NCBI GenBank assembly: GCA_016188355.1
Contig: JACPHY010000003.1
Coordinates: 8,170-72,169, forward strand
Reading direction: 5' to 3'
DNA length: 64,000 nt
Source of the DNA: Candidatus Uhrbacteria bacterium
Lineage (GTDB): Bacteria > Patescibacteriota > Patescibacteriia > JACPHY01
This document shows positions 1 through 64,000 of this stretch, one piece after another. How positions within the stretch are numbered: position 1 is the stretch's first letter; each line of letters opens with the position of its first letter. The position numbers and the translations under genes were made by a program. A model generated the notes under the pieces. It searched no databases. It saw nothing but the letters and a program-made list of their open reading frames with translations, and was not told the origin of the DNA.

Positions 1-567
1 ATCGTTCTCCCAGAGCACCGTCGCAAGACGCAGCCCGAATCGTTCTGCGATGGTGGATGGCGTGTCGCCAGACTCCACCACGTACATGGTCACCCCACCC
101 TGCGCACGCTCTTCGAGCGCCGTGTCGGTCAGAATGGGCTGCACCACCGCAAATCCATTCGTCGCCACCTCGGACGCAGTCATTTCTGCGGCAAGCACCG
201 TCGGGGGCATGGCCGCGCTCACGCTAGCCGCACGGAATGCGGGGCGCTCCACGTGGAATGCCGGACCGGCAATGGTTTCCTCCACGCCGTCATCTCCCTC
301 CTCGCTAGTGACGAACATGGCGAGCAGCGGTCCCCGACCCATGAATCCGCCATACTCTCGCGCATGGAGAGTCTGCGCCGCCATGCCGAGCACCACGATA
401 ATAAAAATGGCATGCACCGCAGCACGGCTGGTGAGCAATGCAATCAGCCAGGAAAAACCTCGGAGCTGTGCGCGTGCAGCACACCGACGGAACACCCACC
501 ATGCACGGAATGCAGGGAGCAGGGCGCGCGCGCCGGAGTGTCCTGCTGTTTTCCCAAATCCCACCAT
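1..567 (-). CDS. LysM domain-containing membrane/secreted protein, partial (3' end lies beyond the window start)
   Basis: Hand translation of the minus frame with codons at 1-3, 4-6, ... (not in the ORF track because it has no stop inside the window): open from a stop at 853-855 down to position 1. Visible part ends '...ERAQGGVTMYVVESGDTPSTIAERFGLRLATVLWEND', a LysM signature (YxVxxGDTxxxIAxxFG...N). It is preceded by a basic stretch and hydrophobic segment 'FRRCAARAQLRGFSWLIALLTSRAAVHAIFIIVVLGMAA', a signal-anchor. Start is uncertain: ATG at 567-565 or a GTG near 417. Confidence 0.4.
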   Translation of the reverse strand, partial: MVGFGKTAGHSGARALLPAFRAWWVFRRCAARAQLRGFSWLIALLTSRAAVHAIFIIVVLGMAAQTLHAREYGGFMGRGPLLAMFVTSEEGDDGVEETIAGPAFHVERPAFRAASVSAAMPPTVLAAEMTASEVATNGFAVVQPILTDTALEERAQGGVTMYVVESGDTPSTIAERFGLRLATVLWEND

Positions 568-910
568 GCCATGACCAAACGCCCGGAACCCACGTCCGAG
601 CGCTAAAAGCGCCCGAATCACGGAGATTCCAAGCGCAACTGCCGTCTTCTTGAGTGATCGTGCGATAGCTACCCCAGCACCCCCGCGGCGCCCTCCCGAA
701 CGCCCCTCGGGGGGATAAGCCCAACATGCGGTCTCCCGAAACAACCTTTTCTTTATGTTGAGCGGAGAATATCCCCTGTGGACAGCAAATCCAGAAAAGA
801 AAAAACCTGGAGTACACGTCGACCGTGCGGATCCAGGACTGCCAGTACTATATCACAGGATTCCCCTCCGGTCAACCGCCTGTCAAACCAATCATGGGTG
901 ATACACAAAA

Positions 911-1594
911 CTATTTCACGGCCCTCATGCCAGGTAATGACACAAATGAATCGCAGAACGAACGCCGATGGAGTGGTGTTAATCCGTGCTGCAGAATCGC
1001 TGCGCGGTGCACGGCAGTCGCGTATCCCTTATGGATTGCGAATCCATACGCGGGATATTGCTCGTGGAGTTCGCACATGAGTCGATCGCGGGCGACTTTT
1101 GCGACGATGGATGCCGCGGCAATCGATTTCACGAGCGCGTCGCCGCGAATGATGCCGCGTTGGGGAATCGGCAAATCCGGGAGCGTCCATGCATCAATGA
1201 GCGCATAGGCGGATCCTGTGGCATAGCCTGCATCCAGGAATGCGGTGATGGCGCGCCGCATTGCGAGATAGGTGGCCTGGCGAATATGGAGTCGGTCGAT
1301 TTCTTCGACGCTCGCGGCGCCAATCGTCCATCGGTATCCTCGCTCGGCAAAGACCGCGGCGAGACGCTCGCGCTGCTTCGGGGAGAGCAGCTTCGAATCA
1401 CGCACCTCTGGCAGACGTGACTGCAGGGGAAGATGCATCGCCGCGGTGACCACCGGACCCGCGAGACACCCGCATCCCACTTCATCCACGCCAACAGGAA
1501 AATACCCGTCACGCAGTAACGCGCGCTCGTGGTGGAACGTGGGGAGTATCATGCATCCCCATCGTACCGCACCAACAAATGAAAACCGCCGCAC
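911..1594 (-). CDS. rnhB: ribonuclease HII
   Basis: 227-aa ORF. 'VGVDEVGCGCLAGPVV' is the RNase HII catalytic N-terminal motif, followed by 'RDSKLLSPKQRERL'. Typical length. Confidence 0.9.
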   Translation of the reverse strand: MRRFSFVGAVRWGCMILPTFHHERALLRDGYFPVGVDEVGCGCLAGPVVTAAMHLPLQSRLPEVRDSKLLSPKQRERLAAVFAERGYRWTIGAASVEEIDRLHIRQATYLAMRRAITAFLDAGYATGSAYALIDAWTLPDLPIPQRGIIRGDALVKSIAAASIVAKVARDRLMCELHEQYPAYGFAIHKGYATAVHRAAILQHGLTPLHRRSFCDSFVSLPGMRAVK

Positions 1595-1694
1595 CCGAGG
1601 AGTGCAGCGGCGAATATATCCACACGACTCGATGGAATCATCATCTCCGAAAACACCACGTATTCAGGATCCGGCAGCGTGCTCCGTTGCCGCC

Positions 1695-2108
1695 TTACTC
1701 GCCGGACGCACTCCCATCGTCCGGACAAGCATGCAGATGGCTCCATCCCGGCGGCTGCAGCGCGCCCGTACCATGCTGCGGCGGTGGATCGACCGCGACC
1801 GCCAGGAGGCGATCGTCCACATGCCCAGTGAGGATCGCCGCCAACTGCGCACGTGCGGACGCAAGTTCTTCCGCCTGCCAGCACAGTACGGAGAGGAGTG
1901 CCGTGGGAAACGCGTCGATGAGCGAAAGCAGCTCCTCAGCGGTGTGGATGTTGCACTCCGCGTCGAGCCATCGGAACAAGAGCGGAGACAATTCGAGCAC
2001 CCACTCACTCGTGGACTGCGGTACCTGTACCCGCCTCGGCATCAACGCTGCACCAAAATCACCGGGACGCAGCGGGTGTGGATTGGTTCCAGATTCCAAT
2101 CGCACCAT
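1695..2108 (-). CDS. hypothetical protein (upstream of rnhB, same strand)
   Basis: ORF 1695..2129(-), with start moved to the ATG at 2108 because AGGAGG lies 8 nt upstream (revcomp of 'caacctcctgcc'). Non-repetitive composition '...LLFRWLDAECNIHTAEELLSLIDAFPTALLSVLCWQAEELASARAQLAAILTGHVDDRLLAV...'. No recognisable family. Confidence 0.35.
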   Translation of the reverse strand: MVRLESGTNPHPLRPGDFGAALMPRRVQVPQSTSEWVLELSPLLFRWLDAECNIHTAEELLSLIDAFPTALLSVLCWQAEELASARAQLAAILTGHVDDRLLAVAVDPPPQHGTGALQPPGWSHLHACPDDGSASGE

Positions 2109-2299
2109 GCAATCAACCTCCTGCCGCACGAAGGACCTCTACGGCACGGCGAGCGTACCCGCGATCGCTCATTTTGTCAACCGCTTGACCGGCGCATCGC
2201 AGTTGCCCACAATAAAGCTACACGTCCCCGCGTACCTCCTGATGGTACGCGTTTTCTCATGGGACCACGGACCAGCCGTGTCATCCGCTGGTCATCACT

Positions 2300-4321
2300 A
2301 TGATCTCCATACTCACCTTTGCGCTCCTCACCGCGCTCGCAGCGATTGCGTACGGCGGCATCCTCACCGCCCAAATCCTGAAGCTCCCCGCGGGTGAAGG
2401 GAAGATGGTTGGCATCGCACATGCGATCCAGGAAGGTGCGCGCGCATTCCTGAAGCGTCAGTACATCTCCGTCGCATGGATCGGCGCGCTCCTCTTCCTC
2501 GTCATTGGACTGCTCCCGAGCCTCGGATGGAACGTCGCGATCGGATTCCTCGTGGGCGCCGTGCTCTCCGCAGCTGCCGGCATCATCGGCATGATGGTCG
2601 CGGTTCGCGCAAACGTGCGCACGGCAGAAGCCGCAAAGTTGGGGCTCCCCCAGGCACTCGACGTTGCCGTGAAAGGCGGCGCCGTGACCGGCATGCTCGT
2701 CGTCGGTCTCGCGCTCCTCGGTGTTGTTGCCGTGTTCTGGATGGGCGGCGCGAATGGTGACGCGCTCCACATGCTCGTCGGTCTCGGCTTCGGCGGTTCA
2801 CTCATCTCGGTCTTCGCCCGACTAGGTGGCGGCATCTACACGAAGGCCGCAGACGTCGGCGCCGATCTCGTCGGCAAAGTAGAGGCGGGCATTCCAGAAG
2901 ATGATCCTCGCAACCCGGCAGTCATCGCAGATAACGTGGGAGATAATGTGGGCGACGATGCGGGCATGGCTGCGGATCTCTTTGAAACGTACGCAGTCAC
3001 CACAGTCGCGACCATGCTCCTCGGCGCACTCATCGGCGGCGCGGACTCCGCGGCCGTACTCTACCCGCTCCTCATCGGTGGCATTGGCATCATCGCTTCC
3101 ATTCTCGGTACCTTTGCGATTCGTCTCGGCAAGGGTTCCACGCAAATCATGGCCGCGCTCTATAAAGGACTTGCCACATCCGGTGTGCTTGCCGCGATTG
3201 GCATCGTCGTCATTCCCGGACTCTTCACCATCGGCAATGCGTCCTTCAACGTGCGTTCCGCGGCACTCTTCGGCCCTGCACTCATCGGTCTCGCCGTGAC
3301 CGCGCTCCTCGTGCTCATCACGGAGTACTACACCTCGACCGGATTCGCCCCGGTCCGCTCTATCGCGCAAGCATCGGAAACGGGTCATGGCACGAACGTG
3401 ATTCAAGGACTCGCGGTGGGCCTCCGCTCGACCGCGCTCCCCGTGCTCGTCATCGCCGCCGCCATCGGCTGCTCGTATGCGCTCGGCGGTCTCTATGGCA
3501 TTGGCATTGCGGCTATGGCCATGCTCTCGCTCGCGGGCATCATCGTGACGATCGATGCATACGGTCCCATCACTGACAACGCCGGCGGCATTGCGGAAAT
3601 GGCCGGACTTCCGGACTCCGTGCGCGCGATCACCGATCCGCTCGACGCAGTCGGCAACACGACCAAAGCGGTCACCAAGGGCTACGCGATTGGCTCCGCG
3701 GGACTCGCCGCGCTCGTGCTCTTCGCGGATTACACGCACGCCCTCGCAAGTCGCGGCCTCTCGGTGGAGTTCCGCCTCGATGATCCGAAGGTGCTCATCG
3801 GACTCCTCATTGGTGGCGTCCTCCCGCATCTCTTTGGCGCGCGCGCCATGGAAGCGGTACGCAAGGCGGCGAGCAGCGTGGTGGAAGAAGTGCGCCGACA
3901 GTTCAAGGAAATCCCCGGCATCATGGAGGGGACCAGCAAGCCCGACTACGGTCGCTGCGTCGATATTGTGACGAAGGCTGCCATCCGGGAGATGATCATC
4001 CCTGCGCTCCTCCCTGTGGTCGCACCGATCCTGGTCGGCCTATTCCTCGGCGCACAGGCGCTCGGCGGTCTCCTCGTCGGCGTGCTCATCTCAGGACTCT
4101 TCATGGCGATCGCCATGACGACCGGCGGAGCGGCATGGGACAACGCGAAAAAGTACATCGAAGCGGGCAATCATGGCGGGAAAAAGTCACCCGCACATCA
4201 GGCGGCTGTCACCGGCGACACGGTCGGCGATCCATACAAGGACACCGCCGGACCCGCGATCAATCCGATGATCAAAATCGTGAACATCGTAGCGCTGCTC
4301 ATTGTGGGACTGCTCGCGTGA
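2300..4321 (+). CDS. hppA: K(+)-insensitive/H(+)-translocating membrane pyrophosphatase
   Basis: 673 aa, many TM helices. Contains the diagnostic '[22 protein letters not shown]' and '[17 protein letters not shown]' motifs of V-type H+-PPases. Confidence 0.95.
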
Positions 4322-5895
4322 GCCTCGCGCCGCGGTACGCAATACCCTTGCCCATGTGGGCAGGGGTATTGACATACATGCCTCGCCTGCGGTTCCATGG
4401 TTGCGCGGCGCCGCAGGGCTGTGCAGTACATCGCATCGTGATGCCGTGCTCCGCAGGGCAGCACGGAGCGCCGGGCCGAGTACCCAATCTCGGTACATTC
4501 GTCCTTTCCTTCTTCCCCCATCACCTGCGCACTGCCCGGCAACGCATCGCAATGCCTCGTGCCGCACGGCGCAGCTTCGACTCGCGCATGCCAACCGCGA
4601 GCAATGGGACACATGCGTCTCTCGTCCTCCACCTCCCACCGCGCAGCGCACCGCAGCGCACCGCGTAGCCCAGCAAGACTCGTCCCGGCAGCAAATCGAG
4701 TCCAATCTCGATGCATCCGCCTGCCACCGATCACCGCCGCGCAGCAGTGCATCGCGTCGCGGCGTACTGCTATGCGCCTCAGAGCGTCGCTCCGGATGGG
4801 GACCATCCCCATCCCCCCTCCCCCTGCACTCATATCCATTGATAGCGGCGCCGTAGTGCTACGCACCGCAGCGCATCGTGATGCAGCGCACCGCACCCGG
4901 CCGGGTACCCAACCCCGGCCGTTTCATTTTCTCGCCATACCACTTGACGACACTCCACCATCCCGGTATCGTCGCTGCGATGTCGAATCCTTCCCAATCC
5001 ACTCGCCCACTGCCCATGTGCTCCCTCCTCCTGGTGGACGACGATATCCTCACGATGGAATCCTACTGCTGAGCAACGTGCAGTTCTGCTAGGCATCGCC
5101 CAGCAATGTAGCGCGTTGCCCGGTCCGGAGTTCGGTCGAATCCGAACCCTCCAGATCCTCCACGCGCCATCGCCCTGCCCTGCGCAGCCGGGTATCGCGC
5201 TGCTACGCAGCGCGCCGCGAAGCGCGGTAGCGTTGTGAATCGGGCCACATCCCGATTACGTATTCCTGCGCACCACGATCTCATCGTCGCCAGGCTACGC
5301 AGTGCTCTGCTGCGCTCGGCAATGCTTCGGGTGGGACTCCATTCTCATCACGTCTGTATACATGGTGGCCGTTGCATGCCCAGCTTCGCCCAGCTACGCA
5401 ATGCACCGCGCAGCACTGCGCTGCCCTGTCGAGCAACGCATCGCGGCGGGTGAGGCCCCATCCTCACCAACCACTACTTCCACCCGCATCGCCACTCTCG
5501 CACTGTTCCTTGTTTCTTGTTCTCTTGCGCCGCGTCATGCGGCAATGCAACGCACAGTTCTGCTTCGCGGTGTTTTGTCGCGGGTGGGGCCCCATCCTCA
5601 TCACTGATCCCGTATATACCCATTGCTCACTCAGTGTCGCAGTGCTGCGCCCAGCAACGCAGCGCACGGTTGCGCTACGCACCGCTCCGGACCAGGTCCA
5701 TCCCTGGTCCGTTTTCTTTGCCATGACACACGGAAATACTGCGTGCGCCCATCACTTGACAGCACCTCGCGATTTGTTAAGGTGCCGATCGTCTCTGCGC
5801 CGCATGAGCGACCGCAAGAGGCGACCGCGCCTTCACAATCACAACAAAAACCTCTCAACCGAGTAGAGGGAAGAAGGCGCAAGGAGTGAGTATTC
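4322..5895. repeat. 1.57-kb non-coding repeat tract: degenerate ~12-mer arrays (GCARYGCANCGC-like) interspersed with hairpins carrying a conserved CCCAWYC loop and GTTTTC tail
   Basis: No credible ORF here; the track ORFs are Arg/Ala-rich antisense-type artefacts. Runs such as 'gcgcagcgcaccgcagcgcaccgcgtagc' and 'gtcgcagtgctgcgcccagcaacgcagcgcacggttgcgctacgcaccgctcc' show 12-nt periodicity. Hairpins sit at about 4898-4933 (CGGCCGGG/CCCGGCCG + TTTCATTTTCTC), 5449-5468 (GGTGAGG-ccccat-CCTCACC), 5583-5612 (degenerate) and 5689-5720 (GGACCAGG-tccatc-CCTGGTCC + GTTTTCTTTG). Confidence 0.7.
5756..5783 (+). promoter_or_regulatory. candidate sigma70-type promoter upstream of paralog A (TTGACA-16nt-TAAGGT)
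   Basis: 'cacTTGACAgcacctcgcgatttgtTAAGGTgcc' about 110 nt upstream of the ATG at 5896. Spacing is acceptable; the -10 is weak. Confidence 0.3.
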
Positions 5896-6792
5896 ATGGC
5901 ACGAAGGAAGAATACCGGCACATCCGGATCCCCAGACCCCGATGCCCCAGCGAGCACAGTGCAGGTGGGGAGCAGAAAGAAGACCCGGCCGCGTCAGACG
6001 GATGGCGCGAACGACAACAGTGGTCATGCGGCGGTGACCGCGGAGAGCGAGTTCGACGAGGAAGCGTTCCGGAAGGTCGTTGCCTTCCAGGTGACCTGCG
6101 TCGGCATCTCGCCCATCCTCATGGCGGCCGCGGATGAACGGAAGACGCTCGAGATTGATGGTGGCATCTCCGAGGATGACAAGGCGGAGAAAGGATCAAG
6201 CGTCGAGGCAATTCGCGAGCATGCACGAAAGTACGTCATGCCGCGGAAACTCTATCGCGATGCCGCGGGCCGCGTCGGTATCCCGGCAGAGAACTTCCTC
6301 GAGGCCCTCATGCAGGCCGGCGTGAAGATCAAGCACGACAAGAAACAGCTCACCACCGGCAAGCACTCATACGTGCCATCACTCCTCGACATCGTCGAGG
6401 ACTTCCTCCTCTTCCCGGAGTCCTGCCAGGATCAGCCGGACGGCACCCCGGGATGGGTCGAGGACTATGATCACGGCTGGGGCAAAACCGGTACGTTCGT
6501 CGCGATCAAGCGTCCGAAGTTCGAAGTCGGCAGCTGGGGATTCCGTGCGACGCTCATGTTCAACCCCTCCGAGATCCCCCCGAAGGTGGTCCGACAGCTC
6601 GTCGCGATCGCCGGACGATTCGTCGGACTCGGCGGACATCGCCCCGGCAAGCGCGGCCGATTCGGCAAGTTCGTGATCGGCGACTGGCAGCAGCTCGCCG
6701 TAGCACCGGCACTCAACGATCGCATCGACGTACAGAAGTTCGTGAAGGACGCGCGATGGCCCGAACCGATGCCCGCAGCCGCGTCGACCTGA
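5896..6792 (+). CDS. hypothetical protein, paralog A of a tandem pair (disordered basic N-terminus)
   Basis: 298-aa ORF. Clearly paralogous to the next ORF: 'FQVTCVGISPILMAAADERKTLEIDGG' vs 'FCTITCTGTSPLLLNQTTEEQTLRIDGG'; 'YVPSLLDIVEDF' vs 'LVPALLEIVEQE'; 'WGFRATLMFNPSEIPPKVVRQLVAIAGRFVGLGG' vs 'WGFTVTLACHPTLTPGPFLEELLTIAGARIGVGS'. No family recognised. Confidence 0.6.
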   Translation: MARRKNTGTSGSPDPDAPASTVQVGSRKKTRPRQTDGANDNSGHAAVTAESEFDEEAFRKVVAFQVTCVGISPILMAAADERKTLEIDGGISEDDKAEKGSSVEAIREHARKYVMPRKLYRDAAGRVGIPAENFLEALMQAGVKIKHDKKQLTTGKHSYVPSLLDIVEDFLLFPESCQDQPDGTPGWVEDYDHGWGKTGTFVAIKRPKFEVGSWGFRATLMFNPSEIPPKVVRQLVAIAGRFVGLGGHRPGKRGRFGKFVIGDWQQLAVAPALNDRIDVQKFVKDARWPEPMPAAAST

Positions 6793-7637
6793 GTCCGCAA
6801 ACGCGCAAGGACACTTGGACGCTCCGTCCGGAAATCCTTGCGGCGGCACGACGCGCACAGGAGGAAATCCTCCCCGCGTTTTGCACCATTACATGCACGG
6901 GCACCTCGCCGCTGCTCCTCAATCAGACCACGGAGGAGCAGACGCTCCGCATCGATGGCGGCATGCGCGGCCCGCGGTTTCCGAAACCGCCGAATGCCAT
7001 CGCGCACGTGGCCAATCTTGCGCGGCGACGACAACGCGGTGATCCATCAGCGCAGGAGGAGCGTGCCGCACCGGAGGAGTGGGCTGCCTTCCATGCGTGG
7101 GAACGCCAATGCTACCGCGATCTCGTGGCAGCGCCAGGAATTCCGCGCATGGCAGACGGCTCCCCGTTCATTCCGGCACGCTACCTGGAGGAATGCCTCG
7201 TGCGTGCGGGACGGTATCTGGAGCATCCGCGGCTCGGCATACTCACGGACCCGGAGCCGAACGGCGGCAGCCTCGTTCCCGCACTCCTGGAGATCGTGGA
7301 ACAGGAACTGCCACTCCCGAACGATCAATGGGAACTCGATCTCCGACCGGGATGGAAGCATGGCGAAACAAATCCGGATCTCCGGAAATCGATCGCCCGC
7401 GCCAAGTACCGCGTCTGGGGATTCACGGTGACCCTGGCCTGCCATCCGACCCTCACGCCCGGTCCGTTCCTCGAGGAGCTGCTCACCATTGCGGGCGCGC
7501 GGATTGGTGTCGGTAGTTTCCGCCGTGACCCACGGAAGGGACATACGGAGCTCCGCGCGGTGTTCGGTCGATTCCGACCGACGCAGTGCGTCATGCAGAC
7601 AATCAACGCGCTGCCGCCCGAGGAGGCGGAGGCGTAA
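6756..7637 (+). CDS. hypothetical protein, paralog B of the tandem pair
   Basis: 293-aa ORF. Its start overlaps the end of paralog A by 37 nt in another frame, with no alternative in-frame start before the conserved block. Same conserved blocks as paralog A. Confidence 0.55.
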   Translation: MARTDARSRVDLSPQTRKDTWTLRPEILAAARRAQEEILPAFCTITCTGTSPLLLNQTTEEQTLRIDGGMRGPRFPKPPNAIAHVANLARRRQRGDPSAQEERAAPEEWAAFHAWERQCYRDLVAAPGIPRMADGSPFIPARYLEECLVRAGRYLEHPRLGILTDPEPNGGSLVPALLEIVEQELPLPNDQWELDLRPGWKHGETNPDLRKSIARAKYRVWGFTVTLACHPTLTPGPFLEELLTIAGARIGVGSFRRDPRKGHTELRAVFGRFRPTQCVMQTINALPPEEAEA

Positions 7638-8048
7638 CGAGTATCGATTCCTACGACGCGCGCAACGCACTGCAGTGCAACGTTGGGCAACGCACATCTC
7701 CGGGCGGGGCCCCATCCCCGCCCGTTTTCACTCACCACGCGTTCTCTTCGACTGCGGCAGCGCATCGCGCCGCGCCGCAGCGTGCGGTAATGCCGCGTTC
7801 CGAACGGAGCCCAATCTCCGTTCTCGCTTTTGCCCGCCCTCCGCACACTTACGCCCATATGTCGCCTGCGCCGCTGCGCATTGCAATGCAGCGTGTGGCA
7901 AAGCTACGCATTGGATCGGGAACCCTATCCCGATCCTTTTCTTTTGCGCATGCGATCGCACGCGCCACATTGACGAAGTCATGCGATTCTGCCAATATCT
8001 CCCTGTTCGATACGATCGTTCCCAATTACCGAAGGAGGAGCATGAGCC
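7638..8048. repeat. intergenic repeat tract (12-mer-like motifs plus three conserved-loop hairpins); contains a candidate promoter for the helicase
   Basis: Hairpins at 7701-7728, 7802-7834 (GAACGGAG-cccaat-CTCCGTTC + TCGCTTTTG) and 7913-7946 (GGATCGGGA-acccta-TCCCGATCC + TTTTCTTTTG). Motifs 'gcaacgcactgcagtgcaacg' and 'cattgcaatgcagcg'. Promoter-like 'TTGACGaagtcatgcgattctgcCAATAT' at about 7970-7998. Confidence 0.55.
7700..7730 (+). terminator. intrinsic-terminator-like hairpin after paralog B (CGGGCGGGG-ccccat-CCCCGCCCG + TTTTC)
   Basis: Perfect 9-bp GC stem with conserved loop 'ccccatc', followed by 'gttttcac'. Located about 65 nt after the stop at 7637. Confidence 0.5.
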
Positions 8049-9926
8049 ATGCGCGTCACGCTCACCGACTGTCTTGCCCAGTTTCCGCATCGCGCCATTC
8101 GCCCGGAGCAACAGGAACTCCTCGCCGCAATCACCGCAACTCCGGAGAGCATCACCATTGAGGGACCGACGGGCCTCGGAAAAACGGATGTGGCGATGTC
8201 CGTGCTCCGCGCGCGAGCGGCGACAGTGGCACAGGAACTTCGCGATCGCCAAGCGACCAATCCCGCCGCACGACCGCACCCGCGATGGTACTGCACGCCG
8301 ACGAAGAACGAGGTGGAACAAATCCAGCATCGATTCCCAGAGGTGCGCGTCATCTATGGGCGCAATGAGTATCCCTGCGCGTACTACCATGCGCGCGGCA
8401 TGCCGCTTGCCGCGGACGCCGTGCCATGCGCGACGCTCCGGAAGCAGCACTGCTGCCCGCATGCCATCGTGCCAGAGACCGGTCTCCCGGAAGATCCGCA
8501 CGCCGAGCCCTGTGCGTACCTCGCGGCGAAACATGCAGCGAAATCCGGAGGCATCGTCGTGACGACCACCGCATTTTTCCTCACGAGCTCGCTGCTCGCG
8601 CGCGATTGGGAAACGCCGGATACGGTCGTCATGGACGAAGCGGACCAACTCGCGGACATCGCGAGCCAACTCTTTGCGACGCACATTACCGATTCCGCGC
8701 TGCTCCAAATCTTGGCGCTCCTAGAACGCATCAACGACGCGCATCACGCGGATCTCTTCCGCACGTTCCTCGACATACTCCAACGGCACACGAGTCGTAC
8801 CCCTGGGGAATCGAAAATCCTCGAACCCACGCAGACCATCGCCCTGATCCAGCTCCTCGAACGTGCGCATTATCCGCATCTCCATGAACGCATCCAAACC
8901 GCGATGCGATCCGGGGTCTTGGATCCCGTGCAACAGCAATCGGAGCTCCGCATCCTCGAGGACCTCACGCGGAACATTCTCCGTTACCTTCGCCATCTCC
9001 GCTTCGCCGTAGGCGACGCCGATCGCGGGCCGCGCAATCTTGCCTTCGCGTATGCGGTACGAGAACGCGCGGACGGCACCATGGTCTGCCGCCTCGTCAT
9101 TGAGCCGTACCTGGTGAATGGACTCATCCGCGCGGCGGTTGGCGACCATGTCCTCGCCATGTCCGCCACCATTGGCGATGGGACGTACTTCGGATACGAA
9201 ACCGGACTCACCGCGCCGGTGTACCGAGTCGCGCGGTCCCCGTTTCCGATCCATCACCGACGCATCTATCTCCCCATCGATACACCCGACCTCGCCCATC
9301 GGGCACAGGAACGCAACACGCTGCGCGACGCGGTCATCCGCATTCTCGACTGCTGCGCGAAGTTCCGCGCGCGTGGCCATCGCGCACTGATCGTCACCAT
9401 GTCCAATGCGGAGCGCGATCACTTCGTGCGCCGCGCACCCGATGCGGGCCTCACTCTCATCTCGTATGGGAACGGCGTGACCGCACGTAATGCGCTCGAA
9501 CGATTTGTGCAGGGGGAAGGCGATGTGCTCGTCGGCACGTCCGCACAGTTCGCCACCGGCATTGATCTCCCGAAACAGATCGCGCCCATCATTGTGGCGC
9601 TCCGACCGAAGTATAGTAATCCGCACGATCCGCGCGCACAGTTCGAGGAATTGCAGCGCCTCTCCAAGGGCAAACGATTCGCCCGAGAACGATATCGCGC
9701 CACCAAGAATGCACTGCAGGTCTCCGGTCGCAATTGGCGCACCCCGGAGAGCGTAGGCATCACCATCTTCTACTCACGCCAATTCCGCGATCTCTTTCCG
9801 CAGGGATTACCGAGGTGGCTCGAACCCGCGTACGTCTCGACGCGTACACTCGACCAAATCGTCGAGGAGGCATGTGTCCTCCTCGACGCCGCACCCGACC
9901 TCCCGATCGCCGCCAGCAGCACCTGA
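8049..9926 (+). CDS. Rad3/XPD/DinG-like SF2 DNA helicase with Fe-S cluster domain
   Basis: 625 aa. Walker A 'IEGPTGLGKTD', motif II 'VVMDEADQL'. Cys-rich insertion between motifs I and II ('YPCAYYHARG...VPCATLRKQHCCPHAIV...EPCAYL') is typical of 4Fe-4S Rad3-family helicases. C-terminal 'VLVGTSAQFATGIDLP' matches motif V. RBS AAGGAGG upstream. Confidence 0.8.
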   Translation: MRVTLTDCLAQFPHRAIRPEQQELLAAITATPESITIEGPTGLGKTDVAMSVLRARAATVAQELRDRQATNPAARPHPRWYCTPTKNEVEQIQHRFPEVRVIYGRNEYPCAYYHARGMPLAADAVPCATLRKQHCCPHAIVPETGLPEDPHAEPCAYLAAKHAAKSGGIVVTTTAFFLTSSLLARDWETPDTVVMDEADQLADIASQLFATHITDSALLQILALLERINDAHHADLFRTFLDILQRHTSRTPGESKILEPTQTIALIQLLERAHYPHLHERIQTAMRSGVLDPVQQQSELRILEDLTRNILRYLRHLRFAVGDADRGPRNLAFAYAVRERADGTMVCRLVIEPYLVNGLIRAAVGDHVLAMSATIGDGTYFGYETGLTAPVYRVARSPFPIHHRRIYLPIDTPDLAHRAQERNTLRDAVIRILDCCAKFRARGHRALIVTMSNAERDHFVRRAPDAGLTLISYGNGVTARNALERFVQGEGDVLVGTSAQFATGIDLPKQIAPIIVALRPKYSNPHDPRAQFEELQRLSKGKRFARERYRATKNALQVSGRNWRTPESVGITIFYSRQFRDLFPQGLPRWLEPAYVSTRTLDQIVEEACVLLDAAPDLPIAASST

Positions 9927-10329
9927 CCCACCTCTCCGACTCCGCAGCGCAGTGCCTCGCCATGCAACGTTCCGCGCCGCGACGCTGCGCTCCGCAATGC
10001 AACGGACTGGGATTCACCCTAGTCTCGTCGCCCCGTTCCGAAAACTGCCATCCTCCATGCCATGCGGCGCTCGGTACCGCGTGGCAATGCAGTGCGCCGC
10101 TCCGCAATGATTCGGGACCATCCCGTTGCTTCATCGCTCATGACGGATCGCCCGCGCGGTGCTACGCAGCGCGGTGCAATGCCCCGTGGCGCGTCGCGGT
10201 GCAATGCGCAGCTCATTATTGCAGCGGACCGGGTTACCCCCGGTCCTTTTCTTTTTCTCCAATCGCCACCCATGCTTGACGTCCACGGGATACCGTGGTG
10301 CACTAGGAACGCTGATTATCGAATCTTGT
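9927..10329. repeat. intergenic repeat tract of the same family (GCAATGCAACG-type 12-mers plus hairpins)
   Basis: 'gcagcgcagtgcctcgccatgcaacgttccgcgccgcgacgctgcgctccgcaatgcaacgg', 'gtggcaatgcagtgcgccgctccgcaatg' and 'ggtgctacgcagcgcggtgcaatgccccgtggcgcgtcgcggtgcaatgcgcagc'. Terminal hairpin 10225-10259: GGACCGGG-ttacc-CCCGGTCC + TTTTCTTTTTCTCC. Confidence 0.6.
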
Positions 10330-11634
10330 ATGCAAGTCACGACCACCACACTCCCCAAATCTTCGGTTGCACTCCAAATCGAGCTCACCGCAGAGGAACT
10401 CCAGCCATACCTCACGAAAGCTGCGGAGGCGCTCTCCCGCGAACATCAGGTGAAGGGATTTCGCCCTGGCAAATTGCCATACGCACTTGCGGTGCAGCGC
10501 TTCGGTGCAGAGGCGCTCCGCCACGAAGCCGCGGATCATGCAATCCGCGATGCGTACGTGCGCGCCGTACGCCAAGAAAAGCTGAAGACGGTCGGGCAGC
10601 CGCGCATCGAACTGGCGGAGCCCACTCCAAACGCATCGATTGCCTTTACGGCAACGGTAGCCATATTGCCCACCATGGAGCTTCCGGACTTCGCGTCCAT
10701 TGTCGTCGATCGCCGCGCCGTCCACATAGATGCGCAGGACGTCGACCGCGCACTGGAGGATCTCCGCAAGATACAACCCATTGAGGCGCTCGTGGATCGC
10801 GCAGCAACCGCTACGGATAAGGTGATCGTCGACATCGATCTCAAGAAAGATGCGGTCCCACTCGAAGGCGGGCAGGCCCGCGGACATCAGATCTATCTCA
10901 CGGAATCCTACTATCTCCCCCGAGTAAAGGAAGAGGTCGTGGGCATGACGAAGGGCGAAACGAAAACGTTCCCCCTCGCATTCCCGGCCGATCATTTTCA
11001 AAAACACCTCGCCGGACAAACCGTGGATTGCGCGGTGACCCTCCGCGACGTCTATGCGGTCGAGCTCCCCCCGCTCGATGATGCCCTCGCGCAGCGACTC
11101 GGCCAGCCAACCATCGCCGATCTCCGTACGCGCATCGAGCACAACCTCCGGGAAGAAGCGACCCATAAAGCAAACGATGCGGAAGAGATTGCCATGCTCG
11201 ATGCCATTGTGGCGAAGGCGAAGATTGGCGATCTCCCGGAAATCCTCATTACGGGCGAAGCGCATCGCATGGTGGATGAACTCGCCTCGAGCATCGCCGA
11301 ACGCGGACTCGAATTTGCGACATACCTCGCGAAGATCCAAAAAACGCGCGACCAACTGCTCATTGATTTTGTGCCCGAAGCCATCCGTCGCGTGAAGGTG
11401 GCACTCGTCACCCGCGCCGTTGCGGAACAGACGACCCTCACCGTTGCCGATGCGGAGGTAGAAGCAGCAATTCAGCAGCAGCTCGAACGGTACGCCGAAA
11501 CCCCCGAGTTCCATCAACGCCTGCAGTCCGAAGAAGCACGCGACTACGTTCGCATGACGCTCCGCAATCGCAAGGTCATCGCCCACCTCCGCGGACTCGT
11601 CCAGTGGAAAGACGCGAAACCTGCCGCAGCGTAA
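10330..11634 (+). CDS. tig: trigger factor (ribosome-associated chaperone/PPIase)
   Basis: 'HQVKGFRPGKLP' trigger-factor signature and the N-terminal ribosome-binding 'ELTAEELQPYL' region. Start set at ATG 10330 ('MQVTTTTLPKSS'). The upstream in-frame extension of the track ORF lies in the repeat tract. Confidence 0.9.
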   Translation: MQVTTTTLPKSSVALQIELTAEELQPYLTKAAEALSREHQVKGFRPGKLPYALAVQRFGAEALRHEAADHAIRDAYVRAVRQEKLKTVGQPRIELAEPTPNASIAFTATVAILPTMELPDFASIVVDRRAVHIDAQDVDRALEDLRKIQPIEALVDRAATATDKVIVDIDLKKDAVPLEGGQARGHQIYLTESYYLPRVKEEVVGMTKGETKTFPLAFPADHFQKHLAGQTVDCAVTLRDVYAVELPPLDDALAQRLGQPTIADLRTRIEHNLREEATHKANDAEEIAMLDAIVAKAKIGDLPEILITGEAHRMVDELASSIAERGLEFATYLAKIQKTRDQLLIDFVPEAIRRVKVALVTRAVAEQTTLTVADAEVEAAIQQQLERYAETPEFHQRLQSEEARDYVRMTLRNRKVIAHLRGLVQWKDAKPAAA

Positions 11635-11811
11635 ACCGCATTCCCCATTCCGCAGCCACATCCGCATCCCACACCACGGGGTGCGGATTTGGCTGCACGA
11701 CGGCCGCGTCCCGAGCACCAATCCAGCCTTGACGCCCCGATCGACGTTTGGTACTGTTGCCCCGCACCTGATGTGCGGGTTCCTTCCCTGTAGTCCATAA
11801 GGAGATTTCGC

Positions 11812-13098
11812 ATGCACCCATCGCGGATCATCCAGCGCACTGCGCTGCTGATCGTCCTGGCCATGATGCTCCCCGTCTCTGCGCTCGCTGCTCCGTGGCA
11901 TGTCGTGATCACCCGCATGACGGAGGAACGCTCCCTCTGGCTCCTCCCCTGCGCGTTCGTGGCGGGCATGGTGAGCGTGGCCACGCCGTGTGTCCTCCCC
12001 ATGCTCCCCATCACGCTCGGCACGCTCGGCGTACGATCGGACACCACGCGACGCATCACCCTGCTCCGCACGCTCGCGTACATCGGCGGCATCCTCGTCA
12101 CGTTCATGGGACTCGGCATGCTCGCGGGCATTGCCGGTAACGCCGTGAGTACCATCTTCACGTATACCTCCGTGCACCTCGTCCTGGCTGCCGTCTTCCT
12201 GATCTTGGCACTGAGTACGTTTGGCGTGTACACGCTCCAGCTGCCGTCCGCGCTCCAGACGCGATGGAGCCGTATCGGCGGCGCGAGCATCTTCGGCGCA
12301 TTTGCCGCCGGAACCGTCGGCGGCCTCCTCGCACTCCCCTGCACCGGTCCGGTCCTCGCCGGCATCCTCGGCGTGATCGGTTCTGCGGGATCCGCGATGT
12401 ACGGCGCGCTCATCCTCGGCTGCTACGCGCTCGGATTCGGCATGCCGTTCCTCGCGCTCGGCATCGGACTCATCCGTATGCCCAAGACGCGCACATGGAC
12501 GCAGCGCACGGAGTACGGCATCGGCGCGCTGCTGCTCATCGGTGCATTCTGGATGCTCCGAAATGCGTTTCCGGATATCGCGACGCCGTTCGCGCACCCG
12601 GCAGCCTTCCTCCCTGCGCTTGGTCTCATTGCCATCGGCAGTGCCACGCTCATCTGGACCGCATCGCTCTCGACATTCGCCGTCGTGCGTGGCGTGGGGG
12701 GCATCACGCTCGGGGGCGTCCTCGTCATGAGTGGACTTGCGGCTCCCACCAACACCGATTGGTGCGAGGAGGGCCGTGATGGTGCGTGCCTTGCGACCGC
12801 GTGCGCCGCCCATCCCATCACCGTGGTGGACGCGCATGCGCCATGGTGCACCTCCTGCCGCACCCTCGAACGCGAGACGCTCGCCGCCCCATCGGTCCAA
12901 CAGGCGATCGGCATCTACGGCCGCGTGCGCATCGATGTGGACGCGCATCCGCAGCACTTCGATCGATTCGCGCCACGCGGATTGCCGGCGATCACCTTCC
13001 TCGATCGCACCTGCACGCCAGTCCACGGCGTCACCGGTCTCATTCCCCCAGCGCAGCTCCTCGATCACCTTCGCCGAGCGGAAATACTCGTGCAATGA
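11812..13098 (+). CDS. thiol:disulfide interchange protein, DsbD/CcdA transmembrane domain fused to C-terminal thioredoxin-like domain
   Basis: 428 aa. Signal peptide, multiple TM helices with paired cysteines ('VATPCVLPMLP', 'ALPCTGPVLAG'), and a C-terminal 'WCTSC' CxxC thioredoxin motif. RBS AAGGAG. Confidence 0.8.
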   Translation: MHPSRIIQRTALLIVLAMMLPVSALAAPWHVVITRMTEERSLWLLPCAFVAGMVSVATPCVLPMLPITLGTLGVRSDTTRRITLLRTLAYIGGILVTFMGLGMLAGIAGNAVSTIFTYTSVHLVLAAVFLILALSTFGVYTLQLPSALQTRWSRIGGASIFGAFAAGTVGGLLALPCTGPVLAGILGVIGSAGSAMYGALILGCYALGFGMPFLALGIGLIRMPKTRTWTQRTEYGIGALLLIGAFWMLRNAFPDIATPFAHPAAFLPALGLIAIGSATLIWTASLSTFAVVRGVGGITLGGVLVMSGLAAPTNTDWCEEGRDGACLATACAAHPITVVDAHAPWCTSCRTLERETLAAPSVQQAIGIYGRVRIDVDAHPQHFDRFAPRGLPAITFLDRTCTPVHGVTGLIPPAQLLDHLRRAEILVQ

Positions 13099-13110
13099 TG
13101 GGAGCATGGT

Positions 13111-13434
13111 ATGCGCATCTACGCGATTCTCCTCACCCCTGACGCCATGACGGGTTTCCGCCAATTCGCGGAAACCGATGGCCACGAACTCGTGCCGTTG
13201 GACGATTGCACCGCATTGCCCTCCGAACTGGCCACAACGGATTGCATCGCCATTCCGATTAGTCTCTTCGTGCCCCTCACCCGCGCGCTCCGATCGCGCC
13301 AGGTACCGACGGAGCTCAATGTCATGGCCGTACTCCCCATGGGCACGGTCGCTAGCAACCGCACGACGGCCGCAGACGGCCTGAGCGTGGTCTACATATC
13401 CGAAGATGATCTTATCCGCCTCCCCTCGCCATAA
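13111..13434 (+). CDS. hypothetical protein (107 aa)
   Basis: Starts 13 nt after the dsbD-like stop, with GGGAG 8 nt upstream. No recognisable motif. Confidence 0.3.
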   Translation: MRIYAILLTPDAMTGFRQFAETDGHELVPLDDCTALPSELATTDCIAIPISLFVPLTRALRSRQVPTELNVMAVLPMGTVASNRTTAADGLSVVYISEDDLIRLPSP

Positions 13435-13455
13435 CGTGGGGAGGTTTTCGTTGTT

Positions 13456-14352
13456 ATGTCCCATTCCCCAGAACGCACGCAGGAATCCGCAGCGGAGGCA
13501 TCACCATCGCGCGCGAAAGAAACCATCTTTACTGCGGAGCGCGCGGAACACGATGTCTCCTGGGATGAATCGCCGGAAGCGGTGTTCCGCGATGCGCTCG
13601 CGCTCCTGGCGCCCGAACTCACCCCCGCGCAAACCGATGCGCTGACGCAGGAGCTCTCGCACGAATCTCCGACGCTCGATGCGATCCGCGCGATTGTCCA
13701 CGACGCTGCGCTCGCGCGTCGGATCGGAAAATGCAGCGATCAGTACCTGGGACGGCCGGTGCTGGTACATGGCATCTGGGAACAGCTGCGGTATGGGGCC
13801 ACCACATCCGGCATGACGGACACCGGACTCGGCCTCCGGCGCGCGCTCGCATGGCAGAGCGCGAACACCCACCGCACCGATCTCCGGGTGACGTATCCCG
13901 CATCCGGAGCGGATGCGACCGGATTCCTCGATCACCTCACGGGTGCACCGATTGCCCACCTCGACTGCGTCACCGCTGGCGGTCCTCAAGGCGCCGATCG
14001 CAAAGCAGCATCCCAAGACATTGATACGACGCTCGTCAAAAGCACGATCCAGCAAGCACTCGAGCAGCAACGCATCGCTCCCGCGGATTGCGTGGTCCTC
14101 GACAGCTCCGGATTCGGCGTGCTCATGGATCTCGCCGATCCCACGGTGCTCGCGGGGGCGCTCGATCGTCTCGTGGTGCCGGGTGGTATCCTCGTCACCA
14201 CTTCGGGGTATCTGGGTGCGGGAAGGGAATCCGTTAAACACGTACTCACGCAACTTCCGCCGGAACGCTACCGATACGTGGGACACCAGGGCGGTAACGT
14301 CTTCATCGTGGAACGCACGCGCACTACATCGGATGCGACCACATCCACCTGA
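13456..14352 (+). CDS. hypothetical protein (298 aa)
   Basis: RBS 'GGGGAGG' upstream, non-repetitive composition, fits between neighbours. Family not recognised. Confidence 0.5.
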   Translation: MSHSPERTQESAAEASPSRAKETIFTAERAEHDVSWDESPEAVFRDALALLAPELTPAQTDALTQELSHESPTLDAIRAIVHDAALARRIGKCSDQYLGRPVLVHGIWEQLRYGATTSGMTDTGLGLRRALAWQSANTHRTDLRVTYPASGADATGFLDHLTGAPIAHLDCVTAGGPQGADRKAASQDIDTTLVKSTIQQALEQQRIAPADCVVLDSSGFGVLMDLADPTVLAGALDRLVVPGGILVTTSGYLGAGRESVKHVLTQLPPERYRYVGHQGGNVFIVERTRTTSDATTST

Positions 14353-14357
14353 TCGCT

Positions 14358-15206
14358 ATGCCCATCGGCGCGCACGTATCCATTGCGGGGGGAATAGTTC
14401 ATGCGCCCGCGAACGCGGCAGCGCAAGGATGTGAGTGCTTCCAGATGTTCACCCGATCCCCTCAAGGCGGCGCGGCACCTCCGCTCACCGAGACGGTTGT
14501 GGCCGCATTCCGCGCCGCATGCGATGCACACCAGCAATCGCTCTGGGTCGTGCACACGCCGTACTACATCAATCTCGCCTCCGCGGAAGAACGCATTCGG
14601 AGCTCCTCCACGCGAGTCATCCGCGAAGAACTCGAACGCGCGTCGTGCATCGGTGCACAGTACGTCATGGCGCATCTCGGTTCTGCACGTGACGTGGGCG
14701 AGGCAGCGGGACGTGCACTCGTGGTGGCTGGACTCACGAAGGCGCTCGATGGATACACCGGATCCGCCACCTTCTGCATCGAAATTGCTGCTGGTGCGGG
14801 AGCAGTCATGGGCGATACGTTTGAAGAAATCGCAGAGCTCATTGCGGGCGTGGAACGAAACATCCATCGCAACGGCATGATCGGCGTCTGTTTCGATACG
14901 CAGCATGCCTTCGGTGCAGGATATGATATCCGTACGGTGGATGCCGTTGCAGCGACCGTCGCGGCACTGGACGCCACCATCGGTCGCGAGCGCCTCCGTA
15001 TGTCCCACATCAACGACTCCAAGGTGGAACTCGGTGCACAGAAAGATCGCCACGAGCATATTGGGAAAGGGCACATTGGTATCGACGGCATTCGCGCCGT
15101 CGTGCAGCACCCCGCATTCCGCGGCCTCCCCCTCATCCTCGAAACCGAAGACGAGGGACGCGAAGCGGATGTGCAACTCCTCAAATCATTCCGCAATCAC
15201 CCGTAA
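14358..15206 (+). CDS. nfo: endonuclease IV (AP endonuclease, xylose-isomerase-like TIM barrel)
   Basis: 'VHTPYYINLAS', 'CFDTQHAFGAGYD' and 'HINDSK...KDRHEHIGKGHIG' match Nfo metal-binding motifs. Confidence 0.9.
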   Translation: MPIGAHVSIAGGIVHAPANAAAQGCECFQMFTRSPQGGAAPPLTETVVAAFRAACDAHQQSLWVVHTPYYINLASAEERIRSSSTRVIREELERASCIGAQYVMAHLGSARDVGEAAGRALVVAGLTKALDGYTGSATFCIEIAAGAGAVMGDTFEEIAELIAGVERNIHRNGMIGVCFDTQHAFGAGYDIRTVDAVAATVAALDATIGRERLRMSHINDSKVELGAQKDRHEHIGKGHIGIDGIRAVVQHPAFRGLPLILETEDEGREADVQLLKSFRNHP

Positions 15207-15217
15207 CCATATTTGCT

Positions 15218-15472
15218 ATGGGCCTCGAATACGAACTCCGCCATTTTCTGGAACGCATCATCGAAAAACTCGACAACGGAATCGAGCGCCATCGCGCACA
15301 CCGAGATGCGCTCGAGGTACTCACCCGACGCAGCGAGCACGAGAAAGAACGCGTAGACGCAGCAATCTATCGCCTCGACCAACTCCTCGAACGTGTGGAC
15401 ACGCTCACGCACACCATTAATCGCATCGAGGAACGCACGAAACACATCGATCACCAGGTCACGAAGTCGTAG
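15218..15472 (+). CDS. small coiled-coil protein (84 aa), member of a 3-gene paralog family in this window
   Basis: Heptad-rich 'MGLEYELRHFLERIIEKLDN...' resembles the N-termini of ORFs 15520..15864 and 38911..39270(-). Confidence 0.45.
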   Translation: MGLEYELRHFLERIIEKLDNGIERHRAHRDALEVLTRRSEHEKERVDAAIYRLDQLLERVDTLTHTINRIEERTKHIDHQVTKS

Positions 15473-15519
15473 TCGGCACGCTTGACGCGTCCGCGCAGCC
15501 ACGGGATACTGGCCACACT

Positions 15520-15864
15520 ATGGCGCTGGATCCTGAACTCAAAATGGTCTTCGAGCATCTCGACCAGAAAATTGATGTTCTCGTTGAGGCGCGTCAGGCT
15601 GATCGCGAAAAGCTCGACGCCACATTCGACGCAGTGGGCGTACTCCAGGAAGACATGGTGGAGGTGAAGGGAAAGGTCGACGTCTTGCAAAAAGACATGA
15701 CCGAGGTGAAAGGAAAGGTGGGCGTCCTGGAAGAGAACGTCGTCGAGATCAAAGCGCAGCTCGACCTCATCCGCGGCGACCTCAAGGCCAAAGCGGACCG
15801 CACCGAGCTCCATCTCCTCGAGGAGCGCGTCACGAGACTCGAACGACGCATGGCTGCTGCATGA
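15520..15864 (+). CDS. small coiled-coil protein (114 aa), paralog family
   Basis: 'MALDPELKMVFEHLDQKIDVLVEARQ...' with internal repeats 'VEVKGKVDVLQKDMTEVKGKVGVLEENVVEIK'. Confidence 0.5.
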   Translation: MALDPELKMVFEHLDQKIDVLVEARQADREKLDATFDAVGVLQEDMVEVKGKVDVLQKDMTEVKGKVGVLEENVVEIKAQLDLIRGDLKAKADRTELHLLEERVTRLERRMAAA

Positions 15865-15948
15865 GGAGCCGCACCCGTCGAACGCCCTGGGCGCCCAGGG
15901 CGTTCGACGTTTCCCCGCCAGCCAGTACAATCAAAACAACCAAGCTCT

Positions 15949-16875
15949 ATGTCGGATCCACGAAATGTCATCATCATCGGCGGCGGACCTGCCGGGCTTA
16001 CGGCAGCAATCTACGCGTCGCGGGCCCAACTGCAACCGCTCGTCATTGCGGGCACGATTCCCGGCGGCCAGCTCATGCTGACGTCGCATGTCGAAAACTT
16101 TCCCGGATTTGACGAACCCATCCTCGGTCCAGAACTCATGGAGCGCTGGCGGAAACAGGCGATGCGCTATGGCGCCGAATTCCTCGATGAGGATGCCACC
16201 GCGATCTCCGCAACGGAACGCCCATTCACGGTGACCGCTGCCGGTACCCCATACGCTGCGCGCGCTATTATTGTGGCGACGGGAGCATCTGCAAAGTGGC
16301 TCGGGCTTCCCAATGAACAAAAATTCATGGGGAAGGGCGTGCACACTTGCGCCCAATGCGATGGATTTGCGTACAAAAATAAGGAAGTGGTTGTCGTGGG
16401 CGGCGGTGACACCGCGATGGAAGAAACGTTGACGCTCGCAAAAATCGCATCGCACATCACCATCCTCCATCGCCGCGGCGAATTCCGAGCATCGAAAATC
16501 ATGGCCGATCGCGTACTCCAGCATCCGAACATTCGGGTGCTCTGGAACACGGTGGTCGAGGATGTACTCGGCGATACGCGCGTGACGGGCGTTCGTGCTC
16601 GGAACACGGAAACTCACGAGTCCATCGAACTCACGACGAGCGCGCTCTTCGTGGCCATCGGATACGCACCAAACACGGGCTTCCTCCGCGACCAGCTCGC
16701 CCTCCGTCCGAATGGCTACCTCGAAGTGCAGCAGCACACCCGCACCTCCGTGGAAGGCATCTTTGCTGCCGGTGATGTGGAGGACGCGCACTACCGTCAG
16801 GCCGTCACCGCCGCTGCGGGCGGCTGCATGGCAGCGATCGATGCGGAGCGGTGGTTGGCCACACAAGAAAACTGA
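15949..16875 (+). CDS. trxB: thioredoxin-disulfide reductase
   Basis: FAD-binding 'VIIIGGGPAGLTAAIYASRA', redox-active 'CAQCDG', NADPH-binding 'VVVVGGGDTAMEE'. 308 aa. Confidence 0.9.
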   Translation: MSDPRNVIIIGGGPAGLTAAIYASRAQLQPLVIAGTIPGGQLMLTSHVENFPGFDEPILGPELMERWRKQAMRYGAEFLDEDATAISATERPFTVTAAGTPYAARAIIVATGASAKWLGLPNEQKFMGKGVHTCAQCDGFAYKNKEVVVVGGGDTAMEETLTLAKIASHITILHRRGEFRASKIMADRVLQHPNIRVLWNTVVEDVLGDTRVTGVRARNTETHESIELTTSALFVAIGYAPNTGFLRDQLALRPNGYLEVQQHTRTSVEGIFAAGDVEDAHYRQAVTAAAGGCMAAIDAERWLATQEN

Positions 16876-16885
16876 TACGCAACAT

Positions 16886-17047
16886 ATGCGCCTTCTCTTC
16901 TCGCTCGTGCTGGTGAGCGGTCTTTGGTTGCTTATCTCGCCGTTTGTGTTGAGCTATCTCGGCGTGGGGCGCGCGAATGCGCTCCTCGTGGGGCTGATCG
17001 TGACTATCCTGGGAGTCATGGGGGTGGCTGGAACCACTGGGAAATAG
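16886..17047 (+). CDS. small hydrophobic membrane protein (53 aa)
   Basis: 'MRLLFSLVLVSGLWLLISPFVLSYLGVGRANALLVGLIVTILGVMGVAGTTGK', two predicted TM helices, immediately after trxB. No RBS check possible beyond the gap. Confidence 0.3.
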   Translation: MRLLFSLVLVSGLWLLISPFVLSYLGVGRANALLVGLIVTILGVMGVAGTTGK

Positions 17048-17149
17048 AGGATTGGGGCTCCTCCATCGGATGGACGTTCAGCCAGTTCTTGATCCGTGAC
17101 AATCACGCATCTCGGAAAATACTTGCCGACTGGCAGTAATTTTGGACAC

Positions 17150-17177
17150 AAAGATTAGCTCCACTGAGCTAATCTTT
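17150..17177. promoter_or_regulatory. perfect 12-bp palindrome AAAGATTAGCTC-cact-GAGCTAATCTTT in an AT-rich spacer (operator- or terminator-like)
   Basis: Seen directly in the sequence. Followed by 'gtttgc'. Lies at the left boundary of the small-ORF island. Confidence 0.5.
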
Positions 17178-17188
17178 GTTTGCATGTC

Positions 17189-17226
17189 TTGACAGAAATG
17201 ACAATCAATGCTAGTCTATAAATATA
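17189..17226 (+). promoter_or_regulatory. AT-rich promoter-like region (TTGACA ... TAGTCT/TATAAAT)
   Basis: 'cTTGACAgaaatgacaatcaatgcTAGTCTATAAATatac'. A -35 consensus with either a 17-nt spacer to weak TAGTCT or a 22-nt spacer to TATAAAT. Only strongly AT-rich block in the vicinity. Confidence 0.35.
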
Positions 17227-17392
17227 CCCTGTTTCAGGATTACTACTTCCCAATCGCAATCTCGTCAGACACAGCGCAACGGCCATCCTTCATTCGAGGT
17301 ATCGAAAATGGATGTCGACGCGCTGACACGAGAGAGGCTCGCGCGGGCCTGTAATGAATCCTGAACACCCGCCATTCCGTTCACCAACGGAC

Positions 17393-17433
17393 CCGAGCTC
17401 TCTCCTTTCTGGAGGGGGCTCGGTTTGTTTGTG
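17393..17433 (+). terminator. strong rho-independent terminator (13-bp stem CCGAGCTCTCTCC/GGAGGGGGCTCGG, loop tttct, tail TTTGTTTGTG)
   Basis: Hand-folded: all 13 positions pair (two G-U). The U-rich tail follows immediately. Confidence 0.6.
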
Positions 17434-17510
17434 CCTTCCACTCGAGCGACGGAGTCCCCAGTGGATTCCGGTGCTCAAGTGGGGGTCACACGCGCAGTCG
17501 AGTGAGCACC
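17434..17510 (+). repeat. family-A element, copy 0 (divergent)
   Basis: 'tCCACtCGAGCGAcGGAGtCCCcAGTGGaTTCCgGTGCTCAaGtGGG' aligns at about 80% to the consensus of copies 1-3. Followed 30-40 nt later by GGAGGG + ATG of the next ORF. Confidence 0.5.
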
Positions 17511-17540
17511 CTGTCACCGGAAGGCATGGAGGGAAACGAG

Positions 17541-17969
17541 ATGCCGCAGCGATCGAAGCAGTACAACGGAAACGGGCTCGCGGCGAGCCTGCAGCACGAT
17601 CTCATCACGAGAAAGAGCAGGATGGGGGAAATCCCGGACGAGGCATGGGCCGACAAGGGACCGGAGGGGCAGGGCGACTTCGATCCTGATCTCACCGTCA
17701 CGCCGGACCCGACGATCGAAGAGGACCTGCTCGACCAGGCGCCCGAGAACTGGTTCCAGCATCAGCGAAGGATGCGCCTGCTCGGCGAGGACAGCATCGA
17801 TCCGGACTCGATCCCGGACATGAGTCTCAACCCCGAGACGATCCTCATCGCGTGTGAGGAGGAGACCGAGGAGAGCACCGCGCTCGCCGCCGAGGCCACG
17901 ACGGCCTGGCGCGCCACGAAGGAGCGCAGCAGGCGCACGGTCCGCTTCCCCACCAGCGCCGTGGCCTGA
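17541..17969 (+). CDS. hypothetical acidic protein (142 aa), island ORF
   Basis: ORF 17502..17969 with start moved to the ATG at 17541 (GGAGGG 9 nt upstream). Asp/Glu-rich; no motif recognised. Confidence 0.45.
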   Translation: MPQRSKQYNGNGLAASLQHDLITRKSRMGEIPDEAWADKGPEGQGDFDPDLTVTPDPTIEEDLLDQAPENWFQHQRRMRLLGEDSIDPDSIPDMSLNPETILIACEEETEESTALAAEATTAWRATKERSRRTVRFPTSAVA

Positions 17970-18059
17970 GCCACTCGCACCCACCAGCAAGCAAGCACAT
18001 TCATCACAGACGCGTTTGCGACGTGACCTCTGACTCACTCTGCGAAGCACTTCGCAGAG

Positions 18060-18120
18060 GAGGAGTCGGAGGCCCACCCGAGCGATGGAGGCCCAAGTGG
18101 CTTCCAGTGCTCAGGCGGGT
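18060..18120 (+). repeat. family-A element, copy 1
   Basis: 'ggaggcCCACCCGAGCGATGGAGGCCCAAGTGGCTTCCAGTGCTCAGGCGGG'. Internal hairpin GGAGGCC-caagt-GGCUUCC (one G-U). Confidence 0.6.
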
Positions 18121-18152
18121 CACGCAACTTCACTCGAAAAGGAGACCGAGAA

Positions 18153-18455
18153 ATGGCAATGCATGTGATCACCGCACAGGAGAGCAGGATGGAGCCCATC
18201 GTGATCGACGGCGAGACTGTCGTCACCCTGCACCCGGCAAAGGACCGATTTGAGGCGGCGAAGATCGCGCATCAGCGCATTCGGCCGCACAACGGGCAGC
18301 ACTTCAGCTACACCGTGTTTCCGGGCGAGGGCCGCGACCCCGCCCGCAACCTCAGCCGGGAGTACGCGGGACGGGTGACGCACTGCATCATCTCGATGCC
18401 GGAGGCGATCCAGCTCTCCCCCGGCGACCAGGTCGCCCTGGTCCTGTACCCGTAA
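18153..18455 (+). CDS. hypothetical protein (100 aa), island ORF
   Basis: AAGGAG RBS 8 nt upstream of the ATG; 33 nt after family-A copy 1. No motif recognised. Confidence 0.5.
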   Translation: MAMHVITAQESRMEPIVIDGETVVTLHPAKDRFEAAKIAHQRIRPHNGQHFSYTVFPGEGRDPARNLSREYAGRVTHCIISMPEAIQLSPGDQVALVLYP

Positions 18456-18458
18456 CTG

Positions 18459-18528
18459 GTCCCCGACTCCGGTCGGGGCCCCACCCGAGCGATGGAGGCC
18501 CAAGTGGCCTCCAGTGCTCAGGCGGGGA
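18459..18528 (+). repeat. family-A element, copy 2
   Basis: 'ggtCCCCGACtccGGTCGGGGcCCCACCCGAGCGATGGAGGCCCAAGTGGCCTCCAGTGCTCAGGCGGGG'. A 5' hairpin CCCCGAC/GTCGGGG plus a perfect GGAGGCC-caagt-GGCCTCC hairpin. Confidence 0.6.
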
Positions 18529-18917
18529 TGGCCCAAGCACCCCGAACACGGCTACCGCCCACGCGAACCAGAGAGGAGGGTCCGTGCGACTGCGATACCC
18601 TTCTGGGTTTCTCTAACGAATCGGGGCTGAACCCATGCGGTTCAGTACCCAGTCACCCCACCCCCGCCAGAAGAGAGGAGGAGGGTCCGTGCGATCTCAG
18701 TACCCCAGCGGCGAAACGTAAGGCCGCTAAGGACAATCCTCGCTCAGGGAACAACGCTTGCCGCGATCACCAACGGCGAATCCCGACGCGGCCCGTTTCC
18801 TGAGCGCGATCTCCCGCCCCACGCCCCGCCCCATTTCCCCGACGTCATCCCACCGGCACCACGCCGCACACAGGATGATCCCGTCCCTTACGACACACAG
18901 ACGCGCTAGCGACAGCG

Positions 18918-18983
18918 CCCCCGACATCGGTCGGGGGTCCACCCGAGCGCCGGAGGCCCAAGTGGCATCCGGTGCTCAGGCGG
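18918..18983 (+). repeat. family-A element, copy 3
   Basis: 'CCCCCGACatcGGTCGGGGGTCCACCCGAGCGCCGGAGGCCCAAGTGGCATCCGGTGCTCAGGCGG'. The 5' hairpin is conserved through different bases than copy 2. Confidence 0.6.
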
Positions 18984-19024
18984 ATATTTCCTGGATGCAC
19001 CTTATTGAAGAAAGGAGGCCCGCA

Positions 19025-19474
19025 GTGCGCGCAAATGGATTTTGGCAACGTGGCGAATTCCGACTGGTTCGGCTTTCGCGATACGATAACTCCCGCGCCA
19101 TGCGGGAATGGTTCCCGCCCACGGCAGGACGCGGCATTTGGGCCTGGGCGGTGAAACTCTGTGATCTTCCGGAGTTCCACCACATCTATCGCGATCAATC
19201 GCGGCAGATTGTACACCCGAGGCGCGATGCCCGAGCGTGGGCGATCCGATGGACGGAGCTTGACGCCTACGTCTGTGGGCTCTCCGAGCACCATCCGGAG
19301 TGTGCGGAATTTGACCCCTCCCTTCACCACGTCCAAATCGTGGACCGCATGCAACCTTGTTGGTGCGGCTGCGATAGGACGGATGGTCCGTTCCGATACG
19401 TCACGAACTCCTGGGCAATCTACGTCGAAGGACCCATGCGCCGTCGACGCTGCCTCCCCACGCACCACCCCTAA
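19025..19474 (+). CDS. hypothetical Cys/Trp/His-rich protein (~149 aa), island ORF
   Basis: GTG start 9 nt after GAAAGGAGG, about 40 nt after family-A copy 3. '...HHPECAEFDPSLHHVQIVDRMQPCWCGCDRTDGPFRY...'. The upstream part of track ORF 18758..19474 runs through the repeat and was rejected. Confidence 0.45.
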   Translation: MRANGFWQRGEFRLVRLSRYDNSRAMREWFPPTAGRGIWAWAVKLCDLPEFHHIYRDQSRQIVHPRRDARAWAIRWTELDAYVCGLSEHHPECAEFDPSLHHVQIVDRMQPCWCGCDRTDGPFRYVTNSWAIYVEGPMRRRRCLPTHHP

Positions 19475-19519
19475 TTCACCCTGACTCCCACTTCGCGAAA
19501 TGCTTCGCGGGACAAGTGC

Positions 19520-19593
19520 GGTCGGGGGTCCACCCGAATTTCGGAGGCCGCGCTATGGTGTCGCAAGATGCCATACCTCCGGAATTCAGGCGG
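19520..19593 (+). repeat. family-A element, copy 4 (indel variant)
   Basis: 'GGTCGGGGGTCCACCCGAatttCGGAGGccgcgctatggtgtcgcaagatgccataCCTCCGgaattCAGGCGG'. The central hairpin is replaced by a longer nested hairpin (UAUGGU..GCCAUA). Confidence 0.5.
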
Positions 19594-19630
19594 ATCGTAT
19601 ACGGAACGCACTTTCAAGGAGGAGGACATC

Positions 19631-19783
19631 GTGACGAAAATTGACGTGCAACGAAGGCAGTTCGCAATCCCTTGGCCCAGAAGCACGCTCGGGATCATGG
19701 GCGTTCTGGGCGCACTCGCGCCGTATGTGGCCGCTGCATGCCTCGTCGCATACATCATGTACCGATCCTGCTTAGGTTCGTAG
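19631..19783 (+). CDS. small membrane peptide (50 aa), island ORF
   Basis: GTG 7 nt after AAGGAGGAGG. 'VTKIDVQRRQFAIPWPRSTLGIMGVLGALAPYVAAACLVAYIMYRSCLGS', one TM helix. Confidence 0.4.
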   Translation: MTKIDVQRRQFAIPWPRSTLGIMGVLGALAPYVAAACLVAYIMYRSCLGS

Positions 19784-19799
19784 CAAAAAGGAGCACCTG

Positions 19800-20249
19800 A
19801 TGCGCATCGCACACTTCCTGTTGAACCTCGACATCCCGGACCATCAGCCGACGGCAATCCCAGCATTCCGGATGGACGGCGCGAAGATGCACGCGAACTC
19901 GAGTCCGTACATCGTGTGGCTGCCGGGGAGCGTCGATCAGACGCTGCTCGCGAGCCTCACGATCATCGGAACGCGCCGAGCCGGCGAGCGTGTGCACGTC
20001 GTCCACGCGTCCGGATCTCCGGAGCTCATCGGATCGGGACCTGGGGGGAGCATGGCAACGCAGTTGACCTGCCAACCGGGGAGCGCGTTCTCGATCGTCC
20101 GTGACTACCTCGGCGAGCGACGATGCCAGACTCTGCGCTGGAACAACGACCGCTTCACCAAGGAGCAGGCGCCGCGCGAGCTCATCGACCGCGTGCTCGG
20201 CCCGCCGCCGATGCCCACCAACCCCGCGAGCGCGGAGGCGCGGTCGTGA
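19800..20249 (+). CDS. hypothetical protein (149 aa), island ORF
   Basis: AAAAAGGAG RBS upstream. Stop overlaps the GTG of the next small ORF (GTGA). Confidence 0.5.
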   Translation: MRIAHFLLNLDIPDHQPTAIPAFRMDGAKMHANSSPYIVWLPGSVDQTLLASLTIIGTRRAGERVHVVHASGSPELIGSGPGGSMATQLTCQPGSAFSIVRDYLGERRCQTLRWNNDRFTKEQAPRELIDRVLGPPPMPTNPASAEARS

Positions 20250-20374
20250 AACGCATCATCGGCATCGTCCTCCTGCTCGCGCTCGTCGCGTGTGAGGAGG
20301 GTGGCTGTTTCGATCCGGAGGCGATGAGCGGTAACGACCTCGGGCGCATGAAGCTCGCCGAACGCGCGCAGTAG
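20246..20374 (+). CDS. small putative lipoprotein (42 aa)
   Basis: 'VKRIIGIVLLLALVACEEGGCFDPEAMSGNDLGRMKLAERAQ'. Signal peptide with an L-V-A-C lipobox. Translationally coupled to the previous ORF. Confidence 0.35.
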   Translation: MKRIIGIVLLLALVACEEGGCFDPEAMSGNDLGRMKLAERAQ

Positions 20375-20570
20375 AGCACCCGAGACATCCAGCGGATCGA
20401 TGCGGAGCTCAATGATCTCCGCAGGCGCATAACCGAGTTCGAAGAGCGCTGCCCCGCGCGCTGATACGATACCTGAGCCTGTCGGTCCGCACCTCGTGCG
20501 GCCGACGGGTCTCCCTTCGTGGAGTCGATCGCAAGATCGAAGATACGAGAAGGAGCGGCGAGATACATGC

Positions 20571-20637
20571 CACTCCTCCGCCCACCCGGATTTCCGAGGA
20601 CGCGCCTTCATTCCTCACGGAGTGATTGCCTCGGAAT
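20571..20637 (+). repeat. family-B element, copy 1 (about 67-nt imperfect palindrome)
   Basis: 'CCACCCGGATTTCCGAGGacgcgccttcattcctcacggagtgattgCCTCGGAATTCCAGGCGGG'. The arms are imperfect reverse complements; the central 30 nt is conserved with copy 2. Confidence 0.55.
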
Positions 20638-20710
20638 TCCAGGCGGGCGTGAACGGATTGTGTGCGGTGGAGCACCGATCGCGAGTCACTCCCGGTTTGC
20701 GGAGGGGAAG

Positions 20711-20977
20711 ATGGTCAACGTCCATGTTCGTTCACTCGAAATCCTGCCGACGGAGGAAGAGCACGCCGCCATGCAGGCCTTTCGAGAAATCTGCGGGGGT
20801 CCGGACACGCCGGAAACCCTGCTGTTGCTCGCGGAAAGCGCGCAACTCTTGCAGAAACCGTTCTATCGGGTCACGCAGAACGCCGAGGGACTGCGCGCGG
20901 CTGCGGCGCGCAGCATACTCGAGCGCATGGCACACAACCGCGGCGTCGGCCTGGGTGCCCTGATCCAGTCGGCGTAG
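20711..20977 (+). CDS. hypothetical protein (88 aa), island ORF
   Basis: GGAGGGGAAG-ATG. 'MVNVHVRSLEILPTEEEHAAMQAFREICGGPDTPETLLLLAESAQ...'. Upstream in-frame extension rejected because it crosses the repeat. Confidence 0.45.
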   Translation: MVNVHVRSLEILPTEEEHAAMQAFREICGGPDTPETLLLLAESAQLLQKPFYRVTQNAEGLRAAAARSILERMAHNRGVGLGALIQSA

Positions 20978-21132
20978 CCGAATGCCCTGATCCCGACCCC
21001 GTAAGGTCGGGATCCCACCAGAGCAGCAGAGACATCCCATTTCTGCCGTTCCGGTGGAAGGACCACATCTGTGGTCGCATCCCATCGCGCATTCGTTTCA
21101 TCGATCACAACAACAGTAGGAGGAGGACGTCG

Positions 21133-21708
21133 ATGCACACTGCGCAGCGACAGTACACATCGGATCTCGATCCGGAGGTGCTCGACCAGATCGCCAGTGC
21201 ACTCGAGCCAGCAGGAGATCCAATTCCGAAACTCCAGGACGACGGCTACGGCGATCCGTACTGCGACAGCGAGCCCGAGAAGGAACTACGACGCCATCAA
21301 CAGGAGTGGGAAGACTTCTATGGTCGCTTCGGGTGGGACGGAAATCGCCCGCTCATCAATGTCGCGCACAATGTCGTGTACGATCACGGGCCGTGGGAGA
21401 TCGATTTGCGCATGCGCTTCGCGCTTGACGCATACCAGACCATCGGACGTCGACTCGCGGAATTCGAGACAGCACCACCACGCGCAAGCACAGCGCGATC
21501 AGTGATCGTGGAGACTGGCCGTACGCCACGCGGCCTCCACGAATGCCGCAAGGGCGCGCACAAACGATGGCGCCGCGCACGAAGCGAGGGTGGCCGCCGC
21601 CTGCCCCGTGCGCCGCTCCAGCTGCGACGCCGCGGTGGCACGCAGGATGACATCTTCGGTATGTGGTGGGATCAAGAGAGCGGTTGGCAGCCGATCTTTA
21701 AGAAGTAG
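21133..21708 (+). CDS. hypothetical protein (191 aa), island ORF
   Basis: AGGAGGAGG 7 nt before the ATG. The N-terminal 100 aa are acidic and non-repetitive; the C-terminal tail is Arg-rich, so the true stop may be earlier (possible frameshift). Confidence 0.4.
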   Translation: MHTAQRQYTSDLDPEVLDQIASALEPAGDPIPKLQDDGYGDPYCDSEPEKELRRHQQEWEDFYGRFGWDGNRPLINVAHNVVYDHGPWEIDLRMRFALDAYQTIGRRLAEFETAPPRASTARSVIVETGRTPRGLHECRKGAHKRWRRARSEGGRRLPRAPLQLRRRGGTQDDIFGMWWDQESGWQPIFKK

Positions 21709-21761
21709 CTCAGTGTAACGATATCTTCGGGGGAGCACGTGCACGATCTTCGCGCGTGCTC

Positions 21762-21808
21762 CGTCCACCCGGATTCCGAACTCTTCCCCCGTTCGGCATC
21801 CAGGTGGA
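21762..21808 (+). repeat. family-B-related palindrome (CCACCCGGATTCCGAAC-tcttccccc-GTTCGGCATCCAGGTGG)
   Basis: 17-bp imperfect inverted repeat sharing the 'GTCCACCCGGATT' start with family B. Its right arm supplies the GGAGGTGA RBS of ORF 21817. Confidence 0.45.
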
Positions 21809-21816
21809 GGTGATCC

Positions 21817-22236
21817 ATGAAGCTCCTTGCTCTGGTTCTCGGTACACTCGCCGCGTTTGCGGCGTGGTGGCTGCTCATGAGCCGCGATGACGTCATCGTG
21901 GCGTCGTACGCGGCACTCGTGTCCACGGCGAGTGCAACAATGGCATTCGCGCTCATCACGCGTTCGCACGTGCCGAAAATCCGCATTCCCATTGAAATCA
22001 CGGCCATCATGGGACTCGCGATCGGTCTCATCACCGAAGGTGCTGCGTTCGCCATCACGGGATACTCGGACTTCAGTGTACTCGCCATCATCGTCGGCGC
22101 GATCGCGTGCGGCGTGATCCTCGATCAACTCCTCACCATTGCCCATCGCGCCGGATACGAATCCGCAGAGCCGGGCCGCCACGAGTCCGAGCGGAAGACA
22201 ATCGAAGAGCAGCTGCCCGAATGGCCGCCGGAATAG
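21817..22236 (+). CDS. membrane protein (139 aa, 4 predicted TM helices), island ORF
   Basis: GGAGGTGATCC-ATG. Hydrophobic segments 'LLALVLGTLAAFAAWWLL', 'IMGLAIGLITEGAAFAI' and 'VLAIIVGAIACGVIL'. Confidence 0.5.
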   Translation: MKLLALVLGTLAAFAAWWLLMSRDDVIVASYAALVSTASATMAFALITRSHVPKIRIPIEITAIMGLAIGLITEGAAFAITGYSDFSVLAIIVGAIACGVILDQLLTIAHRAGYESAEPGRHESERKTIEEQLPEWPPE

Positions 22237-22359
22237 ACGGAAATCGTCGGTAGCGATCCCTGCATCTGGAATCCCCGGACCCGACGGCACCCGCTGTCGG
22301 ATCCTCCCTCGGGCGATGGAGTCTTCGGATTCCATCTTCCGAGAAGAGGAGTACCTTCC

Positions 22360-23277
22360 ATGCGCATCATGCTGATTGCGACGCTCAGCGGTTGCATTGC
22401 CTGTGCAACCACACGAGGGACTTCCGAACGCGAACTCCAGGCGGTTCGCAATGCGACAAACGGAGACACCTATCGCGGCACGATTCCCGCGCTGCACGCG
22501 CTCTTCGACGCACTCGAAAAGGACGATGCCCCACAGATCCTCCAGGCGCTCACCGCGATGCGTTTCGGGGCGGCCACAGCGGCGGCAGTGCAGTGTCCTC
22601 CCACGGAGCTGAAGGAGAGCATCCGTATCTCCGCGATACCGGGTCCCCGCGCGATGATCGTGCGCGCATCGGTTATCTGCGTCATCGGCCCATACACGAA
22701 CGCAACGCTCCATTACGGGGAAGAGAGCCGTGCCTTCGATTCGGTGCAATTCCCAGAAGATCCCGATGCGACGCTTTCGCCTTCCCAGCTCCGCACGCAG
22801 TACGAAGATCTCCTGATTGCGGATGCTGCCGCGTGGGGGAATTCCGGACTCCGTATCCCTACGGAGTTCGCTACCAACATCGTATTGCTCCTCGCGAACT
22901 ACCAGGAAGCACTTGAGGGGAAACGCACGATCATGGTCGAACCCAGCACATCTGGGTTCGACATCCGTACAGAACACCACTTCCGTTTCCGTCTCACCCG
23001 CGCGAAAGTCATCCCAACCCTGGAAGCGCTCGGGAAGCTGGCGGATGACTACCACGATGCGAATGGCGTCGCGACTCCATGGGAGGTCATGCGACTCACG
23101 GAGGATGCGCCATACCTCCTCGCGGTCGCATTCGATCTCTTCCCTGACTCCCGCGCGCTGCCGCAGCTCGCACAGGATGGAGTCGATTTCGGACGCGCCG
23201 CACTCGTACGGACTGGTCTTGGCAATCTCAAAAACAGCGTCACCAGTGACGCAATACAGATCCCCTCCTTCGAATAG
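22360..23277 (+). CDS. putative lipoprotein (305 aa), island ORF
   Basis: 'MRIMLIATLSGCIACA', a signal peptide with L-S-G-C lipobox. RBS GAGGAG upstream. No family recognised. Confidence 0.5.
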   Translation: MRIMLIATLSGCIACATTRGTSERELQAVRNATNGDTYRGTIPALHALFDALEKDDAPQILQALTAMRFGAATAAAVQCPPTELKESIRISAIPGPRAMIVRASVICVIGPYTNATLHYGEESRAFDSVQFPEDPDATLSPSQLRTQYEDLLIADAAAWGNSGLRIPTEFATNIVLLLANYQEALEGKRTIMVEPSTSGFDIRTEHHFRFRLTRAKVIPTLEALGKLADDYHDANGVATPWEVMRLTEDAPYLLAVAFDLFPDSRALPQLAQDGVDFGRAALVRTGLGNLKNSVTSDAIQIPSFE

Positions 23278-23337
23278 TTCTCACCACAGAGGACGCGTAT
23301 AGCCACCCCCTTCCGCGGGGCAGGAAGCGCGTCCTCC

Positions 23338-23405
23338 GTCCACCTGGATTTCCGGGACCGCGCCTTCACCTCGCAAGAGATGATTGCCCGGAAGTCCGGG
23401 TGGAC
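23338..23405 (+). repeat. family-B element, copy 2
   Basis: 'CCACCTGGATTTCCGGGaccgcgccttcacctcgcaagagatgattgCCCGGAAGTCCGGGTGG'. The arms match 15 of 17 as reverse complements; about 80% identical to copy 1. Confidence 0.55.
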
Positions 23406-23470
23406 GCGCTCCGTCCGTTGCAGCGCATCCCGCACATTTCCATCACAATACGCCACAAGGAGGGCGGATA

Positions 23471-23740
23471 ATGCCCATTTCCATCACGACGCGAGAAGCC
23501 ATCTGCATCATCGATAGCACGAAGCGAAGAGAGGATCCGTGCGCTCACGTGGAGCTCGCCCCTGGCCGCTACGAACTCGAGGAAATACAGAATCCATACG
23601 GCTTCGATGCTCCATGGTTCGTGCTCAAGGGCACGAAACGAGGGATGGCACGAAAAGCGTGGATGGACGAAGGAGCATTCGAGGGTCTCACCGAGGCGGA
23701 GATCGATGCCATCCGCAATCGACCCGAGCGCTCGGCCTGA
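23471..23740 (+). CDS. hypothetical protein (89 aa), island ORF
   Basis: CAAGGAGGGCGGATA-ATG, about 65 nt after family-B copy 2. 'MPISITTREAICIIDSTKRREDPCAHVELAPGRYELEEIQNPYGFDAPWFVLKG...'. Confidence 0.45.
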   Translation: MPISITTREAICIIDSTKRREDPCAHVELAPGRYELEEIQNPYGFDAPWFVLKGTKRGMARKAWMDEGAFEGLTEAEIDAIRNRPERSA

Positions 23741-23760
23741 AGAAAGAGGGAGAACACCCC

Positions 23761-24177
23761 ATGCAAATTTCCTGCTTCATGATCGACTTCAAGGATCCGA
23801 CCAAGATCATCCGACTTCCGTTCGGTAGTGTGGGGGAGCGATGGGCCACCTTCCATGATGATGGGCCTGGTGCCGCGCAACTCTCACACATCCCCGATCC
23901 CGCTCCTGCCCACGCGTTCATCGTGGCGCACTTCTCGCTCATCAACAGCGGGGAGACGGTGACCATCGATCTCATGGGTCCTGGTCACCATCTCTACGGA
24001 TCTGCGCTCGACCATGCGGCTGCGGCAAAGCCATTCACGCTCCTCCTCAACGCACGAACGCACGCCGAATTCACCTTCCGCGTGCAAAACAAGCACTGCA
24101 CCTGGATCCTCCGCTGGGACGGCTGCGAGCTGAGCAGCGTGCCGAAGCATGGCAACGATTTCCATATGCCCCACTGA
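23761..24177 (+). CDS. hypothetical protein (138 aa), island ORF
   Basis: AGGGAG RBS. 'MQISCFMIDFKDPTKIIRLPFGSVGERWATFHDDGPGAAQLSHIPDP...'. The upstream part of the track ORF overlaps the previous gene. Confidence 0.45.
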   Translation: MQISCFMIDFKDPTKIIRLPFGSVGERWATFHDDGPGAAQLSHIPDPAPAHAFIVAHFSLINSGETVTIDLMGPGHHLYGSALDHAAAAKPFTLLLNARTHAEFTFRVQNKHCTWILRWDGCELSSVPKHGNDFHMPH

Positions 24178-24201
24178 GCATCGGCTGGAGCGGAGAGACA
24201 C

Positions 24202-24483
24202 GTGAACGTCTTCGGATGGCTCATGTCCCTCTACCTGGCCGCAGCGTTGACACGGAGCACCTACCTCTCGATCGTTGCCGCACACCATGTGTACGACGCA
24301 CGCGCGGAAGCAGCAACGGTCCCGATGGCGGTGCGCGAAATCGCGAATGCGGCCGTCCGCAGCGCCGAGAAACAAGCATATGTCGCGGGATGCGACTTGC
24401 TCATGTGGTGCTTCTGCGGCGCATTCCTTATTCTGGTCATCCTACCGACGATCCCCGAACACCGAAAGGAGTCCCATCCATGA
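24202..24483 (+). CDS. small membrane protein (93 aa), island ORF
   Basis: GTG start after GGAGCGGAGAGA. Two hydrophobic segments. Stop overlaps the next start (ATGA). Confidence 0.4.
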   Translation: MNVFGWLMSLYLAAALTRSTYLSIVAAHHVYDARAEAATVPMAVREIANAAVRSAEKQAYVAGCDLLMWCFCGAFLILVILPTIPEHRKESHP

Positions 24484-24836
24484 GACCGTTCATCTTCGCC
24501 TGGACCTTCGGCCGCGAGCAGGCGAGGGATCCGGATGCGGCGACGCTCGCGCTCGCATGGGCAGCCATGGAATGCGGAGCGACCCGAGAGGCGGCCGCAC
24601 TCGAATTCATCCACCTCGGATGGAGCATCGCGGCCGCGACGCGCATCGCGAAGGCGGCAGAGGCAGAGCTCCGGCGAGAGCGCATCTCGTACGTCGTCGG
24701 ACTTATCCGCGAGGCACTCGCGGATAAGTCCGACGACCACGCCATCCGCGCGCTCCTCACCACCGAGCGGTGGATGCGGCCGCAGGAGCTCGATGCACTC
24801 ATCGCCGACCTCCGTGCGGCAGCACTCGTTGCATGA
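24480..24836 (+). CDS. hypothetical protein (118 aa), island ORF
   Basis: AAAGGAG RBS, ATGA coupling to the previous ORF. Followed by a terminator. Confidence 0.45.
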   Translation: MRPFIFAWTFGREQARDPDAATLALAWAAMECGATREAAALEFIHLGWSIAAATRIAKAAEAELRRERISYVVGLIREALADKSDDHAIRALLTTERWMRPQELDALIADLRAAALVA

Positions 24837-24852
24837 TCATAGATATTCCCGG

Positions 24853-24890
24853 CCCGGAGCTGCCCTCGCAGCTTCGGGTCTTTCGTTTTC
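24853..24890 (+). terminator. rho-independent terminator (CCCGGAGCTGC-cctc-GCAGCTTCGGG + TCTTTCGTTTTC)
   Basis: 11-bp stem (one G-U) plus U-rich tail, directly after the stop at 24836. Near-duplicate of the terminator at 26297. Confidence 0.6.
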
Positions 24891-25327
24891 ATGTGCGCAG
24901 GCGGAATCTGCTCACCCGAACGAACGGAAGAACGCACACCACACGCGGTTACACGGATATTTCGGATGCATTCCTGCCCGATGCTCCACAGGCACTTCAT
25001 CTCTTTAGAACTCTCACCCGAAACATTTCATCGTGTAACGTAGTATCTACTATTGTGACGGTATATATGGAAGGTCCAATAGGCACGGGTGGACGATGGC
25101 GGCTGCGCTGAACGGATAGTGGGAACGTCGTTTGCCGGAGCCAGAACGAAGTAATGCCTCCCTCAAAGAAGCCATCGTCCACCCATGTCTGCACCCCATC
25201 GCGCTGAGCGCGACGGGGTGCAATGTTGCGCCAAAACAACACGGAGGATGTTTGCGATCGCATTGACACGCTCGCATGCTGGTGATAGGACAAAGGTGTA
25301 GCTCGTTCCTTTTCCTGGAGGTGCATC

Positions 25328-26275
25328 GTGGAAGTCGAAGTACGCATGGATCCGCAGCGGCCGCCAATGTCGCTCGAGGAATTCCGCCGAATCGCACCGC
25401 CGCACGCGGTCGGCATCGATGGGTGCGTAGACGCTGGCCCGTGGCGGGATTTCGGATCTACCGGACCGCGCTACGTGTGGAATCATCATTCGCACGTCGA
25501 TCGCCTCGCCACGCGCGCCACCTGCATGCAGGCGCTCCTCGAACTGCGCTGTGGCGATCTCGACGAGATCCTGCGCGGATCCACCGGCCGACCATTCGCG
25601 ATCGTCTTCGCCGATGACTGCGACGCCGATGCGTCGAGTACCATCGTCATCCTGCGGCGATCGGAACTGTTCGCCCATCCCGTGAACCCGCTCGCCAATC
25701 GCTTCGTCGGAGCGGAAGATCTCATGGATACCTTCGCAGGCGCATACCCGTACCCGTGCGACCTCGAACTACTCGAGGAACTCGCATGGATTTTTCAGCC
25801 CTACGACGATTTCCGGCAGGAGGGCGGACTCGAACGGAAGATCGCGGCGGAGTACCTCCGCGTCGTTGATCTGATCGAGGCGAACATCGTACAGTACCTC
25901 GTCGGACGCGGGAAACGTCGAAAACTCGACCTCCGGTACGACGTACTTCAGACCGGCAACGGATGGACGATGGTGCGCGAACACGGCGCGCAGGCGCGGA
26001 CGAAAATGCGCGACGACGGTATCCGGGTGTTCGTTTCGGTGCATGAACGCACCTCCGGCACACGCGACGTTCGCATTGGGAAAATGCACCTCCATGCGCG
26101 CGGCGATCTCATCGCGATTTGCAACGATCTCAATGCACGCGAAGGGGTCGCGGCCGATCGCTGGGGCGGCGGAACGAACATCATCGGCAGCCCGAAGGTC
26201 GCCGGCACTAAACTCGACGATCGCACGATCATGGAGGTGCTCAACCACCATCTCGGCTTGCCGCTCGCCGCATGA
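25328..26275 (+). CDS. hypothetical protein (315 aa), last large ORF of the island
   Basis: GTG start 6 nt after GGAGGTG. Non-repetitive sequence. Followed by a terminator. No family recognised. Confidence 0.5.
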   Translation: MEVEVRMDPQRPPMSLEEFRRIAPPHAVGIDGCVDAGPWRDFGSTGPRYVWNHHSHVDRLATRATCMQALLELRCGDLDEILRGSTGRPFAIVFADDCDADASSTIVILRRSELFAHPVNPLANRFVGAEDLMDTFAGAYPYPCDLELLEELAWIFQPYDDFRQEGGLERKIAAEYLRVVDLIEANIVQYLVGRGKRRKLDLRYDVLQTGNGWTMVREHGAQARTKMRDDGIRVFVSVHERTSGTRDVRIGKMHLHARGDLIAICNDLNAREGVAADRWGGGTNIIGSPKVAGTKLDDRTIMEVLNHHLGLPLAA

Positions 26276-26296
26276 GGTAAACGGCATACGCACTCC

Positions 26297-26333
26297 GGCC
26301 CGAAGCTGCCCCCGCAGCTTCGGGCCTTTCTGT
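26297..26333 (+). terminator. rho-independent terminator (GGCCCGAAGCTGC-cccc-GCAGCTTCGGGCC + TTTCTGT)
   Basis: 13-bp perfect stem, 22 nt after the stop at 26275. The stem core is identical to the terminator at 24853. Confidence 0.6.
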
Positions 26334-26435
26334 GGCAACCTCGCCCCACGTCCAATCCACCACCGCGCCCCCACTTGCATCCATGGGGGCAGATACGCGC
26401 ATACTGGAAACAGGATTCTTAATTGATGGTGTGGT

Positions 26436-26597
26436 ATGGAGTACGCATGCGCCACCTGTGGGTCGACCGCGTCGGAAGCGCCGGAAACCTGCTGTGAAAC
26501 GGAACGCGAAGAAGCGTGCGACCGGTGTAAGGAAGCGATGTCGAACTGCACGTGCGAAAGTGCCGAGCTAGAGGGCACGGAAGCGGAGGAGGAATAG
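26436..26597 (+). CDS. candidate Cys-rich acidic small protein (53 aa), not in the ORF track (<60 aa)
   Basis: Hand translation: 'MEYACATCGSTASEAPETCCETEREEACDRCKEAMSNCTCESAELEGTEAEEE', 9 Cys including CxxC, CC, CxxC and CxC. Weak RBS (GGTGTGG). Followed by a hairpin terminator at about 26619-26655 (AACGGAAGCT-tcccaagg-AGCTTCCGTT + TGTTATACTT). Confidence 0.25.
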   Translation: MEYACATCGSTASEAPETCCETEREEACDRCKEAMSNCTCESAELEGTEAEEE

Positions 26598-26677
26598 TAA
26601 TCATACCGACGAGCAGCAAACGGAAGCTTCCCAAGGAGCTTCCGTTTGTTATACTTCAGCATTATCCGAATTCGATT

Positions 26678-27127
26678 ATGATTGTCGTTCTTGGCGCAGA
26701 TCACCGAGGGTTTGCCATGAAGGAGATCCTGACGGAATGGTTGCGGGTAAAGGGGTACACCGTGGAAGATGCCGGCGCCGCCACCCTCGATGCGGACGAT
26801 GATTATCCGGACTTCGGCGCAGCGGTAGGACGTGCAGTCGCATCGCGTGCCGATACGTTCGGTATTATCCTCTGTGGCAGCGGAGCTGGCATCGCGGTTG
26901 CGGCGAATAAGATTGCCGGTGCACGCGCGGTTGCTGCCACTGAACCCGCTATTGTCCGCGCCGCGCGCCGGGACGATGATGTGAACATCCTCGCCATTGC
27001 GGCGGACTACACCACCGAGGACATGACGAAGATCCTCACCGCCATTTTTCTCGAAACGCCATTCAGCGCCGAGGAACGTTTCCAACGGCGGCTGCAAAAA
27101 ATTCAGCAGCTGGAACATGCGCACTAG
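26678..27127 (+). CDS. rpiB: ribose-5-phosphate isomerase B
   Basis: 'MIVVLGADHRGF...LCGSGAGIAVAANKIAGARAV' matches the RpiB/LacAB family. Start set at ATG 26678; the upstream in-frame part of the track ORF lies inside the terminator and spacer. Confidence 0.9.
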   Translation: MIVVLGADHRGFAMKEILTEWLRVKGYTVEDAGAATLDADDDYPDFGAAVGRAVASRADTFGIILCGSGAGIAVAANKIAGARAVAATEPAIVRAARRDDDVNILAIAADYTTEDMTKILTAIFLETPFSAEERFQRRLQKIQQLEHAH

Positions 27128-27794
27128 CATCATCCCTGCCATTCTCGCCACCACCGCGCGCGATTTCCACCAGCGATTCCAGATCATCGCCAGCATTGCG
27201 CCGATGCTCCATCTCGATATCATGGATGGCAACTTCGTCCCCAACCGCACATGGGCCACACCACGACGCATCGCCGCGCTCCCGCAATCCACACGATTCG
27301 AAGTGCATCTCATGGTTCGTGAGCCCGCCGCCGCGGTTGCCACATGGGGACGCATCGCCTCCGTGGAGCGCATCATCGTGCACGCCGAAGCAACGGAGGA
27401 CCTCGCCTCGCTCCTCGCCACGGTTCGCGCGACTGGAAAAAAAGTGGGCCTCGCGGTGAATCCGAGTACCCCGCTGCGCCGTCTACTCCCCTTCCTTCCC
27501 TCCTCTCCGCCCCAATCCCACACCCAGCGCCCGCCCGCATACACGGTGGACGATCTCCTCCTGATGGCGAATGCGCCGGGATTTGCCGGACGCCCCTTCC
27601 AGCGGCCCACGCTCCGTCGCGTCGCGTCGATCCACCGTCGATATCCGAAATTGCCGATCGGCGTCGATATTGGTGTGGACCACATCACCATCCCACTCCT
27701 CCGTGCAGCGGGAGCATCCCGCCTGATTGCCGGGAGCGCCATCTTCGGGCAGTCCGATCCCGTTGCCGCCTACCATCAGTTACGTCATCTCTAG
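27117..27794 (+). CDS. rpe: ribulose-phosphate 3-epimerase
   Basis: 'IAPMLHLDIMDGNFVPN', 'EVHLMV', 'PGFAGRPF', 'GVDIGVD...AGSAIFG' are Rpe motifs. Overlaps the rpiB stop. Confidence 0.85.
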   Translation: MRTSIIPAILATTARDFHQRFQIIASIAPMLHLDIMDGNFVPNRTWATPRRIAALPQSTRFEVHLMVREPAAAVATWGRIASVERIIVHAEATEDLASLLATVRATGKKVGLAVNPSTPLRRLLPFLPSSPPQSHTQRPPAYTVDDLLLMANAPGFAGRPFQRPTLRRVASIHRRYPKLPIGVDIGVDHITIPLLRAAGASRLIAGSAIFGQSDPVAAYHQLRHL

Positions 27795-27798
27795 TCGT

Positions 27799-28317
27799 AT
27801 GCGCTGCACTCGTCCGATCGCTGCCGTCCTGTTGATCGCACTATTCCTTGGTGCCGGATGCGCCGCGCAGCAGTCCCCACCGTCACCGGACACCGATGCT
27901 GACGCCGCGATATCCGTGGTGCCCATGCCGACTCCTCCTGCGGCGCCCCCCACTAATGCCACCGCGCCACCCAACCCCATCGCACCGCCGGAGCGCAGCA
28001 ATGCTATCGCCACCACACCGCCTCCGACACCATCAGCCGCTCGCACCATTCGCATGACGGCGCGGCAGTGGGCGTTCGATCCCGAAGAAATTCGCGTGCG
28101 CAAGGATGATCGCGTGATTCTAGAAATCGTGAGCACGGACGTGGACCACGGCATTGCCATTCCCGACTTCCATGTGCGCGAGGATCTCAAAGCAGGGACC
28201 ACGACCCGCGTCGAGTTCGTCGCAAGCAAAACAGGGCGCTTCGATTTTTCCTGCTCCGTCTTCTGCGGCAGTGGCCATCGCAGTATGCGCGGGACGCTCA
28301 TCGTAGAGCCAAAATAG
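27799..28317 (+). CDS. cupredoxin-fold (COX2/N2OR-like copper-binding domain) lipoprotein
   Basis: Signal + lipobox 'LFLGAGC', Pro/Ala-rich linker, then 'WAFDPEEIRVRKDDRVILEIVSTDVDHGIAIPDF...FDFSCSVFCGSGHRSMRGTLIVE', the C..C..H..M copper-ligand pattern of the cupredoxin/CuA-type fold. Confidence 0.6.
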   Translation: MRCTRPIAAVLLIALFLGAGCAAQQSPPSPDTDADAAISVVPMPTPPAAPPTNATAPPNPIAPPERSNAIATTPPPTPSAARTIRMTARQWAFDPEEIRVRKDDRVILEIVSTDVDHGIAIPDFHVREDLKAGTTTRVEFVASKTGRFDFSCSVFCGSGHRSMRGTLIVEPK

Positions 28318-28556
28318 CGCACCACACACCCGCATCGCCCTCTTGACCCCACCCCGAGCCAGTGATAGGCTCAGCCTACTGAGAGGAACCTTCCGGTTCC
28401 CCTCAGCGCTCCCCTCCCTCCGGACGGGCAGCACATCCCTTCGGACGCTTGCCTGCGGGCGTATGCGGGGTCGGGCAAAGCCCTTCTTCCCCGCACACGT
28501 CCTCAGCTGCGCTCGAACAGGTTCCTTCACAATATCGCAATGAATCGGGGGTACCC

Positions 28557-30266
28557 ATGCGTGTTTGCCCGCAGTGCCGTTCGGTCTTTCAGGGCGAAGT
28601 AACGCGCTGTGGGATCGATGGAGAGGCACTCCAAATCACCACGATCGATCCGCTCATCGGCACGTCCATCGGCAATTATCAAATCACCGCACTGCTGGGT
28701 GAGGGCGGCATGTCGCGGGTGTACCGCGCGTCCCACCACACCATTGGATCCGACGTCGCGATCAAGGTGCTCATCGGCAACATCTCCATGGACCAACGGG
28801 CAGTGGAGCGCTTTCGCCGAGAAGCCAATGCAATGGCGAAGATCCATCATCGCAATGTCGCCATGGTCCACGATTACGGAACGACCCCGCAGGGGCTCAC
28901 GTACATGGCCATGGAGTTCCTCTCCGGTCGTTCACTCGCAGATGCCATTGAGGCGGATGGGAAGTTTTCTCCGCCGCGCGCCGCGCGTATTACCCGACAA
29001 ATCGCAGCGGGGCTCAACGCCGCACACGCGCTCGGGTACGTGCATCGCGATCTGAAACCAGGCAACTGCATGCTCATCCACGAGGATGGAGACGAGGTCG
29101 TCAAGCTCCTCGACTTCGGGCTCGTGCGCGTGCAGAGAGATGCGGAACCGGAGAATGTTCGGCTCACGAAAACCGGCTATACGCTCGGCACACCGCTCTA
29201 CATGGCGCCCGAGCAAATTCGTGGCGAGCCAGCGACCCCGCTCACGGATCTCTATGCGCTCGGTGTCGTGCTCTATGAAATGCTCGCCGGCAAGCCGCCG
29301 TTCGCGGGCGCATCGAATGCGGAAGTGTGCTACAAGCACACCTCGGAACTGCCGCCGAAGCTACCGGAATGCGGGGGGCTCGAGGATTGCGCTCTGCAAC
29401 TCCTCAAAAAGATACCCGCACAGCGACCCGGCAGTGCGCAGGAGGTCATCGAGATCCTCGACACAACCCCCATGCAGCGATCGACCGCCGGTCGACGAGC
29501 CGCCGCACTCAGTGAACCCGCGATCACGTACGGGGACGTGATCCCCGTACTGCGTGAACACCGTGAATGGTCGCGCACCGAACGGAAGCTCATCCTCGGC
29601 GCCCCGCTGCTGCTCATGAGCATCCTCGCCATTGTGGCGTGGTGGAAACGCGCGGACGTCGTCGATCGCTCCGCCACCGAACCTCCGACGGCCATCTCCA
29701 CGCCCGCGGCTATTCCTCCCCCGCCAATTGCAGCGCCGACGCATACCGGAACCGCTACCCCCGCCACCGTGCGCACACCACCCGTGATCGACGCGAGTCC
29801 TCCGATCGCCACGCCCCCTCCGAAGGCACGGACTCCCACGGAAACCGATCGCGCCGCACTCGCTGCACTCCGGCGCTCCATTGAGAGCGATGCTGCCGCG
29901 CGCGGACTCACGGCGACCGACCTCGCACATCTCCCCGCGCTCGCTCCCACCTATACGTCATGGCGGCGCGCGGTCAGTGGAAATAATCTGCAATCCGCCA
30001 CAGAGGCAACGCAACGCATGCGCACCGCCATCACCGCGCTCGTCTTCGACGCGGCAACGATCGATGCGAAATTCCAGATCGTCCGAACTGCGCTCGCCCA
30101 AGCGAATATCGCGGACCCCGTCCGCATGGCAGATCTCGAAGGACAGCTCGACGAACTGGCACGTGCGGCACGCTCGGACCGCATGACCGACGCGGAGCGT
30201 CCGAGACTCTTCCAACAGCTCGCCGGCATCGAGCGCCGCATCCGAACAACGCACGCCGCTCCGTAG
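28557..30266 (+). CDS. Ser/Thr protein kinase (Hanks-type) with N-terminal zinc-ribbon and C-terminal TM + Pro-rich + helical region
   Basis: 'CPQCRSVFQGEVTRCGIDG' zinc ribbon; kinase subdomains 'LGEGGMSRVY', 'AIKVL', 'HRDLKPGNCML', 'DFGL', 'GTPLYMAPE'; TM 'LILGAPLLLMSILAIVAWW'; Pro-rich 'PPTAISTPAAIPPPPIAAP'. Start at ATG 28557. Confidence 0.85.
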   Translation: MRVCPQCRSVFQGEVTRCGIDGEALQITTIDPLIGTSIGNYQITALLGEGGMSRVYRASHHTIGSDVAIKVLIGNISMDQRAVERFRREANAMAKIHHRNVAMVHDYGTTPQGLTYMAMEFLSGRSLADAIEADGKFSPPRAARITRQIAAGLNAAHALGYVHRDLKPGNCMLIHEDGDEVVKLLDFGLVRVQRDAEPENVRLTKTGYTLGTPLYMAPEQIRGEPATPLTDLYALGVVLYEMLAGKPPFAGASNAEVCYKHTSELPPKLPECGGLEDCALQLLKKIPAQRPGSAQEVIEILDTTPMQRSTAGRRAAALSEPAITYGDVIPVLREHREWSRTERKLILGAPLLLMSILAIVAWWKRADVVDRSATEPPTAISTPAAIPPPPIAAPTHTGTATPATVRTPPVIDASPPIATPPPKARTPTETDRAALAALRRSIESDAAARGLTATDLAHLPALAPTYTSWRRAVSGNNLQSATEATQRMRTAITALVFDAATIDAKFQIVRTALAQANIADPVRMADLEGQLDELARAARSDRMTDAERPRLFQQLAGIERRIRTTHAAP

Positions 30267-30342
30267 TGACTGCTCTCGAGAGGATCCCCCCGGGGGGTCC
30301 TCTTTTTCGTTCTCCGCGTGGTCCGCGGTACACTGGAGCTAC

Positions 30343-31194
30343 ATGATGACCATTGCGCAACTCGAACGCAAAGCGAGTGCCATTCGACAGGATTGCATTC
30401 GGATGCTCACGGAAGCGGGATCGGGACACTCCGCCGGATCGTTGGGCATGGCAGATATTTTTACCGCACTTTATTTCGGCGGCATCTTCACCCACGATCC
30501 GGCACACCCCGATGATCCACACCGCGATCGTCTCTTCCTCTCGAATGGACACATCTGTCCCATCTGGTACACCACCCTTGCGCATGCGGGCTACTGCTCG
30601 CGCGAGGAGATGCTCCATACGCTGCGCGCCCTGGGCACGCGCCTCCAAGGACACCCACACCGCAAAGCGCTCCCGCCCATTGAGAATCCCTCCGGGCCGC
30701 TTGGCCAGGGCCTTTCGCAGGCAGTGGGATATGCGCTCGCCGCAAAAATGGATCGCCGAAAGTTTCAGGTGTACTGCATCCTCAGCGACGGCGAACATGA
30801 TGAGGGGCAAACCTGGGAGGCCATCCTCTTTGCGGGCAAACATCGGCTCGACAACGTCACCGCAATTCTCGATCGCAACAACATTCAAATCGATGGCATG
30901 ACGGAGGACATCATGCCGCTCGAACCGCTCCGCGCAAAATACGAAGCCTTCAACTGGCATGTGATCGAAATTGACGGCCATCATCACGAACAAATTATCG
31001 CCGCCTGTAGCGAAGCGAAGGCGATCTATGAGAAACCGGTCCTCATCCTCGCGCACACCATCCCGGGCAAGGGCGTTGATTTCATGGAGTTCCAATACGA
31101 GTGGCACGGAAAGCCCCCGAACGCCGCGGAGGCAAAGGAGGCGCTCCGACAACTGCGGACACTCGGGGGGAAGATCCACGGAGAACACGAGTGA
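30343..31194 (+). CDS. tkt: transketolase, N-terminal (TPP pyrophosphate-binding) subunit of a split enzyme
   Basis: 'GSGHSAGSLGMADIFTALYF', 'DRLFLSNGHICPIWYTTLA' and 'ILSDGEHDEGQTWEA' are transketolase N-domain motifs. The ORF ends after about 283 aa. Confidence 0.9.
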   Translation: MMTIAQLERKASAIRQDCIRMLTEAGSGHSAGSLGMADIFTALYFGGIFTHDPAHPDDPHRDRLFLSNGHICPIWYTTLAHAGYCSREEMLHTLRALGTRLQGHPHRKALPPIENPSGPLGQGLSQAVGYALAAKMDRRKFQVYCILSDGEHDEGQTWEAILFAGKHRLDNVTAILDRNNIQIDGMTEDIMPLEPLRAKYEAFNWHVIEIDGHHHEQIIAACSEAKAIYEKPVLILAHTIPGKGVDFMEFQYEWHGKPPNAAEAKEALRQLRTLGGKIHGEHE

Positions 31195-32342
31195 CCTGCA
31201 AAGCAAATTTCCTTCCCTTTGTGCTCGCCAAACATCTCCACGCCAAACTCTTCACGAATCAGGTCGTACAACTCCCCACCCGAAATGGGTACGGGGATGG
31301 ACTCGTGCTCGCGGGCCGGCAGAATCCTGATGTGGTGGTGCTGTGTTGCGATCTCACAGAATCCACGCGCTCGCTCGCATTTCAAAAGGAATTCCCCAAT
31401 CGGTTCGTGGAGGTCGGCGTGGCGGAGCAGAACATGATGGGACTTGCCGCGGGCATGGCGGCGTACGGCAAGGTGCCGTTCGCTTCGAGCTATGCGGTGT
31501 TCTCACCGGGGCGCAATTGGGATCAAGTGCGCGTCTCCGTCGCATACGCGGAGGCAAATGTGAAAATTGCCGGCGCGCACTCCGGTATCTCCGTTGGCCC
31601 GGATGGCGCTACCCACCAGGCACTCGAGGATATCGCGATCACGCGCGTCCTGCCGAATATGGTAGTGCTCGCACCCTGCGATGCGCACGAAACGCGGAAG
31701 GCGACCCTCGCCGCTGCCGCACATCACGGTCCGGTATACCTCCGATTCACGCGCGAACCATCACCGGTACTCACCACACCGCGATCACCATTCATGATCG
31801 GCAAGGCACAGGTATTCCGTACGGGCACCGATGCCACGATCGTGGCATGCGGGCCGCTCGTCTATGAAGCGCTCCTCGCTGCGGAGTGCATCGCGGGCAA
31901 TGGAGCGGCACAGCGCATCCTCCGGGATCGATATCCCGCACTCACCGCGCGCCTCACGCAATCCGCACTCCCCGGCCACACCCGCGAGCGCGCGCAGACG
32001 GTCACCGTTTGGACTCCCGAGTCCATCCGCGATCTCCTCTCGGATATCGGGAGACGTGACATCGAGGTCATCAATTCCCCCTCCGTGAAACCGCTCGATG
32101 CCGACACCATCGCGAAGAGCGCCGCAAAAACGGGCCGCGTCGTCACCGTGGAAGAACATCAGATCACCGGAGGACTTTTTGGTGCGGTCGCGGAAGCGCT
32201 CGCACCGCGGTGTCCGGTACCGATCCTCCCCATCGGCATGCCCGACTCCTTCGGAGAATCCGGGGAACCTAGGGAGCTCCTCGAAAAATATGGCATGACG
32301 GCACCCTTCATCATCCAGGCCATCGGACGACTCCTCTCCTAA
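31191..32342 (+). CDS. tkt: transketolase, C-terminal (pyrimidine-binding + C-terminal) subunit
   Basis: 'PTRNGYGDGLVLAGRQNPDVVVLCCDLTESTRS', 'VEVGVAEQNMMGLAAGMA' and 'ILPIGMPDSFGESG'. Proposed GTG start at 31191 overlaps the stop of the N-terminal subunit (GTGA); the ATG at 31101 would overlap it by 94 nt. Confidence 0.8.
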   Translation: MTCKANFLPFVLAKHLHAKLFTNQVVQLPTRNGYGDGLVLAGRQNPDVVVLCCDLTESTRSLAFQKEFPNRFVEVGVAEQNMMGLAAGMAAYGKVPFASSYAVFSPGRNWDQVRVSVAYAEANVKIAGAHSGISVGPDGATHQALEDIAITRVLPNMVVLAPCDAHETRKATLAAAAHHGPVYLRFTREPSPVLTTPRSPFMIGKAQVFRTGTDATIVACGPLVYEALLAAECIAGNGAAQRILRDRYPALTARLTQSALPGHTRERAQTVTVWTPESIRDLLSDIGRRDIEVINSPSVKPLDADTIAKSAAKTGRVVTVEEHQITGGLFGAVAEALAPRCPVPILPIGMPDSFGESGEPRELLEKYGMTAPFIIQAIGRLLS

Positions 32343-32457
32343 TCGAGGATACACGAAAAAGAACCGCTGCGCACAGCGGTTCTTTTTGTTTGAAATCCCA
32401 GAAATTGGATGCGGAGGATTCTCCTAGTGTAAGGTTACGGCACTCTGGCGCATTCCT

Positions 32458-33018
32458 GTGATATGCGCACCTCGTGTGCCTGATATCCCACTCCGTTCGC
32501 CCACCACGGCCGCCGAAGAGTCCGCGCTCTGCACACGTGCCCGTCAGGGCGACCGTGCTGCGGTTCGCGCGCTCTTCGATTGCTACGCGCAACGGCTGTA
32601 CGGATATCTGCTACATACGTTGCGCGATCCGCAGCTCGCTTCCGATTGCTTCCAACAAACCTGGCTACGTGCGATCGAGCAATTCCCTCGATTCGAGGAT
32701 CGCGGCGCATCCTTCGGTGCATGGCTCTTCACGATCGCTCGAAATGAATGCCGCCAGCACTGGCGCCGACGCACCAATGAGCCGCTCGATGCCATCACGC
32801 ACGACGTGCCGGTGCCCAGCCCACAGCATGCCATCGCCAACGCGATCGAAATAGAACGCGTGCTCACCCAACTCCACGAAGACGATCGGGAACTCCTCCG
32901 CCTCCGCTACCTCGCCGACCTCCCCGTCGCCACCATCGCGCGCACCTTAGGCATCCGGACCGCGACCGCGCATGTCCGTATCCATCGCGCGCTCCGACGC
33001 GCGCGCCGTCTCCTATGA
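32458..33018 (+). CDS. RNA polymerase sigma-70 factor, ECF subfamily
   Basis: Region 2 'LFDCYAQRLYGYLLHTLRDPQLASDCFQQTWLRAIEQFPRFE...FGAWLFTIARNECRQHWRR' and region 4 'LRLRYLADLPVATIARTLGIRTATAHVRIHRALRRAR'. Confidence 0.8.
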   Translation: MICAPRVPDIPLRSPTTAAEESALCTRARQGDRAAVRALFDCYAQRLYGYLLHTLRDPQLASDCFQQTWLRAIEQFPRFEDRGASFGAWLFTIARNECRQHWRRRTNEPLDAITHDVPVPSPQHAIANAIEIERVLTQLHEDDRELLRLRYLADLPVATIARTLGIRTATAHVRIHRALRRARRLL

Positions 33019-33539
33019 TTCGCCATCCCCGCATCACGTCCCGTCATCTCCGCGCGTGGGGCAACACGCATCGTCCGCCGCTTCCCCCATCGCTCACCGC
33101 ATTCCGTTCAGAGCTCCTGGATCGGGTGCGCCCGAACGCACCGATGCCGGAAACCCGACCCGTGCTCTTCCCCTGGGCGCCGGTCGCGCTCATGGGAGCA
33201 GCAGTACTCATCCTCATTATTGCCCCACCAACACCCCCAACACTGACCGCCACGCGCGCGTCACCGCTCACCACATCGTTGCCCGCGCCCACGAGCAAAA
33301 AACGTCTGCCGGATCAGGGCGCGGCGGAGATGGCGCTTGCGCTCCGTGCCCCGGAAATGCCCCATGCCGACGCATCGCCGCAAGTTTCGGAACGCACCTT
33401 CGGGCAACCCGCCGGACTCGCGCAGTCCTCCCGTCCCTCCCCACTGCCTGCCGTACTGCGCGCGTGCAGCGCGGCACTACTCCTCATCCTCGCGATCATC
33501 CAAGTGCTGCGCTGGCGACGACCCCGTGCCACGTCATGA
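33015..33539 (+). CDS. putative anti-sigma factor (single-pass membrane protein)
   Basis: ATGA overlap with the sigma-factor stop. One TM helix 'VLFPWAPVALMGAAVLILIIAPP' with a Pro-rich extracytoplasmic part. Position and topology are typical of ECF anti-sigma factors. Confidence 0.55.
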   Translation: MIRHPRITSRHLRAWGNTHRPPLPPSLTAFRSELLDRVRPNAPMPETRPVLFPWAPVALMGAAVLILIIAPPTPPTLTATRASPLTTSLPAPTSKKRLPDQGAAEMALALRAPEMPHADASPQVSERTFGQPAGLAQSSRPSPLPAVLRACSAALLLILAIIQVLRWRRPRATS

Positions 33540-35776
33540 GCAGGTTACTCAAAAGAACTCCCCATATGCGCCGCTGGCTTTTCTTCACGCTCCTGGCCGT
33601 ACCGCTCCTCGGACTTGCGCTCCGGTTCACCCCCATCTCCCATGCGGAGGAGCGGCCCGTCCCCGTCGTCAGTACCCCGGACCTTCCCGCCGGTTCGCTC
33701 CGCATCATCACCGACCACCCCGACCAACCGCCGCGCACGTTGCCGCTCCGGCATACGTCGGTGGAGGCGGATGTCGCCGGCAACGTGAGCGCGGTCACCG
33801 TGCGTCAGGAATTCGTGAATCCGGCCACCGATCCTATTGAGGCGGTGTACGTATTCCCCTTGCCTGAAGATGCGGCCGTGCATGCCATGGAAATGCACAT
33901 CGACGATCGCGTCATCAAAGGCACCGTTCGCACCCGCGATGAGGCGCGCCGCACCTACGAAACCGCGCGCGCGAATGGCCAACGCACGAGCCTCCTCGAG
34001 CAGGAGCGTCCGAATATCTTCACGCAGTCCGTTGCCAATATTCCACCAGGAGCATCGATCACCATCGAACTCCGATACGTGCACGCGCTCGTTCCGGATG
34101 ACGGCCAGTACACATTCGTCTACCCCATGGTCGTCGGCCCGCGCTACATCCCAGGAGCACGCATAGGGCAACAGGGCACTGGGTGGTCATCGGACACGGA
34201 CCGTGTGCCCGACGCATCCCGCGTCACCCCGCCCGTCCTTCCACCGGGCGAGCGCTCGGGCCACGATATCGAACTCACCGTGCGCCTCGATGCCGGTCTT
34301 CCCATTGACCAGCTTCGCGCACTCGCGCACGCAGTCGACGTGGAGCGCGGCACCGATACCCGAGCAACCATCCGCATTCGGCCATCGGATCGCGTACCCA
34401 ACAAAGATTTCGTCCTCCGCTGGCGCACGCCCACCCGCGCGATCACCCCCACACTCCTCGCGCATCGCGTGGAAGGGGATGGCCATTTCCTCCTCCTCAT
34501 CCAGCCACCCGCAACTCCTCCGGAGGATACCATCATCCCCAAGGAGCTCATCTTTATCGTGGATACGTCTGGCTCCATGTCGGGCCACCCCCTCGCGAAG
34601 GTACAGGCGGCAATGCGCTATGCGCTCGATCACCTCCATCCGAACGATACGTTCACCATCTTGAGCTTCCAGCACACGACGGACTGGTTCTCCGAGCGAC
34701 CCGTACCCGCGACCCGGGAGCACATTGCCCGCGCGCAGCAGTACATCAACGGACTCGCCGCGCGCGGCGGAACAGAAATGCTCCGTGCCACCCAGGCGGC
34801 GCTCCGCCTCCCCGAATCAAACGATCGTCGCGTGCGCATTGTCTCGCTCATGAGTGATGGGTACGTGGGCAACGAACGAGAAATCCTCACCCAGGTCGCT
34901 ACCGATCTCGGCAACACACGACTCTTCCCGTTCGGTGTCGGTTCCTCCGTGAACCGCCACCTCATCACCGCGCTCGCACAGGTGGGACGCGGGCACGCGA
35001 CCGTCATCACCCTCCAGGAACCGGAGGATGCGGCCGTGCAACACTTCTATGACCGCCTCGCGCAACCGATGCTCACGAACATCCAGATCGATTGGGGCGG
35101 GCTCGCCGTCCATGCCACCACCCCAGACCCGCTTCCTGATCTCTTCGCTGGCCAATTGGTCGCGGTGACCGGGAAATACACGCACGGTGGCTCGGGGACG
35201 ATCCGTGTCCGCGGCATGCTCCGTGGCGCATCCACCGAGTTCCCGCTCTCCGTGACGTTGCCGGAATCGGAATCCGCACATGACGCAATCCCGACGATCT
35301 GGGCGCGCTCCCGCGTGGAGGCCATCAGCAACAATTACCGCGCCACCGAAACCGAGCAGCAGGACCAGATCACGGCGCTCGGACTCACCTACAACATCGC
35401 CACCGCCTACACCTCGTTCGTGGCAGTGGATACCACACCAGCAAGCGCGCCGGGACAACTGCCGCGCACCGTCCCCGTTCCGGTACTGATTCCCGATGGC
35501 GTGTCCCACGATGGCATCTTCGGGCAAATGCAGTTTGGATTGTCGGCCGGAATCGCCGCACCGCAGGCGGATACGAAACGTGGACGCATGCATGGGGCAC
35601 GGGAAGAATCCCTCGCACCGGTTGCCGCGCTCAGCCCGGACGCAGCCGCGCCATCATCCCCGAACACGCAGCCCGTGTCCTCGCGCGCCCGCATCATCGC
35701 CCTCGTCATCGCCGGGATCACCGCATGCGTGCTCCTCGCCCGCATGATCCGCTCGCGCCTCCGCCCGCACCCATAA
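33536..35776 (+). CDS. VIT domain + von Willebrand factor type A domain protein with C-terminal TM anchor
   Basis: Start ATG overlaps the anti-sigma stop (ATGA). Signal peptide 'MSRLLKRTPHMRRWLFFTLLAVPLLGLAL'. vWA MIDAS 'IFIVDTSGSMSGHP...DTFTILSF...GGTEM'. The N-terminal about 130-aa beta-rich region fits VIT. TM 'IIALVIAGITACVLLARMI' at the C-terminus. Confidence 0.7.
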   Translation: MSRLLKRTPHMRRWLFFTLLAVPLLGLALRFTPISHAEERPVPVVSTPDLPAGSLRIITDHPDQPPRTLPLRHTSVEADVAGNVSAVTVRQEFVNPATDPIEAVYVFPLPEDAAVHAMEMHIDDRVIKGTVRTRDEARRTYETARANGQRTSLLEQERPNIFTQSVANIPPGASITIELRYVHALVPDDGQYTFVYPMVVGPRYIPGARIGQQGTGWSSDTDRVPDASRVTPPVLPPGERSGHDIELTVRLDAGLPIDQLRALAHAVDVERGTDTRATIRIRPSDRVPNKDFVLRWRTPTRAITPTLLAHRVEGDGHFLLLIQPPATPPEDTIIPKELIFIVDTSGSMSGHPLAKVQAAMRYALDHLHPNDTFTILSFQHTTDWFSERPVPATREHIARAQQYINGLAARGGTEMLRATQAALRLPESNDRRVRIVSLMSDGYVGNEREILTQVATDLGNTRLFPFGVGSSVNRHLITALAQVGRGHATVITLQEPEDAAVQHFYDRLAQPMLTNIQIDWGGLAVHATTPDPLPDLFAGQLVAVTGKYTHGGSGTIRVRGMLRGASTEFPLSVTLPESESAHDAIPTIWARSRVEAISNNYRATETEQQDQITALGLTYNIATAYTSFVAVDTTPASAPGQLPRTVPVPVLIPDGVSHDGIFGQMQFGLSAGIAAPQADTKRGRMHGAREESLAPVAALSPDAAAPSSPNTQPVSSRARIIALVIAGITACVLLARMIRSRLRPHP

Positions 35777-35902
35777 GCATCGCTACCGCCCACACGACCG
35801 TGCGTCGTGTGGGCGGTGCGTCTCCGCGCATCCGGTGCATGATATGCTGTGCGCAACCGCTGCTCGTGTCCGGTTGCTCAATTGGACGGACGGCGCGCAC
35901 CT

Positions 35903-36886
35903 ATGCACGACCTCGTGACGATCGGGGATATCAAGCTCGACACGTTCATCGTTCTGCCCGATGCGCATCTCCAGTGCAATTTTCGACAGGCAGACCGCGC
36001 CTGCTATCTCTGTCTCGAACATGGTGCCAAGATTCCTGTGGAGGATTTCGAACCACAAATCGCCGGATCCGCGGCAAATGTGGCGGTGGGCATGCGCCGC
36101 CTGGGATTCACCACCGCCATCGTGGCGATCCTCGGCAAGGACGCAACCCGAGCACTCGCGAAAGCCCGGCTCGCGGAGGAACGTGTGGATGCGCGGTATC
36201 TGAAAACCCTGAAACACGAACGTTCGAGCTACTCCATCGTCATCACATATAAAGGCGAACGCACGATGCTCACCGCGCATCGTCCCCATCACTACCATCT
36301 CCCTGCGCTCCGACCGTTCAAATGTCTCTATCTTTCGGAAATGGGCAAAGATTTTGAGGAGCTCTTCCACGATGCAACGGCGCTCGTGCGGCGACGCGGT
36401 GCGAAGCTCGCCATCAACCCCGGCACGATCCAACTCCAAGCAGGGCAACGGAAACTCCTCCCCACCCTCAAGGCAACGGACGTGCTCTTTGTGAACAAAG
36501 AAGAGGGCGAACAACTCCTCAACGGACGACGCGGGGAGGGCATCGATATCCGCCACACGATCACTGCACTCTGGAAACTCGGACCACAAGTGGTCGTACT
36601 CACTGATGGGAAGCGCGGTGCCTATGCCTTCGATGGTGGCGAGGTCTGGTATCTCCCCCCGTTTCCCACGACGGTCGTGGAGATGACCGGTGCGGGCGAT
36701 AGCTTCGCCACCGGATTCCTCGCCGCGCGGATGCATGGCAAGCCACTTGCCGAGTGCCTCCGCTGGGGCGCTGCCAATGCCACATCCGTCATTGGCATGG
36801 TTGGCCCGCAACCGGGACTCCTCACGAAAACCACCATGACCAAGATGCTCCGCGCACACCCCGCGGTCACCGCACGCGCCATATAA
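35903..36886 (+). CDS. PfkB-family carbohydrate/nucleoside kinase (ribokinase-like)
   Basis: 'GSAANVAVGMRRLGF', 'VLTDGKRGAYAF' and 'TGAGDSFATGFLAARMHG' (the DTxGAGD anion hole). Confidence 0.8.
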   Translation: MHDLVTIGDIKLDTFIVLPDAHLQCNFRQADRACYLCLEHGAKIPVEDFEPQIAGSAANVAVGMRRLGFTTAIVAILGKDATRALAKARLAEERVDARYLKTLKHERSSYSIVITYKGERTMLTAHRPHHYHLPALRPFKCLYLSEMGKDFEELFHDATALVRRRGAKLAINPGTIQLQAGQRKLLPTLKATDVLFVNKEEGEQLLNGRRGEGIDIRHTITALWKLGPQVVVLTDGKRGAYAFDGGEVWYLPPFPTTVVEMTGAGDSFATGFLAARMHGKPLAECLRWGAANATSVIGMVGPQPGLLTKTTMTKMLRAHPAVTARAI

Positions 36887-36933
36887 CGCGACCGCAAAAT
36901 ATCCCTGGATGCAGCTGCATCCAGGGATATGCG

Positions 36934-37533
36934 TTACCGGCGTTCGTCGCTTCCGCCCCCACTGCGCGCGGCGCCGACCCATGGGTCATCAACCGCGAAC
37001 GGATGATCCGGCCAGATACGCGCGCTCGCCACATCTGCGCAATGGCAACACGCCGCGAGTGGACTCATGTGCCGCTGATGCTCGGAGTACACCCCAATCT
37101 CTCCCTCGACGTACCGAAGCGCATCCTCCTGCTCCGCGGTGAGAATGATGCCAAACGCACGAATCTGCTCGATCCGGAACGCATGCTGCGCCGGTTTCGG
37201 CTGCAGGTCTGAGGTACGCTCGTACGTGCCATCTGCATGCCGAACAATCGCCCATGGCTTCTCGATGTCATGGAGGAAGCTGACGAGCAAGGCGTCTGAC
37301 AGGGCGTAGGGCTGCCGTCGCAGCGCGGAAAGGAGATGATAAAATTGGATCACCAGATTCATGCATTCCCGGATGTGATCCAAGTATCCGCCGGGCCAGG
37401 CCTGATGATTGTGTGTGGAGCCAGGCGCACCCGCATGATGGGCGCGCAGATGCTCGAGGAGCCGTCGGCATGCGGTACGGTTTGGCTCGGATATCATCTC
37501 GAGCATGGCGTCGATGGTGAAGTACGTCTGCAT
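36934..37533 (-). CDS. HD-domain-like metal-dependent phosphohydrolase (hypothetical)
   Basis: 'HNHQAWPGGYLDHIRECMNL...LLVSFLHDIEK' gives the H..HD...D pattern. Start taken at 'MQTYFTIDAML'. Confidence 0.45.
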   Translation of the reverse strand: MQTYFTIDAMLEMISEPNRTACRRLLEHLRAHHAGAPGSTHNHQAWPGGYLDHIRECMNLVIQFYHLLSALRRQPYALSDALLVSFLHDIEKPWAIVRHADGTYERTSDLQPKPAQHAFRIEQIRAFGIILTAEQEDALRYVEGEIGVYSEHQRHMSPLAACCHCADVASARIWPDHPFAVDDPWVGAARSGGGSDERR

Positions 37534-37672
37534 GGTGCCTCCGTTGGGAATGTGCGCGCCCAGCGTACCGATCGGTACGCCCCTCGTCAAGACGTGCGAT
37601 CGAATGATACGGTGACACCATCAGAATCCCTCTATGATGCGCCGCGCTCCACGATCCGCTGTGCACGTCGTC

Positions 37673-37894
37673 ATGGAAGTGATCGGTTGGCTGGGGGCGC
37701 TGGCAGTGTTGATTGCCTACGCGCTCGTGAGCCTCCAGTGGATCACGTCCGCCGATCCCCGATTCCCTATGCTGAATGGCCTTGGTGCGCTGGGACTCGC
37801 GGCACATGCCATCACGGCGCGCGATTATCCGATCGTGGCATTAAATAGTATTTGGCTCGTGATCGCCCTCATCGCACTGTTCTCATCCTACTGA
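37673..37894 (+). CDS. small membrane protein (73 aa)
   Basis: 'MEVIGWLGALAVLIAYALVSLQWI...LGALGLAAHAITARDYPIVALNSIWLVIALIALF', two TM helices. Immediately upstream of fba. Confidence 0.35.
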   Translation: MEVIGWLGALAVLIAYALVSLQWITSADPRFPMLNGLGALGLAAHAITARDYPIVALNSIWLVIALIALFSSY

Positions 37895-37895
37895 T

Positions 37896-38837
37896 ATGCT
37901 CGGCAATCCTCGCACGCTCCTCGCGAAGGCACTCCGTGGTCGATATGCGATCGGCGCGTTCAACGTCAACAATCTCGAGATCCTCCAAGGCGTGATCCGC
38001 GCTGCCGAAGCGCAACGCGCGCCGGTAATCGTGCAAACGAGTGAGGGTGCGATCGAGTACGCGGGCATGACGGAACTACTCGCCATGATGCACACTGCGG
38101 CGAAGCGAGCGTCGGTTCCCGTGGTGATCCATCTCGATCACGGAAAAAATCTCGATGTGGTACGGGCGGCGATTCGGTCCGGATATACGAGCGTCATGTT
38201 CGATGGGTCGTCGCTCCCGTACGCGGAGAATGTCGCGCGCACAAGGCAGGTGGTCCGCTGGGCACACGCGAATGGCGTCGCAGTGGAGGCAGAACTGGGC
38301 GCGATCAAGGGCGTGGAGGATTTCGTCTCCGTCGCCGAGCGCGATGCGGCGTTCACGAATCCCGAACAGGCCCTCGACTTCGTGACGCGCACGCAGTGCG
38401 ATTCGCTTGCGGTGTCCATTGGGACCGCGCATGGCGCGCATAAGGCGACCGGCGACATCACGCTCGACGTCGCCCGCCTGCGCCGCATCCATGCGCTCCT
38501 CCCGAAGACGCCGCTCGTCCTCCATGGGGCATCATCCGTTCCGGACGATCTCGTCGGCGCCACGCACCTCTACTGCACGATGCTCGGCGACTGTCATCGC
38601 CTCGAAGGGGCGAAGGGCATCCCCGACGCACAGACGCGGCTCGCCATCCGACACGGCGTCACGAAAATTAACACCGATACCGATCTCCGCATCGCGTTCA
38701 CCGCAGCGGTCCGCGAGACGCTCATCGAGGACACCACCGTATTTGATCCCCGCAAACTCCTCGGTCCCGCACGCGATGCCGTGCAGACGATCGCAGAGCG
38801 ACGCATTGCGGTGTTCAGGAGCAAATGGAAAACATAA
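37896..38837 (+). CDS. fba: fructose-bisphosphate aldolase, class II
   Basis: 'YAIGAFNVNNLE', 'PVIVQTSEGA', 'VVIHLDHG', 'VEAELGAIKG' and 'LAVSIGTAHG' are class II FBA motifs. Confidence 0.9.
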   Translation: MLGNPRTLLAKALRGRYAIGAFNVNNLEILQGVIRAAEAQRAPVIVQTSEGAIEYAGMTELLAMMHTAAKRASVPVVIHLDHGKNLDVVRAAIRSGYTSVMFDGSSLPYAENVARTRQVVRWAHANGVAVEAELGAIKGVEDFVSVAERDAAFTNPEQALDFVTRTQCDSLAVSIGTAHGAHKATGDITLDVARLRRIHALLPKTPLVLHGASSVPDDLVGATHLYCTMLGDCHRLEGAKGIPDAQTRLAIRHGVTKINTDTDLRIAFTAAVRETLIEDTTVFDPRKLLGPARDAVQTIAERRIAVFRSKWKT

Positions 38838-38910
38838 TGAACCCCCGCGGCACAAACGCACGCCCCACTCCAAAGAGTTGGGCGTGCGTCATACCACCAA
38901 TCACCGAAAA

Positions 38911-39270
38911 CTATACTCGCGCGCCCTCAAGTCGAGTCACCCGACGCACAAGATCGTTCTGTTCCTTCTCCAAACGTTGACACTTATCGCGAAGCGCGAC
39001 TAGTTCAATGTCCAACGTCTTATGTAACGTCACAAAACCATCCACGCCCGCGGCGAGGTCATCGATGCGTGTATTGGTCGCGTCGATCCGATCATTCATC
39101 ACACCAATGCGGTCACCCACCGCATCAATACGAAGATTGGTCGCGTCGATCCGATCTCCCAGGTTCTTCGTTACCTCGACAAGCTGTTGATCAATCTTTG
39201 TGAACTGTTGATCAATCTTTGTGAAGTGACCCTGGAGAAATTCGATGAGTTCTTGCTGCTGGTCAGCCAT
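38911..39270 (-). CDS. small coiled-coil repeat protein (119 aa), paralog family
   Basis: 'MADQQQELIEFLQGHFTKIDQQFTKIDQQL...DRIDATNLRIDAVGDRIGVMNDRIDATNTRIDDL' with 11-residue repeats. N-terminus similar to ORFs 15218 and 15520. Confidence 0.5.
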   Translation of the reverse strand: MADQQQELIEFLQGHFTKIDQQFTKIDQQLVEVTKNLGDRIDATNLRIDAVGDRIGVMNDRIDATNTRIDDLAAGVDGFVTLHKTLDIELVALRDKCQRLEKEQNDLVRRVTRLEGARV

Positions 39271-39310
39271 ACGGAGAGAGTATACGCACCTCTGGGCACA
39301 CGAGCAAGCG

Positions 39311-40051
39311 CTAAAGACCTTGGCGCAGGACAGTGAACATCATCTTCATCGCAGCGGCAAGTGGCGCACTTGTAAGCACGGTGCCGAAAATGGGATTGGT
39401 GGTCACAATGAGCGCAATGGAATCGTTCCAGATGAGGAGATCGGTAGGAGGGTCGCCGTACTCCTTTGGGAGCACGCGAAAATCGTACATACCCTTCACC
39501 GCATTTCGCATGGCATCCGCAGCACCGTATTCTTGCGAGGCGTGAGTGAGGATGTCGCGAAAGAGGATGCCGCGCTCACGGACGAGCTCGACATACCGCG
39601 GGAAAAACTTCGGGTAGAGCTGCTCGAGGTGCGCGGTAGAGCCAATCGCATACACCTCCTTCGCGGTGAGCGTTTGGAGGTAGATCTCCTGAACCTGCTC
39701 GGGACCATCGTAGAATTGAATTTTTGGTTTGTTTTTCTGCGTCATGTACCGTCCGCGCAAATCCGGCAGGATGCGCGCGATCGTTTCGCGTTTGCGGTCG
39801 AGGGAGCGGAGCAGTGCCTCGGGATCTGAAGCGAGGTACGCTTTCCGCTTCCCGTTCCGCTGCTCCTCAATGAGCTTCGCCTCCTGGAGTGAGCGCAGAA
39901 TACCGTAGCAATGCGTCCGGGCAATACCAGTCCCCTTCGCAATCTGCGGCGGCGTCGAAAGGCCCTGCTCCAGCAGATACAGGTAGACCGCAATTTCCGA
40001 TGCAGGGAGTCCAAGTTCCTTGAGTGGGGGAGGGAAATCCATATTGGTCAT
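39311..40051 (-). CDS. TrmB-family sugar-responsive transcriptional regulator
   Basis: N-terminal wHTH 'LGLPASEIAVYLYLLEQGLSTPPQIAKGTGIARTHCYGILRSLQEAKLIE' plus a C-terminal TrmB sugar-binding-like domain. Flanked by sugar kinases. Confidence 0.7.
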   Translation of the reverse strand: MTNMDFPPPLKELGLPASEIAVYLYLLEQGLSTPPQIAKGTGIARTHCYGILRSLQEAKLIEEQRNGKRKAYLASDPEALLRSLDRKRETIARILPDLRGRYMTQKNKPKIQFYDGPEQVQEIYLQTLTAKEVYAIGSTAHLEQLYPKFFPRYVELVRERGILFRDILTHASQEYGAADAMRNAVKGMYDFRVLPKEYGDPPTDLLIWNDSIALIVTTNPIFGTVLTSAPLAAAMKMMFTVLRQGL

Positions 40052-40227
40052 TTTTTATTGTACCATTTTTTTGTGTATATGAAAACTATTTCTCATATTT
40101 GGCCAGAATAAGAATCATTGGCAATTGACCAAATTGCGATTTCTCGGTATGCTGGAATGTCGATGATCGAGGAATGAGCCTCGCCCACCGGCACCGAACT
40201 TTCACCACCAACGGAAGGAAAGCAGCC

Positions 40228-41046
40228 ATGAAGATTCTCGTGATCGACGACACGCGCACGAACCTCGATGCCGCGAAGCAGGTCCTCCCCGAGCACGAAC
40301 TGACGCTCGTCACGGACTACGATCGCGCGTACAAGCTCCTTGAGCGGCCGAAGGCGAACTACGACGCAGTGCAAGAGGAGCTCAAGCGTCGTGGGTTCCG
40401 GAATGAGTACGATCGGGACGCGAGCAAGCAGGAGCGCGATGCCACGCGAGTGGAGCGGAGCCGGCTCGAGGTCGAACTCTGCCCGCCTCCACCGTTCGAT
40501 GCGGTGCTCTGCGACCTCCTCATGCCGGCGGGGCGGACGACCCAGGGACCGAAGGGCGAACGGTATGTCGGGCAGGAGATGCCGGTCGGGTGGGCGCTGG
40601 CGCTCATGGCAGTGCTCCAGGGCGCGAAGCACGTCGCGGTGGTCACGAACCTGAACCACCACGATCATCCCGCCGCGGCCATGCTCGACCGCCTCTGCAG
40701 TGGCCCGTTCCACGTCGGCGAGCCGCATCCCGTGAAGCTCCACATCAACGGGGCGCCAGTCGACTTCGTGAACGATGCGCCGATGGTCCCAGTTGAGGGA
40801 ACGACGTGCGCCGACTGTGGCGGATCCGGAACGAAGGCGGAGAAGGACTGCTGGCTCTGCAACGGGAGCGGCCGCAACGAGCACCTCGACAAAGAATGCC
40901 ACCCTTGCAAGGGCAGTGGGCGCGAGGTACCGACGTGCTACTCCTGCCGTGGCTCGGGAAAGGTGCTGGGCAAGGACTGGAGCAAGGTCCTCGCTCGACT
41001 CCTCGGCACCGAGACGCCGCTCGCCTCCGAGGACCATGACGCCTGA
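40228..41046 (+). CDS. response-regulator receiver domain fused to a DnaJ-type CxxCxGxG zinc-finger repeat domain
   Basis: 'MKILVIDDTRTNLDAAKQVL...FDAVLCDLLMPAG' gives the receiver fold with the phospho-acceptor Asp in 'LCDLLMP'. C-terminus 'CADCGGSGTKAEKDCWLCNGSGRNEHLDKECHPCKGSGREVPTCYSCRGSGKV' has four CxxCxGSG units. Start at ATG 40228. Confidence 0.65.
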   Translation: MKILVIDDTRTNLDAAKQVLPEHELTLVTDYDRAYKLLERPKANYDAVQEELKRRGFRNEYDRDASKQERDATRVERSRLEVELCPPPPFDAVLCDLLMPAGRTTQGPKGERYVGQEMPVGWALALMAVLQGAKHVAVVTNLNHHDHPAAAMLDRLCSGPFHVGEPHPVKLHINGAPVDFVNDAPMVPVEGTTCADCGGSGTKAEKDCWLCNGSGRNEHLDKECHPCKGSGREVPTCYSCRGSGKVLGKDWSKVLARLLGTETPLASEDHDA

Positions 41047-41152
41047 AACGCGGCACCGTTCCCATCCGGCGCACCGACAGGATTGCTCGTGACGAACCGC
41101 TGACCAGGAGGTCGGCGGTTCTTTTCTATTCCATGGTAGAGTGGAGGCGCAT

Positions 41153-42148
41153 ATGCACGACATCATCACCATTGGTTCTGCGACGGAGGACGTTTTCCTG
41201 CGATCGTCCGCATGGGAGGTCCGGGAAGATGCGGACTCCCCCACGGGGCTCGATCAGTGCCTTCCGCTGGGGGGGAAAATTCCCATTGATGAACTCCAGA
41301 TCACCACGGGTGGCGGCGCCACGAATGCGGCGGTCACCTTCGCACGCCTCGGACAGCTCCGCACCGCGTGCGTGTGCCGCATTGGCGCGACGGACACGAG
41401 CGGGCGGGCGATCGTCGCCGCGCTGCGCGAGGCGCGCATCGCCACCCCATTCGTCCAATCGGACGCCAAGCTCCGCACGGGCTTCTCCCTCATCCTCCTC
41501 TCGGGCAGCGGGGAACGGACGATCCTCACCCACCGCGGCGCATCCCATGCGATTGCGCCCGCACGGATTCCGTGGCCGCGGCTGCGCGCCCACTGGTTCT
41601 ACATCACGTCGCTCGCTGGCAACCGCACGCTCCTCCGCCGCATCCTGTCACACGCGGAGCGCATCGGCGCGCAGGTGGCATGGAATCCTGGCAACGACGA
41701 ACTCGCGTGGGGGTGGGATACACTCGCGCCGCTCGTCCGTCGGTGCGCGGTGATCAATATGAATCGCGAGGAGGCGCTCGTGGCGACGCGTTGTGCTGCG
41801 GACGATCTCACCGGAATGCTCACCACCCTCCACGCCCACGCACCACATGCCATGCGCATTGCGCTCCTCACGGATGGCAAACAGGGCGCGTACGCATTCG
41901 ACGGCGCACGCACCTGGCACATCCCTTCCCGCAACATCCCGGCCATCAACACCACCGGCGCCGGCGACGCGTTTGGTTCCGCCTTCGTGCTCGGCCGCAT
42001 CCACGGTTGGGACATCCCGGACGCGCTCCGCTTGGGCCTAGCGAACGCCGAAGGCGTCATCACGCACATGGGGGCGAAAGTGGGCATTCTCCGAAAACTC
42101 CCCAGCCGCCACGCGCTCCAACGATACGAAGTAGCAGCGTACGCATAA
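41153..42148 (+). CDS. PfkB-family sugar kinase (second copy)
   Basis: 'ITTGGGATNAAVTFARLG', 'LLTDGKQGAYAF' and 'NTTGAGDAFGSAFVLG'. Confidence 0.8.
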   Translation: MHDIITIGSATEDVFLRSSAWEVREDADSPTGLDQCLPLGGKIPIDELQITTGGGATNAAVTFARLGQLRTACVCRIGATDTSGRAIVAALREARIATPFVQSDAKLRTGFSLILLSGSGERTILTHRGASHAIAPARIPWPRLRAHWFYITSLAGNRTLLRRILSHAERIGAQVAWNPGNDELAWGWDTLAPLVRRCAVINMNREEALVATRCAADDLTGMLTTLHAHAPHAMRIALLTDGKQGAYAFDGARTWHIPSRNIPAINTTGAGDAFGSAFVLGRIHGWDIPDALRLGLANAEGVITHMGAKVGILRKLPSRHALQRYEVAAYA

Positions 42149-42151
42149 CCG

Positions 42152-43156
42152 ATGCATGGTATGGCGACCATCTTCGTCACGCGCCGCATCCCTGATGCGG
42201 GGGTCAAGCTCCTCACGGAACATGGGCATCAGGTGATTCTCGGACGCGCGGATCGCGCGCTCATCCACGAAGAGCTCCTCGATGCGGTACGTGCACATCA
42301 ACCGGAAGCGCTCCTCTGCCTCCTCACCGATCGCATCGACGACGCCGTATTTGCCGCCGGCAGTCCGCATCTCCGCATGGTCGCAAACTACGCTGCGGGA
42401 TTTGATAATATCGACCGCGCCGCCGCCGCGAGCCGTGGCGTTTTCGTGACCAACACCCCCGACGTGCTGACGGATGCGGTCGCCGAGTATACCCTCGCAC
42501 TCATCCTCGCGCTCGTGCGTCGCGTGTGCGAAGCGGATCGATATGCGAAGTCCGGTCGCTACCGCGGATGGGATCCGCTCCTCCTCCTCGGTGGAACGCT
42601 CCAAGGGAAAACCCTCGGCGTGGTAGGTCTGGGCCGCATCGGCCGCAGTGTTGCGGAGCGCTGCGCGCGTGGACTCGGCATGCGCATCCGCTATCACAGC
42701 ACCAAAACGGATGCCGCATTCGAGCAGCAGCTCGGCGCGCAATTTCGCGCGCTCGACGATCTCCTCGCTGAATCCGATATCATCAGCCTGCACGTCCCAC
42801 TCACCCTGGACACCTATCATCTCATTAATGCTGCCCGCCTCGCGCGCATACGCCCGACCGCCTATCTCGTGAACACCGCGCGGGGACCGGTCGTCGATGA
42901 ATCAGCGCTTATTAATGCCCTCGAACGGGGGCACCTCGCCGGCGCAGCGCTCGATGTATTCGAATGCGAACCATCCCTCGCCTGCAGCGTCGACGATCAC
43001 CTCAAACTAAAGGTGCTCCCGAACGTGATTCTCACCCCGCACATCGCGTCTGCGACCACTGAAGCGCGCCAAGCCATGTCCCGCGTCGCCGCCGAGAACA
43101 TTCTCGCCGTCTTGGAGGGTCGCGCACCACCCAATCTCGTTCCCATCGCCCCATAA
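42152..43156 (+). CDS. D-isomer-specific 2-hydroxyacid dehydrogenase (glyoxylate/hydroxypyruvate reductase-like)
   Basis: NAD-binding 'LGVVGLGRIGRSVAERC'. Catalytic 'NTARGPVVDESAL...GAALDVFECEP' and 'LTPHIASATTEAR'. Confidence 0.85.
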   Translation: MHGMATIFVTRRIPDAGVKLLTEHGHQVILGRADRALIHEELLDAVRAHQPEALLCLLTDRIDDAVFAAGSPHLRMVANYAAGFDNIDRAAAASRGVFVTNTPDVLTDAVAEYTLALILALVRRVCEADRYAKSGRYRGWDPLLLLGGTLQGKTLGVVGLGRIGRSVAERCARGLGMRIRYHSTKTDAAFEQQLGAQFRALDDLLAESDIISLHVPLTLDTYHLINAARLARIRPTAYLVNTARGPVVDESALINALERGHLAGAALDVFECEPSLACSVDDHLKLKVLPNVILTPHIASATTEARQAMSRVAAENILAVLEGRAPPNLVPIAP

Positions 43157-43192
43157 AACACCGCGGTCGCTCATGGGCGACCGCGGTACCAG

Positions 43193-43969
43193 TTACCGTA
43201 CCAATCGAAGTGGGGAGGGCGCGGACCGACGCTCGAGGAGCAGGTCGCGATCATGGCCATCCCGCACGAGCACCATGCCATTCGGCAAATAGATCTCCTG
43301 ATGGGGCGCATGCGACAGCGCGATACGCACGCGCGACGTCAGCTCACCGAGGAGCGCGGACGCGCCCTGCGCATCGATGGCACCTTCGCATGCATCGCGT
43401 GCGATTGCCTTTCCAGCGTCTTCGATCGAATCCGGAAAAAGGCTCGTGGAAATCCGAGTTCCTCCGCGCACCATGACGCAATCCAGCATTGCCAGCCAAT
43501 GCGCTACGATTCGCGTCCGCAATTGCTCGACGAGCTGTTCTATGGATATTCCTTGATCCACCAATCCATCACCGAGCAGCAGCGTCACGAGCAATCCATA
43601 CACCCGCCAGCCCACCATCCAGACACTGCGGAGCGGGTGGCGGAAAAATGCGCGCAGGATACTGCGCATGACGGATGGACGGGAGCGCTGCAATTCCTGC
43701 ACGCAGCGATGATAGGAAATGAGCGATGCGAGCGCCTCTCGTTTGGCACGATCGGCATCGGTATCGCAGGCGGCATCGAGCAGCGCCGTGGGAATGAATG
43801 TGCAATCCGTCACGCGATACCCCCTTCGCACATGGGACGTGCGCAGCAACCCTATCAATTTGCCTCGATGGTTGGCAAGCAACGGAATGCCCCGCACCAT
43901 TTCCTCCGAAAATCGTCGGCGTTCGCTGGACGTACTTCGCTCCATGCACGCCTTTTGCGCATGCGACAC
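43193..43969 (-). CDS. hypothetical protein (258 aa)
   Basis: Non-repetitive ORF divergent from the 44059 gene. No family recognised; start uncertain. Confidence 0.4.
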   Translation of the reverse strand: MSHAQKACMERSTSSERRRFSEEMVRGIPLLANHRGKLIGLLRTSHVRRGYRVTDCTFIPTALLDAACDTDADRAKREALASLISYHRCVQELQRSRPSVMRSILRAFFRHPLRSVWMVGWRVYGLLVTLLLGDGLVDQGISIEQLVEQLRTRIVAHWLAMLDCVMVRGGTRISTSLFPDSIEDAGKAIARDACEGAIDAQGASALLGELTSRVRIALSHAPHQEIYLPNGMVLVRDGHDRDLLLERRSAPSPLRLVR

Positions 43970-44058
43970 CTTTTATCATGATGCACGCCCTGGGGCGTTG
44001 TGTGCGCACGTGGCATCCTCTTCATGCGGAGAGATCTTTCTCACGCAAGGAGGACACC

Positions 44059-44823
44059 ATGCGTGCCGCAACAAAAACCACTGCGGTCACTGAACCAGGG
44101 CTTCCCGTGGATCCCATCCCCCGCGCCCTCGCACTGCTCGGGGTGCAACCAGAACAACTCGCGCGGCGCATCGCGCCCGCGGAGGCGCGGGCACAGCTCC
44201 AGCGCATTCAGGAGTTCCAGCGTCATGATGCGGCGCGACTCCTCCCAATCGAACGCGCGGCCACCGCGCGCGCGGTCAAACTCCGGGTCGCTGCGCTCGA
44301 AAGTCGGCTTCCGGCGTTCCAGCGCATCCCATTCCCCGCACTTGCAGAAGTGCTCCAATGGCGGAACGAGCAAGGCATGCCCGCGCTCGCACCCTTCTCC
44401 CCACAGAGCGACCGATTCACGATCCGTGTGGAGCCGGACAGCTGGAACAACGGCCCACGCACGATCGAACCGCATCTCCCCGCGCCGGTCCTGGCCTGCT
44501 ACGAGGACGTCTTCCTGAAACTCGAGGAGCGACGCGGACGACGCAATGTGCGCGTGGAGGCAGCAGTCACCTTCACCGGAACCATCCCTTCGGATGTTCG
44601 GGAGGCGATCCGTGCGGCACAGCAGACGTTCTCCGACGTCCGCATCCTCGCGGAGGTAGAACGCTGGCAGATCGAAGAGCACGCACCGCCCGCATTGCGC
44701 ACGGACCCGCTCGTCATCGGTTATGACGGCGTGGAATTCTGGCTCATCGCCGCCTTCGACCTCACCCCGCTCGAAGAAACCGTCCACCGCATCTGCCTCG
44801 GGACCGCCCCCTCCGTGGCATAG
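44059..44823 (+). CDS. hypothetical protein (254 aa)
   Basis: AAGGAGG RBS 7 nt before the ATG. Followed by a hairpin terminator (AACGCCCCAC-gacctggt-GTGGGGCGTT + TTCTCTTTG at about 44850-44885). Confidence 0.5.
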   Translation: MRAATKTTAVTEPGLPVDPIPRALALLGVQPEQLARRIAPAEARAQLQRIQEFQRHDAARLLPIERAATARAVKLRVAALESRLPAFQRIPFPALAEVLQWRNEQGMPALAPFSPQSDRFTIRVEPDSWNNGPRTIEPHLPAPVLACYEDVFLKLEERRGRRNVRVEAAVTFTGTIPSDVREAIRAAQQTFSDVRILAEVERWQIEEHAPPALRTDPLVIGYDGVEFWLIAAFDLTPLEETVHRICLGTAPSVA

Positions 44824-45241
44824 CCATCGCGCCGCAGGTGAACGCCCCACGACCTGGTGGGGCGTTTTCTCTTTGGATAGTCCTCCATCTTGACGAGGCG
44901 ATGCGCCAACCCGATACTCCAGTCATCCATCACGCACGGAGGACTGTCCCTTGGAACTCCACTCTGTTGATGATCCCCCAACCCTCGCGCACATCCTTTC
45001 GGTATTTGGGATATTGATCGCCGGATTTCTTGTGCTCCTCGTGGTAGCGCACCTCATCGATCGCATCCGGAGATTGCTCCGCGCGCCGCCGCAGCTCCAC
45101 ATCGTGCCTCCTCCCTCGCCGCCGCCACGCCACGTGATACTCCTCCGTCCGCCATCATCCGATCCGTCAGACGATCCACCGCCCGCCGCATAGATTCGCG
45201 CCCCACAAAACCAGTGGGGCGCTATACTATATGCATTCCCT

Positions 45242-46183
45242 ATGCTTGCCGCGATCCTCGGTGCCATTATTCCCACCTTCGGATTTGTCGGCATTGGTTG
45301 GTTTTGCCGCCGCGTAGGCGTGTGGGGACGCGACGCGGTGCACGTGCTCAATAGCTACGCCTACTACATCGCGCTCCCCGCGCTCATTTTCGACGCGGTG
45401 TTCAAGATCGATTTCCTTTCCACAGCAACCACGCAGGATCTGCGCTATCTCCTCGGTCTGCTGCTCGGCCATGTGATCGTCGCGGCGATTGCCGTCATCG
45501 CTACTTGGCATGCACCACGTCCCATCCGTGCGGTCGCGCCCATGCTCCTCACTTTTGGATCAACCGCGTATCTCGGCATTCCCTTCGCGACGTTCGCATT
45601 TGGTGCCGCCGGTACTGCGTACGCCGCTATTGGCTCGGTGGTCGTCGTCGTGGCCATGCTCTTCATCGCCCTCACCACGCTGAATGCCTTCAGTCAACGC
45701 ACGCACCATACCGCAACGTGGCAACAGCTCCTCGAGCTTCCCTTTCTGTGGGTAGTCCTCGCTGGTCTCTTCCTGCCCATACTCGGCATCAAATCGCTCC
45801 CCGACGCCCTCGCCCATCCCATTGAGATTCTCGCCGGTTCCGCAGGTCCCACCTCTCTCCTCGCGCTGGGCGCATTTGATTTTGATCTCCAATGGAAACG
45901 GATTCCCTGGCGCTGGTCGCTCCCATTCGGTATCGGTAAGGTGATCCTCTGCAGCGTAGCGACATTCTTTGCCCTCAAATTCTTTGGGGTCACCGGGCTG
46001 CCACTCGCGGTGGGCACCACGCTCGCTGCCACCTCAATTGCCGTGACCGCATTTGTCCTTTCCGAGGAATACCGTACAAGCACCAACGTCACGGATGGTG
46101 CGATTGCCGCCTCCAGCATGACCGCGCTCCTCTGCCTCTCCCTCATCCTGGCGCTCTGGGTGGGGACCGGGGTGTTCCAGTAG
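45242..46183 (+). CDS. AEC-family (auxin-efflux-carrier-like) membrane transporter
   Basis: 313 aa, about 10 TM helices. N-terminal 'ILGAIIPTFGFVGIGWFCRR' and 'YIALPALIF' are typical of the AEC/malate-permease family. Confidence 0.75.
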   Translation: MLAAILGAIIPTFGFVGIGWFCRRVGVWGRDAVHVLNSYAYYIALPALIFDAVFKIDFLSTATTQDLRYLLGLLLGHVIVAAIAVIATWHAPRPIRAVAPMLLTFGSTAYLGIPFATFAFGAAGTAYAAIGSVVVVVAMLFIALTTLNAFSQRTHHTATWQQLLELPFLWVVLAGLFLPILGIKSLPDALAHPIEILAGSAGPTSLLALGAFDFDLQWKRIPWRWSLPFGIGKVILCSVATFFALKFFGVTGLPLAVGTTLAATSIAVTAFVLSEEYRTSTNVTDGAIAASSMTALLCLSLILALWVGTGVFQ

Positions 46184-46270
46184 CGCGCATTCCGAACGAT
46201 CGCCACAGCAGAGCAGCCGATTCGGCTGCTCTGCTGGTTTATGCTCCCCCGCATCCTCCTACGGAAACCT

Positions 46271-46513
46271 CTACGGCTCATCCACTCCTCCATGCGACCA
46301 CGGGTTACATCGCAGCACACGCCAGACTCCCCGCAATGCTCCACGGACCACACCGTAGCGGGTCACCGCCTGACGTGCGTATGCGGAGCAGGAGGGAAAA
46401 TATCGGCAGTATCCGTTCGGAAATACCCATCGCCCCACCCGACTGTGATCCGGAGAGATGCATCGCTGGTACAGGGAAATAACGCCGACCGCAAGTCGCT
46501 GCGGAAGCTGCAT
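46271..46513 (-). CDS. yidD: membrane protein insertion efficiency factor
   Basis: 'ISLYQRCISPDHSRVGRWVFPNGYCRYFPSCSAYARQAVTRYGVVRGALRGVWRVLRCNPWSHGGVD' matches the YidD signature (C..SP...CRF.P.CS.Y...A....G...G......R.LRC.P...GG.D). Confidence 0.8.
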   Translation of the reverse strand: MQLPQRLAVGVISLYQRCISPDHSRVGRWVFPNGYCRYFPSCSAYARQAVTRYGVVRGALRGVWRVLRCNPWSHGGVDEP

Positions 46514-46553
46514 TATTGTGGTGTACACAATTGTTGTCCACATATATCCCAAG

Positions 46554-46997
46554 CTATCCACTGTTTTCTCCTAGCGACGTTTCCGCACTATTTTGCCTTA
46601 CTGGAGAAGAAATTCCTGATTTTTGCCTATGCGTGGTGTGGATATCCACCCAAAATCCACAGAGGAGGTGCGCGCGGTGCAGTGCAGCACCAATTTGCGC
46701 CGAAATATCCTCATATTCCTTGCCCACCATGGACGGTTTCGCTGTGATCACCAGGTCCACACCAGGACGAATGCTGGGCAAGTGGCGGCGAAGCACCTCC
46801 CGGATCAATCGCTTCGTACGATTCCGGACCGTGGAGCGCTTCGACACCTTGAGGCCCGCCACCACGGTTGCCCGAACGAGCGGCAGCCGATTCGGTGCGA
46901 ATCGAATGATGCAGTCCAACGCAGCAACGGGCCTCCCGGTGCGGGAGACCCGTTGGACGTCACGTGTCTGATGGAGTCGATGACGTCGCGGCAGCAT
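46554..46997 (-). CDS. rnpA: ribonuclease P protein component
   Basis: 'LPRRHRLHQTRDVQRVSRTGRPV...VSKRSTVRNRTKRLIREVLRRHL' matches the RnpA RNR motif region. Directly downstream of rpmH. The C-terminal extension may be shorter than the ORF. Confidence 0.8.
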   Translation of the reverse strand: MLPRRHRLHQTRDVQRVSRTGRPVAALDCIIRFAPNRLPLVRATVVAGLKVSKRSTVRNRTKRLIREVLRRHLPSIRPGVDLVITAKPSMVGKEYEDISAQIGAALHRAHLLCGFWVDIHTTHRQKSGISSPVRQNSAETSLGENSG

Positions 46998-47006
46998 ACT
47001 CCGTGC

Positions 47007-47162
47007 TTAGGATGCAGTCCGCCGCGCAGACACCACGATGCGCTTCCGCCCCTTGGCGCGACGCCGTTGCAGCACCGTGCGACCCGCCTTCGTCCGCATG
47101 CGGCGCAAAAATCCATGGCGCCGCGCTCGCCGCCGCTTCCGCGGTTGGTACGTACGCTTCAT
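47007..47162 (-). CDS. rpmH: 50S ribosomal protein L34
   Basis: Hand translation of the minus strand (not in the track, <60 aa): '[51 protein letters not shown]', canonical L34. Confidence 0.85.
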
Positions 47163-47694
47163 ATCTTATGAGACCTCTGCAAGAATCGCTTTCGTGCCAG
47201 GGACGTGATGTTCGAGCGAGCTGCGCGACGCAGACCCGAGCGATATCCAGCGGATCTCGTGAACGGTCGAGGAACGCAGCGCAGCCGAACAGCGCGTTCC
47301 TGGCGCGAATCTGGATTTTTGCAGAGGTCTCTTATTGCAATATCCGATGAACACCATTGGTGCGCACCCGCTAGTCCGAAGTCACCGTACCGTAATGACA
47401 AAACGATGTCAATGGAGCACACGGGGATCGATTCCCCCGTCTCATTTCCTGATTCCAAAACCTGCGGCGCCGCGCACGCGTCATGGAGCATTCGTGGGGT
47501 CGTCCACCGCTTCTCCACCTCCCATCCACGGAAACGCCTCCGAGCGCGCTTGTCCTGCGTCCGAACATGCGCGAAAATAAAACGCGTAGCCGGTGGTATC
47601 TCGTTCGCGGCGGAGGAGCGCGCACGGGGATCTTGTTGGTGCGTGATGGTCCTCGTATACTCCACCCGCGGGTTAACGCGTGTCGGTGGTACGT

Positions 47695-49104
47695 ATGCTC
47701 GATTGCACGCAAGCATGGCAGGCCGTCCTTGGGGAGCTCGAACTCCTCATTTCGAAACCGAATTTCACGACGTGGTTCAAAGGTTCTGGCCTCCTCTCGT
47801 TCGATGAACAATCGGCGATCGTTTGCGTGCCCAACACGTTCACGAAGTCGTGGCTCGAACAGAAGTACCACCAGCACATTCTTCGCGCGCTCCAGAACGT
47901 GACGCAGGTGCGCATTCGTCAGGTGGTGTATCGCGTAGAGGTGGTGCGGGTAGAAGATCGCCCCCTCCGTCGGGAGATGCCCGTTGCCGCGGCAGCGGTT
48001 CCCACTGCATCCGCGCCGTATGCGACGGAATCCGCCGCAGCGGCACCAAAGGAAGCAGCGGTCGTGAATCAGTTCGGTCTCAATCAGAAATATCTCTTCG
48101 ACACGTTCATTGTCGGCAAGAGCAGCGAACTCGCGCACGCTGCGTGCCAAGCAGTAGGATCCGCGGTCATTGATGGCCGCCAAAAACCGTACAATCCGCT
48201 CTTCATTTACGGCGGCGTGGGCCTTGGGAAGACCCACCTCCTCCAGGCGGTCGGCAATCGCGTCCTCAAATCGATGCCGCAAGCACGCATCCGGTACGTG
48301 ACCTGCGAGCAGTTCATGAATGATTTTGTCGCAACCGTGCGTGGCGGACAGGGGAAGGACTTCCACGATCGCTACCGCAACATCGATCTCCTCCTCATCG
48401 ACGACATCCAGTTCATTGCCGGAAAAGAGGGCACCCAGGAAGCATTCTTCCATACCTTCAACCACCTCCATCAGAATGATAAACAGGTGGTCCTCACGTC
48501 CGATCGTCCACCAAAGGCAATTCCCGCGCTCGAGCAACGACTCCTCTCGCGTTTCGAGTGGGGCATGATCGCGGACATTCAAAATCCGGACCTCGAAACA
48601 CGCATTGCCATTCTTGAGGCGAAGTGTCGCGAGCGCAATTTCCCGGTCGCCACGGAAGTGGTCCGCTTCCTCGCAACGAACATCCAGAGCAACGTGCGGG
48701 AACTCGAAGGCGCGCTCAATAAGTTCTTCGCGCACGTGCAATTCCACAAAGTGCCGACGACGGTGGAGGTGGCGCGGCAGATCATCACGCAACTCAGCAC
48801 CCTCCCCCGGCGCACCGCGCTCACTCCGAGGCAGCTCGTGCAGGTCGTTTCCGATTTCTACGACGTGCCCATTCCCGACATTGTAGGGAAGAGCCGAAAG
48901 AAGGAGCTCGTCGTCCCGCGACAAATCATCATGTTCCTCATGCGTGAGGAGATGAAAGCGAGCTACCCTTCCATCGGCCAGGAGCTCGGCGGTCGCGATC
49001 ACACCACCGCAATGCACGCGTACGACAAGATTCGCACCGAGGTGGAGAATGACGAGAAGATCCGCCAGGACATCCAGCTCATCCGCCAACGCATCTACGC
49101 ATAA
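47695..49104 (+). CDS. dnaA: chromosomal replication initiator protein DnaA
   Basis: AAA+ 'NPLFIYGGVGLGKTHLL', sensor motifs, and C-terminal DNA-binding domain 'YPSIGQELGGRDHTTAMHAYDKI'. Start at second Met (47695); 47680 is also possible. Confidence 0.9.
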   Translation: MLDCTQAWQAVLGELELLISKPNFTTWFKGSGLLSFDEQSAIVCVPNTFTKSWLEQKYHQHILRALQNVTQVRIRQVVYRVEVVRVEDRPLRREMPVAAAAVPTASAPYATESAAAAPKEAAVVNQFGLNQKYLFDTFIVGKSSELAHAACQAVGSAVIDGRQKPYNPLFIYGGVGLGKTHLLQAVGNRVLKSMPQARIRYVTCEQFMNDFVATVRGGQGKDFHDRYRNIDLLLIDDIQFIAGKEGTQEAFFHTFNHLHQNDKQVVLTSDRPPKAIPALEQRLLSRFEWGMIADIQNPDLETRIAILEAKCRERNFPVATEVVRFLATNIQSNVRELEGALNKFFAHVQFHKVPTTVEVARQIITQLSTLPRRTALTPRQLVQVVSDFYDVPIPDIVGKSRKKELVVPRQIIMFLMREEMKASYPSIGQELGGRDHTTAMHAYDKIRTEVENDEKIRQDIQLIRQRIYA

Positions 49105-49153
49105 GAGTGAACGGAGAACCTCCCGCCACAATCACGTGGCGGGAGGTTGGTAT

Positions 49154-49609
49154 TCAGGCAGCAGCCGGAAGTGTTGGGAGCTCATGCCAGCGGGGCGCGC
49201 CGACGCTCACATTGTCCGCGAAGTGGGAGGGGTTGAGGGCATGGTCGTGCCCCGACGGAATGTAGAGGGGGACGAAATCGCCGATGCACTCCGTTCGGAA
49301 ACCAGCCGGGTTCAGGGTCGTGCCGGGGTGCAGGTACGTCCCGTCATTGCGCATCCCGCTGATCGAAACGCCGGCACGCGCGGATGCACAGCAGGCGCAC
49401 AGGAACTCCCCGCGCTGATCATGATCCTTGTAGCGCCACAACTTGCATCCCTGCGCCGCGCACTGCGTGCACCGCAACTTCCCCGCGGCCATCAAGCGCG
49501 TCCACCAATCCACCCATGCCATTTGCTCACTTCCTTTCTCATGCACGCACCGCAGCACGGCGGTGACCTGCTGATTGTTTTTATCAAACCAAGACTCCCC
49601 AAGCGCCAA
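49154..49609 (-). CDS. hypothetical Cys-rich protein (151 aa) inserted between dnaA and oriC
   Basis: 'LRCTQCAAQGCKLWRYKDHDQRGEFLCACCASA' (CxxC...C...CxCC) and 'SGHDHALNPSHFADN'. A possible metal-binding or nuclease-like fold, not assignable. Confidence 0.4.
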   Translation of the reverse strand: MALGESWFDKNNQQVTAVLRCVHEKGSEQMAWVDWWTRLMAAGKLRCTQCAAQGCKLWRYKDHDQRGEFLCACCASARAGVSISGMRNDGTYLHPGTTLNPAGFRTECIGDFVPLYIPSGHDHALNPSHFADNVSVGAPRWHELPTLPAAA

Positions 49610-49629
49610 GCGTTCAAGCTACAAGTACC

Positions 49630-50457
49630 TCACTCCCGCAAGCGAGGCACCGAGAGGCCCGAGTCGTCATTGCTACGGCCGCTGGCGCGGACGCTCACCT
49701 GACGAGAGCCGCATCTGAAGTGTACGACCACGACGTCCTGCCACGCCTTACCGCCGCTCTCGGGGACGTTGACCTCGTAGCCAGCGGCGAACAAGCCGGG
49801 GAGCTTGTCGTAGTCGATGGCGCGGATCATGTCCGGGAACATCCACGCGATCACGAGCAACTCGTCGGCGAGCGAATGGGTATCGCGTACCGCCGTGATG
49901 CTCTCGCGATCTCGGTTGGTGTTGCAATCGGCCACGATCCACTCGACGACCGCGTGGTGCGTGTGGTTGCCGTTCAGGAGCCGCAGGCACTCCACCGGTT
50001 CGCCCTTGTACTCGACCGCACCGGAGCGGAGCCGTTCCCAGGGCCAGAAGCGGCCCTCACCAAAGACGTGCTGGATGCGCGCGTAGTGCGCCTCAAAGGT
50101 CCTAGCAACTCCCTCGTCCCCCTCGCCGAAGCGGATGCGAAACGAACGGTAGGCGGACCTGCCCTTCGGCCACGCGGGAGCGGACGAAGTGAGACGGGTG
50201 AAATCCTCCTCGGTCAATCCCCACTGCTCCTCGTTATTGGCGCGACGGAGAGCGGCGAGTTGCGCGTCGATGGTCATTTCGTAGGAGCCCCTTCCATGCG
50301 CATCGATCAATCCCGGGATCGATTGCACCCACTGATCCATGAGATTGTCGTCACCGAGCAACAGAGCGAGCTGCTCAACCGTGCCGCCGAAGCGACCAAA
50401 CCGACCAAAGAACTCTGCGCTCTGTGTGATGCTCACTTCCGATGCAAGACTAGTCAT
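49630..50457 (-). CDS. hypothetical protein (275 aa), co-oriented 21 nt upstream of the Cys-rich ORF
   Basis: Start chosen at Met17 (GAGGAAGG RBS about 10 nt upstream; none before Met1 at 50505). No family recognised. Confidence 0.4.
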   Translation of the reverse strand: MTSLASEVSITQSAEFFGRFGRFGGTVEQLALLLGDDNLMDQWVQSIPGLIDAHGRGSYEMTIDAQLAALRRANNEEQWGLTEEDFTRLTSSAPAWPKGRSAYRSFRIRFGEGDEGVARTFEAHYARIQHVFGEGRFWPWERLRSGAVEYKGEPVECLRLLNGNHTHHAVVEWIVADCNTNRDRESITAVRDTHSLADELLVIAWMFPDMIRAIDYDKLPGLFAAGYEVNVPESGGKAWQDVVVVHFRCGSRQVSVRASGRSNDDSGLSVPRLRE

Positions 50458-50539
50458 GATGACCTGCCCTTCCTCTGCGCCGCCGACTAGCCCGGGTTCC
50501 GACACCTGTCGGATGACCGAACCTGCCTATTTTGGTTGA

Positions 50540-51099
50540 AAGCGGCATATTGCAGCCAATAAATTAGCCACAAAACGCCGCTTTCAACGAAGAATTCCAT
50601 GAAAAAGAACACTCATTTATAGCTCGTATTTGGGAAAAAGTCAAGCGTTTGAGCAAAAAAAACTCTTGTTCGCGCTATTTTTCAATTTACAAAGCGATGC
50701 TCTCCCATCCACGGGATCTTATCCCCACTTTCCACCGGTTATCCACTTACCCACTCCGATCCACAGAATTATCCCTCAACTCTGATAAATTTCCACATGT
50801 GGACCCATAGTCGATAGGGGTATGGAACACTGGGGCGCGTCCTGGTGATGATTCGATCACTATTCCACACCCATTTTTCGTGCCCGTTTTTGATCCCCAT
50901 TTCCTTCCCCATCCTCCCCCGCGCTACCCACGGGTTCGGCGAACTTGTGGATTGCGGTGGATTACGCTACACTGAGCTGTAATTGTGGTGCATCATTTTG
51001 ATGCCTTTGCGAGTATCCACCGCCTTATTATTATTCTTAGTATCTCTATATCTTAAGAGAGAAGAATAAGAGTACGGCATTAATGAGGAGGAAACCGAC
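50540..51099. other. candidate chromosomal origin of replication (oriC): AT-rich region with clustered DnaA-box-like 9-mers immediately upstream of dnaN
   Basis: Only extended AT-rich block in 64 kb. Boxes: 'TTATCCACT', 'gATCCACAg', 'TTATCCcTC', palindromic 'TTCCACATGTGGAc', 'TTGTGGATT', 'GGTGGATTA', 'AGTATCCACC'. AT-rich unwinding-like stretch 'ttattattattcttagtatctctatatcttaagagagaagaataagag'. Confidence 0.6.
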
Positions 51100-52224
51100 A
51101 TGCAATTCTCGTGCACTCAAGAAAATTTCCGGATCGCGCTCGGCCTCCTGAGTCATATCGCTGCCCGGCAAGGAACATTGCCCATTCTCTCCAATGTCCT
51201 TTTGCGAGCAGAATCGAAGGTGCTCACGTTGGTGGCGACTAATCTCGAGTTGGCGATGACATGTGCGCTTCGCGGCAAAGTGGAAGAAGATGGCGCAGTG
51301 ACGGTGAATGCGAAACTCTTGGGGGATGTAGTGAATCTCCTCCCGAAGGATCGCGTCGATGCGCAGACACATAGTGCGGAGCTCGAACTCTCCTGTCGTG
51401 GGAGCAACACCAAGGTGCGTGGTATGGATGCGGCGGAGTTCCCGCTCATTCCCACGGTGGATCGCGGTGCGGAGGCACGGGTGCGAATCCAGGAACTTCG
51501 GGAGGCGCTGGGGAGCACAGCGTTTGCGGTAGCGGCTACAGAGAGTCGCCCGGAGCTCGCGGGGGTACTCATCACCTTCGAATCGAGCGCGCTCACGGTG
51601 GTGGCAACGGACAGCTACCGACTGGCGGAACGAAAGCTCCCAGTGATCGCGACGACGGTTCCTGCGGGCATGAGTGTGATTGTACCGGCGCGGACGATTC
51701 AGGAGGTGCTCCGGGTCCTTGGGGTGCTCGAGGGAACGGATGATGCAGGCGAGGAGGTGGCGATTGCGGTCACCCCCACACAGCTCCTCATTACGATTGG
51801 TGGACTTCAAGTTGTCTCGCGTCTCATCGATGGGACATATCCCGACTACGCACAGATCATTCCCCGTTCGGCGTCCACGCGCGTCCGTGTCCCACGTGGC
51901 GAGCTACAATCCATTGTGCGGGCCGCAAGTCTCTTTGCGCGCACTGGGGTGAATGATGTGCACCTTCGCATGCTGCCGAATGAGCATCAGTTGGTGGTGC
52001 GCTCGGAGAATGCGCAATTGGGCGAATACCAGTCCATTGTGAGCGCGGAGGTCACCGGCGACGCCGCGCAAACGATTCTCAATGCTCGCTACCTTCTCGA
52101 CGGACTCGCCGCAATACCCGACGCGGATGTTTTTATCGAACTCACCGGCGCCGTCGCACCGGTTGTTATCCGCCCCGCGGAGCTCACGGGGTACCTCTAC
52201 ATCGTGATGCCCATTAAGCAGTGA
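51100..52224 (+). CDS. dnaN: DNA polymerase III subunit beta (sliding clamp)
   Basis: 374 aa. N-terminal 'MQFSCTQENFRIALGLLSHIAARQGTLPILSNVLL' and three-domain clamp architecture. GAGGAGG RBS. Confidence 0.9.
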   Translation: MQFSCTQENFRIALGLLSHIAARQGTLPILSNVLLRAESKVLTLVATNLELAMTCALRGKVEEDGAVTVNAKLLGDVVNLLPKDRVDAQTHSAELELSCRGSNTKVRGMDAAEFPLIPTVDRGAEARVRIQELREALGSTAFAVAATESRPELAGVLITFESSALTVVATDSYRLAERKLPVIATTVPAGMSVIVPARTIQEVLRVLGVLEGTDDAGEEVAIAVTPTQLLITIGGLQVVSRLIDGTYPDYAQIIPRSASTRVRVPRGELQSIVRAASLFARTGVNDVHLRMLPNEHQLVVRSENAQLGEYQSIVSAEVTGDAAQTILNARYLLDGLAAIPDADVFIELTGAVAPVVIRPAELTGYLYIVMPIKQ

Positions 52225-52287
52225 GGATGAGGTTTTGGCCATGATAATCCCCGCGTACCAGAAGGTACGCGGGGATTTGGGTAGTGG

Positions 52288-53562
52288 TTACTTTTGGGCG
52301 GCAACCAGCGTTGGAGGTGCTGAGGAACGACGTTGTTTTGCTTGCGTTGTTTTGAGCGCATGCACGCAGAAGGGGTGTGTCCAATCGACGCGATACCCGG
52401 TGTAGACTCCCTCTCCGCGGGGGTGCGGGGCATTGCACGGGATGAGGATCTTGATGCGGATGAGGAGGTTGAGGAGGGCGCGGCGATCGTCTTCGGTCAC
52501 CGCGGATTGCTCCTCACGGGGAATGCTGCGGAGGAGTTCCCGGAGATGGCGATCGAATCCAAATTCGGGATTGCCGTTATGTTGGCGGTGGAGATGGGAG
52601 AAGAAATGGCGGAGCACGCGTTCCACGAATGGGGCGCGGAGTTGGATGCGGAGGAGCGCCTCCTCTTGTGCGCGCGGCGTGGTGCCGAGGAGACGCTCCA
52701 AATCGCCCATGATGTCCGCGGGATTCCATCGGCGCGTTTCCTCCTCGATCTCCTCGGGCAGGGTGAGGACGATGCGCTGGACGCCATCCATGCGTGCGAG
52801 CGGTGCGCGATGGCGAAAGGTCGCCGCGGCGCATTGCCACTGTTGATCCAAGACGCGCCGCGCAAGGGGTATGAAGTTGCCGTCGTCGCTCACGAGGATC
52901 ACGCCCGCCACCACGTCCCGCCGGAGCATCTGGAGAAAATCGAGGACGTAGGTGATGAGGCTGGGATCCACCATGTCCTTCGTGCCGTGGAGTGCGTCGC
53001 AGTGGAATCCAATGGGGAATCCCGCCTCCGCAAATGCCTTCCGCCCCTCCCAGGGGATTGCGTCGTAGTTGCCGATGGCAAACGTGGTGGCGATCGGATG
53101 CCTCCGCACGAGTTGTCGCTGGAGATGACCGGGGCGTAGAGGCACGCCTGCGTCCGCGTGGATGCGGTACACGTTGTTTGCGTCTATGACCACGACCCAC
53201 GAGCGCGGTTCCGATAGCGGAGCGATGCTGGTGGGGAGTGGGGTGAGTGTGGTGGGTGGCGGTGTGGGCTCGGGCAACGATTCGCCTACGCGAGAGATGA
53301 TGGCATAGCTCACGCCCCCTTTCTTCTTGAGGTGTTGGAGTTGTACGAGTGCGCCGAGCGCTTCGGAATCCAGTCCCGCCTCGCGGAGCACCTGCCATGG
53401 ATTGACGACGATGAGTTCGCCCGTCGCATCGGACGTGGCGTGCGCACGAAGGGTCGCCATGATGTTGGCGAGGCCCGGAATTTGATTCACCGTTTCCTCC
53501 TCCTCGATTCCCTTGCGTTGGGAAAGGGCACGCGCTAGTGGCGCGTCGACCGAACGTACCAC
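52288..53562 (-). CDS. NYN/LabA-like (PIN-fold) domain protein
   Basis: 'WVVVIDANNVYRIH...ILVSDDGNFIPLARRV' is the NYN-domain acidic-residue pattern. Long helical C-terminal region. Confidence 0.55.
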   Translation of the reverse strand: MVRSVDAPLARALSQRKGIEEEETVNQIPGLANIMATLRAHATSDATGELIVVNPWQVLREAGLDSEALGALVQLQHLKKKGGVSYAIISRVGESLPEPTPPPTTLTPLPTSIAPLSEPRSWVVVIDANNVYRIHADAGVPLRPGHLQRQLVRRHPIATTFAIGNYDAIPWEGRKAFAEAGFPIGFHCDALHGTKDMVDPSLITYVLDFLQMLRRDVVAGVILVSDDGNFIPLARRVLDQQWQCAAATFRHRAPLARMDGVQRIVLTLPEEIEEETRRWNPADIMGDLERLLGTTPRAQEEALLRIQLRAPFVERVLRHFFSHLHRQHNGNPEFGFDRHLRELLRSIPREEQSAVTEDDRRALLNLLIRIKILIPCNAPHPRGEGVYTGYRVDWTHPFCVHALKTTQAKQRRSSAPPTLVAAQK

Positions 53563-53671
53563 GGAGCGCGATGGTGGTCAACAGGGGGTCGTCGGGATGA
53601 CCGTAATGGAATTGGTGGTGGACGCATAAATATAAAACCACCGGACCGAGGTCCGGTGGTTTTTGGGCCAG

Positions 53672-56533
53672 CTACTCTACGGTCACTTCGCGGGGATCAC
53701 TCTCCGCGAGGAGTGCGGTGTCCGCGTAGAGGCGTGCACGGAGCGTGATGGGGCCTGGCGTGGGGCGTTGTGGCCAGAGGACGCGGATGATGCCGTCCGG
53801 GGGCGGCACGACGCTCGTGAGGAGCTCGGTGCTCCCCTCGCTCGCCATGAGAATTTCCACGCGATTCGCTCCAGCGGTGGTCGTGGCGCGGATGGTGAGG
53901 GTCGCTGGAAAATCTGAGGTACGGAGCGTCGCGCCCGGGTTCGGCTGCTCCCAGATGAGCGCGATCGGTTCCCGATCGGAGAGCACATCAATCGGCACAA
54001 CGACGGTGCGCTCGTTGCCCACGTCATCGTAGGCGCTCACGCGGAGATCGTGGAGCCCGCGCCCAATACTCGCCGGGAGACGAACGGTGTACTGGAATTC
54101 CGGAGCGGTGGGCGCGAAGAGCGCAGCGGCAATGTGATCAATGGTGATCGTGATGCGCTGGACGCCACGCGGTGCGGCGACGGAGCCGGCCACGAGGACT
54201 TCACGGCCGCTCACGTACGCACGGGGCTCGGGTGTGGTGATCGCGAGTGCGGGTCGATTCGCCTCCGTATGGACATCGTCCATTTCCGCAGGCGGCGTGC
54301 TGAGCGTGAGGTGATTCCGTTTCGCCCAGGAGCGAACGCCTGCTTCCCACGCGGCGTACATGGGATCATCCTCTGGTCGATCTGGTGGCGCGCCCCGCGG
54401 GTCGTCACGCCGTACGTAGTGCAGAATGTCATGCAGGTCCTGGTACTCCCGTTCCTCCACCTGATCGGGCGGCGTGGCATCGGTGGCGCGTTTCCCCGTG
54501 GTGCGATCAATGCGGACGCGGACGGTGCCGGGGTGGACGCCATGGAGGATCGGGGGGAGATCCGGGATCGGCTGTGGCGCGGTGAAGGATTCCGCCGGTT
54601 TTCCGGTGAGTGACGTATCGAGGAACATGCGCCAGATCGGCGCGGCGACGAATGATCCGTCCGATCGGTGCTTCATGGGCGCGTTGTTGTTGTTGCCAAC
54701 CCAGACTCCCACGGCAAGTGATGGGGTGAATCCCATCGTCCATGCATCGCGCCAGTCGTTCGTGGTGCCCGTTTTCGCAGCGACGAGACGGTTCGGGAAA
54801 GCGAGCGGCGATCGCGGACCGAAGACGTAGGTGCGCGCGTCATTGTCCGTCATGACGCTTGTGAGCTGTCGGACGACCTCCGCATCCACGACCCGCGTTC
54901 CCGAATCGGGCGGTGCCTCAGTGAGGACCTGACGGTGCTGATCCTCGACGCGCAAGATGGCGACCGTGGGTCGGCGAATGCCATCCGCGGCGAGCGTCGC
55001 GTATGCGCTCGTGTGTTCGAGGAGCGTCACCTCGCCGCCGCCGAGCACGAGCGCAAGGCCGAATCGCGCGCGATCGCGGAGCGTGGTGTACCCGAGACGT
55101 TCCGCGAGATCAATCGCAGTATCAATGCCGGTGAGGTAGAGCGTTTTCACCGCGGGGATGTTGAGGGATCCCGCGAGCGCCTTCCGGAGGGTGACGAATC
55201 CGTACTCCTTGCCGTTGTAGTTGTGGGGTTGGTACGCACCGACGGTCGTGGGAAATGTGGTTTGCGTGTCCGCAATGAGGGTGTCCGGGGTATATCCTTT
55301 CGCGAATGCAGCCGCGTAGACGATCGGCTTAAAAGAGGAGCCCGGTTGCCGGGGACGGAGTGCGACGTTCACCTGGCCGTCTATTTTTGGATCAAAGAAA
55401 TCGCGGGATCCGACCATCGCGAGGATTTGGCCGGTGCGGGGATCGATGGCGACGAGTGCCGCATTGGAGGAGTTGAATTCCTTGGCATTGCGATCCCCAT
55501 ATTTTGTCACCGCCGCCTCAGCGGCGGACTGGAGATCGAGATCGATGGAGGTGGTCACCTTGAGGCCGCCCTGCTCCACCACGCGCTCACCGTATTGGTT
55601 GGTGAGGAGTTCACGGACGTACATGACGAAGTGTGGTGCAACGATTGCCTCGCGTCGCGGCCGAACGCGCTTGAGGATGTCCACCTGCGTTGCGGTTGCT
55701 GCGTCTTCCTGGGAAATATATCCTTGCTCCGCCATGCGGGACAGAATCGCGTGCGTGCGCGCCACGAGCGCGTCGCGGTGACTGCCGTATGGCGAGTAGT
55801 AGGTGGGCCCATTCGGGAGCGCCGCGAGCATCGCAGACTCCGCGAGATCGACATCGCGCGCGGATTTCCCAAAGAAGGTTTGACTCGCCGCCTCCACACC
55901 GTATGCCGTGGACCCGTAGGGAATTTCGTTGAGGTAGAGGGTGAGAATTTCGTCCTTCGAGAAGCGGCGTTCCATTTGGTATGCCACGAGCAGCTCCTTG
56001 AGTTTTCGGCTCACGATCCGGTCCGGGGTGAGGATCGCATTCTTGATGAGCTGCTGTGTAATGGTAGAGCCGCCCTGGAGCGAACCACCCCGGAGATTCA
56101 CCCATGTCGCTCGCAGGATACCGCGGAAGCTAATGCCGCGGTGCTGATAGAAGGTTCGGTCCTCCACCGCAATCGTTGCCCACTTCACGGTCGGGGCGAT
56201 TTGGTCGAGGGTGACATGCGTCCGTCGTTCCTCGCCATGGATTTCGTAGAGGAGTTTCGTGCCGGTGCGATCGTAAATTTTGGTGGATTGTGGAACGGTG
56301 CGCGTGATGAGGCGCGCGGGATCGGGGAGATCGCGCGCCGACCATGCGAGGAGGAGTGCGAGCGCGAGTCCGCCCATCAGTGTGCCGGCAATACCGAGCG
56401 CCACGAGGGCACCGAAGAGGCGTCGGATCCGGTGCCGATTTCGGCGCGTTTTTGCAATTGCTGCTGGCGGCCGCGCTTTCGGCTTGCGCCATTCACCGGG
56501 CGAGTAGGGCTGGCGAGGAGAAGGAGTAGGCAT
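53672..56533 (-). CDS. class A penicillin-binding protein (bifunctional glycosyltransferase/transpeptidase, PBP1A-like) with long C-terminal extension
   Basis: GT51 motifs 'IAVEDRTFYQHRGI', 'GGSTITQQLIKN', 'RKLKELLVAYQMERRFSKDEILTLYLNEIPYG'. Transpeptidase 'SSFKP', 'SLN', 'KTGTT'. N-terminal TM anchor. Start at 'MPTPSPRQ' (56533). Confidence 0.85.
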   Translation of the reverse strand: MPTPSPRQPYSPGEWRKPKARPPAAIAKTRRNRHRIRRLFGALVALGIAGTLMGGLALALLLAWSARDLPDPARLITRTVPQSTKIYDRTGTKLLYEIHGEERRTHVTLDQIAPTVKWATIAVEDRTFYQHRGISFRGILRATWVNLRGGSLQGGSTITQQLIKNAILTPDRIVSRKLKELLVAYQMERRFSKDEILTLYLNEIPYGSTAYGVEAASQTFFGKSARDVDLAESAMLAALPNGPTYYSPYGSHRDALVARTHAILSRMAEQGYISQEDAATATQVDILKRVRPRREAIVAPHFVMYVRELLTNQYGERVVEQGGLKVTTSIDLDLQSAAEAAVTKYGDRNAKEFNSSNAALVAIDPRTGQILAMVGSRDFFDPKIDGQVNVALRPRQPGSSFKPIVYAAAFAKGYTPDTLIADTQTTFPTTVGAYQPHNYNGKEYGFVTLRKALAGSLNIPAVKTLYLTGIDTAIDLAERLGYTTLRDRARFGLALVLGGGEVTLLEHTSAYATLAADGIRRPTVAILRVEDQHRQVLTEAPPDSGTRVVDAEVVRQLTSVMTDNDARTYVFGPRSPLAFPNRLVAAKTGTTNDWRDAWTMGFTPSLAVGVWVGNNNNAPMKHRSDGSFVAAPIWRMFLDTSLTGKPAESFTAPQPIPDLPPILHGVHPGTVRVRIDRTTGKRATDATPPDQVEEREYQDLHDILHYVRRDDPRGAPPDRPEDDPMYAAWEAGVRSWAKRNHLTLSTPPAEMDDVHTEANRPALAITTPEPRAYVSGREVLVAGSVAAPRGVQRITITIDHIAAALFAPTAPEFQYTVRLPASIGRGLHDLRVSAYDDVGNERTVVVPIDVLSDREPIALIWEQPNPGATLRTSDFPATLTIRATTTAGANRVEILMASEGSTELLTSVVPPPDGIIRVLWPQRPTPGPITLRARLYADTALLAESDPREVTVE

Positions 56534-56694
56534 GTCATTTGCGGGACACCCAGTAAAGGGCACTCGGCTCAATGAGGGCACTATACGTGCATATCCCCAT
56601 TGTATCAACCTCATTGGCACAGGTGTGGCGCTCTTGGTACGCTACACGCAGCAATGCGAGTGTGTCCGAGGTTGCTCAGCGGGAGATCGCCCTA

Positions 56695-56766
56695 GGCCCG
56701 GTAGCCAAGTGGTAAGGCGAGGGTCTGCAAAACCCTTATTCGTGGGTTCAATTCCCACCCGGGCCT
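56695..56766 (+). tRNA. tRNA-Cys (anticodon GCA)
   Basis: Hand-folded cloverleaf: acceptor GGCCCGG/CCGGGCC, D-arm GCC-AAGTGGTAA-GGC, anticodon arm AGGGT-CTGCAAA-ACCCT, variable TATT, T-arm GTGGG-TTCAATT-CCCAC, discriminator T. CCA is not encoded. Confidence 0.85.
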
Positions 56767-57308
56767 GAGGCGAACTCCCGCTGCTCCGCTCGATCGATGT
56801 GCTCGTGAGTCTCATTTTCATAGCGCGGGTGACCGTTCAATGACACGGAGGGCGATCGAGGTATTGTTGGGACGTGGATATGATTTGTTTGACTCTATCC
56901 ACAGGTTATCGGCAATCGAACGTGCGGTACGGTGGTGCTCGAGAATGCACGGGAGTTATGGTTCGGAGGAATCGCGTAACAGAGATTACTTGACACGTTC
57001 TCACATGCCTGGGAAACTATGAATGAACAGCGGCCCTGACGGGGTCGCGTCTCCGTACCCTCCGGGGTACTTTCGTTTTTCATCCACACGTACTCCTGCT
57101 TGCCCCATGATCGTCTCGTAAATCCTATCGGAGGGAATGCCCAACGGTAGGTGGAGACGAGTGGAGCAAGCCGGGGGTAGTTGTGGGGGAAAAACGTTTT
57201 TTGTTTTCCGCTCTTTTCTCCCCCAAGAATGACAAGATGATCGAGTACGGAATCCCGATCGCGGCAGCGAGGGGCTGCCCGGATTCGGGTGTTTGCAGGA
57301 GGAGCATC

Positions 57309-58439
57309 ATGCAGCAGGCAGAAACGGTGCGTGCGGAGACGGCAGCCGTCCGGGTGGACGCGACACCGCGACAGGAGTTCTTCAGCGTCGGTCGGCCGGT
57401 CGTGCGGGCGCGCAATCTCATTGCGAGTGTCATGTCGGCCACGAAACAGAAGCTCTTCGGGGCGGCCACTCCATTCGATCCGGCTTCGTTCCGAGAGTGC
57501 GTCGCCATTCCAGGCGGCGATGTCCGCGCCTACCTGGCGCAGCGACTGGAGCAATCCGATCTGACCGTGAACATCCCGAGCGTCCCGATGATCGACACCG
57601 CCATCATTGCCATGGCGAGACAGATCGCACACCCGCCGGAGCGGTTGCACACGCTCAATGGTCGGAAGCTCGAGCGGATCGCGCTCGAATACCTGATCGC
57701 CGGCTGCTATCTGCCCCCTGCGGCAATCGTGCCGTTCGAACGATACCTCGACATCTCGCTTGCGTTCCGTGATGCGGCGAAGCAGCTCAATCACGCCGCG
57801 CGCGTCTCCACGGAGGACGCGTTCGTGCGTGGGGCGAGTACGAACTTTGCCCCACTCATGCGCCTCAACACCGGTGCGGACGATGCGTGGAAGACCATCA
57901 CGACGCTGCTCACCACGGACGCGCACCTCGCGACCCTGCGTACGCGTTTCCTGGCCCCGTTCATCTACCCGAACTGGTCGACGTGGCAGGAGCTCGCACG
58001 CATGGAGTCGGCCCGTCGCCTGGCGATCTGCTCGGAGCTCTGCGTGCTGCTCACGGAAGAACGAACGCCGTTCGTCACGAACGAGCGATTCGTCCGCGCG
58101 GTGTCTCTGGTGGACGGCAATCAGCTCCTCGTTGGCGGTAATCCGTTCGGGGTCACCAGGGAGACGTGCATGGAATCGGTGCGGCACGCGCGGATGCCGG
58201 GCATGCAGCGCGCGGACGCAACGCAGATCGAGTTCCATGGGGTTCCCGCGGGGAGCGTCGGGGGAACGATCGCGGGGCTCCGCGGCGGCATCGATGGTTC
58301 AATGCGGTTGGTCGATGGTGGGCGCATCCAATTCACGCTCGCCCTCACGGAAGGCCTGCCGAAGTCTGCGCCGTGCGTCGTACCGATCGATGTCCATGTT
58401 CCGGGGCATGCCTGGAACGCGACCCTCTACTGTAGCTAG
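57309..58439 (+). CDS. hypothetical protein (376 aa)
   Basis: AGGAGG 7 nt before the ATG. The overlapping minus-strand ORF 56895..58238 is Arg-rich antisense-type and was rejected. No family recognised. Confidence 0.45.
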   Translation: MQQAETVRAETAAVRVDATPRQEFFSVGRPVVRARNLIASVMSATKQKLFGAATPFDPASFRECVAIPGGDVRAYLAQRLEQSDLTVNIPSVPMIDTAIIAMARQIAHPPERLHTLNGRKLERIALEYLIAGCYLPPAAIVPFERYLDISLAFRDAAKQLNHAARVSTEDAFVRGASTNFAPLMRLNTGADDAWKTITTLLTTDAHLATLRTRFLAPFIYPNWSTWQELARMESARRLAICSELCVLLTEERTPFVTNERFVRAVSLVDGNQLLVGGNPFGVTRETCMESVRHARMPGMQRADATQIEFHGVPAGSVGGTIAGLRGGIDGSMRLVDGGRIQFTLALTEGLPKSAPCVVPIDVHVPGHAWNATLYCS

Positions 58440-58736
58440 GTCACAATTCGAATAGGCACGGCGCATGGAGAGGTGCCCCCTGCCCGTGCCGCCGGGCTTC
58501 GCGTGCATACGGCCATACACTCGAATGCCCGGTTGCGACCGACCGCGAGGCGGAATTCGTGATCCTGCATGAGACGCCTTCTTGGAAAGCCATCCGAAAT
58601 GCATGATTGCGGGTGATCGAATTCCGCCTCGCGGGAGGCGCTGCGGTCCATGAGATCTGACGCCCCCATGAACTCCATGGGGGCGCTTCTTTTTGCGTTC
58701 CGAATGTCGACGCGGTGGATGGTATCGTGGAGACAC

Positions 58737-61508
58737 ATGGCATCTCCCCCCACCCTCCTCATTGTCGACGGTTCTTCTCTGCTCCATCGTGCGCACCATG
58801 CGTTGCCGCCGCTCACCGCGCCGGATGGGCGACTCGTGAGTGCGGCGTATGGATTTTTGGTCATGTTCCTGAAAGGGCTTGCCGATTTGCAGCCGACGCA
58901 CGTGGCGGTGACCTTTGATCGTCCCGAACCTACCTTTCGGAACACGCTCTTCCCCGCGTACCAGGCGCAACGCGAGGAAAAGCCCGATGAGCTCTATGCG
59001 CAGATACCCGTGATCACGCGTATCCTCACCGGACTCGGGGTGCCTGTATTTGCCATTCCGGAGTTCGAAGCGGACGACGTGATCGGAACGATCGTGACCC
59101 GGGTCATGGACGCGCCTGTTCCCCCGCACGTGACCGTGCTCACGGGTGACAAGGATTTGCTCCAGTTGGTGCGGGAGGGGGTGGAGGTGGTGCTGTTCCG
59201 GCGTGGGATGACGGAGACCGCGCGATATGACACCGCTGCGGTGGTGGAGCGGTTCGGGTTTCCGCCGGAGCGTATTCCTGATTTCAAGGCGCTCGCAGGC
59301 GATGCATCGGATAATTACCCCGGAGTTCCCGGCATTGGGGAGAAGACCGCAACGGAGTTGGTGCGACAATTTGGGGATCTCGCCTCGATGCTTGTGGCAG
59401 CGACTGCGGCGTCCCGTCCCGCGGGGCTTTCCGAGAAGCTCGCGGCGCGACTCGCCGCGCATACCGAAGCGGCACAGGTGGGACTGCGACTTGCGACGAT
59501 CGTGCGCACCGTGCCCATGGAATTTGATCTCGCGCAGTGCGTGCTTGGCATGTATGACCGTGATGCGGTGATGGCGCAGCTTCGGGAGTTGGGATTTCAG
59601 TCGCTCACGGGAAGACTGCCTGGTGCCCACGCATTATCCCGCGCCGCCGAGGCCGTACAGGATCAGCTCCTCCCCCGCTCGGATGGAGATGCTGCAAGCG
59701 CAGCACGCCATGTTTCCGTTGCCCCAGAAGCGGCGCATGAGGAAGTGCTCGCCGATGTCGCGTCGATGCGATCGGCGCTCGAGGCGGCAACGCGTTCCTC
59801 GGGCGTAGCATTATCCGCGGTGACGCGCGCGGATAACGTGCGATCAGGGCACCCGCTGGCGCTCGGGATGGCGTTTGCGGATCGCGCGTGCGGCCTGTAT
59901 CCCTGGGGCACGGCGCTTGCGGAAGTCGCGTCGCTCATCCGCGATGCGCACGTCCCCAAGGACACGCATGATGCGAAGGCGCTCCTCCATCTCCTCCATC
60001 GCTCCCGCATGAGCTGCGAAGGGCTGCGATGGGATACCGCACTCTTGAGCTACCTCCTCGCTCCTGGTTCGCGCTCCCATGATTTCGCGCATGTGGTGTT
60101 CCAGGAATTGGGAGTGGAAGTGGGGTCGTCCGCGGATGCGGAGACGGGACCCGCACCGGAGGATGAGGAGCATAAGGTCGCCGCGGCACGAGCGACGCAC
60201 GAAGCGGCACTGGTGGCGCGGTTGGTGCCCGTGCTCACCGAAAAAGTGCGTGCGGCCGATCTCCTGCGCGTCTATGAAGAGTTCGAGCGGCCGCTGGTCC
60301 CGGTGCTCCAACGCATGGAGGCAATGGGGGTGCGTCTCGACACGGAGCACCTCGCGGCGCTCGCGGTTCGCTTGCGAACGGAACTCGAGCGCGCGGATCG
60401 CGATATTTTCGCGCTTGCTGGACATGCGTTCAATATCGACTCCCCGCCACAGCTGAAAGTGGTGCTGTTTGCGGAGTTGGGTCTTGCGGCGCGGGGGATC
60501 AAAAAAACGATCAAAGGTCGTACCCTGTCGACCGCGGCATCCGAGCTCGAGAAATTACGCGGCGCGCATCCCATCATCGAGCACGTGCTCCGGCATCGCG
60601 AATTGCGGAAACTTCTCTCCACGTACGTGGAGGCGCTCCCCGCGCTCGTGGATCCGCAGACGGGGCGCGTGCATACCACGTATCACCAAACGGTCACCGC
60701 GACCGGGCGGCTCTCCTCCGCGGATCCAAATTTGCAGAACATTCCGGTCGCAGAACCGTGGGGACCAGAGATTCGCCGTGCATGTATTGCGGAAGACGGG
60801 TGGCAGTTGCTCGGCATTGATTACTCGCAATTCGAGCTGCGGATTGCGGCAGCGCTCTCGGGTGATCGTGCGCTCCAGGAGGCATTCCGCTCGGGACGGG
60901 ACATTCATGCAGCGACCGCCGTCGAGATGTTCCATGTGGAGCCGGAAGCGGTCACCAAGGACCAGCGCCGAGTGGCGAAGGCGATCAATTTCGGCATTCT
61001 CTACGGCATGGGCGCGAATGCGCTCGCGGTCACCGCGGAGATCGCTCGCGCGGAGGCAGAGGAGTACATCGCGCGCTACTTTCAAATTTACGCTGGCCTG
61101 AAGGAATGGATCGATACGACGATTGCGCTCGCACGAACGCGTGGATATGTGGAGACGCTGTTCGGGCGAAAACGATTCCTGCCGGAGCTGCAATCCGGCG
61201 TGCCGCAGGTGCGCGCGGCCGCGGAGCGCATGGCGGTGAACATGCCGATTCAGGGGACGCAGGCGGACCTCCTGAAGCGCGCCATGATTCGTGCAGATGC
61301 CTGGATTCGTGCGCATGCGGCCGACCGCGTTCGCATGGTGCTCACGGTGCATGATGAACTCGTGTTCGAGGTGCGCGAGGATTCGGTTGCGGAAGCGGCG
61401 CACGCACTCATCGATCTCCTCGAGCATGTCGAATCGTTGGCAGTGCCTATTCTCGTCGAAGCGAAGGTGGGACGGAGTTGGGGGGATATGCAGCGTTGGG
61501 TCCCCTGA
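58737..61508 (+). CDS. polA: DNA polymerase I (5'-3' exonuclease + polymerase domains)
   Basis: 5'-nuclease 'LLIVDGSSLLHRAHHA...FEADDVIGT'. Pol motif A 'LLGIDYSQFELRI', motif B 'RRVAKAINFGILYGMGA', motif C 'LTVHDELVFEV'. Confidence 0.9.
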   Translation: MASPPTLLIVDGSSLLHRAHHALPPLTAPDGRLVSAAYGFLVMFLKGLADLQPTHVAVTFDRPEPTFRNTLFPAYQAQREEKPDELYAQIPVITRILTGLGVPVFAIPEFEADDVIGTIVTRVMDAPVPPHVTVLTGDKDLLQLVREGVEVVLFRRGMTETARYDTAAVVERFGFPPERIPDFKALAGDASDNYPGVPGIGEKTATELVRQFGDLASMLVAATAASRPAGLSEKLAARLAAHTEAAQVGLRLATIVRTVPMEFDLAQCVLGMYDRDAVMAQLRELGFQSLTGRLPGAHALSRAAEAVQDQLLPRSDGDAASAARHVSVAPEAAHEEVLADVASMRSALEAATRSSGVALSAVTRADNVRSGHPLALGMAFADRACGLYPWGTALAEVASLIRDAHVPKDTHDAKALLHLLHRSRMSCEGLRWDTALLSYLLAPGSRSHDFAHVVFQELGVEVGSSADAETGPAPEDEEHKVAAARATHEAALVARLVPVLTEKVRAADLLRVYEEFERPLVPVLQRMEAMGVRLDTEHLAALAVRLRTELERADRDIFALAGHAFNIDSPPQLKVVLFAELGLAARGIKKTIKGRTLSTAASELEKLRGAHPIIEHVLRHRELRKLLSTYVEALPALVDPQTGRVHTTYHQTVTATGRLSSADPNLQNIPVAEPWGPEIRRACIAEDGWQLLGIDYSQFELRIAAALSGDRALQEAFRSGRDIHAATAVEMFHVEPEAVTKDQRRVAKAINFGILYGMGANALAVTAEIARAEAEEYIARYFQIYAGLKEWIDTTIALARTRGYVETLFGRKRFLPELQSGVPQVRAAAERMAVNMPIQGTQADLLKRAMIRADAWIRAHAADRVRMVLTVHDELVFEVREDSVAEAAHALIDLLEHVESLAVPILVEAKVGRSWGDMQRWVP

Positions 61509-61521
61509 CGTGATCTGACGA

Positions 61522-61559
61522 ACGACCAACCCGCCCGTGCGTACGGGCGGGTTGGTCGT
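61522..61559 (+). terminator. 17-bp perfect hairpin ACGACCAACCCGCCCGT-gcgt-ACGGGCGGGTTGGTCGT after polA
   Basis: Perfect reverse-complement arms seen directly. No clear U-tail, so it may be a terminator or another structural element. Confidence 0.45.
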
Positions 61560-61590
61560 TATGCTGGGAGAGGAGCATGGCGCATCCTCT

Positions 61591-62433
61591 ATGATTGGTG
61601 TTGCATTGACCGCGGTGGGTACCGGACTCGAGGAGTGTGCGGCGACGATCGGGAAGCGGCAGGTCCTCCGCCATGCGGAGAGCGTCCCGACGATGGGCGT
61701 GCTGCACCTGATCGTAGGAGCGGTCGTGTTCCTCGGCATTGTTGTGGTGCATCCAAGCAGCTTCGTGCTCGCGTCGGCGTCGTTGCCTATCCTGGTGCCG
61801 CGATTGGCGCTGGAAATATTCCAGGCACATGTGACGCTTACGGCAATCGCGCGCGCGGATCGGAGCACTTTCAGTTTTCTCCGCATGCTGACGATCCCCG
61901 TGTTGCTCGGCGTAGATGTGCTCTTGGGATATTCCCTGCGCACCACTCAGTTCGTGGGCGCACTCGTGGTGATGGCCGTGCTCACATTTGCGCTCTTGGA
62001 GCGCGGTATCCGCGCACGCGGTGCGGGTCTCGTTGTAGTGAGTGCGCTCAACTCCGCATTGACGATCTCCCTCTACAAGTACACGATCACGCATTACAAT
62101 TCCGTCGTTGCGGAGCAACTGGTGAGCACGTTGGTGTTATTGGGGTACTTTGCCGTACTCGCGCGTGTCCGTGCGCATGAGCACCCGCTCGCATTCCTCC
62201 GTCGTCCTATGTTTCTCGTGGAGTCGCTCGCGCAGGGAGTGGGTGGCGTGATCGAGGGATTCGCCTACGCGTTCGCCCCAGCCGCCGTGATCGTTGCCGC
62301 GAAACGATCGACGGCAGTGCTCTGGAGTATTGGCACGGGGAATCATGTGTTCCATGAATCGCATCTCGCCGTGAAGATGGTTACGGGCGTCGGACTGATT
62401 GTGGGTATCGTGCTCCTCGCGATGGGCGGATGA
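61591..62433 (+). CDS. EamA/DMT-superfamily membrane transporter
   Basis: About 10 TM helices in two EamA-like halves. Start moved to Met19 because Met1 lies inside the 61522-61559 hairpin. Confidence 0.55.
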   Translation: MIGVALTAVGTGLEECAATIGKRQVLRHAESVPTMGVLHLIVGAVVFLGIVVVHPSSFVLASASLPILVPRLALEIFQAHVTLTAIARADRSTFSFLRMLTIPVLLGVDVLLGYSLRTTQFVGALVVMAVLTFALLERGIRARGAGLVVVSALNSALTISLYKYTITHYNSVVAEQLVSTLVLLGYFAVLARVRAHEHPLAFLRRPMFLVESLAQGVGGVIEGFAYAFAPAAVIVAAKRSTAVLWSIGTGNHVFHESHLAVKMVTGVGLIVGIVLLAMGG

Positions 62434-62541
62434 TCGGCGCGCGTACCATACCGCACGGCATCCTTGCGGGTGCCGTGCGGTTGTGTCTCAATGCGGGAGC
62501 CGAGGCGGGCTCGGCGGTTCTTTAGTTCCCCGGAGGATGTG

Positions 62542-63924
62542 ATGGCCAACAATGGGGCTCGTGATCCGTTCGACAATATTTCGCCGATTGATTATCGGTA
62601 CTGGTCGAAGCGCCTTTCAAAATACCTTTCCGAAAACGCGTTCACCCGGTGCAAGCTGGAGGTCGAGCAGGCGCTCGTTCGGGTGCTCGCGCGCCGCGGC
62701 ATCTGCGCTGCGACGGTCGTCGAGGCGGTGGCGCAGGCGTGCGCACGGGTGACCACCGCGGAGGTGTATGCGGAAGAAGAGCGTATCCATCACGACGTCC
62801 GCGCACTGGTGAACTGCATTCGCGCGCACGTGTCGGATGATGCGAAGCCATACGTGCACATGACGGCGACCTCGTACGACATCGTCGATACGGCGAACGC
62901 CGTGCGTTATCGGAATGCGATGCAGGAGGTGCTGCTCCCCGCGCTCACCGTGCTCCTGCGGGTGCTGGTGGAGTGCGTGCATCGGTACGCGAACACCACG
63001 CAGATCGGGCGGACGCATGGGCAGCACGCGGTGCCGATCACGTTCGGATTCGCGATGGCGGAATACGTGCACCGTCTGGGCAATTCCTGGATGGCGCTGC
63101 GTGCATTGACGGCGGAAATCCCCGGCAAGTTTTCTGGAGCAGTGGGCGCGTATAATGCGTCCTCGCTGTTCTTCGAGGATCCCGAGGAGTTTGAGCGTGA
63201 GGTGCTCGAAGAGTTGGAGTTGCAGCCGTCGGAGTTCTCGACGCAGGTGGTGCCACCGGAAGCGCTCACGCGGCTCTTCAGTGAGATCACCATCGCCGCG
63301 GGCATCCTCGCGAATCTCGCCGACGACCTGCGGCACCTCCAGCGCACGGAGATCGGGGAGGTGGGTGAGGCATTTGCGGCGGATCAGGTAGGATCGTCGA
63401 CCATGCCGCAGAAGCGGAATCCGATCAATTTCGAGAACGCGAAGAGCTGCTGGAAGATCGTCATGCCGCGGATCATCACCGTGTTCATGGATCAGATCAG
63501 CGAGCACCAGCGCGATCTCACGAATTCCGCATCCGCGCGAACGTACGGTGAGGTGATCGCGTATGTGGTCACCATGACGGAGCGGCTCGCACGGACCATC
63601 GCCAAGCTCTCCGTGGATCCGGAGCGGCTTGCGCACAACCTCGCCTTGCAGCGGGGGCTCATCGTGGCGGAACCACTGTATATCATGTTGGCGGCGCTCG
63701 GGCATCCGCATGCGCACGAGCGGGTGCGGCAGCTCACACTGCGCGCGCAGCGTGAGGCGCGTCCCCTTGAGGTGATTGCCGCAGAAGATGTGGAGCTGCA
63801 ACCGTACCTGGCGCGCATGACCCCGCGGCAGCGTGCCATCCTCGCAGATCCGACGCAGTACACGGGTATTGCCGCCGCGAAGGCGGTCAAAATTGCGGAC
63901 TACTGGAAACTGCAGCTGCAGTGA
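62542..63924 (+). CDS. purB: adenylosuccinate lyase
   Basis: 'SPIDYRYW' PurB N-terminal motif. Fumarate-lyase signature 'GSSTMPQKRNPINFE'. Start at Met27 with GGAGG RBS. Confidence 0.9.
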   Translation: MANNGARDPFDNISPIDYRYWSKRLSKYLSENAFTRCKLEVEQALVRVLARRGICAATVVEAVAQACARVTTAEVYAEEERIHHDVRALVNCIRAHVSDDAKPYVHMTATSYDIVDTANAVRYRNAMQEVLLPALTVLLRVLVECVHRYANTTQIGRTHGQHAVPITFGFAMAEYVHRLGNSWMALRALTAEIPGKFSGAVGAYNASSLFFEDPEEFEREVLEELELQPSEFSTQVVPPEALTRLFSEITIAAGILANLADDLRHLQRTEIGEVGEAFAADQVGSSTMPQKRNPINFENAKSCWKIVMPRIITVFMDQISEHQRDLTNSASARTYGEVIAYVVTMTERLARTIAKLSVDPERLAHNLALQRGLIVAEPLYIMLAALGHPHAHERVRQLTLRAQREARPLEVIAAEDVELQPYLARMTPRQRAILADPTQYTGIAAAKAVKIADYWKLQLQ

Positions 63925-64000
63925 TGGGATGATCCGGAGTAGCAGAACACCGTCCGCTTCGTGCGGACGGTGTTTTTCTATTTCAGGGAGCGCAGTGTGG

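What the first reader, a model, noticed from the sequence alone, without database searches (positions are those of the whole stretch)
4322..5895. 1.6-kb gene-free tract of degenerate 12-mer arrays and hairpins with conserved loop and compensatory stem changes
Between hppA and the paralog module there is no credible ORF. The DNA is made of runs of a ~12-nt unit (GCAGCGCACCGC, GCAATGCAACGC, GCTACGCAGTGC...) interspersed with hairpins whose stems differ (GGACCAGG/CCTGGTCC, GGTGAGG/CCTCACC, CGGCCGGG/CCCGGCCG, CGGGCGGGG/CCCCGCCCG). Their loops (cCCCATCc / tACCCAAc / tCCATC) and 3' tail (GTTTTC) are conserved. Such covariation implies selection on RNA or DNA structure. The same elements recur at 7638-8048 and 9927-10329, and the 12-mer motif (GCTACACGCAGCAATGCG) also appears just upstream of tRNA-Cys. 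This looks like a lineage-specific REP/MITE-like element or a family of structured terminators or sRNAs, and it is unusually dense here.
Basis: seen in the sequence. Interest (0 to 1): 0.65.

Follow-up and report, generated by a model that had tools for sequence, protein, structure and literature searches.

The report
VIPR guide-RNA arrays in Uhrbacteria
The "gene-free" tract is a battery of small guide-RNA genes built from 5-base repeats, and it belongs to a VIPR system, a CRISPR-like RNA-guided DNA-recognition machine first described in 2026, here sitting in the chromosome of a Candidatus Uhrbacteria bacterium.

Summary
The signal is real, but the repeat period is 5 nt, not 12. The window holds 17 arrays of 7-14 "GCNNY" pentamers. 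Eleven lie at 4403-5719, three at 7662-7946 and three at 10156-side tract 9944-10257. All are on the + strand. Each is followed by a hairpin with covarying stems and a CC(A/C)AY-type loop, and six hairpins carry T-runs.

The arrays flank two paralogous small RAMP proteins (5896-6792, 6756-7637) and a DinG-like helicase (8049-9926). A profile of the RAMP family hits the solved SUSP1 Vipr protein (E=7e-16). Two 2026 preprints describe VIPR systems as Vipr plus vrRNAs made of 9-16 pentanucleotide repeats (GGY/NN, with variants such as YNNNG), a structured 3' tail and helicase or nuclease accessories. This locus fits that description with a YGC/NN unit.

The same architecture recurs in five other fetched loci. 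Against the syntenic Uhrbacteria locus, the NN positions differ at 7%, unit position 5 at 44% and four-fold sites at 45-55%, so the guide sequences are under purifying selection.

No targets were found. The motif upstream of tRNA-Cys is not an array, and the REP/MITE reading is rejected.

Verdict: a new member of a very recently described kind. The two RAMP paralogs, the simple hairpin tail and the conserved guides may be variant features.

The parts
4340..4371 (+). 14-bp perfect hairpin directly after the hppA stop codon. Its 3' arm overlaps a TTGACA box at 4369-4374. It may be the hppA terminator, or an operator/promoter region for the first vrRNA transcription unit.
   Evidence: It is conserved in L002 6863-6894 with compensatory changes. 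TTGACA box.
4403..4494 (+). vrRNA 1: array 4403-4462 (12 GCNNY units), tail hairpin 4475-4494 (loop TACCCAAT).
   Evidence: Ortholog in L002.
4529..4601 (+). vrRNA 2: array 4529-4578 (10 units), atypical hairpin 4581-4601.
   Evidence: The tail is not hit by model R1.
4643..4712 (+). vrRNA 3: array 4643-4677 (7 units), tail hairpin 4695-4712 (loop TCCAAT).
4739..4814 (+). vrRNA 4: array 4739-4793 (11 units), tail hairpin 4794-4814.
4848..4931 (+). vrRNA 5: array 4848-4897 (10 units), tail hairpin 4898-4921, then a T-run. This is the terminator of the first vrRNA transcription unit.
   Evidence: 90% identical to L002 8620-8713.
4944..4972 (+). Promoter-like site (TTGACG, 17 nt, TATCGT) for the second vrRNA transcription unit.
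   Evidence: A positional equivalent lies in L002 at 8727.
5068..5147 (+). vrRNA 6: array 5068-5122 (11 units, several GT units), tail hairpin 5130-5147.
5172..5257 (+). vrRNA 7: array 5172-5226 (11 units), tail hairpin 5238-5257 (loop CCACAT).
5284..5349 (+). vrRNA 8: array 5284-5328 (9 units), tail hairpin 5330-5349 (loop CTCCAT).
   Evidence: The array is nearly identical to L002 9578-9617 while the tail stem differs.
5378..5468 (+). vrRNA 9: array 5378-5447 (14 units), tail hairpin 5449-5468 (loop CCCCAT).
   Evidence: Its ortholog sits in a different intergenic gap of L002 (12054-).
5527..5602 (+). vrRNA 10: degenerate array 5527-5581 (9-11 units), tail hairpin 5583-5602 (loop CCCCAT).
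5639..5719 (+). vrRNA 11: array 5639-5688 (10 units), tail hairpin 5688-5711, then a T-run. This is the terminator of the second vrRNA transcription unit.
5756..5784 (+). Promoter-like site (TTGACA, 16 nt, TAAGGT) upstream of the Vipr operon.
   Evidence: Conserved in L002 at 9857.
5896..6792 (+). vipA: 298-aa Vipr-family RAMP with a disordered N-terminal extension of about 55 aa.
   Evidence: Family of 1152 representatives. phrog_4652. Profile hit to PDB 36pp SUSP1 Vipr, E=7e-16. AF2 model pLDDT 84. Foldseek hits to Csm3/Cas7, E about 2e-8, and to viral RAMP-like proteins.
6756..7637 (+). vipB: 293-aa diverged paralog of vipA (30% identity). It has an insertion of about 35 aa and a longer G-loop.
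   Evidence: Orthologous A/B pairs occur in L002, L003, L006, L007 and L008.
7662..7731 (+). vrRNA 12: array 7662-7696 (7 units), tail hairpin 7701-7724, then TTTTC.
7757..7835 (+). vrRNA 13: array 7757-7801 (9 units, several GT units), tail hairpin 7802-7823 (loop CCCAAT), then TCGCTTTTG.
7868..7946 (+). vrRNA 14: array 7868-7912 (9 units), tail hairpin 7913-7936, then a T-run.
8049..9926 (+). DinG/XPD-family SF2 helicase, the predicted Vipr accessory protein (vap). It has Walker A GPTGLGKT, a DEAD box and a five-Cys cluster.
   Evidence: Pfam Helicase_C_2/DEAD. PADLOC typeIV_DinG E=9e-41. NCBIfam YoaA/DinG hits far below cut-off. Sequence. Orthologs at 38-65% identity lie next to Vipr genes in L002, L003, L008 and L009.
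9944..10025 (+). vrRNA 15: array 9944-10003 (12 units), tail hairpin 10004-10025.
10059..10125 (+). vrRNA 16: array 10059-10108 (10 units), short hairpin 10113-10125.
   Evidence: All 20 NN bases are identical to the L002 14749 array, although 10 scaffold positions changed.
10156..10257 (+). vrRNA 17: array 10156-10215 (12 units), tail hairpin 10226-10246, then a T-run (terminator before tig).
   Evidence: NN bases are 23/24 identical to the L002 14975 array.

Best explanation
The tract, together with the two smaller intergenic tracts, encodes 17 VIPR guide RNAs (vrRNAs) of a chromosomal VIPR (Viral Interference Programmable Repeat) system in a Candidatus Uhrbacteria bacterium.

Shown here:
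- Each RNA gene is a run of 7-14 pentanucleotide units, y-G-C-N-N, followed by a 3' hairpin 'tail'.
- The adjacent genes encode two paralogous Vipr-family RAMP proteins and a DinG-like helicase.

Inferred by homology to the SUSP1 system characterised in bioRxiv 10.64898/2026.04.26.720920 and .720927:
- The arrays are transcribed from the + strand. They appear as multi-vrRNA precursors bounded by TTGAC-type promoters and T-tailed hairpins, or as 3' extensions of the vipAB and dinG mRNAs, and are then cut into RNAs of about 70-100 nt.
- One Vipr protomer binds each pentamer, flips out and holds the constant triplet (here Y-G-C instead of G-G-Y), and presents the two variable bases.
- The string of NN dinucleotides reads double-stranded DNA in a gapped register (NNx repeated), forming an R-loop.
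- The helicase acts on the bound target, either unwinding or translocating along it, or extending silencing in the way CasDinG does in type IV-A CRISPR.

The targets are unknown. Because the guide dinucleotides are conserved between species, the targets are probably conserved too: either a resident or recurrent mobile element, or host genes.
For: 1. Arrays. There are 17 period-5 arrays, found only in the three intergenic gaps of this gene cluster and all on the + strand. Unit composition over 139 units is G 99%, C 92% (every miss at position 2 is T), N, N, then pyrimidine 79%.
2. RAMP proteins. VipA and VipB belong to one large family (1152 representatives), which is phrog_4652. A 96-sequence profile hits PDB 36pp 'SUSP1 Vipr protein' at E=7e-16 over its full length. 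The AF2 model (pLDDT 84) matches Cas7/Csm3 RAMPs at E about 2e-8 and viral RAMP-like proteins.
3. Published definition. VIPR is defined as Vipr plus vrRNAs of 9-16 YNNGG repeats with a conserved 3' tail, located in the long intergenic regions flanking vipr. Alternative units NNNGG, YNNNG and NNNNG are reported, and types III-V have nuclease or helicase accessories.
4. Recurrence. The same architecture (VipA, VipB, DinG-like helicase, GC-period-5 arrays in the flanks) occurs in L002, L003 and L008. VipA-VipB plus arrays occur on the shorter contig L006; L007 is too short to show arrays.
5. Selection has period 5, not 3. In six in-register orthologous arrays (64 units), differences by unit position 1 to 5 are 6, 11, 4, 5 and 28. 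That puts NN at 7% and position 5 at 44%, against four-fold-site divergence of 45-55% in the flanking genes.
6. The tail hairpin covaries and is specific to the locus.
7. Residues that contact G2 and Y3 in SUSP1 (R138, R179) align with conserved R206 and R249. The G1 contacts (H17, D177) align with A77 and G247, which fits the loss of the first G.
8. Terminator-then-promoter pairs sit at equivalent places in both Uhrbacteria genomes.
Against: - There are no expression data, so transcription, strand and processing are inferred from T-runs, promoter-like boxes and homology.
[quoted passage not shown] Exact-pattern scans gave 0 hits: five of viral contigs, two of metagenomes and one of genomes.
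- The constant triplet differs from the characterised GGY, and the pairing rule for this variant is untested.
- Relatives that keep the Asp-Phe G-loop (L011, and less clearly L009) also have GC- or GY-type units. The D177-to-Gly change therefore does not by itself explain the motif.
- The tail is a simple hairpin, not the SUSP1 pseudoknot.
- The locus is chromosomal and syntenic between housekeeping genes, whereas most VIPRs are viral or proviral.
- The role of the second paralog is unknown.
- The GCRNYGC unit is symmetric under reverse complement, so a function of the arrays as double-stranded DNA cannot be formally excluded.
Confidence: 0.85

Rival explanations
1. REP/MITE-like mobile or dispersed repeat family. 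On this view the units are selfish or structural repeats that accumulated in intergenic DNA.
For: There are many similar short units with hairpins in non-coding DNA. Array 5378 has its ortholog in a different intergenic gap of L002, so modules have moved or been duplicated within the locus.
Against: - All 17 units lie within 6 kb, in one orientation, around one gene cluster. The other 58 kb contain none with a tail.
- No terminal inverted repeats or target-site duplications bracket the units.
- Copies are orthologous and syntenic in a genome whose neutral sites differ by 45-55%.
- The constraint pattern has a 5-nt register with conserved NN.
- The same association with Vipr genes recurs in other fetched loci.
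Confidence: 0.03
2. A degenerate or atypical CRISPR array of a type IV-like CRISPR-Cas system, with the hairpins as repeats, the period-5 stretches as spacers, and RAMPs plus DinG as effector.
For: The helicase matches the PADLOC type IV-A DinG model at E=9e-41. The two neighbouring proteins have a RAMP fold. The 'variable part then hairpin' layout parallels spacer then repeat.
Against: - There is no constant direct repeat: stems differ between units.
- The 'spacers' carry an invariant G-C every 5 nt, and module spacing is irregular at 94-149 nt.
- No Cas1, Cas2, Cas6 or Cas8-like genes are present, and neither RAMP hits any Cas model in Pfam, PADLOC or NCBIfam.
- By sequence the RAMPs fall in the Vipr family.
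Confidence: 0.04
3. Arrays that act as double-stranded DNA. The GC steps every half helical turn would form a binding or nucleation platform (iteron-, operator- or loading-site-like) for the neighbouring proteins or the helicase, and the hairpins would simply be terminators.
For: The unit GCRNYGC equals its own reverse complement in form, so the arrays alone carry no strand information. No expression data exist.
Against: - Homologous proteins are shown experimentally to bind RNA made of such pentamers.
- The tails covary as RNA-type stems that include G-U pairs.
- T-runs and hairpins all lie on one strand, 3' of the arrays.
- The variable NN, not only the GC steps, is the most conserved part between orthologs. 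That fits an information-carrying guide better than a generic binding platform.
Confidence: 0.05
4. Independent sRNAs or structured terminators that are functionally unrelated to the flanking genes.
For: Six hairpins are good intrinsic terminators. There is a weak sub-threshold Rfam SorX hit at 10182-10251.
Against: - The co-occurrence with Vipr genes recurs in other fetched loci with different neighbours.
- 11 of 17 hairpins lack a T-run.
- No Rfam family reaches its threshold.
Confidence: 0.03

Closest known systems
VIPR systems (Vipr RAMP plus vrRNA). Type II is exemplified by Escherichia phage SUSP1 and a Pseudomonas fulva prophage (bioRxiv 10.64898/2026.04.26.720920 and .720927; PDB 36pp).
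   Same: - A small RAMP protein of the same sequence family.
- Guide RNA genes made of 7-14 tandem pentamers, each with a constant triplet and a variable dinucleotide.
- A structured 3' tail after each array.
- RNA genes in the intergenic DNA both upstream and downstream of the protein genes.
- An accessory gene predicted to act on DNA.
   Different: - The constant triplet is Y-G-C (written YNNyG in the paper's notation, closest to its 'YNNNG' variant) instead of G-G-Y.
- The tail is a simple hairpin with variable stem and conserved loop, not an invariant pseudoknot.
- There are two diverged Vipr paralogs instead of one.
- There are 17 vrRNAs against 4 in SUSP1.
- The accessory is a DinG-like helicase rather than a DNA-binding protein.
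- The locus is chromosomal, compositionally native and syntenic between two species of a Candidate Phyla Radiation (CPR) lineage, not viral.
- The guide dinucleotides are conserved between species.
VIPR types III-V, with helicase or nuclease accessory genes, some in prokaryotic chromosomes and defence islands (same preprint, Results section 9 and Methods).
   Same: A helicase accessory, a cellular location and a non-GGY repeat consensus are all mentioned for these types.
   Different: Which type this locus belongs to could not be determined, because the figures and data tables are not held. The text I could read does not mention tandem Vipr paralogs or DinG. This locus lies between housekeeping genes (hppA and tig), not in a recognisable defence island.
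Type IV-A CRISPR-Cas (Csf1, Csf2, Csf3, Csf5 plus CasDinG/Csf4).
   Same: RAMP proteins coat a guide RNA and are paired with a DinG-family helicase. There is no nuclease, which suggests interference or silencing by binding plus helicase action. The helicase is best matched by a PADLOC type IV-A DinG model.
   Different: - There is no CRISPR array, Cas6/Csf5 or large subunit.
- The RAMPs are Vipr-family. Their best structural matches are Csm3 and type VII Cas7, not Csf2.
- The helicase keeps a five-Cys cluster that looks like an intact Fe-S domain. From memory, not tested here, CasDinG has only a vestigial one.
- phmmer finds no CasDinG chain in the PDB.
TRAP-type RNA recognition (Bacillus trp RNA-binding attenuation protein), in which a protein oligomer reads triplets spaced every 5-6 nt.
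   Same: A multi-subunit protein reads a short constant motif repeated with a period of about 5 nt in single-stranded RNA.
   Different: The protein fold is unrelated. TRAP reads GAG/UAG for attenuation, and its spacers carry no information. This was only an early lead, dropped once the RAMP homology was found.

Membership tests
VIPR system | A Vipr protein: a small single-RRM RAMP with G-loop and thumb, homologous to characterised Vipr. | tested here: met
   The A2 profile hits PDB 36pp SUSP1 Vipr at E=7e-16 across residues 1-192 of 202. phrog_4652. The AF2 model (pLDDT 84) matches Csm3/Cas7 at E 2e-8. The G-loop GLGGHRPGKRGRFGKF aligns with GVGDWRP-RFGRF.
VIPR system | vrRNAs made of tandem pentanucleotide repeats (9-16 units) with a constant triplet alternating with a variable NN. 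| tested here: met
   17 arrays of 7-14 units. Positions 1, 2 and 5 are constrained and positions 3-4 vary among arrays.
VIPR system | The canonical GGY constant triplet (YNNGG unit). | tested here: not met
   The unit is y-G-C-N-N. The first G is replaced by a pyrimidine (79%). This falls under the 'related consensus'/YNNNG alternative named in the preprint's Methods, so it does not exclude membership of the wider family.
VIPR system | A conserved structured 3' tail after the repeat tract. | tested here: met
   A hairpin follows each array. It covaries, has a conserved loop, and model hits are confined to the locus. It differs in form, since no pseudoknot was detected.
VIPR system | vrRNA genes lie in the intergenic regions flanking vipr, together with an accessory (vap) gene acting on DNA. 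| tested here: met
   Arrays lie upstream of vipA, between vipB and dinG, and after dinG. The helicase is identified. The layout recurs in L002, L003 and L008, and in L009 with a single vipr.
VIPR system | vrRNAs are expressed as RNAs of about 100 nt and co-purify with Vipr. | not testable with these tools
   No transcriptome data are available. There are only T-runs on 6 tails and promoter-like boxes.
VIPR system | The NN string matches natural DNA targets under the 1-nt-skip rule. | tested here: inconclusive
   Matches in the window and fetched loci are at chance level. Eight collection scans gave 0 exact hits. The rest of the host genome and its virome were not searchable with mismatches.
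Type IV-A CRISPR-Cas | A CRISPR array of constant direct repeats with variable spacers. | tested here: not met
   No constant repeat exists. Hairpin stems differ, and the 'spacers' have a fixed GC every 5 nt.
Type IV-A CRISPR-Cas | Csf1, Csf2, Csf3 and Csf5 (Cas8-like, Cas7, Cas5, Cas6) genes. | tested here: not met
   The cluster has only three genes. The two RAMPs hit no Cas model in Pfam, PADLOC or NCBIfam.
Type IV-A CRISPR-Cas | CasDinG (Csf4) helicase. | tested here: inconclusive
   PADLOC typeIV_DinG PDLC01439 scores E=9e-41 over its full length, against YoaA at 4e-16. However, phmmer retrieves no solved CasDinG chain, and an Fe-S-like Cys cluster is present.
REP / MITE | Many copies dispersed through the genome, with terminal inverted repeats and/or target-site duplications. 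| tested here: not met
   17 of 18 arrays lie in one 6-kb cluster, and the tail model has no hit below E=0.25 elsewhere. No bracketing inverted repeats were found. Only 64 kb of the genome could be examined.
Intrinsic (Rho-independent) terminators | A GC-rich hairpin immediately followed by a U-run. | tested here: met
   Met for 6 of 17 tails (4898, 5688, 7701, 7802, 7913, 10226). The other 11 lack a T-run. Termination is therefore a secondary role of the last tail in each transcription unit.

The most novel reading that the evidence does not exclude
This may be a domesticated, vertically inherited VIPR in a Candidate Phyla Radiation (CPR) lineage. It keeps a fixed repertoire of about 17 guides under purifying selection across species, so it would serve as a stable RNA-guided regulator of host genes or of a long-term resident element rather than as an arms-race weapon.

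Its effector would be heteromeric: two diverged RAMP paralogs, one forming the filament and one perhaps capping the hairpin tail as Cas5 or Cas6 do, coupled to an Fe-S DinG helicase. That would make it a living intermediate between single-RAMP viral VIPRs and multi-RAMP, DinG-coupled class 1 (type IV-like) CRISPR effectors.
Probability: 0.25. Interest if true: 0.8.

Novelty: new member of a known kind. Interest (0 to 1): 0.55.

Why it matters
VIPR is a newly described mode of RNA-guided DNA recognition, using a gapped dinucleotide code, and has been proposed as the ancestor of CRISPR RAMP effectors. Only phage-type (type II) systems have been studied mechanistically.

This locus offers a well-resolved natural example of an uncharacterised branch:
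- It uses a different constant triplet (YGC).
- It has a simple hairpin tail.
- It has two RAMP paralogs.
- It has a DinG helicase.
- It has an unusually large set of 17 guides.
- It sits in the chromosome of an ultra-small Candidate Phyla Radiation (CPR) bacterium.

The two-genome comparison gives evolutionary evidence, independent of the published experiments, that the NN positions carry the selected information. It also shows that the position equivalent to the first G is only loosely constrained in this branch. If the duplicated RAMPs and DinG work together, the locus bears on how multi-subunit CRISPR effectors, type IV in particular, arose.

It also shows that long "gene-free" tracts next to small unannotated proteins in metagenome-assembled genomes can hide guide-RNA batteries that Rfam and gene callers miss.

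Tried and rejected
1. Rfam, at gathering threshold on the whole window and at E-value threshold on 4300-10400. Only tRNA-Cys and sub-threshold noise (SorX, mir-33) appeared. No hammerhead ribozymes lie between the vrRNAs.
2. First AF2 model from a 3-sequence alignment. It reached only pLDDT 42 and was unusable. It was replaced by a model from a 96-sequence alignment.
3. TRAP-like or other RNA-sponge idea for the 5-nt period. Dropped once the RAMP/Vipr homology appeared.
4. Self-targeting. vrRNA NN strings were searched under skip rules 0-3, and with alternative choices of variable positions, against the window and all fetched loci. Results were indistinguishable from shuffled guides.
5. External targets. 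Exact 1-nt-skip patterns of the best-conserved guides were scanned in viral contigs (5 scans), metagenome contigs (2) and genome contigs (1). All gave 0 hits. Exact matching and incomplete databases make this a weak negative.
6. Hypothesis that the Asp-to-Gly change at the SUSP1 D177 position explains the loss of the first G. Not supported, because relatives that keep Asp-Phe (L011, and less clearly L009) also have GC- or GY-type units.
7. The search for related loci in genome contigs with the VipA alignment. No relatives were found, so these genomes are apparently not in that collection.
8. tblastn of VipA against GenBank phages. No match, because the sequence is too divergent.
9. phmmer of the helicase against the PDB. 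Only CHL1 appeared, at 8e-4, so the relationship to CasDinG could not be settled.
10. Two of my eight hand-anchored orthologous array pairs (4738, 5174) were out of register. They were excluded from the per-position counts quoted.
Full report
**1. Observation check**

The tract between hppA (2300-4321, Pfam H_PPase E=1e-263) and the next real gene (5896) contains only mechanical ORFs. Automatic gene calls on the same DNA gave only Pfam-less ORFs.

Tandem Repeats Finder sees only short pieces with period 5 or 10. A direct scan for GC dinucleotides spaced 5 nt apart finds 11 arrays in 4403-5688, 3 in 7662-7912 and 3 in 9944-10215. It also finds one stray at 38773. The scan scores 97 positions at 6 or more of 8 units, against 0-3 in shuffles.

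A scan for any period-5 information, with no motif presupposed, returns the same 17 arrays. Outside these tracts it flags only AT-rich low-complexity stretches or stretches without a GC-type unit.

Over 139 units the composition by position is as follows:
- Position 1: G in 137.
- Position 2: C in 128 and T in 11.
- Positions 3-4: variable.
- Position 5: pyrimidine in 79%.

The arrays were selected on GC, so positions 1-2 are partly circular. That every miss at position 2 is a T is not circular.

Nearly every array is followed, within 0-25 nt, by a 6-9-bp hairpin. The motif upstream of tRNA-Cys is not an array. The stray at 38773 lies inside an ORF and has no hairpin.

**2. The neighbouring genes**

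ORFs 5896-6792 (298 aa) and 6756-7637 (293 aa) are paralogs (30% identity, E=7e-23). Neither has a Pfam, PADLOC or NCBIfam hit.

ORF 8049-9926 is an SF2 DinG/XPD-family helicase:
- Pfam Helicase_C_2 and DEAD.
- PADLOC typeIV_DinG at E=9e-41 over the full model.
- YoaA/DinG equivalogs far below their cut-offs.
- Walker A, a DEAD box and a five-Cys cluster in the sequence.

The long minus-strand ORF 10303-13464 is spurious, because trigger factor is encoded on the + strand there. The source organism is a Candidatus Uhrbacteria bacterium.

**3. What the paralogs are**

A profile search of 1.84 billion representatives found 1152 relatives, mostly about 200-250 aa. All those tested fall in phrog_4652, of unknown function.

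A 96-sequence profile hits one solved structure, 36pp "SUSP1 Vipr protein", at E=7e-16 over residues 1-192 of 202. With that alignment AlphaFold gives a confident model (pLDDT 84). Its best PDB matches are Cas7-type RAMPs, Csm3 and type VII Cas7 (E about 2e-8). Its best viral matches are uncharacterised or RAMP-annotated phage proteins of about 200 aa.

**4. Literature**

Two 2026 preprints define VIPR systems:
- A Vipr RAMP polymerises on a vrRNA made of 9-16 YNNGG pentamers (GGY/NN), followed by a conserved 3' tail.
- One protomer binds per repeat and flips out the GGY.
- The NN dinucleotides pair with DNA while skipping every third target base.
- vrRNA genes lie in the intergenic DNA around vipr.
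- Seven types exist. Some use NNNGG, YNNNG or NNNNG units, and types III-V carry nuclease or helicase accessories.
- About a quarter of the systems are in prokaryotic chromosomes.

The present unit maps onto G1-G2-Y3-N4-N5 as y-G-C-N-N. The second G and the pyrimidine are kept, and the first G becomes a loosely constrained pyrimidine. This is closest to the "YNNNG" variant.

Through the profile alignment, the SUSP1 residues map onto VipA as follows (residue roles):
- R138 (contacts G2) aligns with the conserved R206.
- R179 (contacts Y3) aligns with the conserved R249.
- H17 and D177 (contact G1) align with A77 and G247.

This is suggestive only. Relatives that keep Asp-Phe also have GC- or GY-type units (L011 clearly, L009 less so).

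**5. Comparative evidence**

A syntenic locus in a second Uhrbacteria genome (L002: hppA, then a 3.1-kb tract, vipA, vipB, a gap, dinG, a gap, tig) carries the same arrays and hairpins. Three further metagenomic loci with VipA/VipB orthologs have GC-period-5 arrays in their flanks: L003, L006 and L008. L003 and L008 also carry the helicase. L007 has the A/B pair but is too short to show arrays. L009 has a single Vipr, a 2.3-kb gene-poor tract and an orthologous helicase.

Many modules in the window have recognisable orthologs in L002. In six in-register array pairs (64 units), differences by unit position 1 to 5 are 6, 11, 4, 5 and 28. Two mis-anchored pairs were excluded. So NN differs at 7% and position 5 at 44%, mostly C/T changes.

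For comparison, four-fold degenerate sites of hppA, vipA, vipB and dinG differ at 45-55%. Array 10059 keeps all 20 NN bases while 10 scaffold bases changed. Array 10156 keeps 23 of 24.

The constraint therefore has a 5-nt register, which rules out coding sequence. The variable dinucleotides are the most strongly selected positions. That fits information-carrying guides with conserved targets.

One caveat applies. Orthologous arrays were recognised by similarity, so fast-evolving guides are under-sampled. Several arrays have no clear ortholog, which points to turnover as well.

**6. The tail**

I aligned 20 hairpins from the two genomes. Stems are 82% paired and 8 of 9 pairs show double changes. 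The covariation score is 0.62 against 0.29 in shuffles (0/500), and slid controls give 0.10-0.23.

A covariance model built on them finds 27 hits with E below 0.1. All are on the + strand and all lie inside the VIPR intergenic tracts of the window, L002 and L003. Nothing comparable appears elsewhere in the 64 kb. The enlarged alignment gives the same statistics.

The consensus is CGG-nnn-GGG-[nCCmAy]-CCC-n'n'n'. The seeds were chosen as hairpins and A6 was fitted to the model, so "paired" is partly by construction. The variety of stems around a conserved loop is not.

**7. Transcription units (inferred)**

T-tailed hairpins occur after vrRNAs 5, 11, 12, 13, 14 and 17. TTGAC[AG] occurs only five times on the + strand of 4300-10400. 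Four of these boxes sit 20-45 nt after a T-tailed hairpin (4944, 5756, 7970, 10276). The fifth overlaps the hairpin just downstream of hppA (4369). L002 has such boxes at the corresponding places, plus a few more.

This suggests the following units:
- Two multi-vrRNA units (vrRNAs 1-5 and 6-11).
- A vipAB unit that runs into vrRNA 12.
- A dinG unit that runs into vrRNAs 15-17.

It implies processing of precursors by an unknown nuclease. No ribozymes were found.

**8. Targets**

Under the published rule (NN, then one skipped base), and under alternative rules, the guides match the window and all fetched loci no better than shuffled guides do. Exact patterns for the five best or longest guides gave no hit in viral, metagenome or genome collections. 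Targets therefore remain unknown. Exact matching against incomplete databases is a weak test.

**9. Rivals**

- REP/MITE is rejected. The elements sit in one locus and one orientation, have no terminal repeats, are syntenic orthologs, and are linked to vipr genes in other fetched loci.
- A degenerate type IV CRISPR array is rejected. There is no constant repeat, no cas1, cas2, cas6 or cas8, and the RAMPs are Vipr-family.
- A function as double-stranded DNA is not formally excluded, because GCRNYGC is symmetric under reverse complement. It is disfavoured by the one-sided hairpins and T-runs, by G-U pairs in the stems, and by homology to an experimentally RNA-binding family.

**10. Verdict**

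This is a VIPR locus with 17 predicted vrRNAs (confidence about 0.85). It is a new member of a kind first described in 2026.

Several features may go beyond what the readable text of the preprints describes:
- Tandem diverged Vipr paralogs.
- A simple hairpin tail.
- A YGC triplet.
- A DinG helicase that looks like it keeps an Fe-S domain.
- A native-composition chromosomal setting (GC 61-64%, the same as the surroundings) between housekeeping genes.
- Conservation of guide dinucleotides between species.

I could not see the figures or data tables, so I cannot say whether this architecture or this genome is already catalogued.

Noticed in passing
window 4340-4371 (and L002 6863-6894): A perfect 14-bp hairpin lies 19 nt after the hppA stop codon. 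It is conserved between the two genomes with compensatory changes, has no T-run, and its 3' arm overlaps a TTGACA box. It could be the end of the hppA mRNA, or an operator/promoter for the first vrRNA unit.
   Followed up: partly
window 38773-38812: Eight GCNNN-like units (one miss) lie at the 3' end of ORF 37896-38837 with no tail hairpin. This is probably chance or coding periodicity. It is the only such stretch outside the VIPR locus.
   Followed up: partly
It is not a period-5 array.
   Followed up: yes
window 5896-6060 (VipA residues 1-55): VipA and its L002 ortholog carry a low-confidence, Lys/Arg/Gly-rich N-terminal extension of about 55 residues (pLDDT about 50). It is absent from the 200-aa phage Viprs. 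VipB has an insertion of about 35 residues in the helical region.
   Followed up: no
L002 7200-8300: The orthologous tract in L002 is twice as long (3.1 kb). Between its vrRNA clusters it has extra called ORFs, including a 99-aa DUF2103 protein (7933-8232). This is an insertion relative to the window.
   Followed up: no
window 5378-5447 versus L002 12054-12113: The ortholog of vrRNA 9 (upstream tract in the window) lies in the vipB-dinG gap of L002. Guide modules have therefore been moved or copied between the three intergenic arrays.
   Followed up: partly
window about 50000-52000: The cumulative GC skew reaches its minimum and changes sign near 51 kb, where GC also dips to 0.55. This may be a replication origin or a switch in gene strand.
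   Followed up: no
window 10182-10251: A sub-threshold Rfam SorX hit (24.5 bits against a gathering score of 46.6, E=0.013) overlaps the tail and terminator of vrRNA 17. I take it as spurious.
   Followed up: partly
window 4322-5895: The tract has strong C over G excess on the + strand (C 37%, G 25.5%). Pyrimidine-rich spacers of about 30-60 nt follow each tail hairpin. They could be 5' leaders or processing sites of the next vrRNA.
   Followed up: no
L009 5681-7956: A related locus has a single Vipr, a 2.3-kb gene-poor tract and an orthologous helicase, lying between aminoacyl-tRNA synthetase genes. Its units look like G-Y-N-N-N, with a weaker signal than in the window.
   Followed up: partly

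What the first reader, a model, noticed from the sequence alone, without database searches (positions are those of the whole stretch)
5896..9926. Tandem paralogous unknown proteins plus an Fe-S Rad3/DinG-like helicase, bracketed by structured repeat DNA: candidate uncharacterised (defense-like?) module
Two adjacent paralogous proteins of about 295 aa (clear block-wise similarity, no motif I can assign; the first has a disordered basic N-terminus) are followed by a 625-aa SF2 helicase with a Cys-rich Fe-S insertion between motifs I and II. The helicase has its own promoter-like element. The three genes sit between hppA and tig, flanked on both sides and internally by unusual repeat and hairpin tracts (4322-5895, 7638-8048, 9927-10329). 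That pattern suggests an inserted unit rather than core chromosome. The 37-nt out-of-frame overlap between the paralogs is also unusual. Helicase-plus-small-partner pairs are a recurrent theme of phage-defense systems, but the partners here do not resemble any I can recall.
Basis: partly seen in the sequence, partly recalled or inferred. Interest (0 to 1): 0.75.

Follow-up and report, generated by a model that had tools for sequence, protein, structure and literature searches.

The report
VIPR RNA-guided system with two Viprs
The three genes and the odd repeat DNA around them form a VIPR system, a recently described CRISPR-like RNA-guided DNA-targeting system, here in an unusual form with two diverged copies of the guide-binding protein plus an iron-sulfur helicase.

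Summary
ORFs 5896-6792 and 6756-7637 are paralogs (30% identity, E=7e-23) that overlap by 37 nt, and they are followed by a 625-aa Fe-S SF2 helicase.

The "structured repeat DNA" consists of guide-RNA genes. There are 17 plus-strand units, each with 5-14 G-Y-N-N-N pentamers followed by a hairpin. All 15 runs of (GCNNN)≥5 in the 64-kb window lie in these three tracts, against about 0.7 expected by chance. This is the vrRNA architecture of VIPR systems (bioRxiv 10.64898/2026.04.26.720920), in its "YNNNG" variant.

The helicase is a dedicated accessory. In 16 of 17 homologous helicase loci, mostly Patescibacteria, a Vipr gene and pentamer arrays lie alongside it. Those loci have one Vipr. Only this small clade has an A+B pair.

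No natural targets were found. Verdict: a known kind of system, probably VIPR type IV, in a duplicated-RAMP variant.

The parts
4403..5711 (+). Upstream vrRNA array of 11 units. Repeat tract to tail hairpin: 4403-4494, 4529-4601, 4643-4712, 4739-4814, 4858-4921, 5088-5147, 5172-5257, 5289-5349, 5378-5468, 5527-5602, 5639-5711. Each unit has 7-14 G-Y-N-N-N pentamers followed by a 6-9-bp hairpin with a loop like yCCAaT. T-rich terminator-like tails follow the hairpins at 4898-4921 and 5688-5711.
   Evidence: pentamer runs and matrix; terminators on + strand only; hairpins: stems of at least 7 bp in 64% of units against 12-16% in controls.
5756..5783 (+). Promoter-like element upstream of viprA: TTGACA, 16 nt, TAAGGT. 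It is weak at -10 and was not called by the scanner. An AAGGAG ribosome-binding site lies at about 5882-5887.
   Evidence: Read directly from the sequence. One search did not list it.
5896..6792 (+). viprA: a Vipr (RAMP-fold, Cas7-like) protein of 298 aa with a disordered basic N-terminus and a C-terminal extension. G-loop is GLGGHRPGKRGRFGKF.
6756..7637 (+). viprB: a diverged Vipr paralog of 293 aa that overlaps viprA by 37 nt. It carries an insertion after beta1/alpha1 and an extended G-loop, GVGSFRRDPRKGHTELRAVFGRF.
   Evidence: BLASTP against A E=7e-23. Vipr HMM E=7e-47. B-like orthologues in L001, L002, P0010 and P0012. Sister clade to A-like in the NJ tree.
7662..7936 (+). Internal vrRNA array of 3 units (7662-7724, 7757-7823, 7868-7936). 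Each ends in a terminator-like hairpin followed by a T-run.
7970..7998 (+). Promoter-like element for the helicase: TTGACG, 17 nt, CAATAT (weak -10). It is needed because three terminator-like hairpins separate viprB from the helicase.
   Evidence: Read directly from the sequence. Not called.
8049..9926 (+). Accessory (vap-type) SF2 helicase of the XPD/Rad3/DinG Fe-S family, 625 aa.
   Evidence: Pfam Helicase_C_2, DEAD, DEAD_2. PADLOC 'typeIV_DinG, CAS-IV-A associated' E=8.9e-41 over the full length. Four invariant Cys, Walker A and DEAD/H box. PDB profile hits: CHL1 1e-11, XPD 5e-10, FANCJ 5e-8. A Vipr gene lies upstream in 16 of 17 homologous loci.
9944..10246 (+). Downstream vrRNA array of 3 units (9944-10025, 10059-10125, 10156-10246). 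The last unit ends in a strong terminator-like hairpin (10226-10246) followed by a T-run.
   Evidence: Orthologous guides in L001.

Best explanation
The locus 4403-10246 is a VIPR (Viral Interference Programmable Repeat) system. Such systems use RNA guides to recognise DNA.

Shown here:
- Two Vipr-family RAMP proteins (A and B) and an Fe-S XPD/DinG-type helicase are interleaved with 17 plus-strand units of about 70-100 nt.
- Each unit has 5-14 pentamers with consensus G(98%)-Y(C 88%, T 12%)-N-N-y, followed by a hairpin.

Inferred from the published SUSP1 and P. fulva work:
- The units are transcribed as vrRNAs.
- Vipr protomers polymerise along the repeat tract, one per pentamer. They bury the conserved G-Y and present the two variable bases, which are positions 3-4 of the GYNNN register.
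- The filament binds double-stranded DNA whose sequence matches the concatenated dinucleotides with one skipped base between them, (NNx)n. This forms an R-loop triplex that blocks transcription.

Inferred for this variant:
- The helicase is the accessory effector. It is probably recruited to the bound target to unwind or clear it, by analogy with CasDinG in type IV-A CRISPR.
- A and B have split the Vipr role. One is probably the repeating backbone subunit. The other is probably a capping or processing subunit for the conserved 3' hairpin.
- The targets are probably phages or other mobile elements of these Patescibacteria. They were not found.
For: Protein side:
- The A/B family has 1,152 cluster representatives at E<=1e-3.
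- All 106 sampled members match phrog_4652.
- The family profile hits PDB 36pp 'SUSP1 Vipr protein' at E=5.9e-16 over residues 1-192.
- The SUSP1 residues that hold G2 and Y3 (R138, R179) are invariant in A and B (contacts from 10.64898/2026.04.26.720927).

RNA side:
- Fifteen of 15 (GCNNN)>=5 runs lie in the three tracts, against 0.7 expected.
- The pentamer matrix is the same in the second genome.
- Hairpins follow 89% of 45 units (stem of at least 6 bp); stems of at least 7 bp occur in 64% against 12-16% in controls.
- All six terminator-like sites in the arrays are on the + strand.
- Between orthologous vrRNAs of the two Uhrbacteria, substitution rates per pentamer position are 0.01, 0.22, 0.10, 0.16 and 0.38 over 81 pentamers. 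In one pair, 8 of 8 N3N4 dinucleotides are identical while position 5 differs in 4 of 8. Positions 3-4 therefore behave as the selected guide.
- The VIPR paper describes vrRNAs of about 100 nt made of 9-16 pentamers plus a structured 3' tail, located in the intergenic DNA flanking vipr. It lists YNNNG as an alternative repeat.

Association:
- The trio with arrays recurs in L001 and L002-L004.
- Using the helicase as bait, 16 of 17 loci have a Vipr upstream on the same strand, with N-G-Y/NN arrays between and after the genes.
Against: - There are no expression data. Transcription, processing and RNP formation are inferred.
- No natural target was found. There was no self-target in the window above shuffled-guide controls. 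Exact 10-unit guides gave no IMG/VR hit. Eight-unit cores gave chance-level hits that do not extend. Four metagenome hits look like chance.
- The 1-nt-skip rule has been demonstrated only for GGY/NN type II systems. It is assumed here.
- Roles for A versus B and for the helicase are inferences with no direct test.
- Substitution of the G1-contact residues (H17, D177) in A and B fits the missing first G. However, single-Vipr relatives keep the Asp and also lack a fixed G1, so that correlation is imperfect.
- Only the first unit has a recognisable -35 box immediately upstream. Many units may therefore need processing from longer transcripts by an unknown nuclease.
Confidence: 0.88

Rival explanations
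1. It is a VIPR system domesticated for regulating the host's own genes rather than for conflict with mobile elements. The vrRNAs would silence chromosomal promoters or genes of the Uhrbacteria cell.
For: - The module sits between housekeeping genes (hppA, tig), not in a defence island.
- It occupies the same position in a second species (Vipr A 67% identical).
- Several guides are conserved between the two species at the NN positions.
- No viral target was found.
- No helicase-type relatives were found on IMG/VR contigs.
Against: - No guide matches the remaining ~58 kb of the window, or the fetched loci, better than shuffled guides.
- The published chromosomal VIPR types target viral sequences and show no self-targets.
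- Only about 6% of the genome was searchable here.
- CPR phages are poorly represented in databases, so missing viral hits carry little weight.
Confidence: 0.1
2. The pentamer/hairpin units are selfish or structural intergenic repeats (REP/MITE-like) that accumulated around an unrelated DinG-type repair helicase and two hypothetical proteins. There is no functional link.
For: - The units are degenerate, and only some have clear terminators.
- There are no expression data.
Against: - The units occur only at this locus within the 64 kb.
- The same three-tract layout recurs with orthologous genes in different chromosomal contexts and at different GC contents, with the Y of the motif tracking GC.
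- The proteins are homologues of a structurally characterised pentamer-repeat RNA binder.
- The helicase scores far below the NCBIfam DinG/YoaA cut-offs (59 bits against 680), and it is linked to Vipr in 16 of 17 loci.
Confidence: 0.01
3. It is a degenerate or minimal type IV-A CRISPR-Cas system, with Csf2/Csf3-like RAMPs plus CasDinG.
For: - The best PADLOC hit of the helicase is a model labelled type IV-A CRISPR-associated DinG (E=8.9e-41).
- There are two RAMP paralogs plus a DinG-like helicase.
Against: - The window contains no CRISPR repeat-spacer array.
- There is no Csf1/Cas8-like or Cas6/Csf5 gene.
- Csm3 and Cmr hits outrank Csf2.
- By sequence, A and B belong to the Vipr family.
- Two other Csf4 models match only weakly (1e-10 and 2e-5).
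- No CasDinG chain is hit in PDB.
Confidence: 0.01

Closest known systems
VIPR systems (Vipr protein plus vrRNA); bioRxiv 10.64898/2026.04.26.720920 and 10.64898/2026.04.26.720927. Probably the helicase-bearing type, which is type IV by elimination.
   Same: - Vipr-family RAMP protein.
- vrRNA genes of about 100 nt in the intergenic DNA flanking vipr, made of tandem pentamers with conserved and hypervariable positions plus a structured 3' tail.
- No CRISPR array.
- An adjacent accessory (vap) gene that acts on DNA.
- The YNNNG repeat variant is listed by the authors.
- About a quarter of the reported systems are chromosomal.
   Different: - There are two diverged Vipr paralogs (30% identity) in an overlapping operon instead of one. 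The paper counts 670 Viprs in 667 systems and calls the loci 'typically two genes'.
- There are 17 vrRNAs in three arrays, compared with four in SUSP1.
- The tail is a simple hairpin rather than the SUSP1-clade pseudoknot.
- The host is a Patescibacteria (CPR) chromosome.
- The text available to me gives no description of the helicase type, so assignment to 'type IV' is an inference. Types III and V are called the only nuclease types among the enzyme-bearing types III-V.
Type IV-A CRISPR-Cas (Csf2/Cas7, Csf3/Cas5, CasDinG)
   Same: - RAMP-based RNA-guided complex paired with a DinG-family helicase.
- Two different RAMP subunits.
- Acts, as I recall it, mainly by interference or repression without a nuclease. 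This point is from memory.
- The helicase's best defence-library match is a type IV-A-associated DinG model.
   Different: - No CRISPR array, Cas6 or large subunit.
- The guides are gapped pentamer repeats, not contiguous spacers.
- The helicase keeps a four-Cys Fe-S module. From memory, canonical CasDinG lacks this module.
- By sequence, A and B are Viprs and not Csf2/Csf3.
Type III Csm3/Cmr4 (Cas7) backbone subunits
   Different: - Sequence identity is only 10-16%.
- Cas7 binds crRNA with 6-nt periodicity and contiguous pairing.
- Vipr uses a 5-nt periodicity and presents 2 of every 5 bases.

Membership tests
VIPR system | A Vipr protein: a small RAMP-fold protein (RRM core, G-loop, thumb) homologous to SUSP1 Vipr | tested here: met
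   - Family profile against PDB 36pp, E=5.9e-16.
- phrog_4652 hits for A and B.
- AF2 model pLDDT 88 with RAMP-only top hits.
- G-loop and thumb Arg are invariant in A and B.
VIPR system | vrRNA genes in the flanking intergenic DNA: tandem pentanucleotide repeats (YNNGG, or the related NNNGG, YNNNG, NNNNG) with conserved and hypervariable positions | tested here: met
   - There are 17 units of 5-14 G-Y-N-N-y pentamers, which is the YNNNG class.
- Fifteen of 15 strict runs lie at the locus, against 0.7 expected.
- The same is seen in L001 and L002.
- Repeat definitions come from the paper.
VIPR system | A conserved structured 3' tail after the repeat tract | tested here: met
   - A hairpin follows within 0-25 nt of the tract end in 40 of 45 units.
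- Stems of at least 7 bp occur in 64% of units, against 12% in dinucleotide shuffles and 16% in random genomic windows.
- The loop consensus is yCCAaT.
- A pseudoknot was not examined.
VIPR system | No CRISPR array and no cas operon at the locus | tested here: met
   - No spaced direct repeats.
- No Rfam CRISPR direct-repeat or other family.
- No Cas hits other than the DinG model.
VIPR system | A linked accessory (vap) gene that acts on DNA | tested here: met
   The Fe-S helicase is linked to Vipr in 16 of 17 homologous loci, and the 17th contig is truncated. Which numbered vap it corresponds to could not be checked because no supplement is held.
VIPR system | vrRNAs are expressed and co-purify with Vipr | not testable with these tools
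   This needs sRNA-seq or a pull-down. Only the strand-consistent terminator-like sites bear on it.
VIPR system | NN dinucleotides specify dsDNA targets under the 1-nt-skip rule; natural targets lie in mobile elements | tested here: inconclusive
   - Positions 3-4 are the most conserved variable positions between orthologous guides.
- No target was found in the window, in the fetched loci, in IMG/VR or in JGI metagenomes.
Type IV-A CRISPR-Cas | A CRISPR repeat-spacer array plus Csf1 (large subunit), Csf2, Csf3 and Cas6/Csf5 | tested here: not met
   There is no array. The locus has only three ORFs. By sequence, A and B are Vipr-family proteins.
Type IV-A CRISPR-Cas | A CasDinG (Csf4) helicase | tested here: inconclusive
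   One PADLOC model (PDLC01439, 'CAS-IV-A; associated') matches over the full length at 8.9e-41. Csf4_0_IVA and Csf4_2_IVA1 match at only 1e-10 and 2e-5. No CasDinG chain is found in PDB.
XPD/Rad3/DinG Fe-S SF2 helicases | Walker A and DEAD/DEAH motifs, a four-Cys Fe-S module between motifs I and II, and a Helicase_C_2 second RecA domain | tested here: met
   - Motifs and four invariant Cys.
- Helicase_C_2 above its cut-off; DEAD_2 just below its cut-off.
- PDB profile hits to CHL1, XPD and FANCJ.
- Metal binding itself is not testable here.
Housekeeping DinG / YoaA repair helicase | Reaches the equivalog score of the NCBIfam DinG or YoaA models | tested here: not met
   YoaA scores 58.8 bits against a cut-off of 680. 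DinG scores 35 and 28 bits against cut-offs of 789 and 598. E. coli DinG in PDB matches at E=0.29.

The most novel reading that the evidence does not exclude
The A+B pair is a natural case of RAMP duplication and specialisation inside a VIPR system. One paralog would form the repeat-reading backbone, like Cas7. The other would cap or process the conserved 3' hairpin, like Cas5 or Cas6. The complex would recruit a DinG-family helicase. That would make this clade a living intermediate, or a convergent analogue, between single-protein VIPR and multi-RAMP class 1 effectors such as type IV-A. It is the step that the VIPR authors propose only hypothetically.
Probability: 0.2. Interest if true: 0.8.

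Novelty: new variant of a known kind. Interest (0 to 1): 0.5.

Why it matters
VIPR is a newly described mode of RNA-guided DNA recognition, using gapped pentamer guides, and it has been proposed as the ancestor of CRISPR effectors.

This locus adds three things:
- A large chromosomal system of 17 guides in Patescibacteria, organisms with tiny genomes and few known defences.
- Comparative evidence that in the G-Y-N-N-N variant the two bases after G-Y are the selected guide positions.
- A conserved duplication of the Vipr protein, paired with an Fe-S DinG-like helicase.

If the two paralogs form a heteromeric effector, the locus would document the 'RAMP duplication and specialisation' step of the proposed route from VIPR to class 1 CRISPR. 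It would also give an experimentally tractable three-gene system to test that step.

If the paralogs do not form such an effector, the locus is simply one more member of the helicase-bearing VIPR type.

Tried and rejected
- CRISPR-array reading of the flanks: rejected. There are no spaced direct repeats.
- Pfam, NCBIfam and PADLOC on A and B: no hits. Only PHROGs gave a lead.
- First AF2 run with a 3-sequence MSA: unusable, pLDDT 42.
- Word-indexed homology searches: two returned almost nothing because low-complexity N-termini swamped the candidate list. A core-only alignment fixed this.
- The search for related loci with broad Vipr alignments: it failed or found nothing in GTDB representatives. 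The helicase worked as bait.
- 10-nt alternation of pentamers, as expected if A and B strictly alternate along the RNA: no signal, since lag-1 and lag-2 similarities are equal.
- Linking loss of the G-loop Asp (D177) to loss of the first G of GGY: weakened. Single-Vipr relatives keep the Asp and also lack a fixed G1.
- Target hunting: negative throughout.
  - Eight alternative guide/skip rules against the window gave no excess over shuffled guides.
  - IMG/VR scans used two exact guides and two 8-unit cores.
  - One JGI metagenome scan was run.
  - All fetched loci were searched. The top scores there are circular because they come from loci fetched with those same patterns.
- Rfam, including a permissive scan for hammerhead-interspersed arrays: nothing.
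- Helicase-type VIPR on IMG/VR viral contigs: none found with the two peptide patterns used.
- Supplementary tables of the VIPR paper, needed to check whether this accession and its type are listed: not held.

Full report
**Observation**

A (5896-6792) and B (6756-7637) are paralogs: BLASTP E=7e-23, 30% identity. They overlap by 37 nt out of frame. B's start is conserved in the orthologue, and similar overlaps of 34, 4 and 25 nt occur in related loci. The 625-aa protein (8049-9926) is an SF2 helicase with Walker A, a DEAD box and four invariant cysteines between them. hppA and tig flank the unit.

**The repeat tracts are the key**

A CRISPR-style reading fails because there are no spaced direct repeats. 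The tracts are instead pentamer-periodic. All 15 runs of (GCNNN)x>=5 in the 64-kb window fall inside 4403-5668, 7757-7892 and 9944-10215, where 0.7 are expected by chance.

Parsed in register, there are 17 units, all on the + strand. Each has 5-14 pentamers with the matrix G 0.98, C 0.88/T 0.12, N, N, Y 0.77. Each tract is followed within 0-25 nt by a 6-9-bp hairpin with a loop like yCCAaT.

The hairpins are not a by-product of GC content. Stems of at least 7 bp occur in 64% of 45 units from three genomes, against 12% in dinucleotide shuffles and 16% in random genomic windows. All six terminator-like sites in the arrays are on the + strand.

**What the paralogs are**

Pfam, NCBIfam and PADLOC give nothing for A or B. 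PHROGs gives phrog_4652, of unknown function. An exhaustive HMMER search finds 1,152 cluster representatives, mostly 190-260 aa, and all sampled members match phrog_4652.

**What VIPR is (from the literature)**

Two 2026 preprints describe Viral Interference Programmable Repeat systems.
- A ~20-kDa RAMP-like Vipr protein polymerises on vrRNAs of about 100 nt. These are made of 9-16 YNNGG pentamers plus a structured 3' tail and are encoded in the intergenic DNA flanking vipr.
- The variable NN bases pair with double-stranded DNA under a one-nucleotide-skip rule. This forms an R-loop triplex and silences transcription.
- Seven types are defined with accessory vap genes. Types III-V carry nucleases or helicases. 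Alternative repeats NNNGG, YNNNG and NNNNG exist.

The units here are the YNNNG class read as G-Y-N-N-N. Types III and V are called the only nuclease-encoding types, so the helicase type is type IV by elimination. That is my inference. The text says nothing more, and the supplements are not held.

**Does the association hold elsewhere?**

Yes.
- A second Uhrbacteria genome (L001, Vipr A 67% identical) has hppA, arrays, A, B, arrays, helicase, arrays and tig, with 23-24 units of the same matrix.
- A different lineage (L002-L004) has the same trio and arrays between RNase J and GlmS. Its helicase is 47% identical and its B is 38% identical.
- L005-L007 carry an A-like plus B-like pair next to an rve integrase.
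- Using the helicase as bait against one genome per GTDB species returned 17 loci. Nearly all are Patescibacteria, plus one Aenigmatarchaeota MAG and one MAG labelled Gammaproteobacteria.
- In 16 of these loci a Vipr gene lies upstream on the same strand, and the 17th contig is cut 172 nt upstream.
- Those loci carry N-G-Y/NN pentamer arrays between vipr and the helicase and after it. The motif is GT in low-GC genomes, GC here and GGT in L008.

The helicase is therefore a dedicated VIPR accessory gene and not a housekeeping DinG. NCBIfam DinG and YoaA scores are about a tenth of their cut-offs. Its nearest solved relatives are CHL1, XPD and FANCJ. Its best defence-library match is a model labelled type IV-A CRISPR-associated DinG.

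**What is particular here**

All 16 bait-recovered loci have a single Vipr with the canonical G-loop GLGDFRPxxKGPFGRF. Only the window, L001 and L002 clade (and the L005-L007 fragments) has two.
- A-like proteins have GLG[G/A]HRP...KKGxxGxF and a conserved C-terminal extension.
- B-like proteins have GxGSFRxDPR...RAVFGRF and an insertion after the first strand and helix.
- In an NJ tree the A-like and B-like clades are sisters, which suggests one duplication with both copies retained. The tree has no support values.
- Against SUSP1 Vipr, the residues that hold G2 and Y3 (R138, R179) are invariant in A and B. The G1 contacts are replaced: H17 to Ala (A) or Asn (B), and D177 to Gly (A) or Ser (B). 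This fits the loss of the first G. However, single-Vipr relatives keep the Asp with a similarly loose first position, so I do not lean on it.

**Which positions guide?**

Nine or ten vrRNAs are orthologous and largely collinear between the window and L001. Over 81 aligned pentamers the substitution rates by position are 0.01 (G), 0.22 (Y, C/T only), 0.10, 0.16 and 0.38. In W10059 against L1_14754, all eight N3N4 dinucleotides are identical while position 5 differs in four. Positions 3-4 therefore behave as the selected guide dinucleotide, as in GGY/NN. I saw no 10-nt alternation that would indicate strict A-B-A-B loading.

**Targets**

None were found.
- Eight guide/skip rules gave no excess over shuffled guides in the rest of the window.
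- Two exact 10-unit guides gave no IMG/VR hit.
- Two conserved 8-unit cores gave 11 and 29 hits. These are near chance, mostly in low-GC phages, and the remaining units match at only about 25%.
- One JGI metagenome scan gave four unconvincing hits.
- A search of all fetched loci was not above control once the pattern-fetched loci are discounted.

The public scans accept exact matches only, whereas published natural targets are defined at 80% or more NN match. CPR phages are also sparsely sampled. The negative result is therefore weak.

**Mechanism, with status**

Shown: Vipr-family RAMP proteins; pentamer-plus-hairpin units on the coding strand; linkage of Vipr, arrays and helicase across lineages; selective constraint on positions 1-4.

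Inferred from the type II work: transcription into vrRNAs; one protomer per pentamer; presentation of NN; gapped pairing to dsDNA and silencing.

Inferred for this variant: the helicase acts on the bound target, by analogy with CasDinG, and A and B divide the backbone and capping or processing roles.

**Rivals**

- Domestication for host gene regulation is possible but has no positive evidence (confidence 0.1).
- REP-like repeats around an unrelated repair helicase is refuted by the co-occurrence data.
- A type IV-A CRISPR variant is not supported, because there is no array, no Cas6 and no large subunit.

**Is it an insertion?**

GC content is indistinguishable from the flanks, and the position is shared by two species, so it was not recently inserted. 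The different neighbours in L002 and the integrase in L005 show mobility over longer times.

**Verdict**

The locus is a genuine, well-supported VIPR system and therefore a known kind as of 2026. It is most likely the helicase-bearing type, and it has a duplicated, diverged Vipr pair that the accessible text of the discovery paper does not describe. I rate it a new variant of a known kind with interest 0.5. The duplicated-RAMP reading is the part that could matter for models of CRISPR origin.

Noticed in passing
window 5378-5468 vs L001 12059-12140: The orthologue of this vrRNA from the upstream array lies in L001 in the middle array, between viprB and the helicase. The other orthologous pairs are collinear. 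The window has 17 units and L001 has 23-24. Units are therefore gained, lost and moved between arrays, and some look like diverged duplicates of each other (for example window 4643 and 4858).
   Followed up: partly
window 6670-6789 (C-terminus of Vipr A) and 5896-6060 (N-terminus): A-like Viprs share a C-terminal extension ending in a conserved aromatic-Pro motif (FVKDARWPEP here; ...EAMWP, ...EFTWSAP and ...SYTYP in relatives) and a disordered basic, Gly-rich N-terminus. Canonical single Viprs and B lack both. These could be interaction peptides for B or for the helicase.
   Followed up: no
L001 7215-9214: In the related genome the upstream vrRNA array is interrupted by three small called genes that are absent from the window: 178 aa on the minus strand, a 99-aa DUF2103 protein and a 139-aa protein. 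A 130-aa DUF4345 gene lies between the downstream array and tig.
   Followed up: no
L002 11704-11716 and 11830-11842; window 4365-4402: In L002 each tail hairpin is followed directly by TTCCTATTGAC(A/G), a -35-like box, which suggests one promoter per vrRNA. In the window only the first unit has TTGACA upstream, and strong terminators occur only after some units. The window arrays may therefore be made as multi-unit precursors that need processing.
   Followed up: partly
L066 8518-8571 and L067 (minus strand, about 3786-3814): Two of the four metagenome contigs that matched the 10-unit guide pattern share a conserved stretch of about 50 nt (GGTGGGGATAnAGnGGnAAnCCnGGnGTnGGnAAnGATAAC...GGGGG) with no open reading frame. 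This may be an unrelated conserved non-coding element. I treated the match as chance.
   Followed up: no
window 13456-14352: A 298-aa ORF downstream of the DsbD-like gene has no Pfam hit. It is conserved in position in L001, where a 295-aa gene lies at 18672-19559.
   Followed up: no
window 39184-39225: A perfect tandem duplication of a 21-nt AT-rich unit (CTGTTGATCAATCTTTGTGAA x2). It is the only strong tandem repeat in the window.
   Followed up: no
L009 (JAUXAV010000068.1) and L008 (CAZQTS010000015.1): Helicase-type VIPR loci also occur in a MAG labelled Aenigmatarchaeota (DPANN archaea) and in one labelled Gammaproteobacteria. This reflects either horizontal spread beyond Patescibacteria or binning error. 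L008 uses canonical GGT/NN repeats.
   Followed up: no

Follow-up and report, generated by a model that had tools for sequence, protein, structure and literature searches.

A hypervariable array of small genes and conserved hairpin modules at a fixed site in Candidatus Uhrbacteria genomes

A run of small, co-oriented genes interleaved with structured repeats lies between trxB and rpiB in a 64-kb stretch of a Candidatus Uhrbacteria genome (hereafter the window), and it raises the question of what sort of system assembles and expresses such genes. An earlier note on this DNA likened the run to a sedentary integron cassette array or a CALIN (a cluster of attC sites lacking an integrase), with a different cassette-like or phase-variable system as its fallback. 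The sequence examined here comprises the 64 kb of the window genome and 5–20 kb per relative. The small + strand ORFs with AGGAGG-type ribosome-binding sites (RBSs) that the note described are present, and 0 of the 16 in the region it had marked out has a Pfam match, in keeping with its remark that their homology could not be recognized.

The array itself occupies 7.7 kb on one strand (+), at 17.19–24.89 kb (Table 1). In order, it contains a palindrome that we read as the terminator of the preceding gene, a consensus promoter, a structured leader with a terminator, 14 small ORFs, and a closing terminator. To its left lie trxB and a gene for a small SPW-repeat membrane protein, which is also found 3′ of trxB in the relatives L001, L123, L125, L133, L137, and L146; the two genes form the conserved left flank, and the SPW gene is outside the variable array. 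The palindrome is maintained in L133, L123, L125, and L137 despite changes in both arms (alignment A3). On the right, the earlier note had extended the island to 26,340, but the variable part ends at the first of the duplicated terminators, both of which are present as that note had them. In L139, which covers the array end of the L133 genome, the array likewise closes with a terminator of this form, and homology to L133 picks up again at 25,081. The conserved 315-aa gene to the right, whose homologues in more distant genomes sit away from arrays, is part of the core genome and, like the Cys-rich ORF beyond it, lies outside the array.

The promoter block, CTTGACAGnAnTGACA, is unchanged across five genomes, and similar promoters are carried by L138 and L146. 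A consensus scan shows no further sigma-70-like site within the array. The leader has a minimum free energy (MFE) of −84.4 kcal/mol (z −4.97), and its terminator is conserved in the L123/L125/L137 group, with the alignment showing the same in L133. Upstream of this terminator, GAGAGAGGCTCG is complementary to its 5′ arm, CGAGCTCTCTC, so a putative antiterminator pairing can be drawn and the leader may be an attenuator. The left edge thus has the palindrome, promoter, and promoter-to-terminator leader attributed to it in the earlier note, and the array is best explained as a single long transcription unit driven by one promoter and a terminator-containing leader.

Table 1. Features of the array and its flanks (positions in the window; R1, covariance model of the junction hairpin; z, folding against shuffled controls)
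Feature	Position	Strand	Description
trxB	15949–16875		left flank
SPW gene	16887–17047	+	small SPW-repeat membrane protein; Pfam SPW match, E 1e-5
Palindrome	17143–17184	.	inverted repeat I17, just 5′ of −35 element
Array promoter	17189–17217	+	−35 TTGACA 17189–17194, 17-nt spacer, TG-extended −10 TGcTAGTCT 17209–17217
Structured leader RNA	17222–17433	+	intrinsic terminator at end: stem 17393–17423 then TTTGTTTGTG
M0	17436–17486	+	first module, CCACTCG...CAAGTGG, directly 3′ of leader terminator; R1 46.2 bits, E 6e-12; z −5.4
ORF1	17541–17969	+	142 aa; RBS GGAGGG; 142-aa gene call on independent contigs; no Pfam match
M1	18072–18122	+	45-nt type, CAAGT loop; R1 45.0 bits; z −4.1
ORF2	18153–18455	+	100 aa; between near-identical M1 and M2
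M2	18461–18529	+	small hairpin CCCCGAC-TCCG-GTCGGGG 18461–18478, junction hairpin 18479–18529; R1 48.9 bits; z −4.5
Cassette without long ORF	18584–18721	+	two 10-aa mini-ORFs, strong RBSs; direct repeat D13
Mini-ORFs	18584–18616; 18689–18721	+	MRLRYPSGFL; MRSQYPSGET; peptides conserved in L133
M3	18919–18987	+	small hairpin 18919–18936, junction hairpin 18937–18987; R1 48.5 bits
ORF4	19025–19474	+	149 aa, 7 Cys; no Pfam match
M4	19528–19596	+	long type, GCAA tetraloop caps distal stem; R1 20.9 bits
ORF5–ORF7	19631–20374	+	three-gene cassette
ORF5	19631–19783	+	50 aa, TM segment
ORF6	19800–20249	+	149 aa
ORF7	20246–20374	+	42 aa, lipoprotein-like; GTGA start/stop overlap with ORF6
M5	20580–20650	+	family B of the earlier note, repeat D4; base CCACCCGG...CCAGGCGG; R1 16.9 bits, E 0.009
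ORF9	20711–20977	+	88 aa
M6	20989–21060	+	small hairpin 20989–21014, junction hairpin 21013–21060, CCCACCAGAG...CCGGTGG
ORF10	21133–21708	+	191 aa; RBS AGGAGGAGG upstream; no Pfam match
M7	21763–21811	+	R1 33.5 bits; fold
ORF11	21817–22236	+	139 aa, four TM-like segments
M8	22302–22349	+	diverged, CCTCCCTCGGGCGATGGAGTC-TTCG-GATTCCATCTTCCGAGAAGAGG, UUCG loop; repeat D2 copy; z −2.6
ORF12	22360–23277	+	305 aa, lipoprotein-like N-terminus; no Pfam match
M9	23337–23405	+	family B, repeat D4; near-perfect hairpin, outer GCGCG extension; distal GCAA tetraloop; z −4.6
Tail cassette	23471–24836	+	four genes, no modules inside
ORF13	23471–23740	+	
ORF14	23761–24177	+	
ORF15	24202–24483	+	
ORF16	24480–24836	+	
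Array-closing intrinsic terminator	24851–24890	+	13-bp stem then TTTCGTTTTC (terminator scan); first of duplicated terminators, 24851–24880
315-aa ORF	25328–26275		conserved core gene, 44 homologues
Second of duplicated terminators	26297–26326		
Cys-rich ORF	26436–26597		downstream of 24851 terminator, outside array
rpiB	about 26676–27127		right of the region marked out in the earlier note

The array holds ten copies of a junction hairpin with the conserved base CCACCCG...CAGGCGG. The module built around it consists of a short GC-rich hairpin, usually present on the 5′ side, the 20–30 bp junction hairpin (base CCCACCCGAG / CTCAGGCGGG), a weak short box (GCACCTTCAACC in the sister lineage, degenerate in the window), and an RBS. 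The earlier note had counted eight repeats in two families, A and B; they share a basal stem and make up a single family that differs just in the arm interior and loop, and the additional copies are the junction hairpin of M6 and the diverged M8. That the repeats are real and non-random is borne out by the pattern CCACCYGR-N20-50-YCMGGYGG, which has 7 matches, all at 18.0–23.4 kb, against 0.08 expected, and by folding far better than that of shuffled controls (z −2.6 to −5.4), a check the note had proposed. Of the ten copies, R1 recovers 8, all at 17.4–21.8 kb, and the other 2 were added by eye; M8, which R1 does not detect, was assigned by eye, and the R1 match to M9 is weak (12.3 bits). The copies vary in detail: the loop of the small M2 hairpin is of UNCG type, the small hairpin upstream of M4 is reduced to its 3′ arm, the M5 interior is ∼77% identical to that of M9, and M6, homologous to L133 16316–16368, has R1 scores of 14.7 bits (+ strand) and 20.4 bits (− strand).

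The distribution of the copies bears on whether they are selfish REP- or MITE-like repeats, mobilized by a Y1/HUH transposase of the type active on REP elements, that have spread between the genes of a fast-evolving operon without any host role. IS200/IS605 and REP elements combine a hairpin with a cleavage site, and the copies here, which are imperfectly palindromic and conserved at the foot with a conserved short box close by, resemble that arrangement; nearly identical copies occupy different positions, and in L137 one copy is nested in the loop of another. However, the copies are confined to the array. No copy occurs elsewhere in the 64-kb window, and R1 gives one match of ≥20 bits, a weak one, in 1.30 Mb of unrelated genomes plus L139–L141; in the arrays of related genomes R1 finds dozens. 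The copies also have a single orientation, that of the ORFs, and no transposase was seen among the window ORFs tested. Selfish drift is hard to square with the 45-nt type, which has hardly changed in a genome with a TrxB of just 58% identity. We consider the selfish origin quite unlikely. The label phase-variable finds no support either, as no invertible segment was seen and the modules are all co-oriented.

The modules are conserved in structure across copies and genomes. Of the 21 pairs in the 45-nt type, 14 have changed on both sides, and 90.5% of cells are paired, against 35–50% with slid partners; in the basal stem of all types, two-sided changes are seen at 10 of 12 pairs. Judged by these changes, the hairpin structure is under selection. 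Judged by M3 and the persistence of the 45-nt type, so is the sequence: 51 nt of M3 are identical to L133 12481–12531, against 80% identity for the 1 kb around them and synonymous divergence (dS) of 0.4–1.2. The character of the pairs and loops bears on the strand. All 13 sequences have G·U at pair 13–37 of the 45-nt type, whose remaining pairs include many G·U cells and few non-standard cells outside three positions. Stem interiors hold 68 G·U against 35 A·C, although local composition favors A and C, and 8 of 12 four-nucleotide loops in the small hairpins are UNCG or GNRA (UUCG five times, GACA twice, UCCG once), both being counts of interrelated copies and not of independent events. The long variants carry a GCAA cap, and none of the tetraloops is special when the opposite strand is read. 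The compensatory changes, the G·U bias, and the UUCG/GNRA tetraloops point to a function of the hairpins in the sense mRNA. Summed MFE is about equal for the two strands, so thermodynamics gives no strand separation, and the two mismatches conserved in the basal stem, which read A·C and C·A on the + strand, would be G·U wobbles on the − strand.

The modules are also coupled to the genes that follow. As the earlier note had it, they lie upstream of the ORFs, but its range of 30–70 nt is too narrow; the distance from hairpin to next start in the window is 5–72 nt. Across genomes it is 29–77 nt in 25 of 43 modules, and the spread from the previous stop to the hairpin is much wider. In four modules the 3′ arm overlaps, or comes within a few nucleotides of, the start region of the next ORF, supplying the Shine-Dalgarno sequence in at least three. 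The 3′ arm of M7, GGTGGAGGTG, doubles as that of ORF11, which starts 5 nt downstream, and the 3′ arm of M8 overlaps the RBS of ORF12. In L123, a tRNA-Ala starts one nucleotide past a hairpin, pointing to processing of the RNA at the foot of that hairpin. The hairpins could instead be cis-regulatory operators or antitermination/attenuation elements under one regulator, with the variability of the ORFs a separate matter of ordinary accessory-gene turnover. The conserved sequence at the hairpin foot and loop, the leader with alternative pairings typical of an attenuator, and the Shine-Dalgarno sequence sequestered by a hairpin in several modules would all agree with regulation. Yet the half-sites are 31–150 nt apart, which makes a duplex-DNA operator improbable, and the gain and loss of module-bounded segments between relatives is left unexplained. 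We regard this alternative as unlikely.

That gain and loss is seen when the array is compared with its relatives. The promoter, leader, and hairpin array recur at this site in six further Uhrbacteria genomes, as well as in fragments, while the ORFs are almost all different; the 48 array ORFs compared, from 6 genomes, form just 8 homologous pairs. Against the closest relative, L133, modules bound segments that were gained, lost, or replaced. ORF2 is missing there, the tail cassette ORF13–ORF16 is not conserved and has no homology to L139, and M4 is 93% identical over 97 nt to L133 14812–14906 with unrelated flanking ORFs. ORFs that do have L133 counterparts include ORF1 (42% identity, dN/dS 0.58), ORF4 (77%, 0.21), ORF7 (86%, 0.23), and ORF9 (41%, 0.68), the identities for ORF1, ORF4, and ORF9 being from BLASTP. 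The dN/dS values of 0.21–0.23 in three ORF pairs argue that array cassettes are real genes. ORF4 belongs to a small family of 29 representatives, and ORF12 is a strict orphan whose sole match among 5.8 billion proteins is itself. Many array products are membrane or lipoprotein-like, and most are without relatives. One related array contains a HicAB-like toxin-antitoxin pair.

A few shared cassettes have different neighbors, one of them with three different sets in L123, L125, and L137, so the cassette-array behavior suggested by the earlier note is present, and the data agree with its fallback of a different cassette-like system. In look and cassette behavior the array is much like that of an integron, but the sequence examined contains neither the integron recombinase nor its site sequence. 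The attC core RYYYAAC...GTTRRRY has 0 matches on either strand at 17–25 kb, and no AAC/GTT pair is found at the hairpin feet. No recombinase domain occurs in the ∼46 window ORFs tested, which include the 16 from the region marked out earlier, in agreement with the note's own report of a missing recombinase and GTTRRRY box, and in the relatives the genes called near the array head and near the ORF17 locus include none either. The array head is flanked by housekeeping genes rather than intI, adjoining trxB and the SPW gene in every genome examined, and we found no literature on integrons in these bacteria. The canonical reading, a sedentary integron or CALIN with diverged attC sites, has the general look of the array in its favor, as the earlier note argued; at the level tested, it is refuted by the absent attC cores, the absent intI, and the housekeeping flanks, to which the RNA-type hairpin signatures can be added, and it is highly improbable.

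A new integron-like mode of gene capture is a more credible, if still doubtful, alternative. Here the hairpins would be sites folded in single-stranded DNA for a recombinase outside the IntI/attC system, encoded elsewhere, that inserts and excises cassettes behind the promoter. Such a system would suit the fixed site, the one strong promoter, the co-oriented and mostly orphan cassettes without predicted promoters of their own, and content that is almost completely different between relatives with syntenic flanks. The conserved hairpin base, the conserved mismatches, and the variable distal part are like the attC R box and variable terminal structure, and the near-identical hairpins M1 and M2 that bracket ORF2 are expected after insertion of a circle. 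Toxin-antitoxin pairs such as the HicAB-like one are found in sedentary chromosomal integrons, and most of the related contigs break off inside the array or at the array head, as heterogeneous populations could explain. The recombinase missing from the window and from the relatives' array head and ORF17 locus speaks against it, as do the sense-strand RNA-type tetraloops and G·U bias and the reach of the module into the 5′ UTR and RBS. Furthermore, one hairpin interior is combined with three distinct partners upstream and three downstream, which argues against one fixed crossover point, and homology breakpoints vary, falling in the small hairpin, at the hairpin base, or after the box.

The explanation that we tentatively favor, at somewhat under even confidence, is that the modules are RNA punctuation and also crossover points for cassette turnover, within one hypervariable transcription unit at a conserved site. 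Each cassette of 1–4 ORFs is preceded by the same junction module, which would act as intercistronic punctuation in the sense mRNA. A conserved RNA-binding protein or a dsRNA nuclease such as RNase III would recognize or process the long hairpin, the small hairpin would shield the preceding cistron at its 3′ end, and the box and RBS would give the downstream cistron a standard 5′ UTR. Because the modules are near-identical DNA repeats of 60–100 nt, they would also be the sites where cassettes are added, deleted, or exchanged by recombination, for which homologous recombination with DNA taken up by the cell is the simplest route. Homologous recombination is inefficient between repeats of ∼50–100 nt, however, and the strong conservation of base and loop is equally compatible with a DNA-binding recombinase that works on single-stranded DNA folded as at integron attC sites. 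In our proposal, recombination at the modules would be what makes the gene content of this site differ between related Uhrbacteria genomes.

The earlier note described a run of small ORFs between trxB and rpiB, and reading of this interval confirms that all plausible ORFs lie on the + strand and that most have an AGGAGG-type RBS. The array proper, from 17.19 to 24.89 kb, sits in a window of ~62% G+C that is otherwise filled by ordinary cellular genes, among them those for pyrophosphatase, PolA, PBP1A, PurB, DnaA, DnaN and transketolase. The palindrome, the promoter and the leader-to-terminator transcript unit noted earlier at its left edge are all present, as judged by sequence reading, a terminator scan and folding. 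Because the 5′ arm of the leader terminator is complementary to an earlier stretch of the leader, the leader looks like an attenuator. The first junction hairpin, the repeat that separates the cassettes, begins 3 bases past the T-run of this terminator. A promoter scan predicts no sigma-70-like promoter inside the array besides that at the head, and the terminator scan calls long-stem terminators only at the leader, at the array end and after the conserved 315-aa gene downstream.

Features of the array and its flanks in the window
Feature	Position (nt)	Description
trxB	15949-16875	followed by SPW gene (small SPW-repeat membrane-protein gene)
Palindrome after SPW gene	17143-17184	kept in five genomes despite changes in both arms
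Array promoter	17189-17217	perfect TTGACA, 17-nt spacer, TG-extended -10; conserved in relatives
Leader		highly structured (z -4.97); ends at intrinsic terminator 17393-17423 and T-run
Perfect palindrome inside ORF16 CDS (24480-24836)	24693-24737	21 + 21 nt arms, 3-nt centre
Array-closing intrinsic terminator	24851-24880	
Inverted repeat in 5′ UTR of 315-aa gene	25081-25190	20-nt arms, 90% complementary, 70 nt apart
315-aa ORF	25328-26275	conserved family, 44 homologues of ~300-320 aa; no Pfam domain
53-aa ORF	26436-26597	8 cysteines (CxxC-type spacing), acidic tail
rpiB and rpe	~26.7-27.8 kb	right-hand side

The 315-aa gene adjoins rpiB in the closest relative and lies in unrelated contexts in more distant genomes. 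As a conserved gene found away from arrays in those genomes, it was rejected as a cassette, an array-associated enzyme or a recombinase; its product contains the motifs NHHSHVD and DDCDADAS. The inverted repeat in its 5′ UTR has no Rfam match, begins at the exact point where homology to L139, the array end of the closest relative, resumes past the variable array, and is a candidate cis-regulatory RNA. The Cys-rich 53-aa ORF, just upstream of rpiB and outside the array, has no Pfam match. On the basis of the position of dnaA and dnaN at 47.7-52.2 kb (47680-52224) and a cumulative GC-skew minimum at ~51 kb, the array lies ~26-33 kb from the replication origin; in the related locus L138 (5755-9614), trxB and the array are directly beside dnaN-dnaA-rpmH-rnpA-yidD.

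The repeats had been divided into two families, A and B, with eight copies in all. This division does not hold, as both share a common foot, 5′-CCACCCG...CAGGCGG-3′, and only the inner stem and loop differ. Ten copies are counted in the window by a combination of folding, inspection by eye and R1, a covariance model of the junction hairpin trained on 24 hairpins from several genomes. A degenerate foot pattern yields 7 matches, all within 18.0-23.4 kb, against 0.08 expected. R1 recovers 8 copies, all on the + strand and scoring 14.7-48.9 bits, including one at 21013 that had been missed, and finds nothing convincing in the remaining 56 kb of the window. The family B copy at 23337 has a weak R1 score, and a further, diverged copy at 22302 was identified from its fold and on visual inspection. 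Against shuffled controls, a comparison named in the earlier note, each of the copies folds far better (z -2.6 to -5.4). R1 is also specific, giving a single match of at least 20 bits in 1.30 Mb of unrelated genomes. This 1.3-Mb negative control was made up of the genomes from a TrxB scan of a species-representative set, which itself carries no synteny information since the best relatives there are 60% identical and come from many phyla.

The motif CCCACCCGAG...CTCAGGCGGG is a specific handle for finding such arrays in metagenomes. A metagenome scan with the 45-nt hairpin motif gave 13 loci, of which three (L123, L124 and L125) are real. The locus L130 was rejected, its hairpin being a terminator between convergent unrelated genes, and the others are chance matches. 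The 37 single matches from a loose scan of viral contigs were all treated as chance, none being a good hairpin, and the motif thus has no real match there. In the related locus L137, the first junction module (7865-8037) is 173 nt long and carries a second family B core (GCGCCTTCGTTCGCAAGAATGATTGCC) nested in its loop, which suggests an insertion or duplication within the hairpin. The perfect palindrome inside ORF16 returns only spurious miRNA models from Rfam.

Comparison of ~50 copies across eight genomes shows that the hairpin is one element of a larger module. In most copies, a short GC-rich hairpin, typically CCCCGAC-N3-5-GTCGGGG, is followed 1-2 bases later by the long hairpin, then by GGGAA or GGGGAT, a box, the RBS and the start codon. 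The box sits 6-15 nt past GGGAA/GGGGAT and reads GCACCTTCAACC in the L123/L125/L137 lineage, while in the window it is degenerate. It resembles the 16S rRNA 3′ tail (CACCTCC), as seen for example at L137 8639, 9039 and 10823, and might base-pair with the Shine-Dalgarno that follows; the L137 array has 7 copies of the box, and the other 7 kb of that contig has 0. In 25 of 43 modules, 29-77 nt separate the hairpin from the next start codon; the spacing between the previous stop codon and the hairpin is far more variable. In four modules the 3′ arm overlaps the start region of the next ORF or lies within a few nt of it, and in at least three of these it supplies the Shine-Dalgarno itself. Mini-ORFs of 10-11 aa with a strong GGAGG RBS also occur in the window at 18584-18616 (MRLRYPSGFL) and 18689-18721 (MRSQYPSGET), and L133, the array head of the closest relative, has MRRKYPSGFL, MRSRYPSGET and MRLRYPTGFIE at 12.1-12.3 and 13.3-13.4 kb. 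These peptides are better conserved than the surrounding DNA and could be leader peptides or small functional peptides.

Related loci were obtained from the metagenome scan and from contigs reached through TrxB homologues, the TrxB identities of the related genomes to the window being 84%, 70%, 70%, 66%, 63% and 58%. The loci share trxB (usually with the SPW gene), the promoter, a terminator-bearing leader and small + strand ORFs split by the same module. The exception is L145, from the 63% genome, whose contig ends after one module match 1 kb downstream of trxB. Most related contigs break inside the array or at its head, and only that of the window spans it. The locus is conserved across a clade of Uhrbacteria, and the feature is real and more extensive than first described.

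Cassette content varies at a fixed locus, the ORFs being almost wholly different between syntenic flanks. No more than 8 homologous pairs emerge from the 48 array ORFs of six genomes, with a single weak link contributed by a seventh. Collinearity of the window with its closest relative extends to the first hairpin and is restored from 25081 onward; in the interval between, entire ORFs are kept, missing or exchanged for others, and modules mark the limits of the segments in common. One cassette common to L123, L125 and L137 is set among different genes, and followed by another hairpin variant, in each of them, and the same hairpin interior can be joined to different partners both before and after it. 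The homology breakpoints vary, some lying within the small hairpin, some at the hairpin foot and others beyond the box. In other samples, the cassette ORF2 is found in the same arrangement only, with no presence/absence polymorphism, and ORF4 is not on record under its assigned start codon. Several toxin-related genes are seen at these loci: a HicA/HicB-like toxin-antitoxin pair on the opposite strand inside the L146 array (13465-13915), and in both L125 and L134 a PIN toxin gene placed after the SPW gene and ahead of the array promoter. In the same two loci, trxB and the SPW gene are separated by a 23S_rRNA_IVP gene that has long AT-rich inverted repeats on its flanks; the positions of these two genes in L125 are 1126-1488 and 2096-2503.

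The cassette ORFs resemble little that is known. None of the 16 ORFs of the region first described matches Pfam, and across the 48 array ORFs there are two Pfam matches (STIV_B116-like and PQ-loop), two to PHROGs and one to PADLOC. TM-like segments are found in 19 of the 48, and a lipoprotein-like N-terminus is seen in several. Among 5.8 billion proteins there is no relative of ORF12 (305 aa), and ORF4 belongs to a small family. Cassette pairs show dN/dS of 0.21-0.23 (three pairs) and 0.58-0.87 (three others), compared to 0.08-0.11 for TrxB and the 315-aa gene, indicating that at least some cassettes are real genes under selection. A blastn search of phage and plasmid collections with 17130-24900 gave no match, and the array does not qualify as a prophage, plasmid or defence island. 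The L123 array contains a complete tRNA-Ala(TGC) at 2405-2479, which starts 1 base past a junction hairpin. Spacers of three other arrays hold tRNA-like fragments, in L137 (~13.6 kb), L138 (~13.6 kb; ...GGTTCGATTCCCGCCGGTGCCACCA) and L146 (~13.0 kb). A tmRNA or tRNA suspected in L138 and L146 was unconfirmed; ARAGORN and Rfam find nothing in L137 or L138, and the suspected stretches are treated as fragments only.

The earlier note had likened the array to a sedentary integron cassette array or CALIN, and a number of features are shared. As in sedentary chromosomal integrons and CALINs, there is one head promoter, followed by many co-oriented and mostly single-ORF cassettes of unknown function with no predicted promoter of their own; each cassette is bounded by a structured imperfect palindrome in which the foot is conserved and the distal part variable, repeats within one array are highly similar, content varies between relatives at a fixed locus, and one array includes a toxin-antitoxin pair. 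The parts, however, differ. In a folded attC site, the two feet bear an inverse core RYYYAAC (R″) and a core GTTRRRY (R′), and in a complete integron intI and attI adjoin the first cassette. A regex for RYYYAAC/GTTRRRY on both strands of 17001-25000 gives 0 matches against a shuffle mean of 0.66, and no AAC/GTT pair stands at the hairpin feet, which read CCACCCG...CAGGCGG in all ten copies. No recombinase domain was found among ~46 ORFs of the window, and no integrase adjoins the array in any genome examined. The array head, with no attI, abuts trxB, the SPW gene and the promoter in the window, L133, L137 and L146, and in L134 and L138 other non-recombinase genes lie between the trxB side and the head. 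The attC fold has R and L boxes with an unpaired central spacer between them, extrahelical bases and a variable terminal structure. The junction hairpin folds as a single long imperfect stem that has two conserved 1x1 mismatches close to its foot and varies in its distal part, so that it is attC-like in outline only. No two-box arrangement with a central spacer was seen, a second small hairpin stands before the repeat and a 5′-UTR box after it, RNA-type loops and a sense-strand G·U bias are present, and no single crossover point is apparent. By the tests run, the array is not a member of the integron family. We found no relevant literature linking Uhrbacteria, Patescibacteria or the candidate phyla radiation to integrons or cassette arrays, and as far as could be searched the system has not been described before.

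Other known systems share single aspects of the array. REP/BIME elements, as in malE-malF, are intercistronic imperfect palindromes like these hairpins, and can stabilise upstream mRNA and promote rearrangements. REP elements, however, are genome-wide, occur in both orientations and are linked to RAYT transposases, whereas the array copies are confined to one array, in a single orientation, and coupled to a downstream RBS. The significant R1 matches all fall within 17.4-21.8 kb of the 64-kb window, nearly all window matches score higher on the + than on the - strand, 10-kb upstream flanks of relatives have none, and no Y1/HUH (RAYT) gene was found among the window ORFs scanned. CRISPR arrays also have a promoter-bearing leader followed by co-oriented, hairpin-capable repeats split by unique sequence, but here the repeats vary in length (41-173 nt), are spaced 0.4-1.6 kb apart and enclose protein-coding "spacers," and the window showed no cas genes. 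Intrinsic terminators have a T-run directly after the hairpin, where the junction hairpins have GGGAA or GGGGAT. Rfam 15 matches no module or leader in the window and five related loci, whether at gathering score or with E as high as 1-5, its output there being tRNAs and spurious miRNA matches only. Another parallel is the early operon of phage T7, in which the RNase III hairpins provide the upstream message with a 3′ hairpin and the downstream message with a defined 5′ UTR; there too, related hairpins of ~20 bp or more with internal mismatches lie between small genes of one long transcript. The T7 sites serve a fixed gene set, unlike the variable set here, and cleavage by RNase III in the present array is conjectural.

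The pattern of substitution indicates that the hairpin stem is under structural selection. In the 45-nt type, both sides change at 14 of 21 pairs, with 90.5% of cells paired as compared with 35-50% when controls are slid; for the basal 12 pairs across all hairpin types, both sides change at 10. The hairpin M3 (18937-18987) is identical to its orthologue over the 51 nt shown at a genome-pair dS of 0.4-1.2, and the 45-nt variant is almost unchanged across the whole clade. Folding thermodynamics favours neither strand, and the two conserved near-foot mismatches would be wobbles on the opposite strand. Pair 13-37 of the 45-nt type is G·U in every sequence, the variable pairs include many further G·U cells and few non-standard ones, and stem interiors contain 68 G·U against 35 A·C, contrary to the local composition bias. 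Finally, UNCG and GNRA together account for 8 of the 12 four-nt loops read in the small hairpins, and GCAA caps the long variants; on the opposite strand none of these is a special loop. The invariant 13-37 G·U, the excess of G·U over A·C and the RNA-type loops point to the sense strand acting as RNA, and the tRNA-Ala cassette of L123, where the tRNA begins one base after the hairpin, implies that RNA would be cut at the hairpin foot in that cassette. Since the module copies are related to one another, the counts of G·U and loops are not independent, and these arguments are suggestive, not decisive.

We favour a mechanism in which a single attenuator-controlled polycistronic transcript would span the array, with the modules serving as RNA punctuation: a processing or protein-binding hairpin, a 3′-protective small hairpin and a standard 5′ UTR. 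The near-identical modules would double as recombination substrates, giving rise to the hypervariable array. Since no single crossover point is apparent, homologous or illegitimate exchange is favoured over a precise site-specific reaction. A capture system with an unseen recombinase is the less probable reading, though a serious rival and the more remarkable outcome. Uhrbacteria, and perhaps other candidate-phyla-radiation bacteria, might then possess an unrecognised gene-capture platform, integron-analogous in function but with different parts, a proposal that we consider doubtful at present. Its parts would tentatively be a fixed promoter-attenuator head beside trxB, a new hairpin recombination site and a trans-acting recombinase, and its cargo, in an equally speculative vein, a continually swapped set of small orphan genes, many for membrane or secreted proteins.

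The genomes of candidate-phyla-radiation bacteria are tiny, and these organisms probably live attached to hosts. Here, one conserved and strongly promoted locus has content that is almost wholly different between relatives, with standardised structured junctions as its building blocks. As RNA punctuation, the junctions would make the locus a compact plug-and-play expression scaffold; as recombination sites, they would make it an integron analogue of independent origin. On either reading, the locus concentrates lineage-specific small membrane and secreted proteins, and is therefore a good place to seek host-interaction or defence functions.
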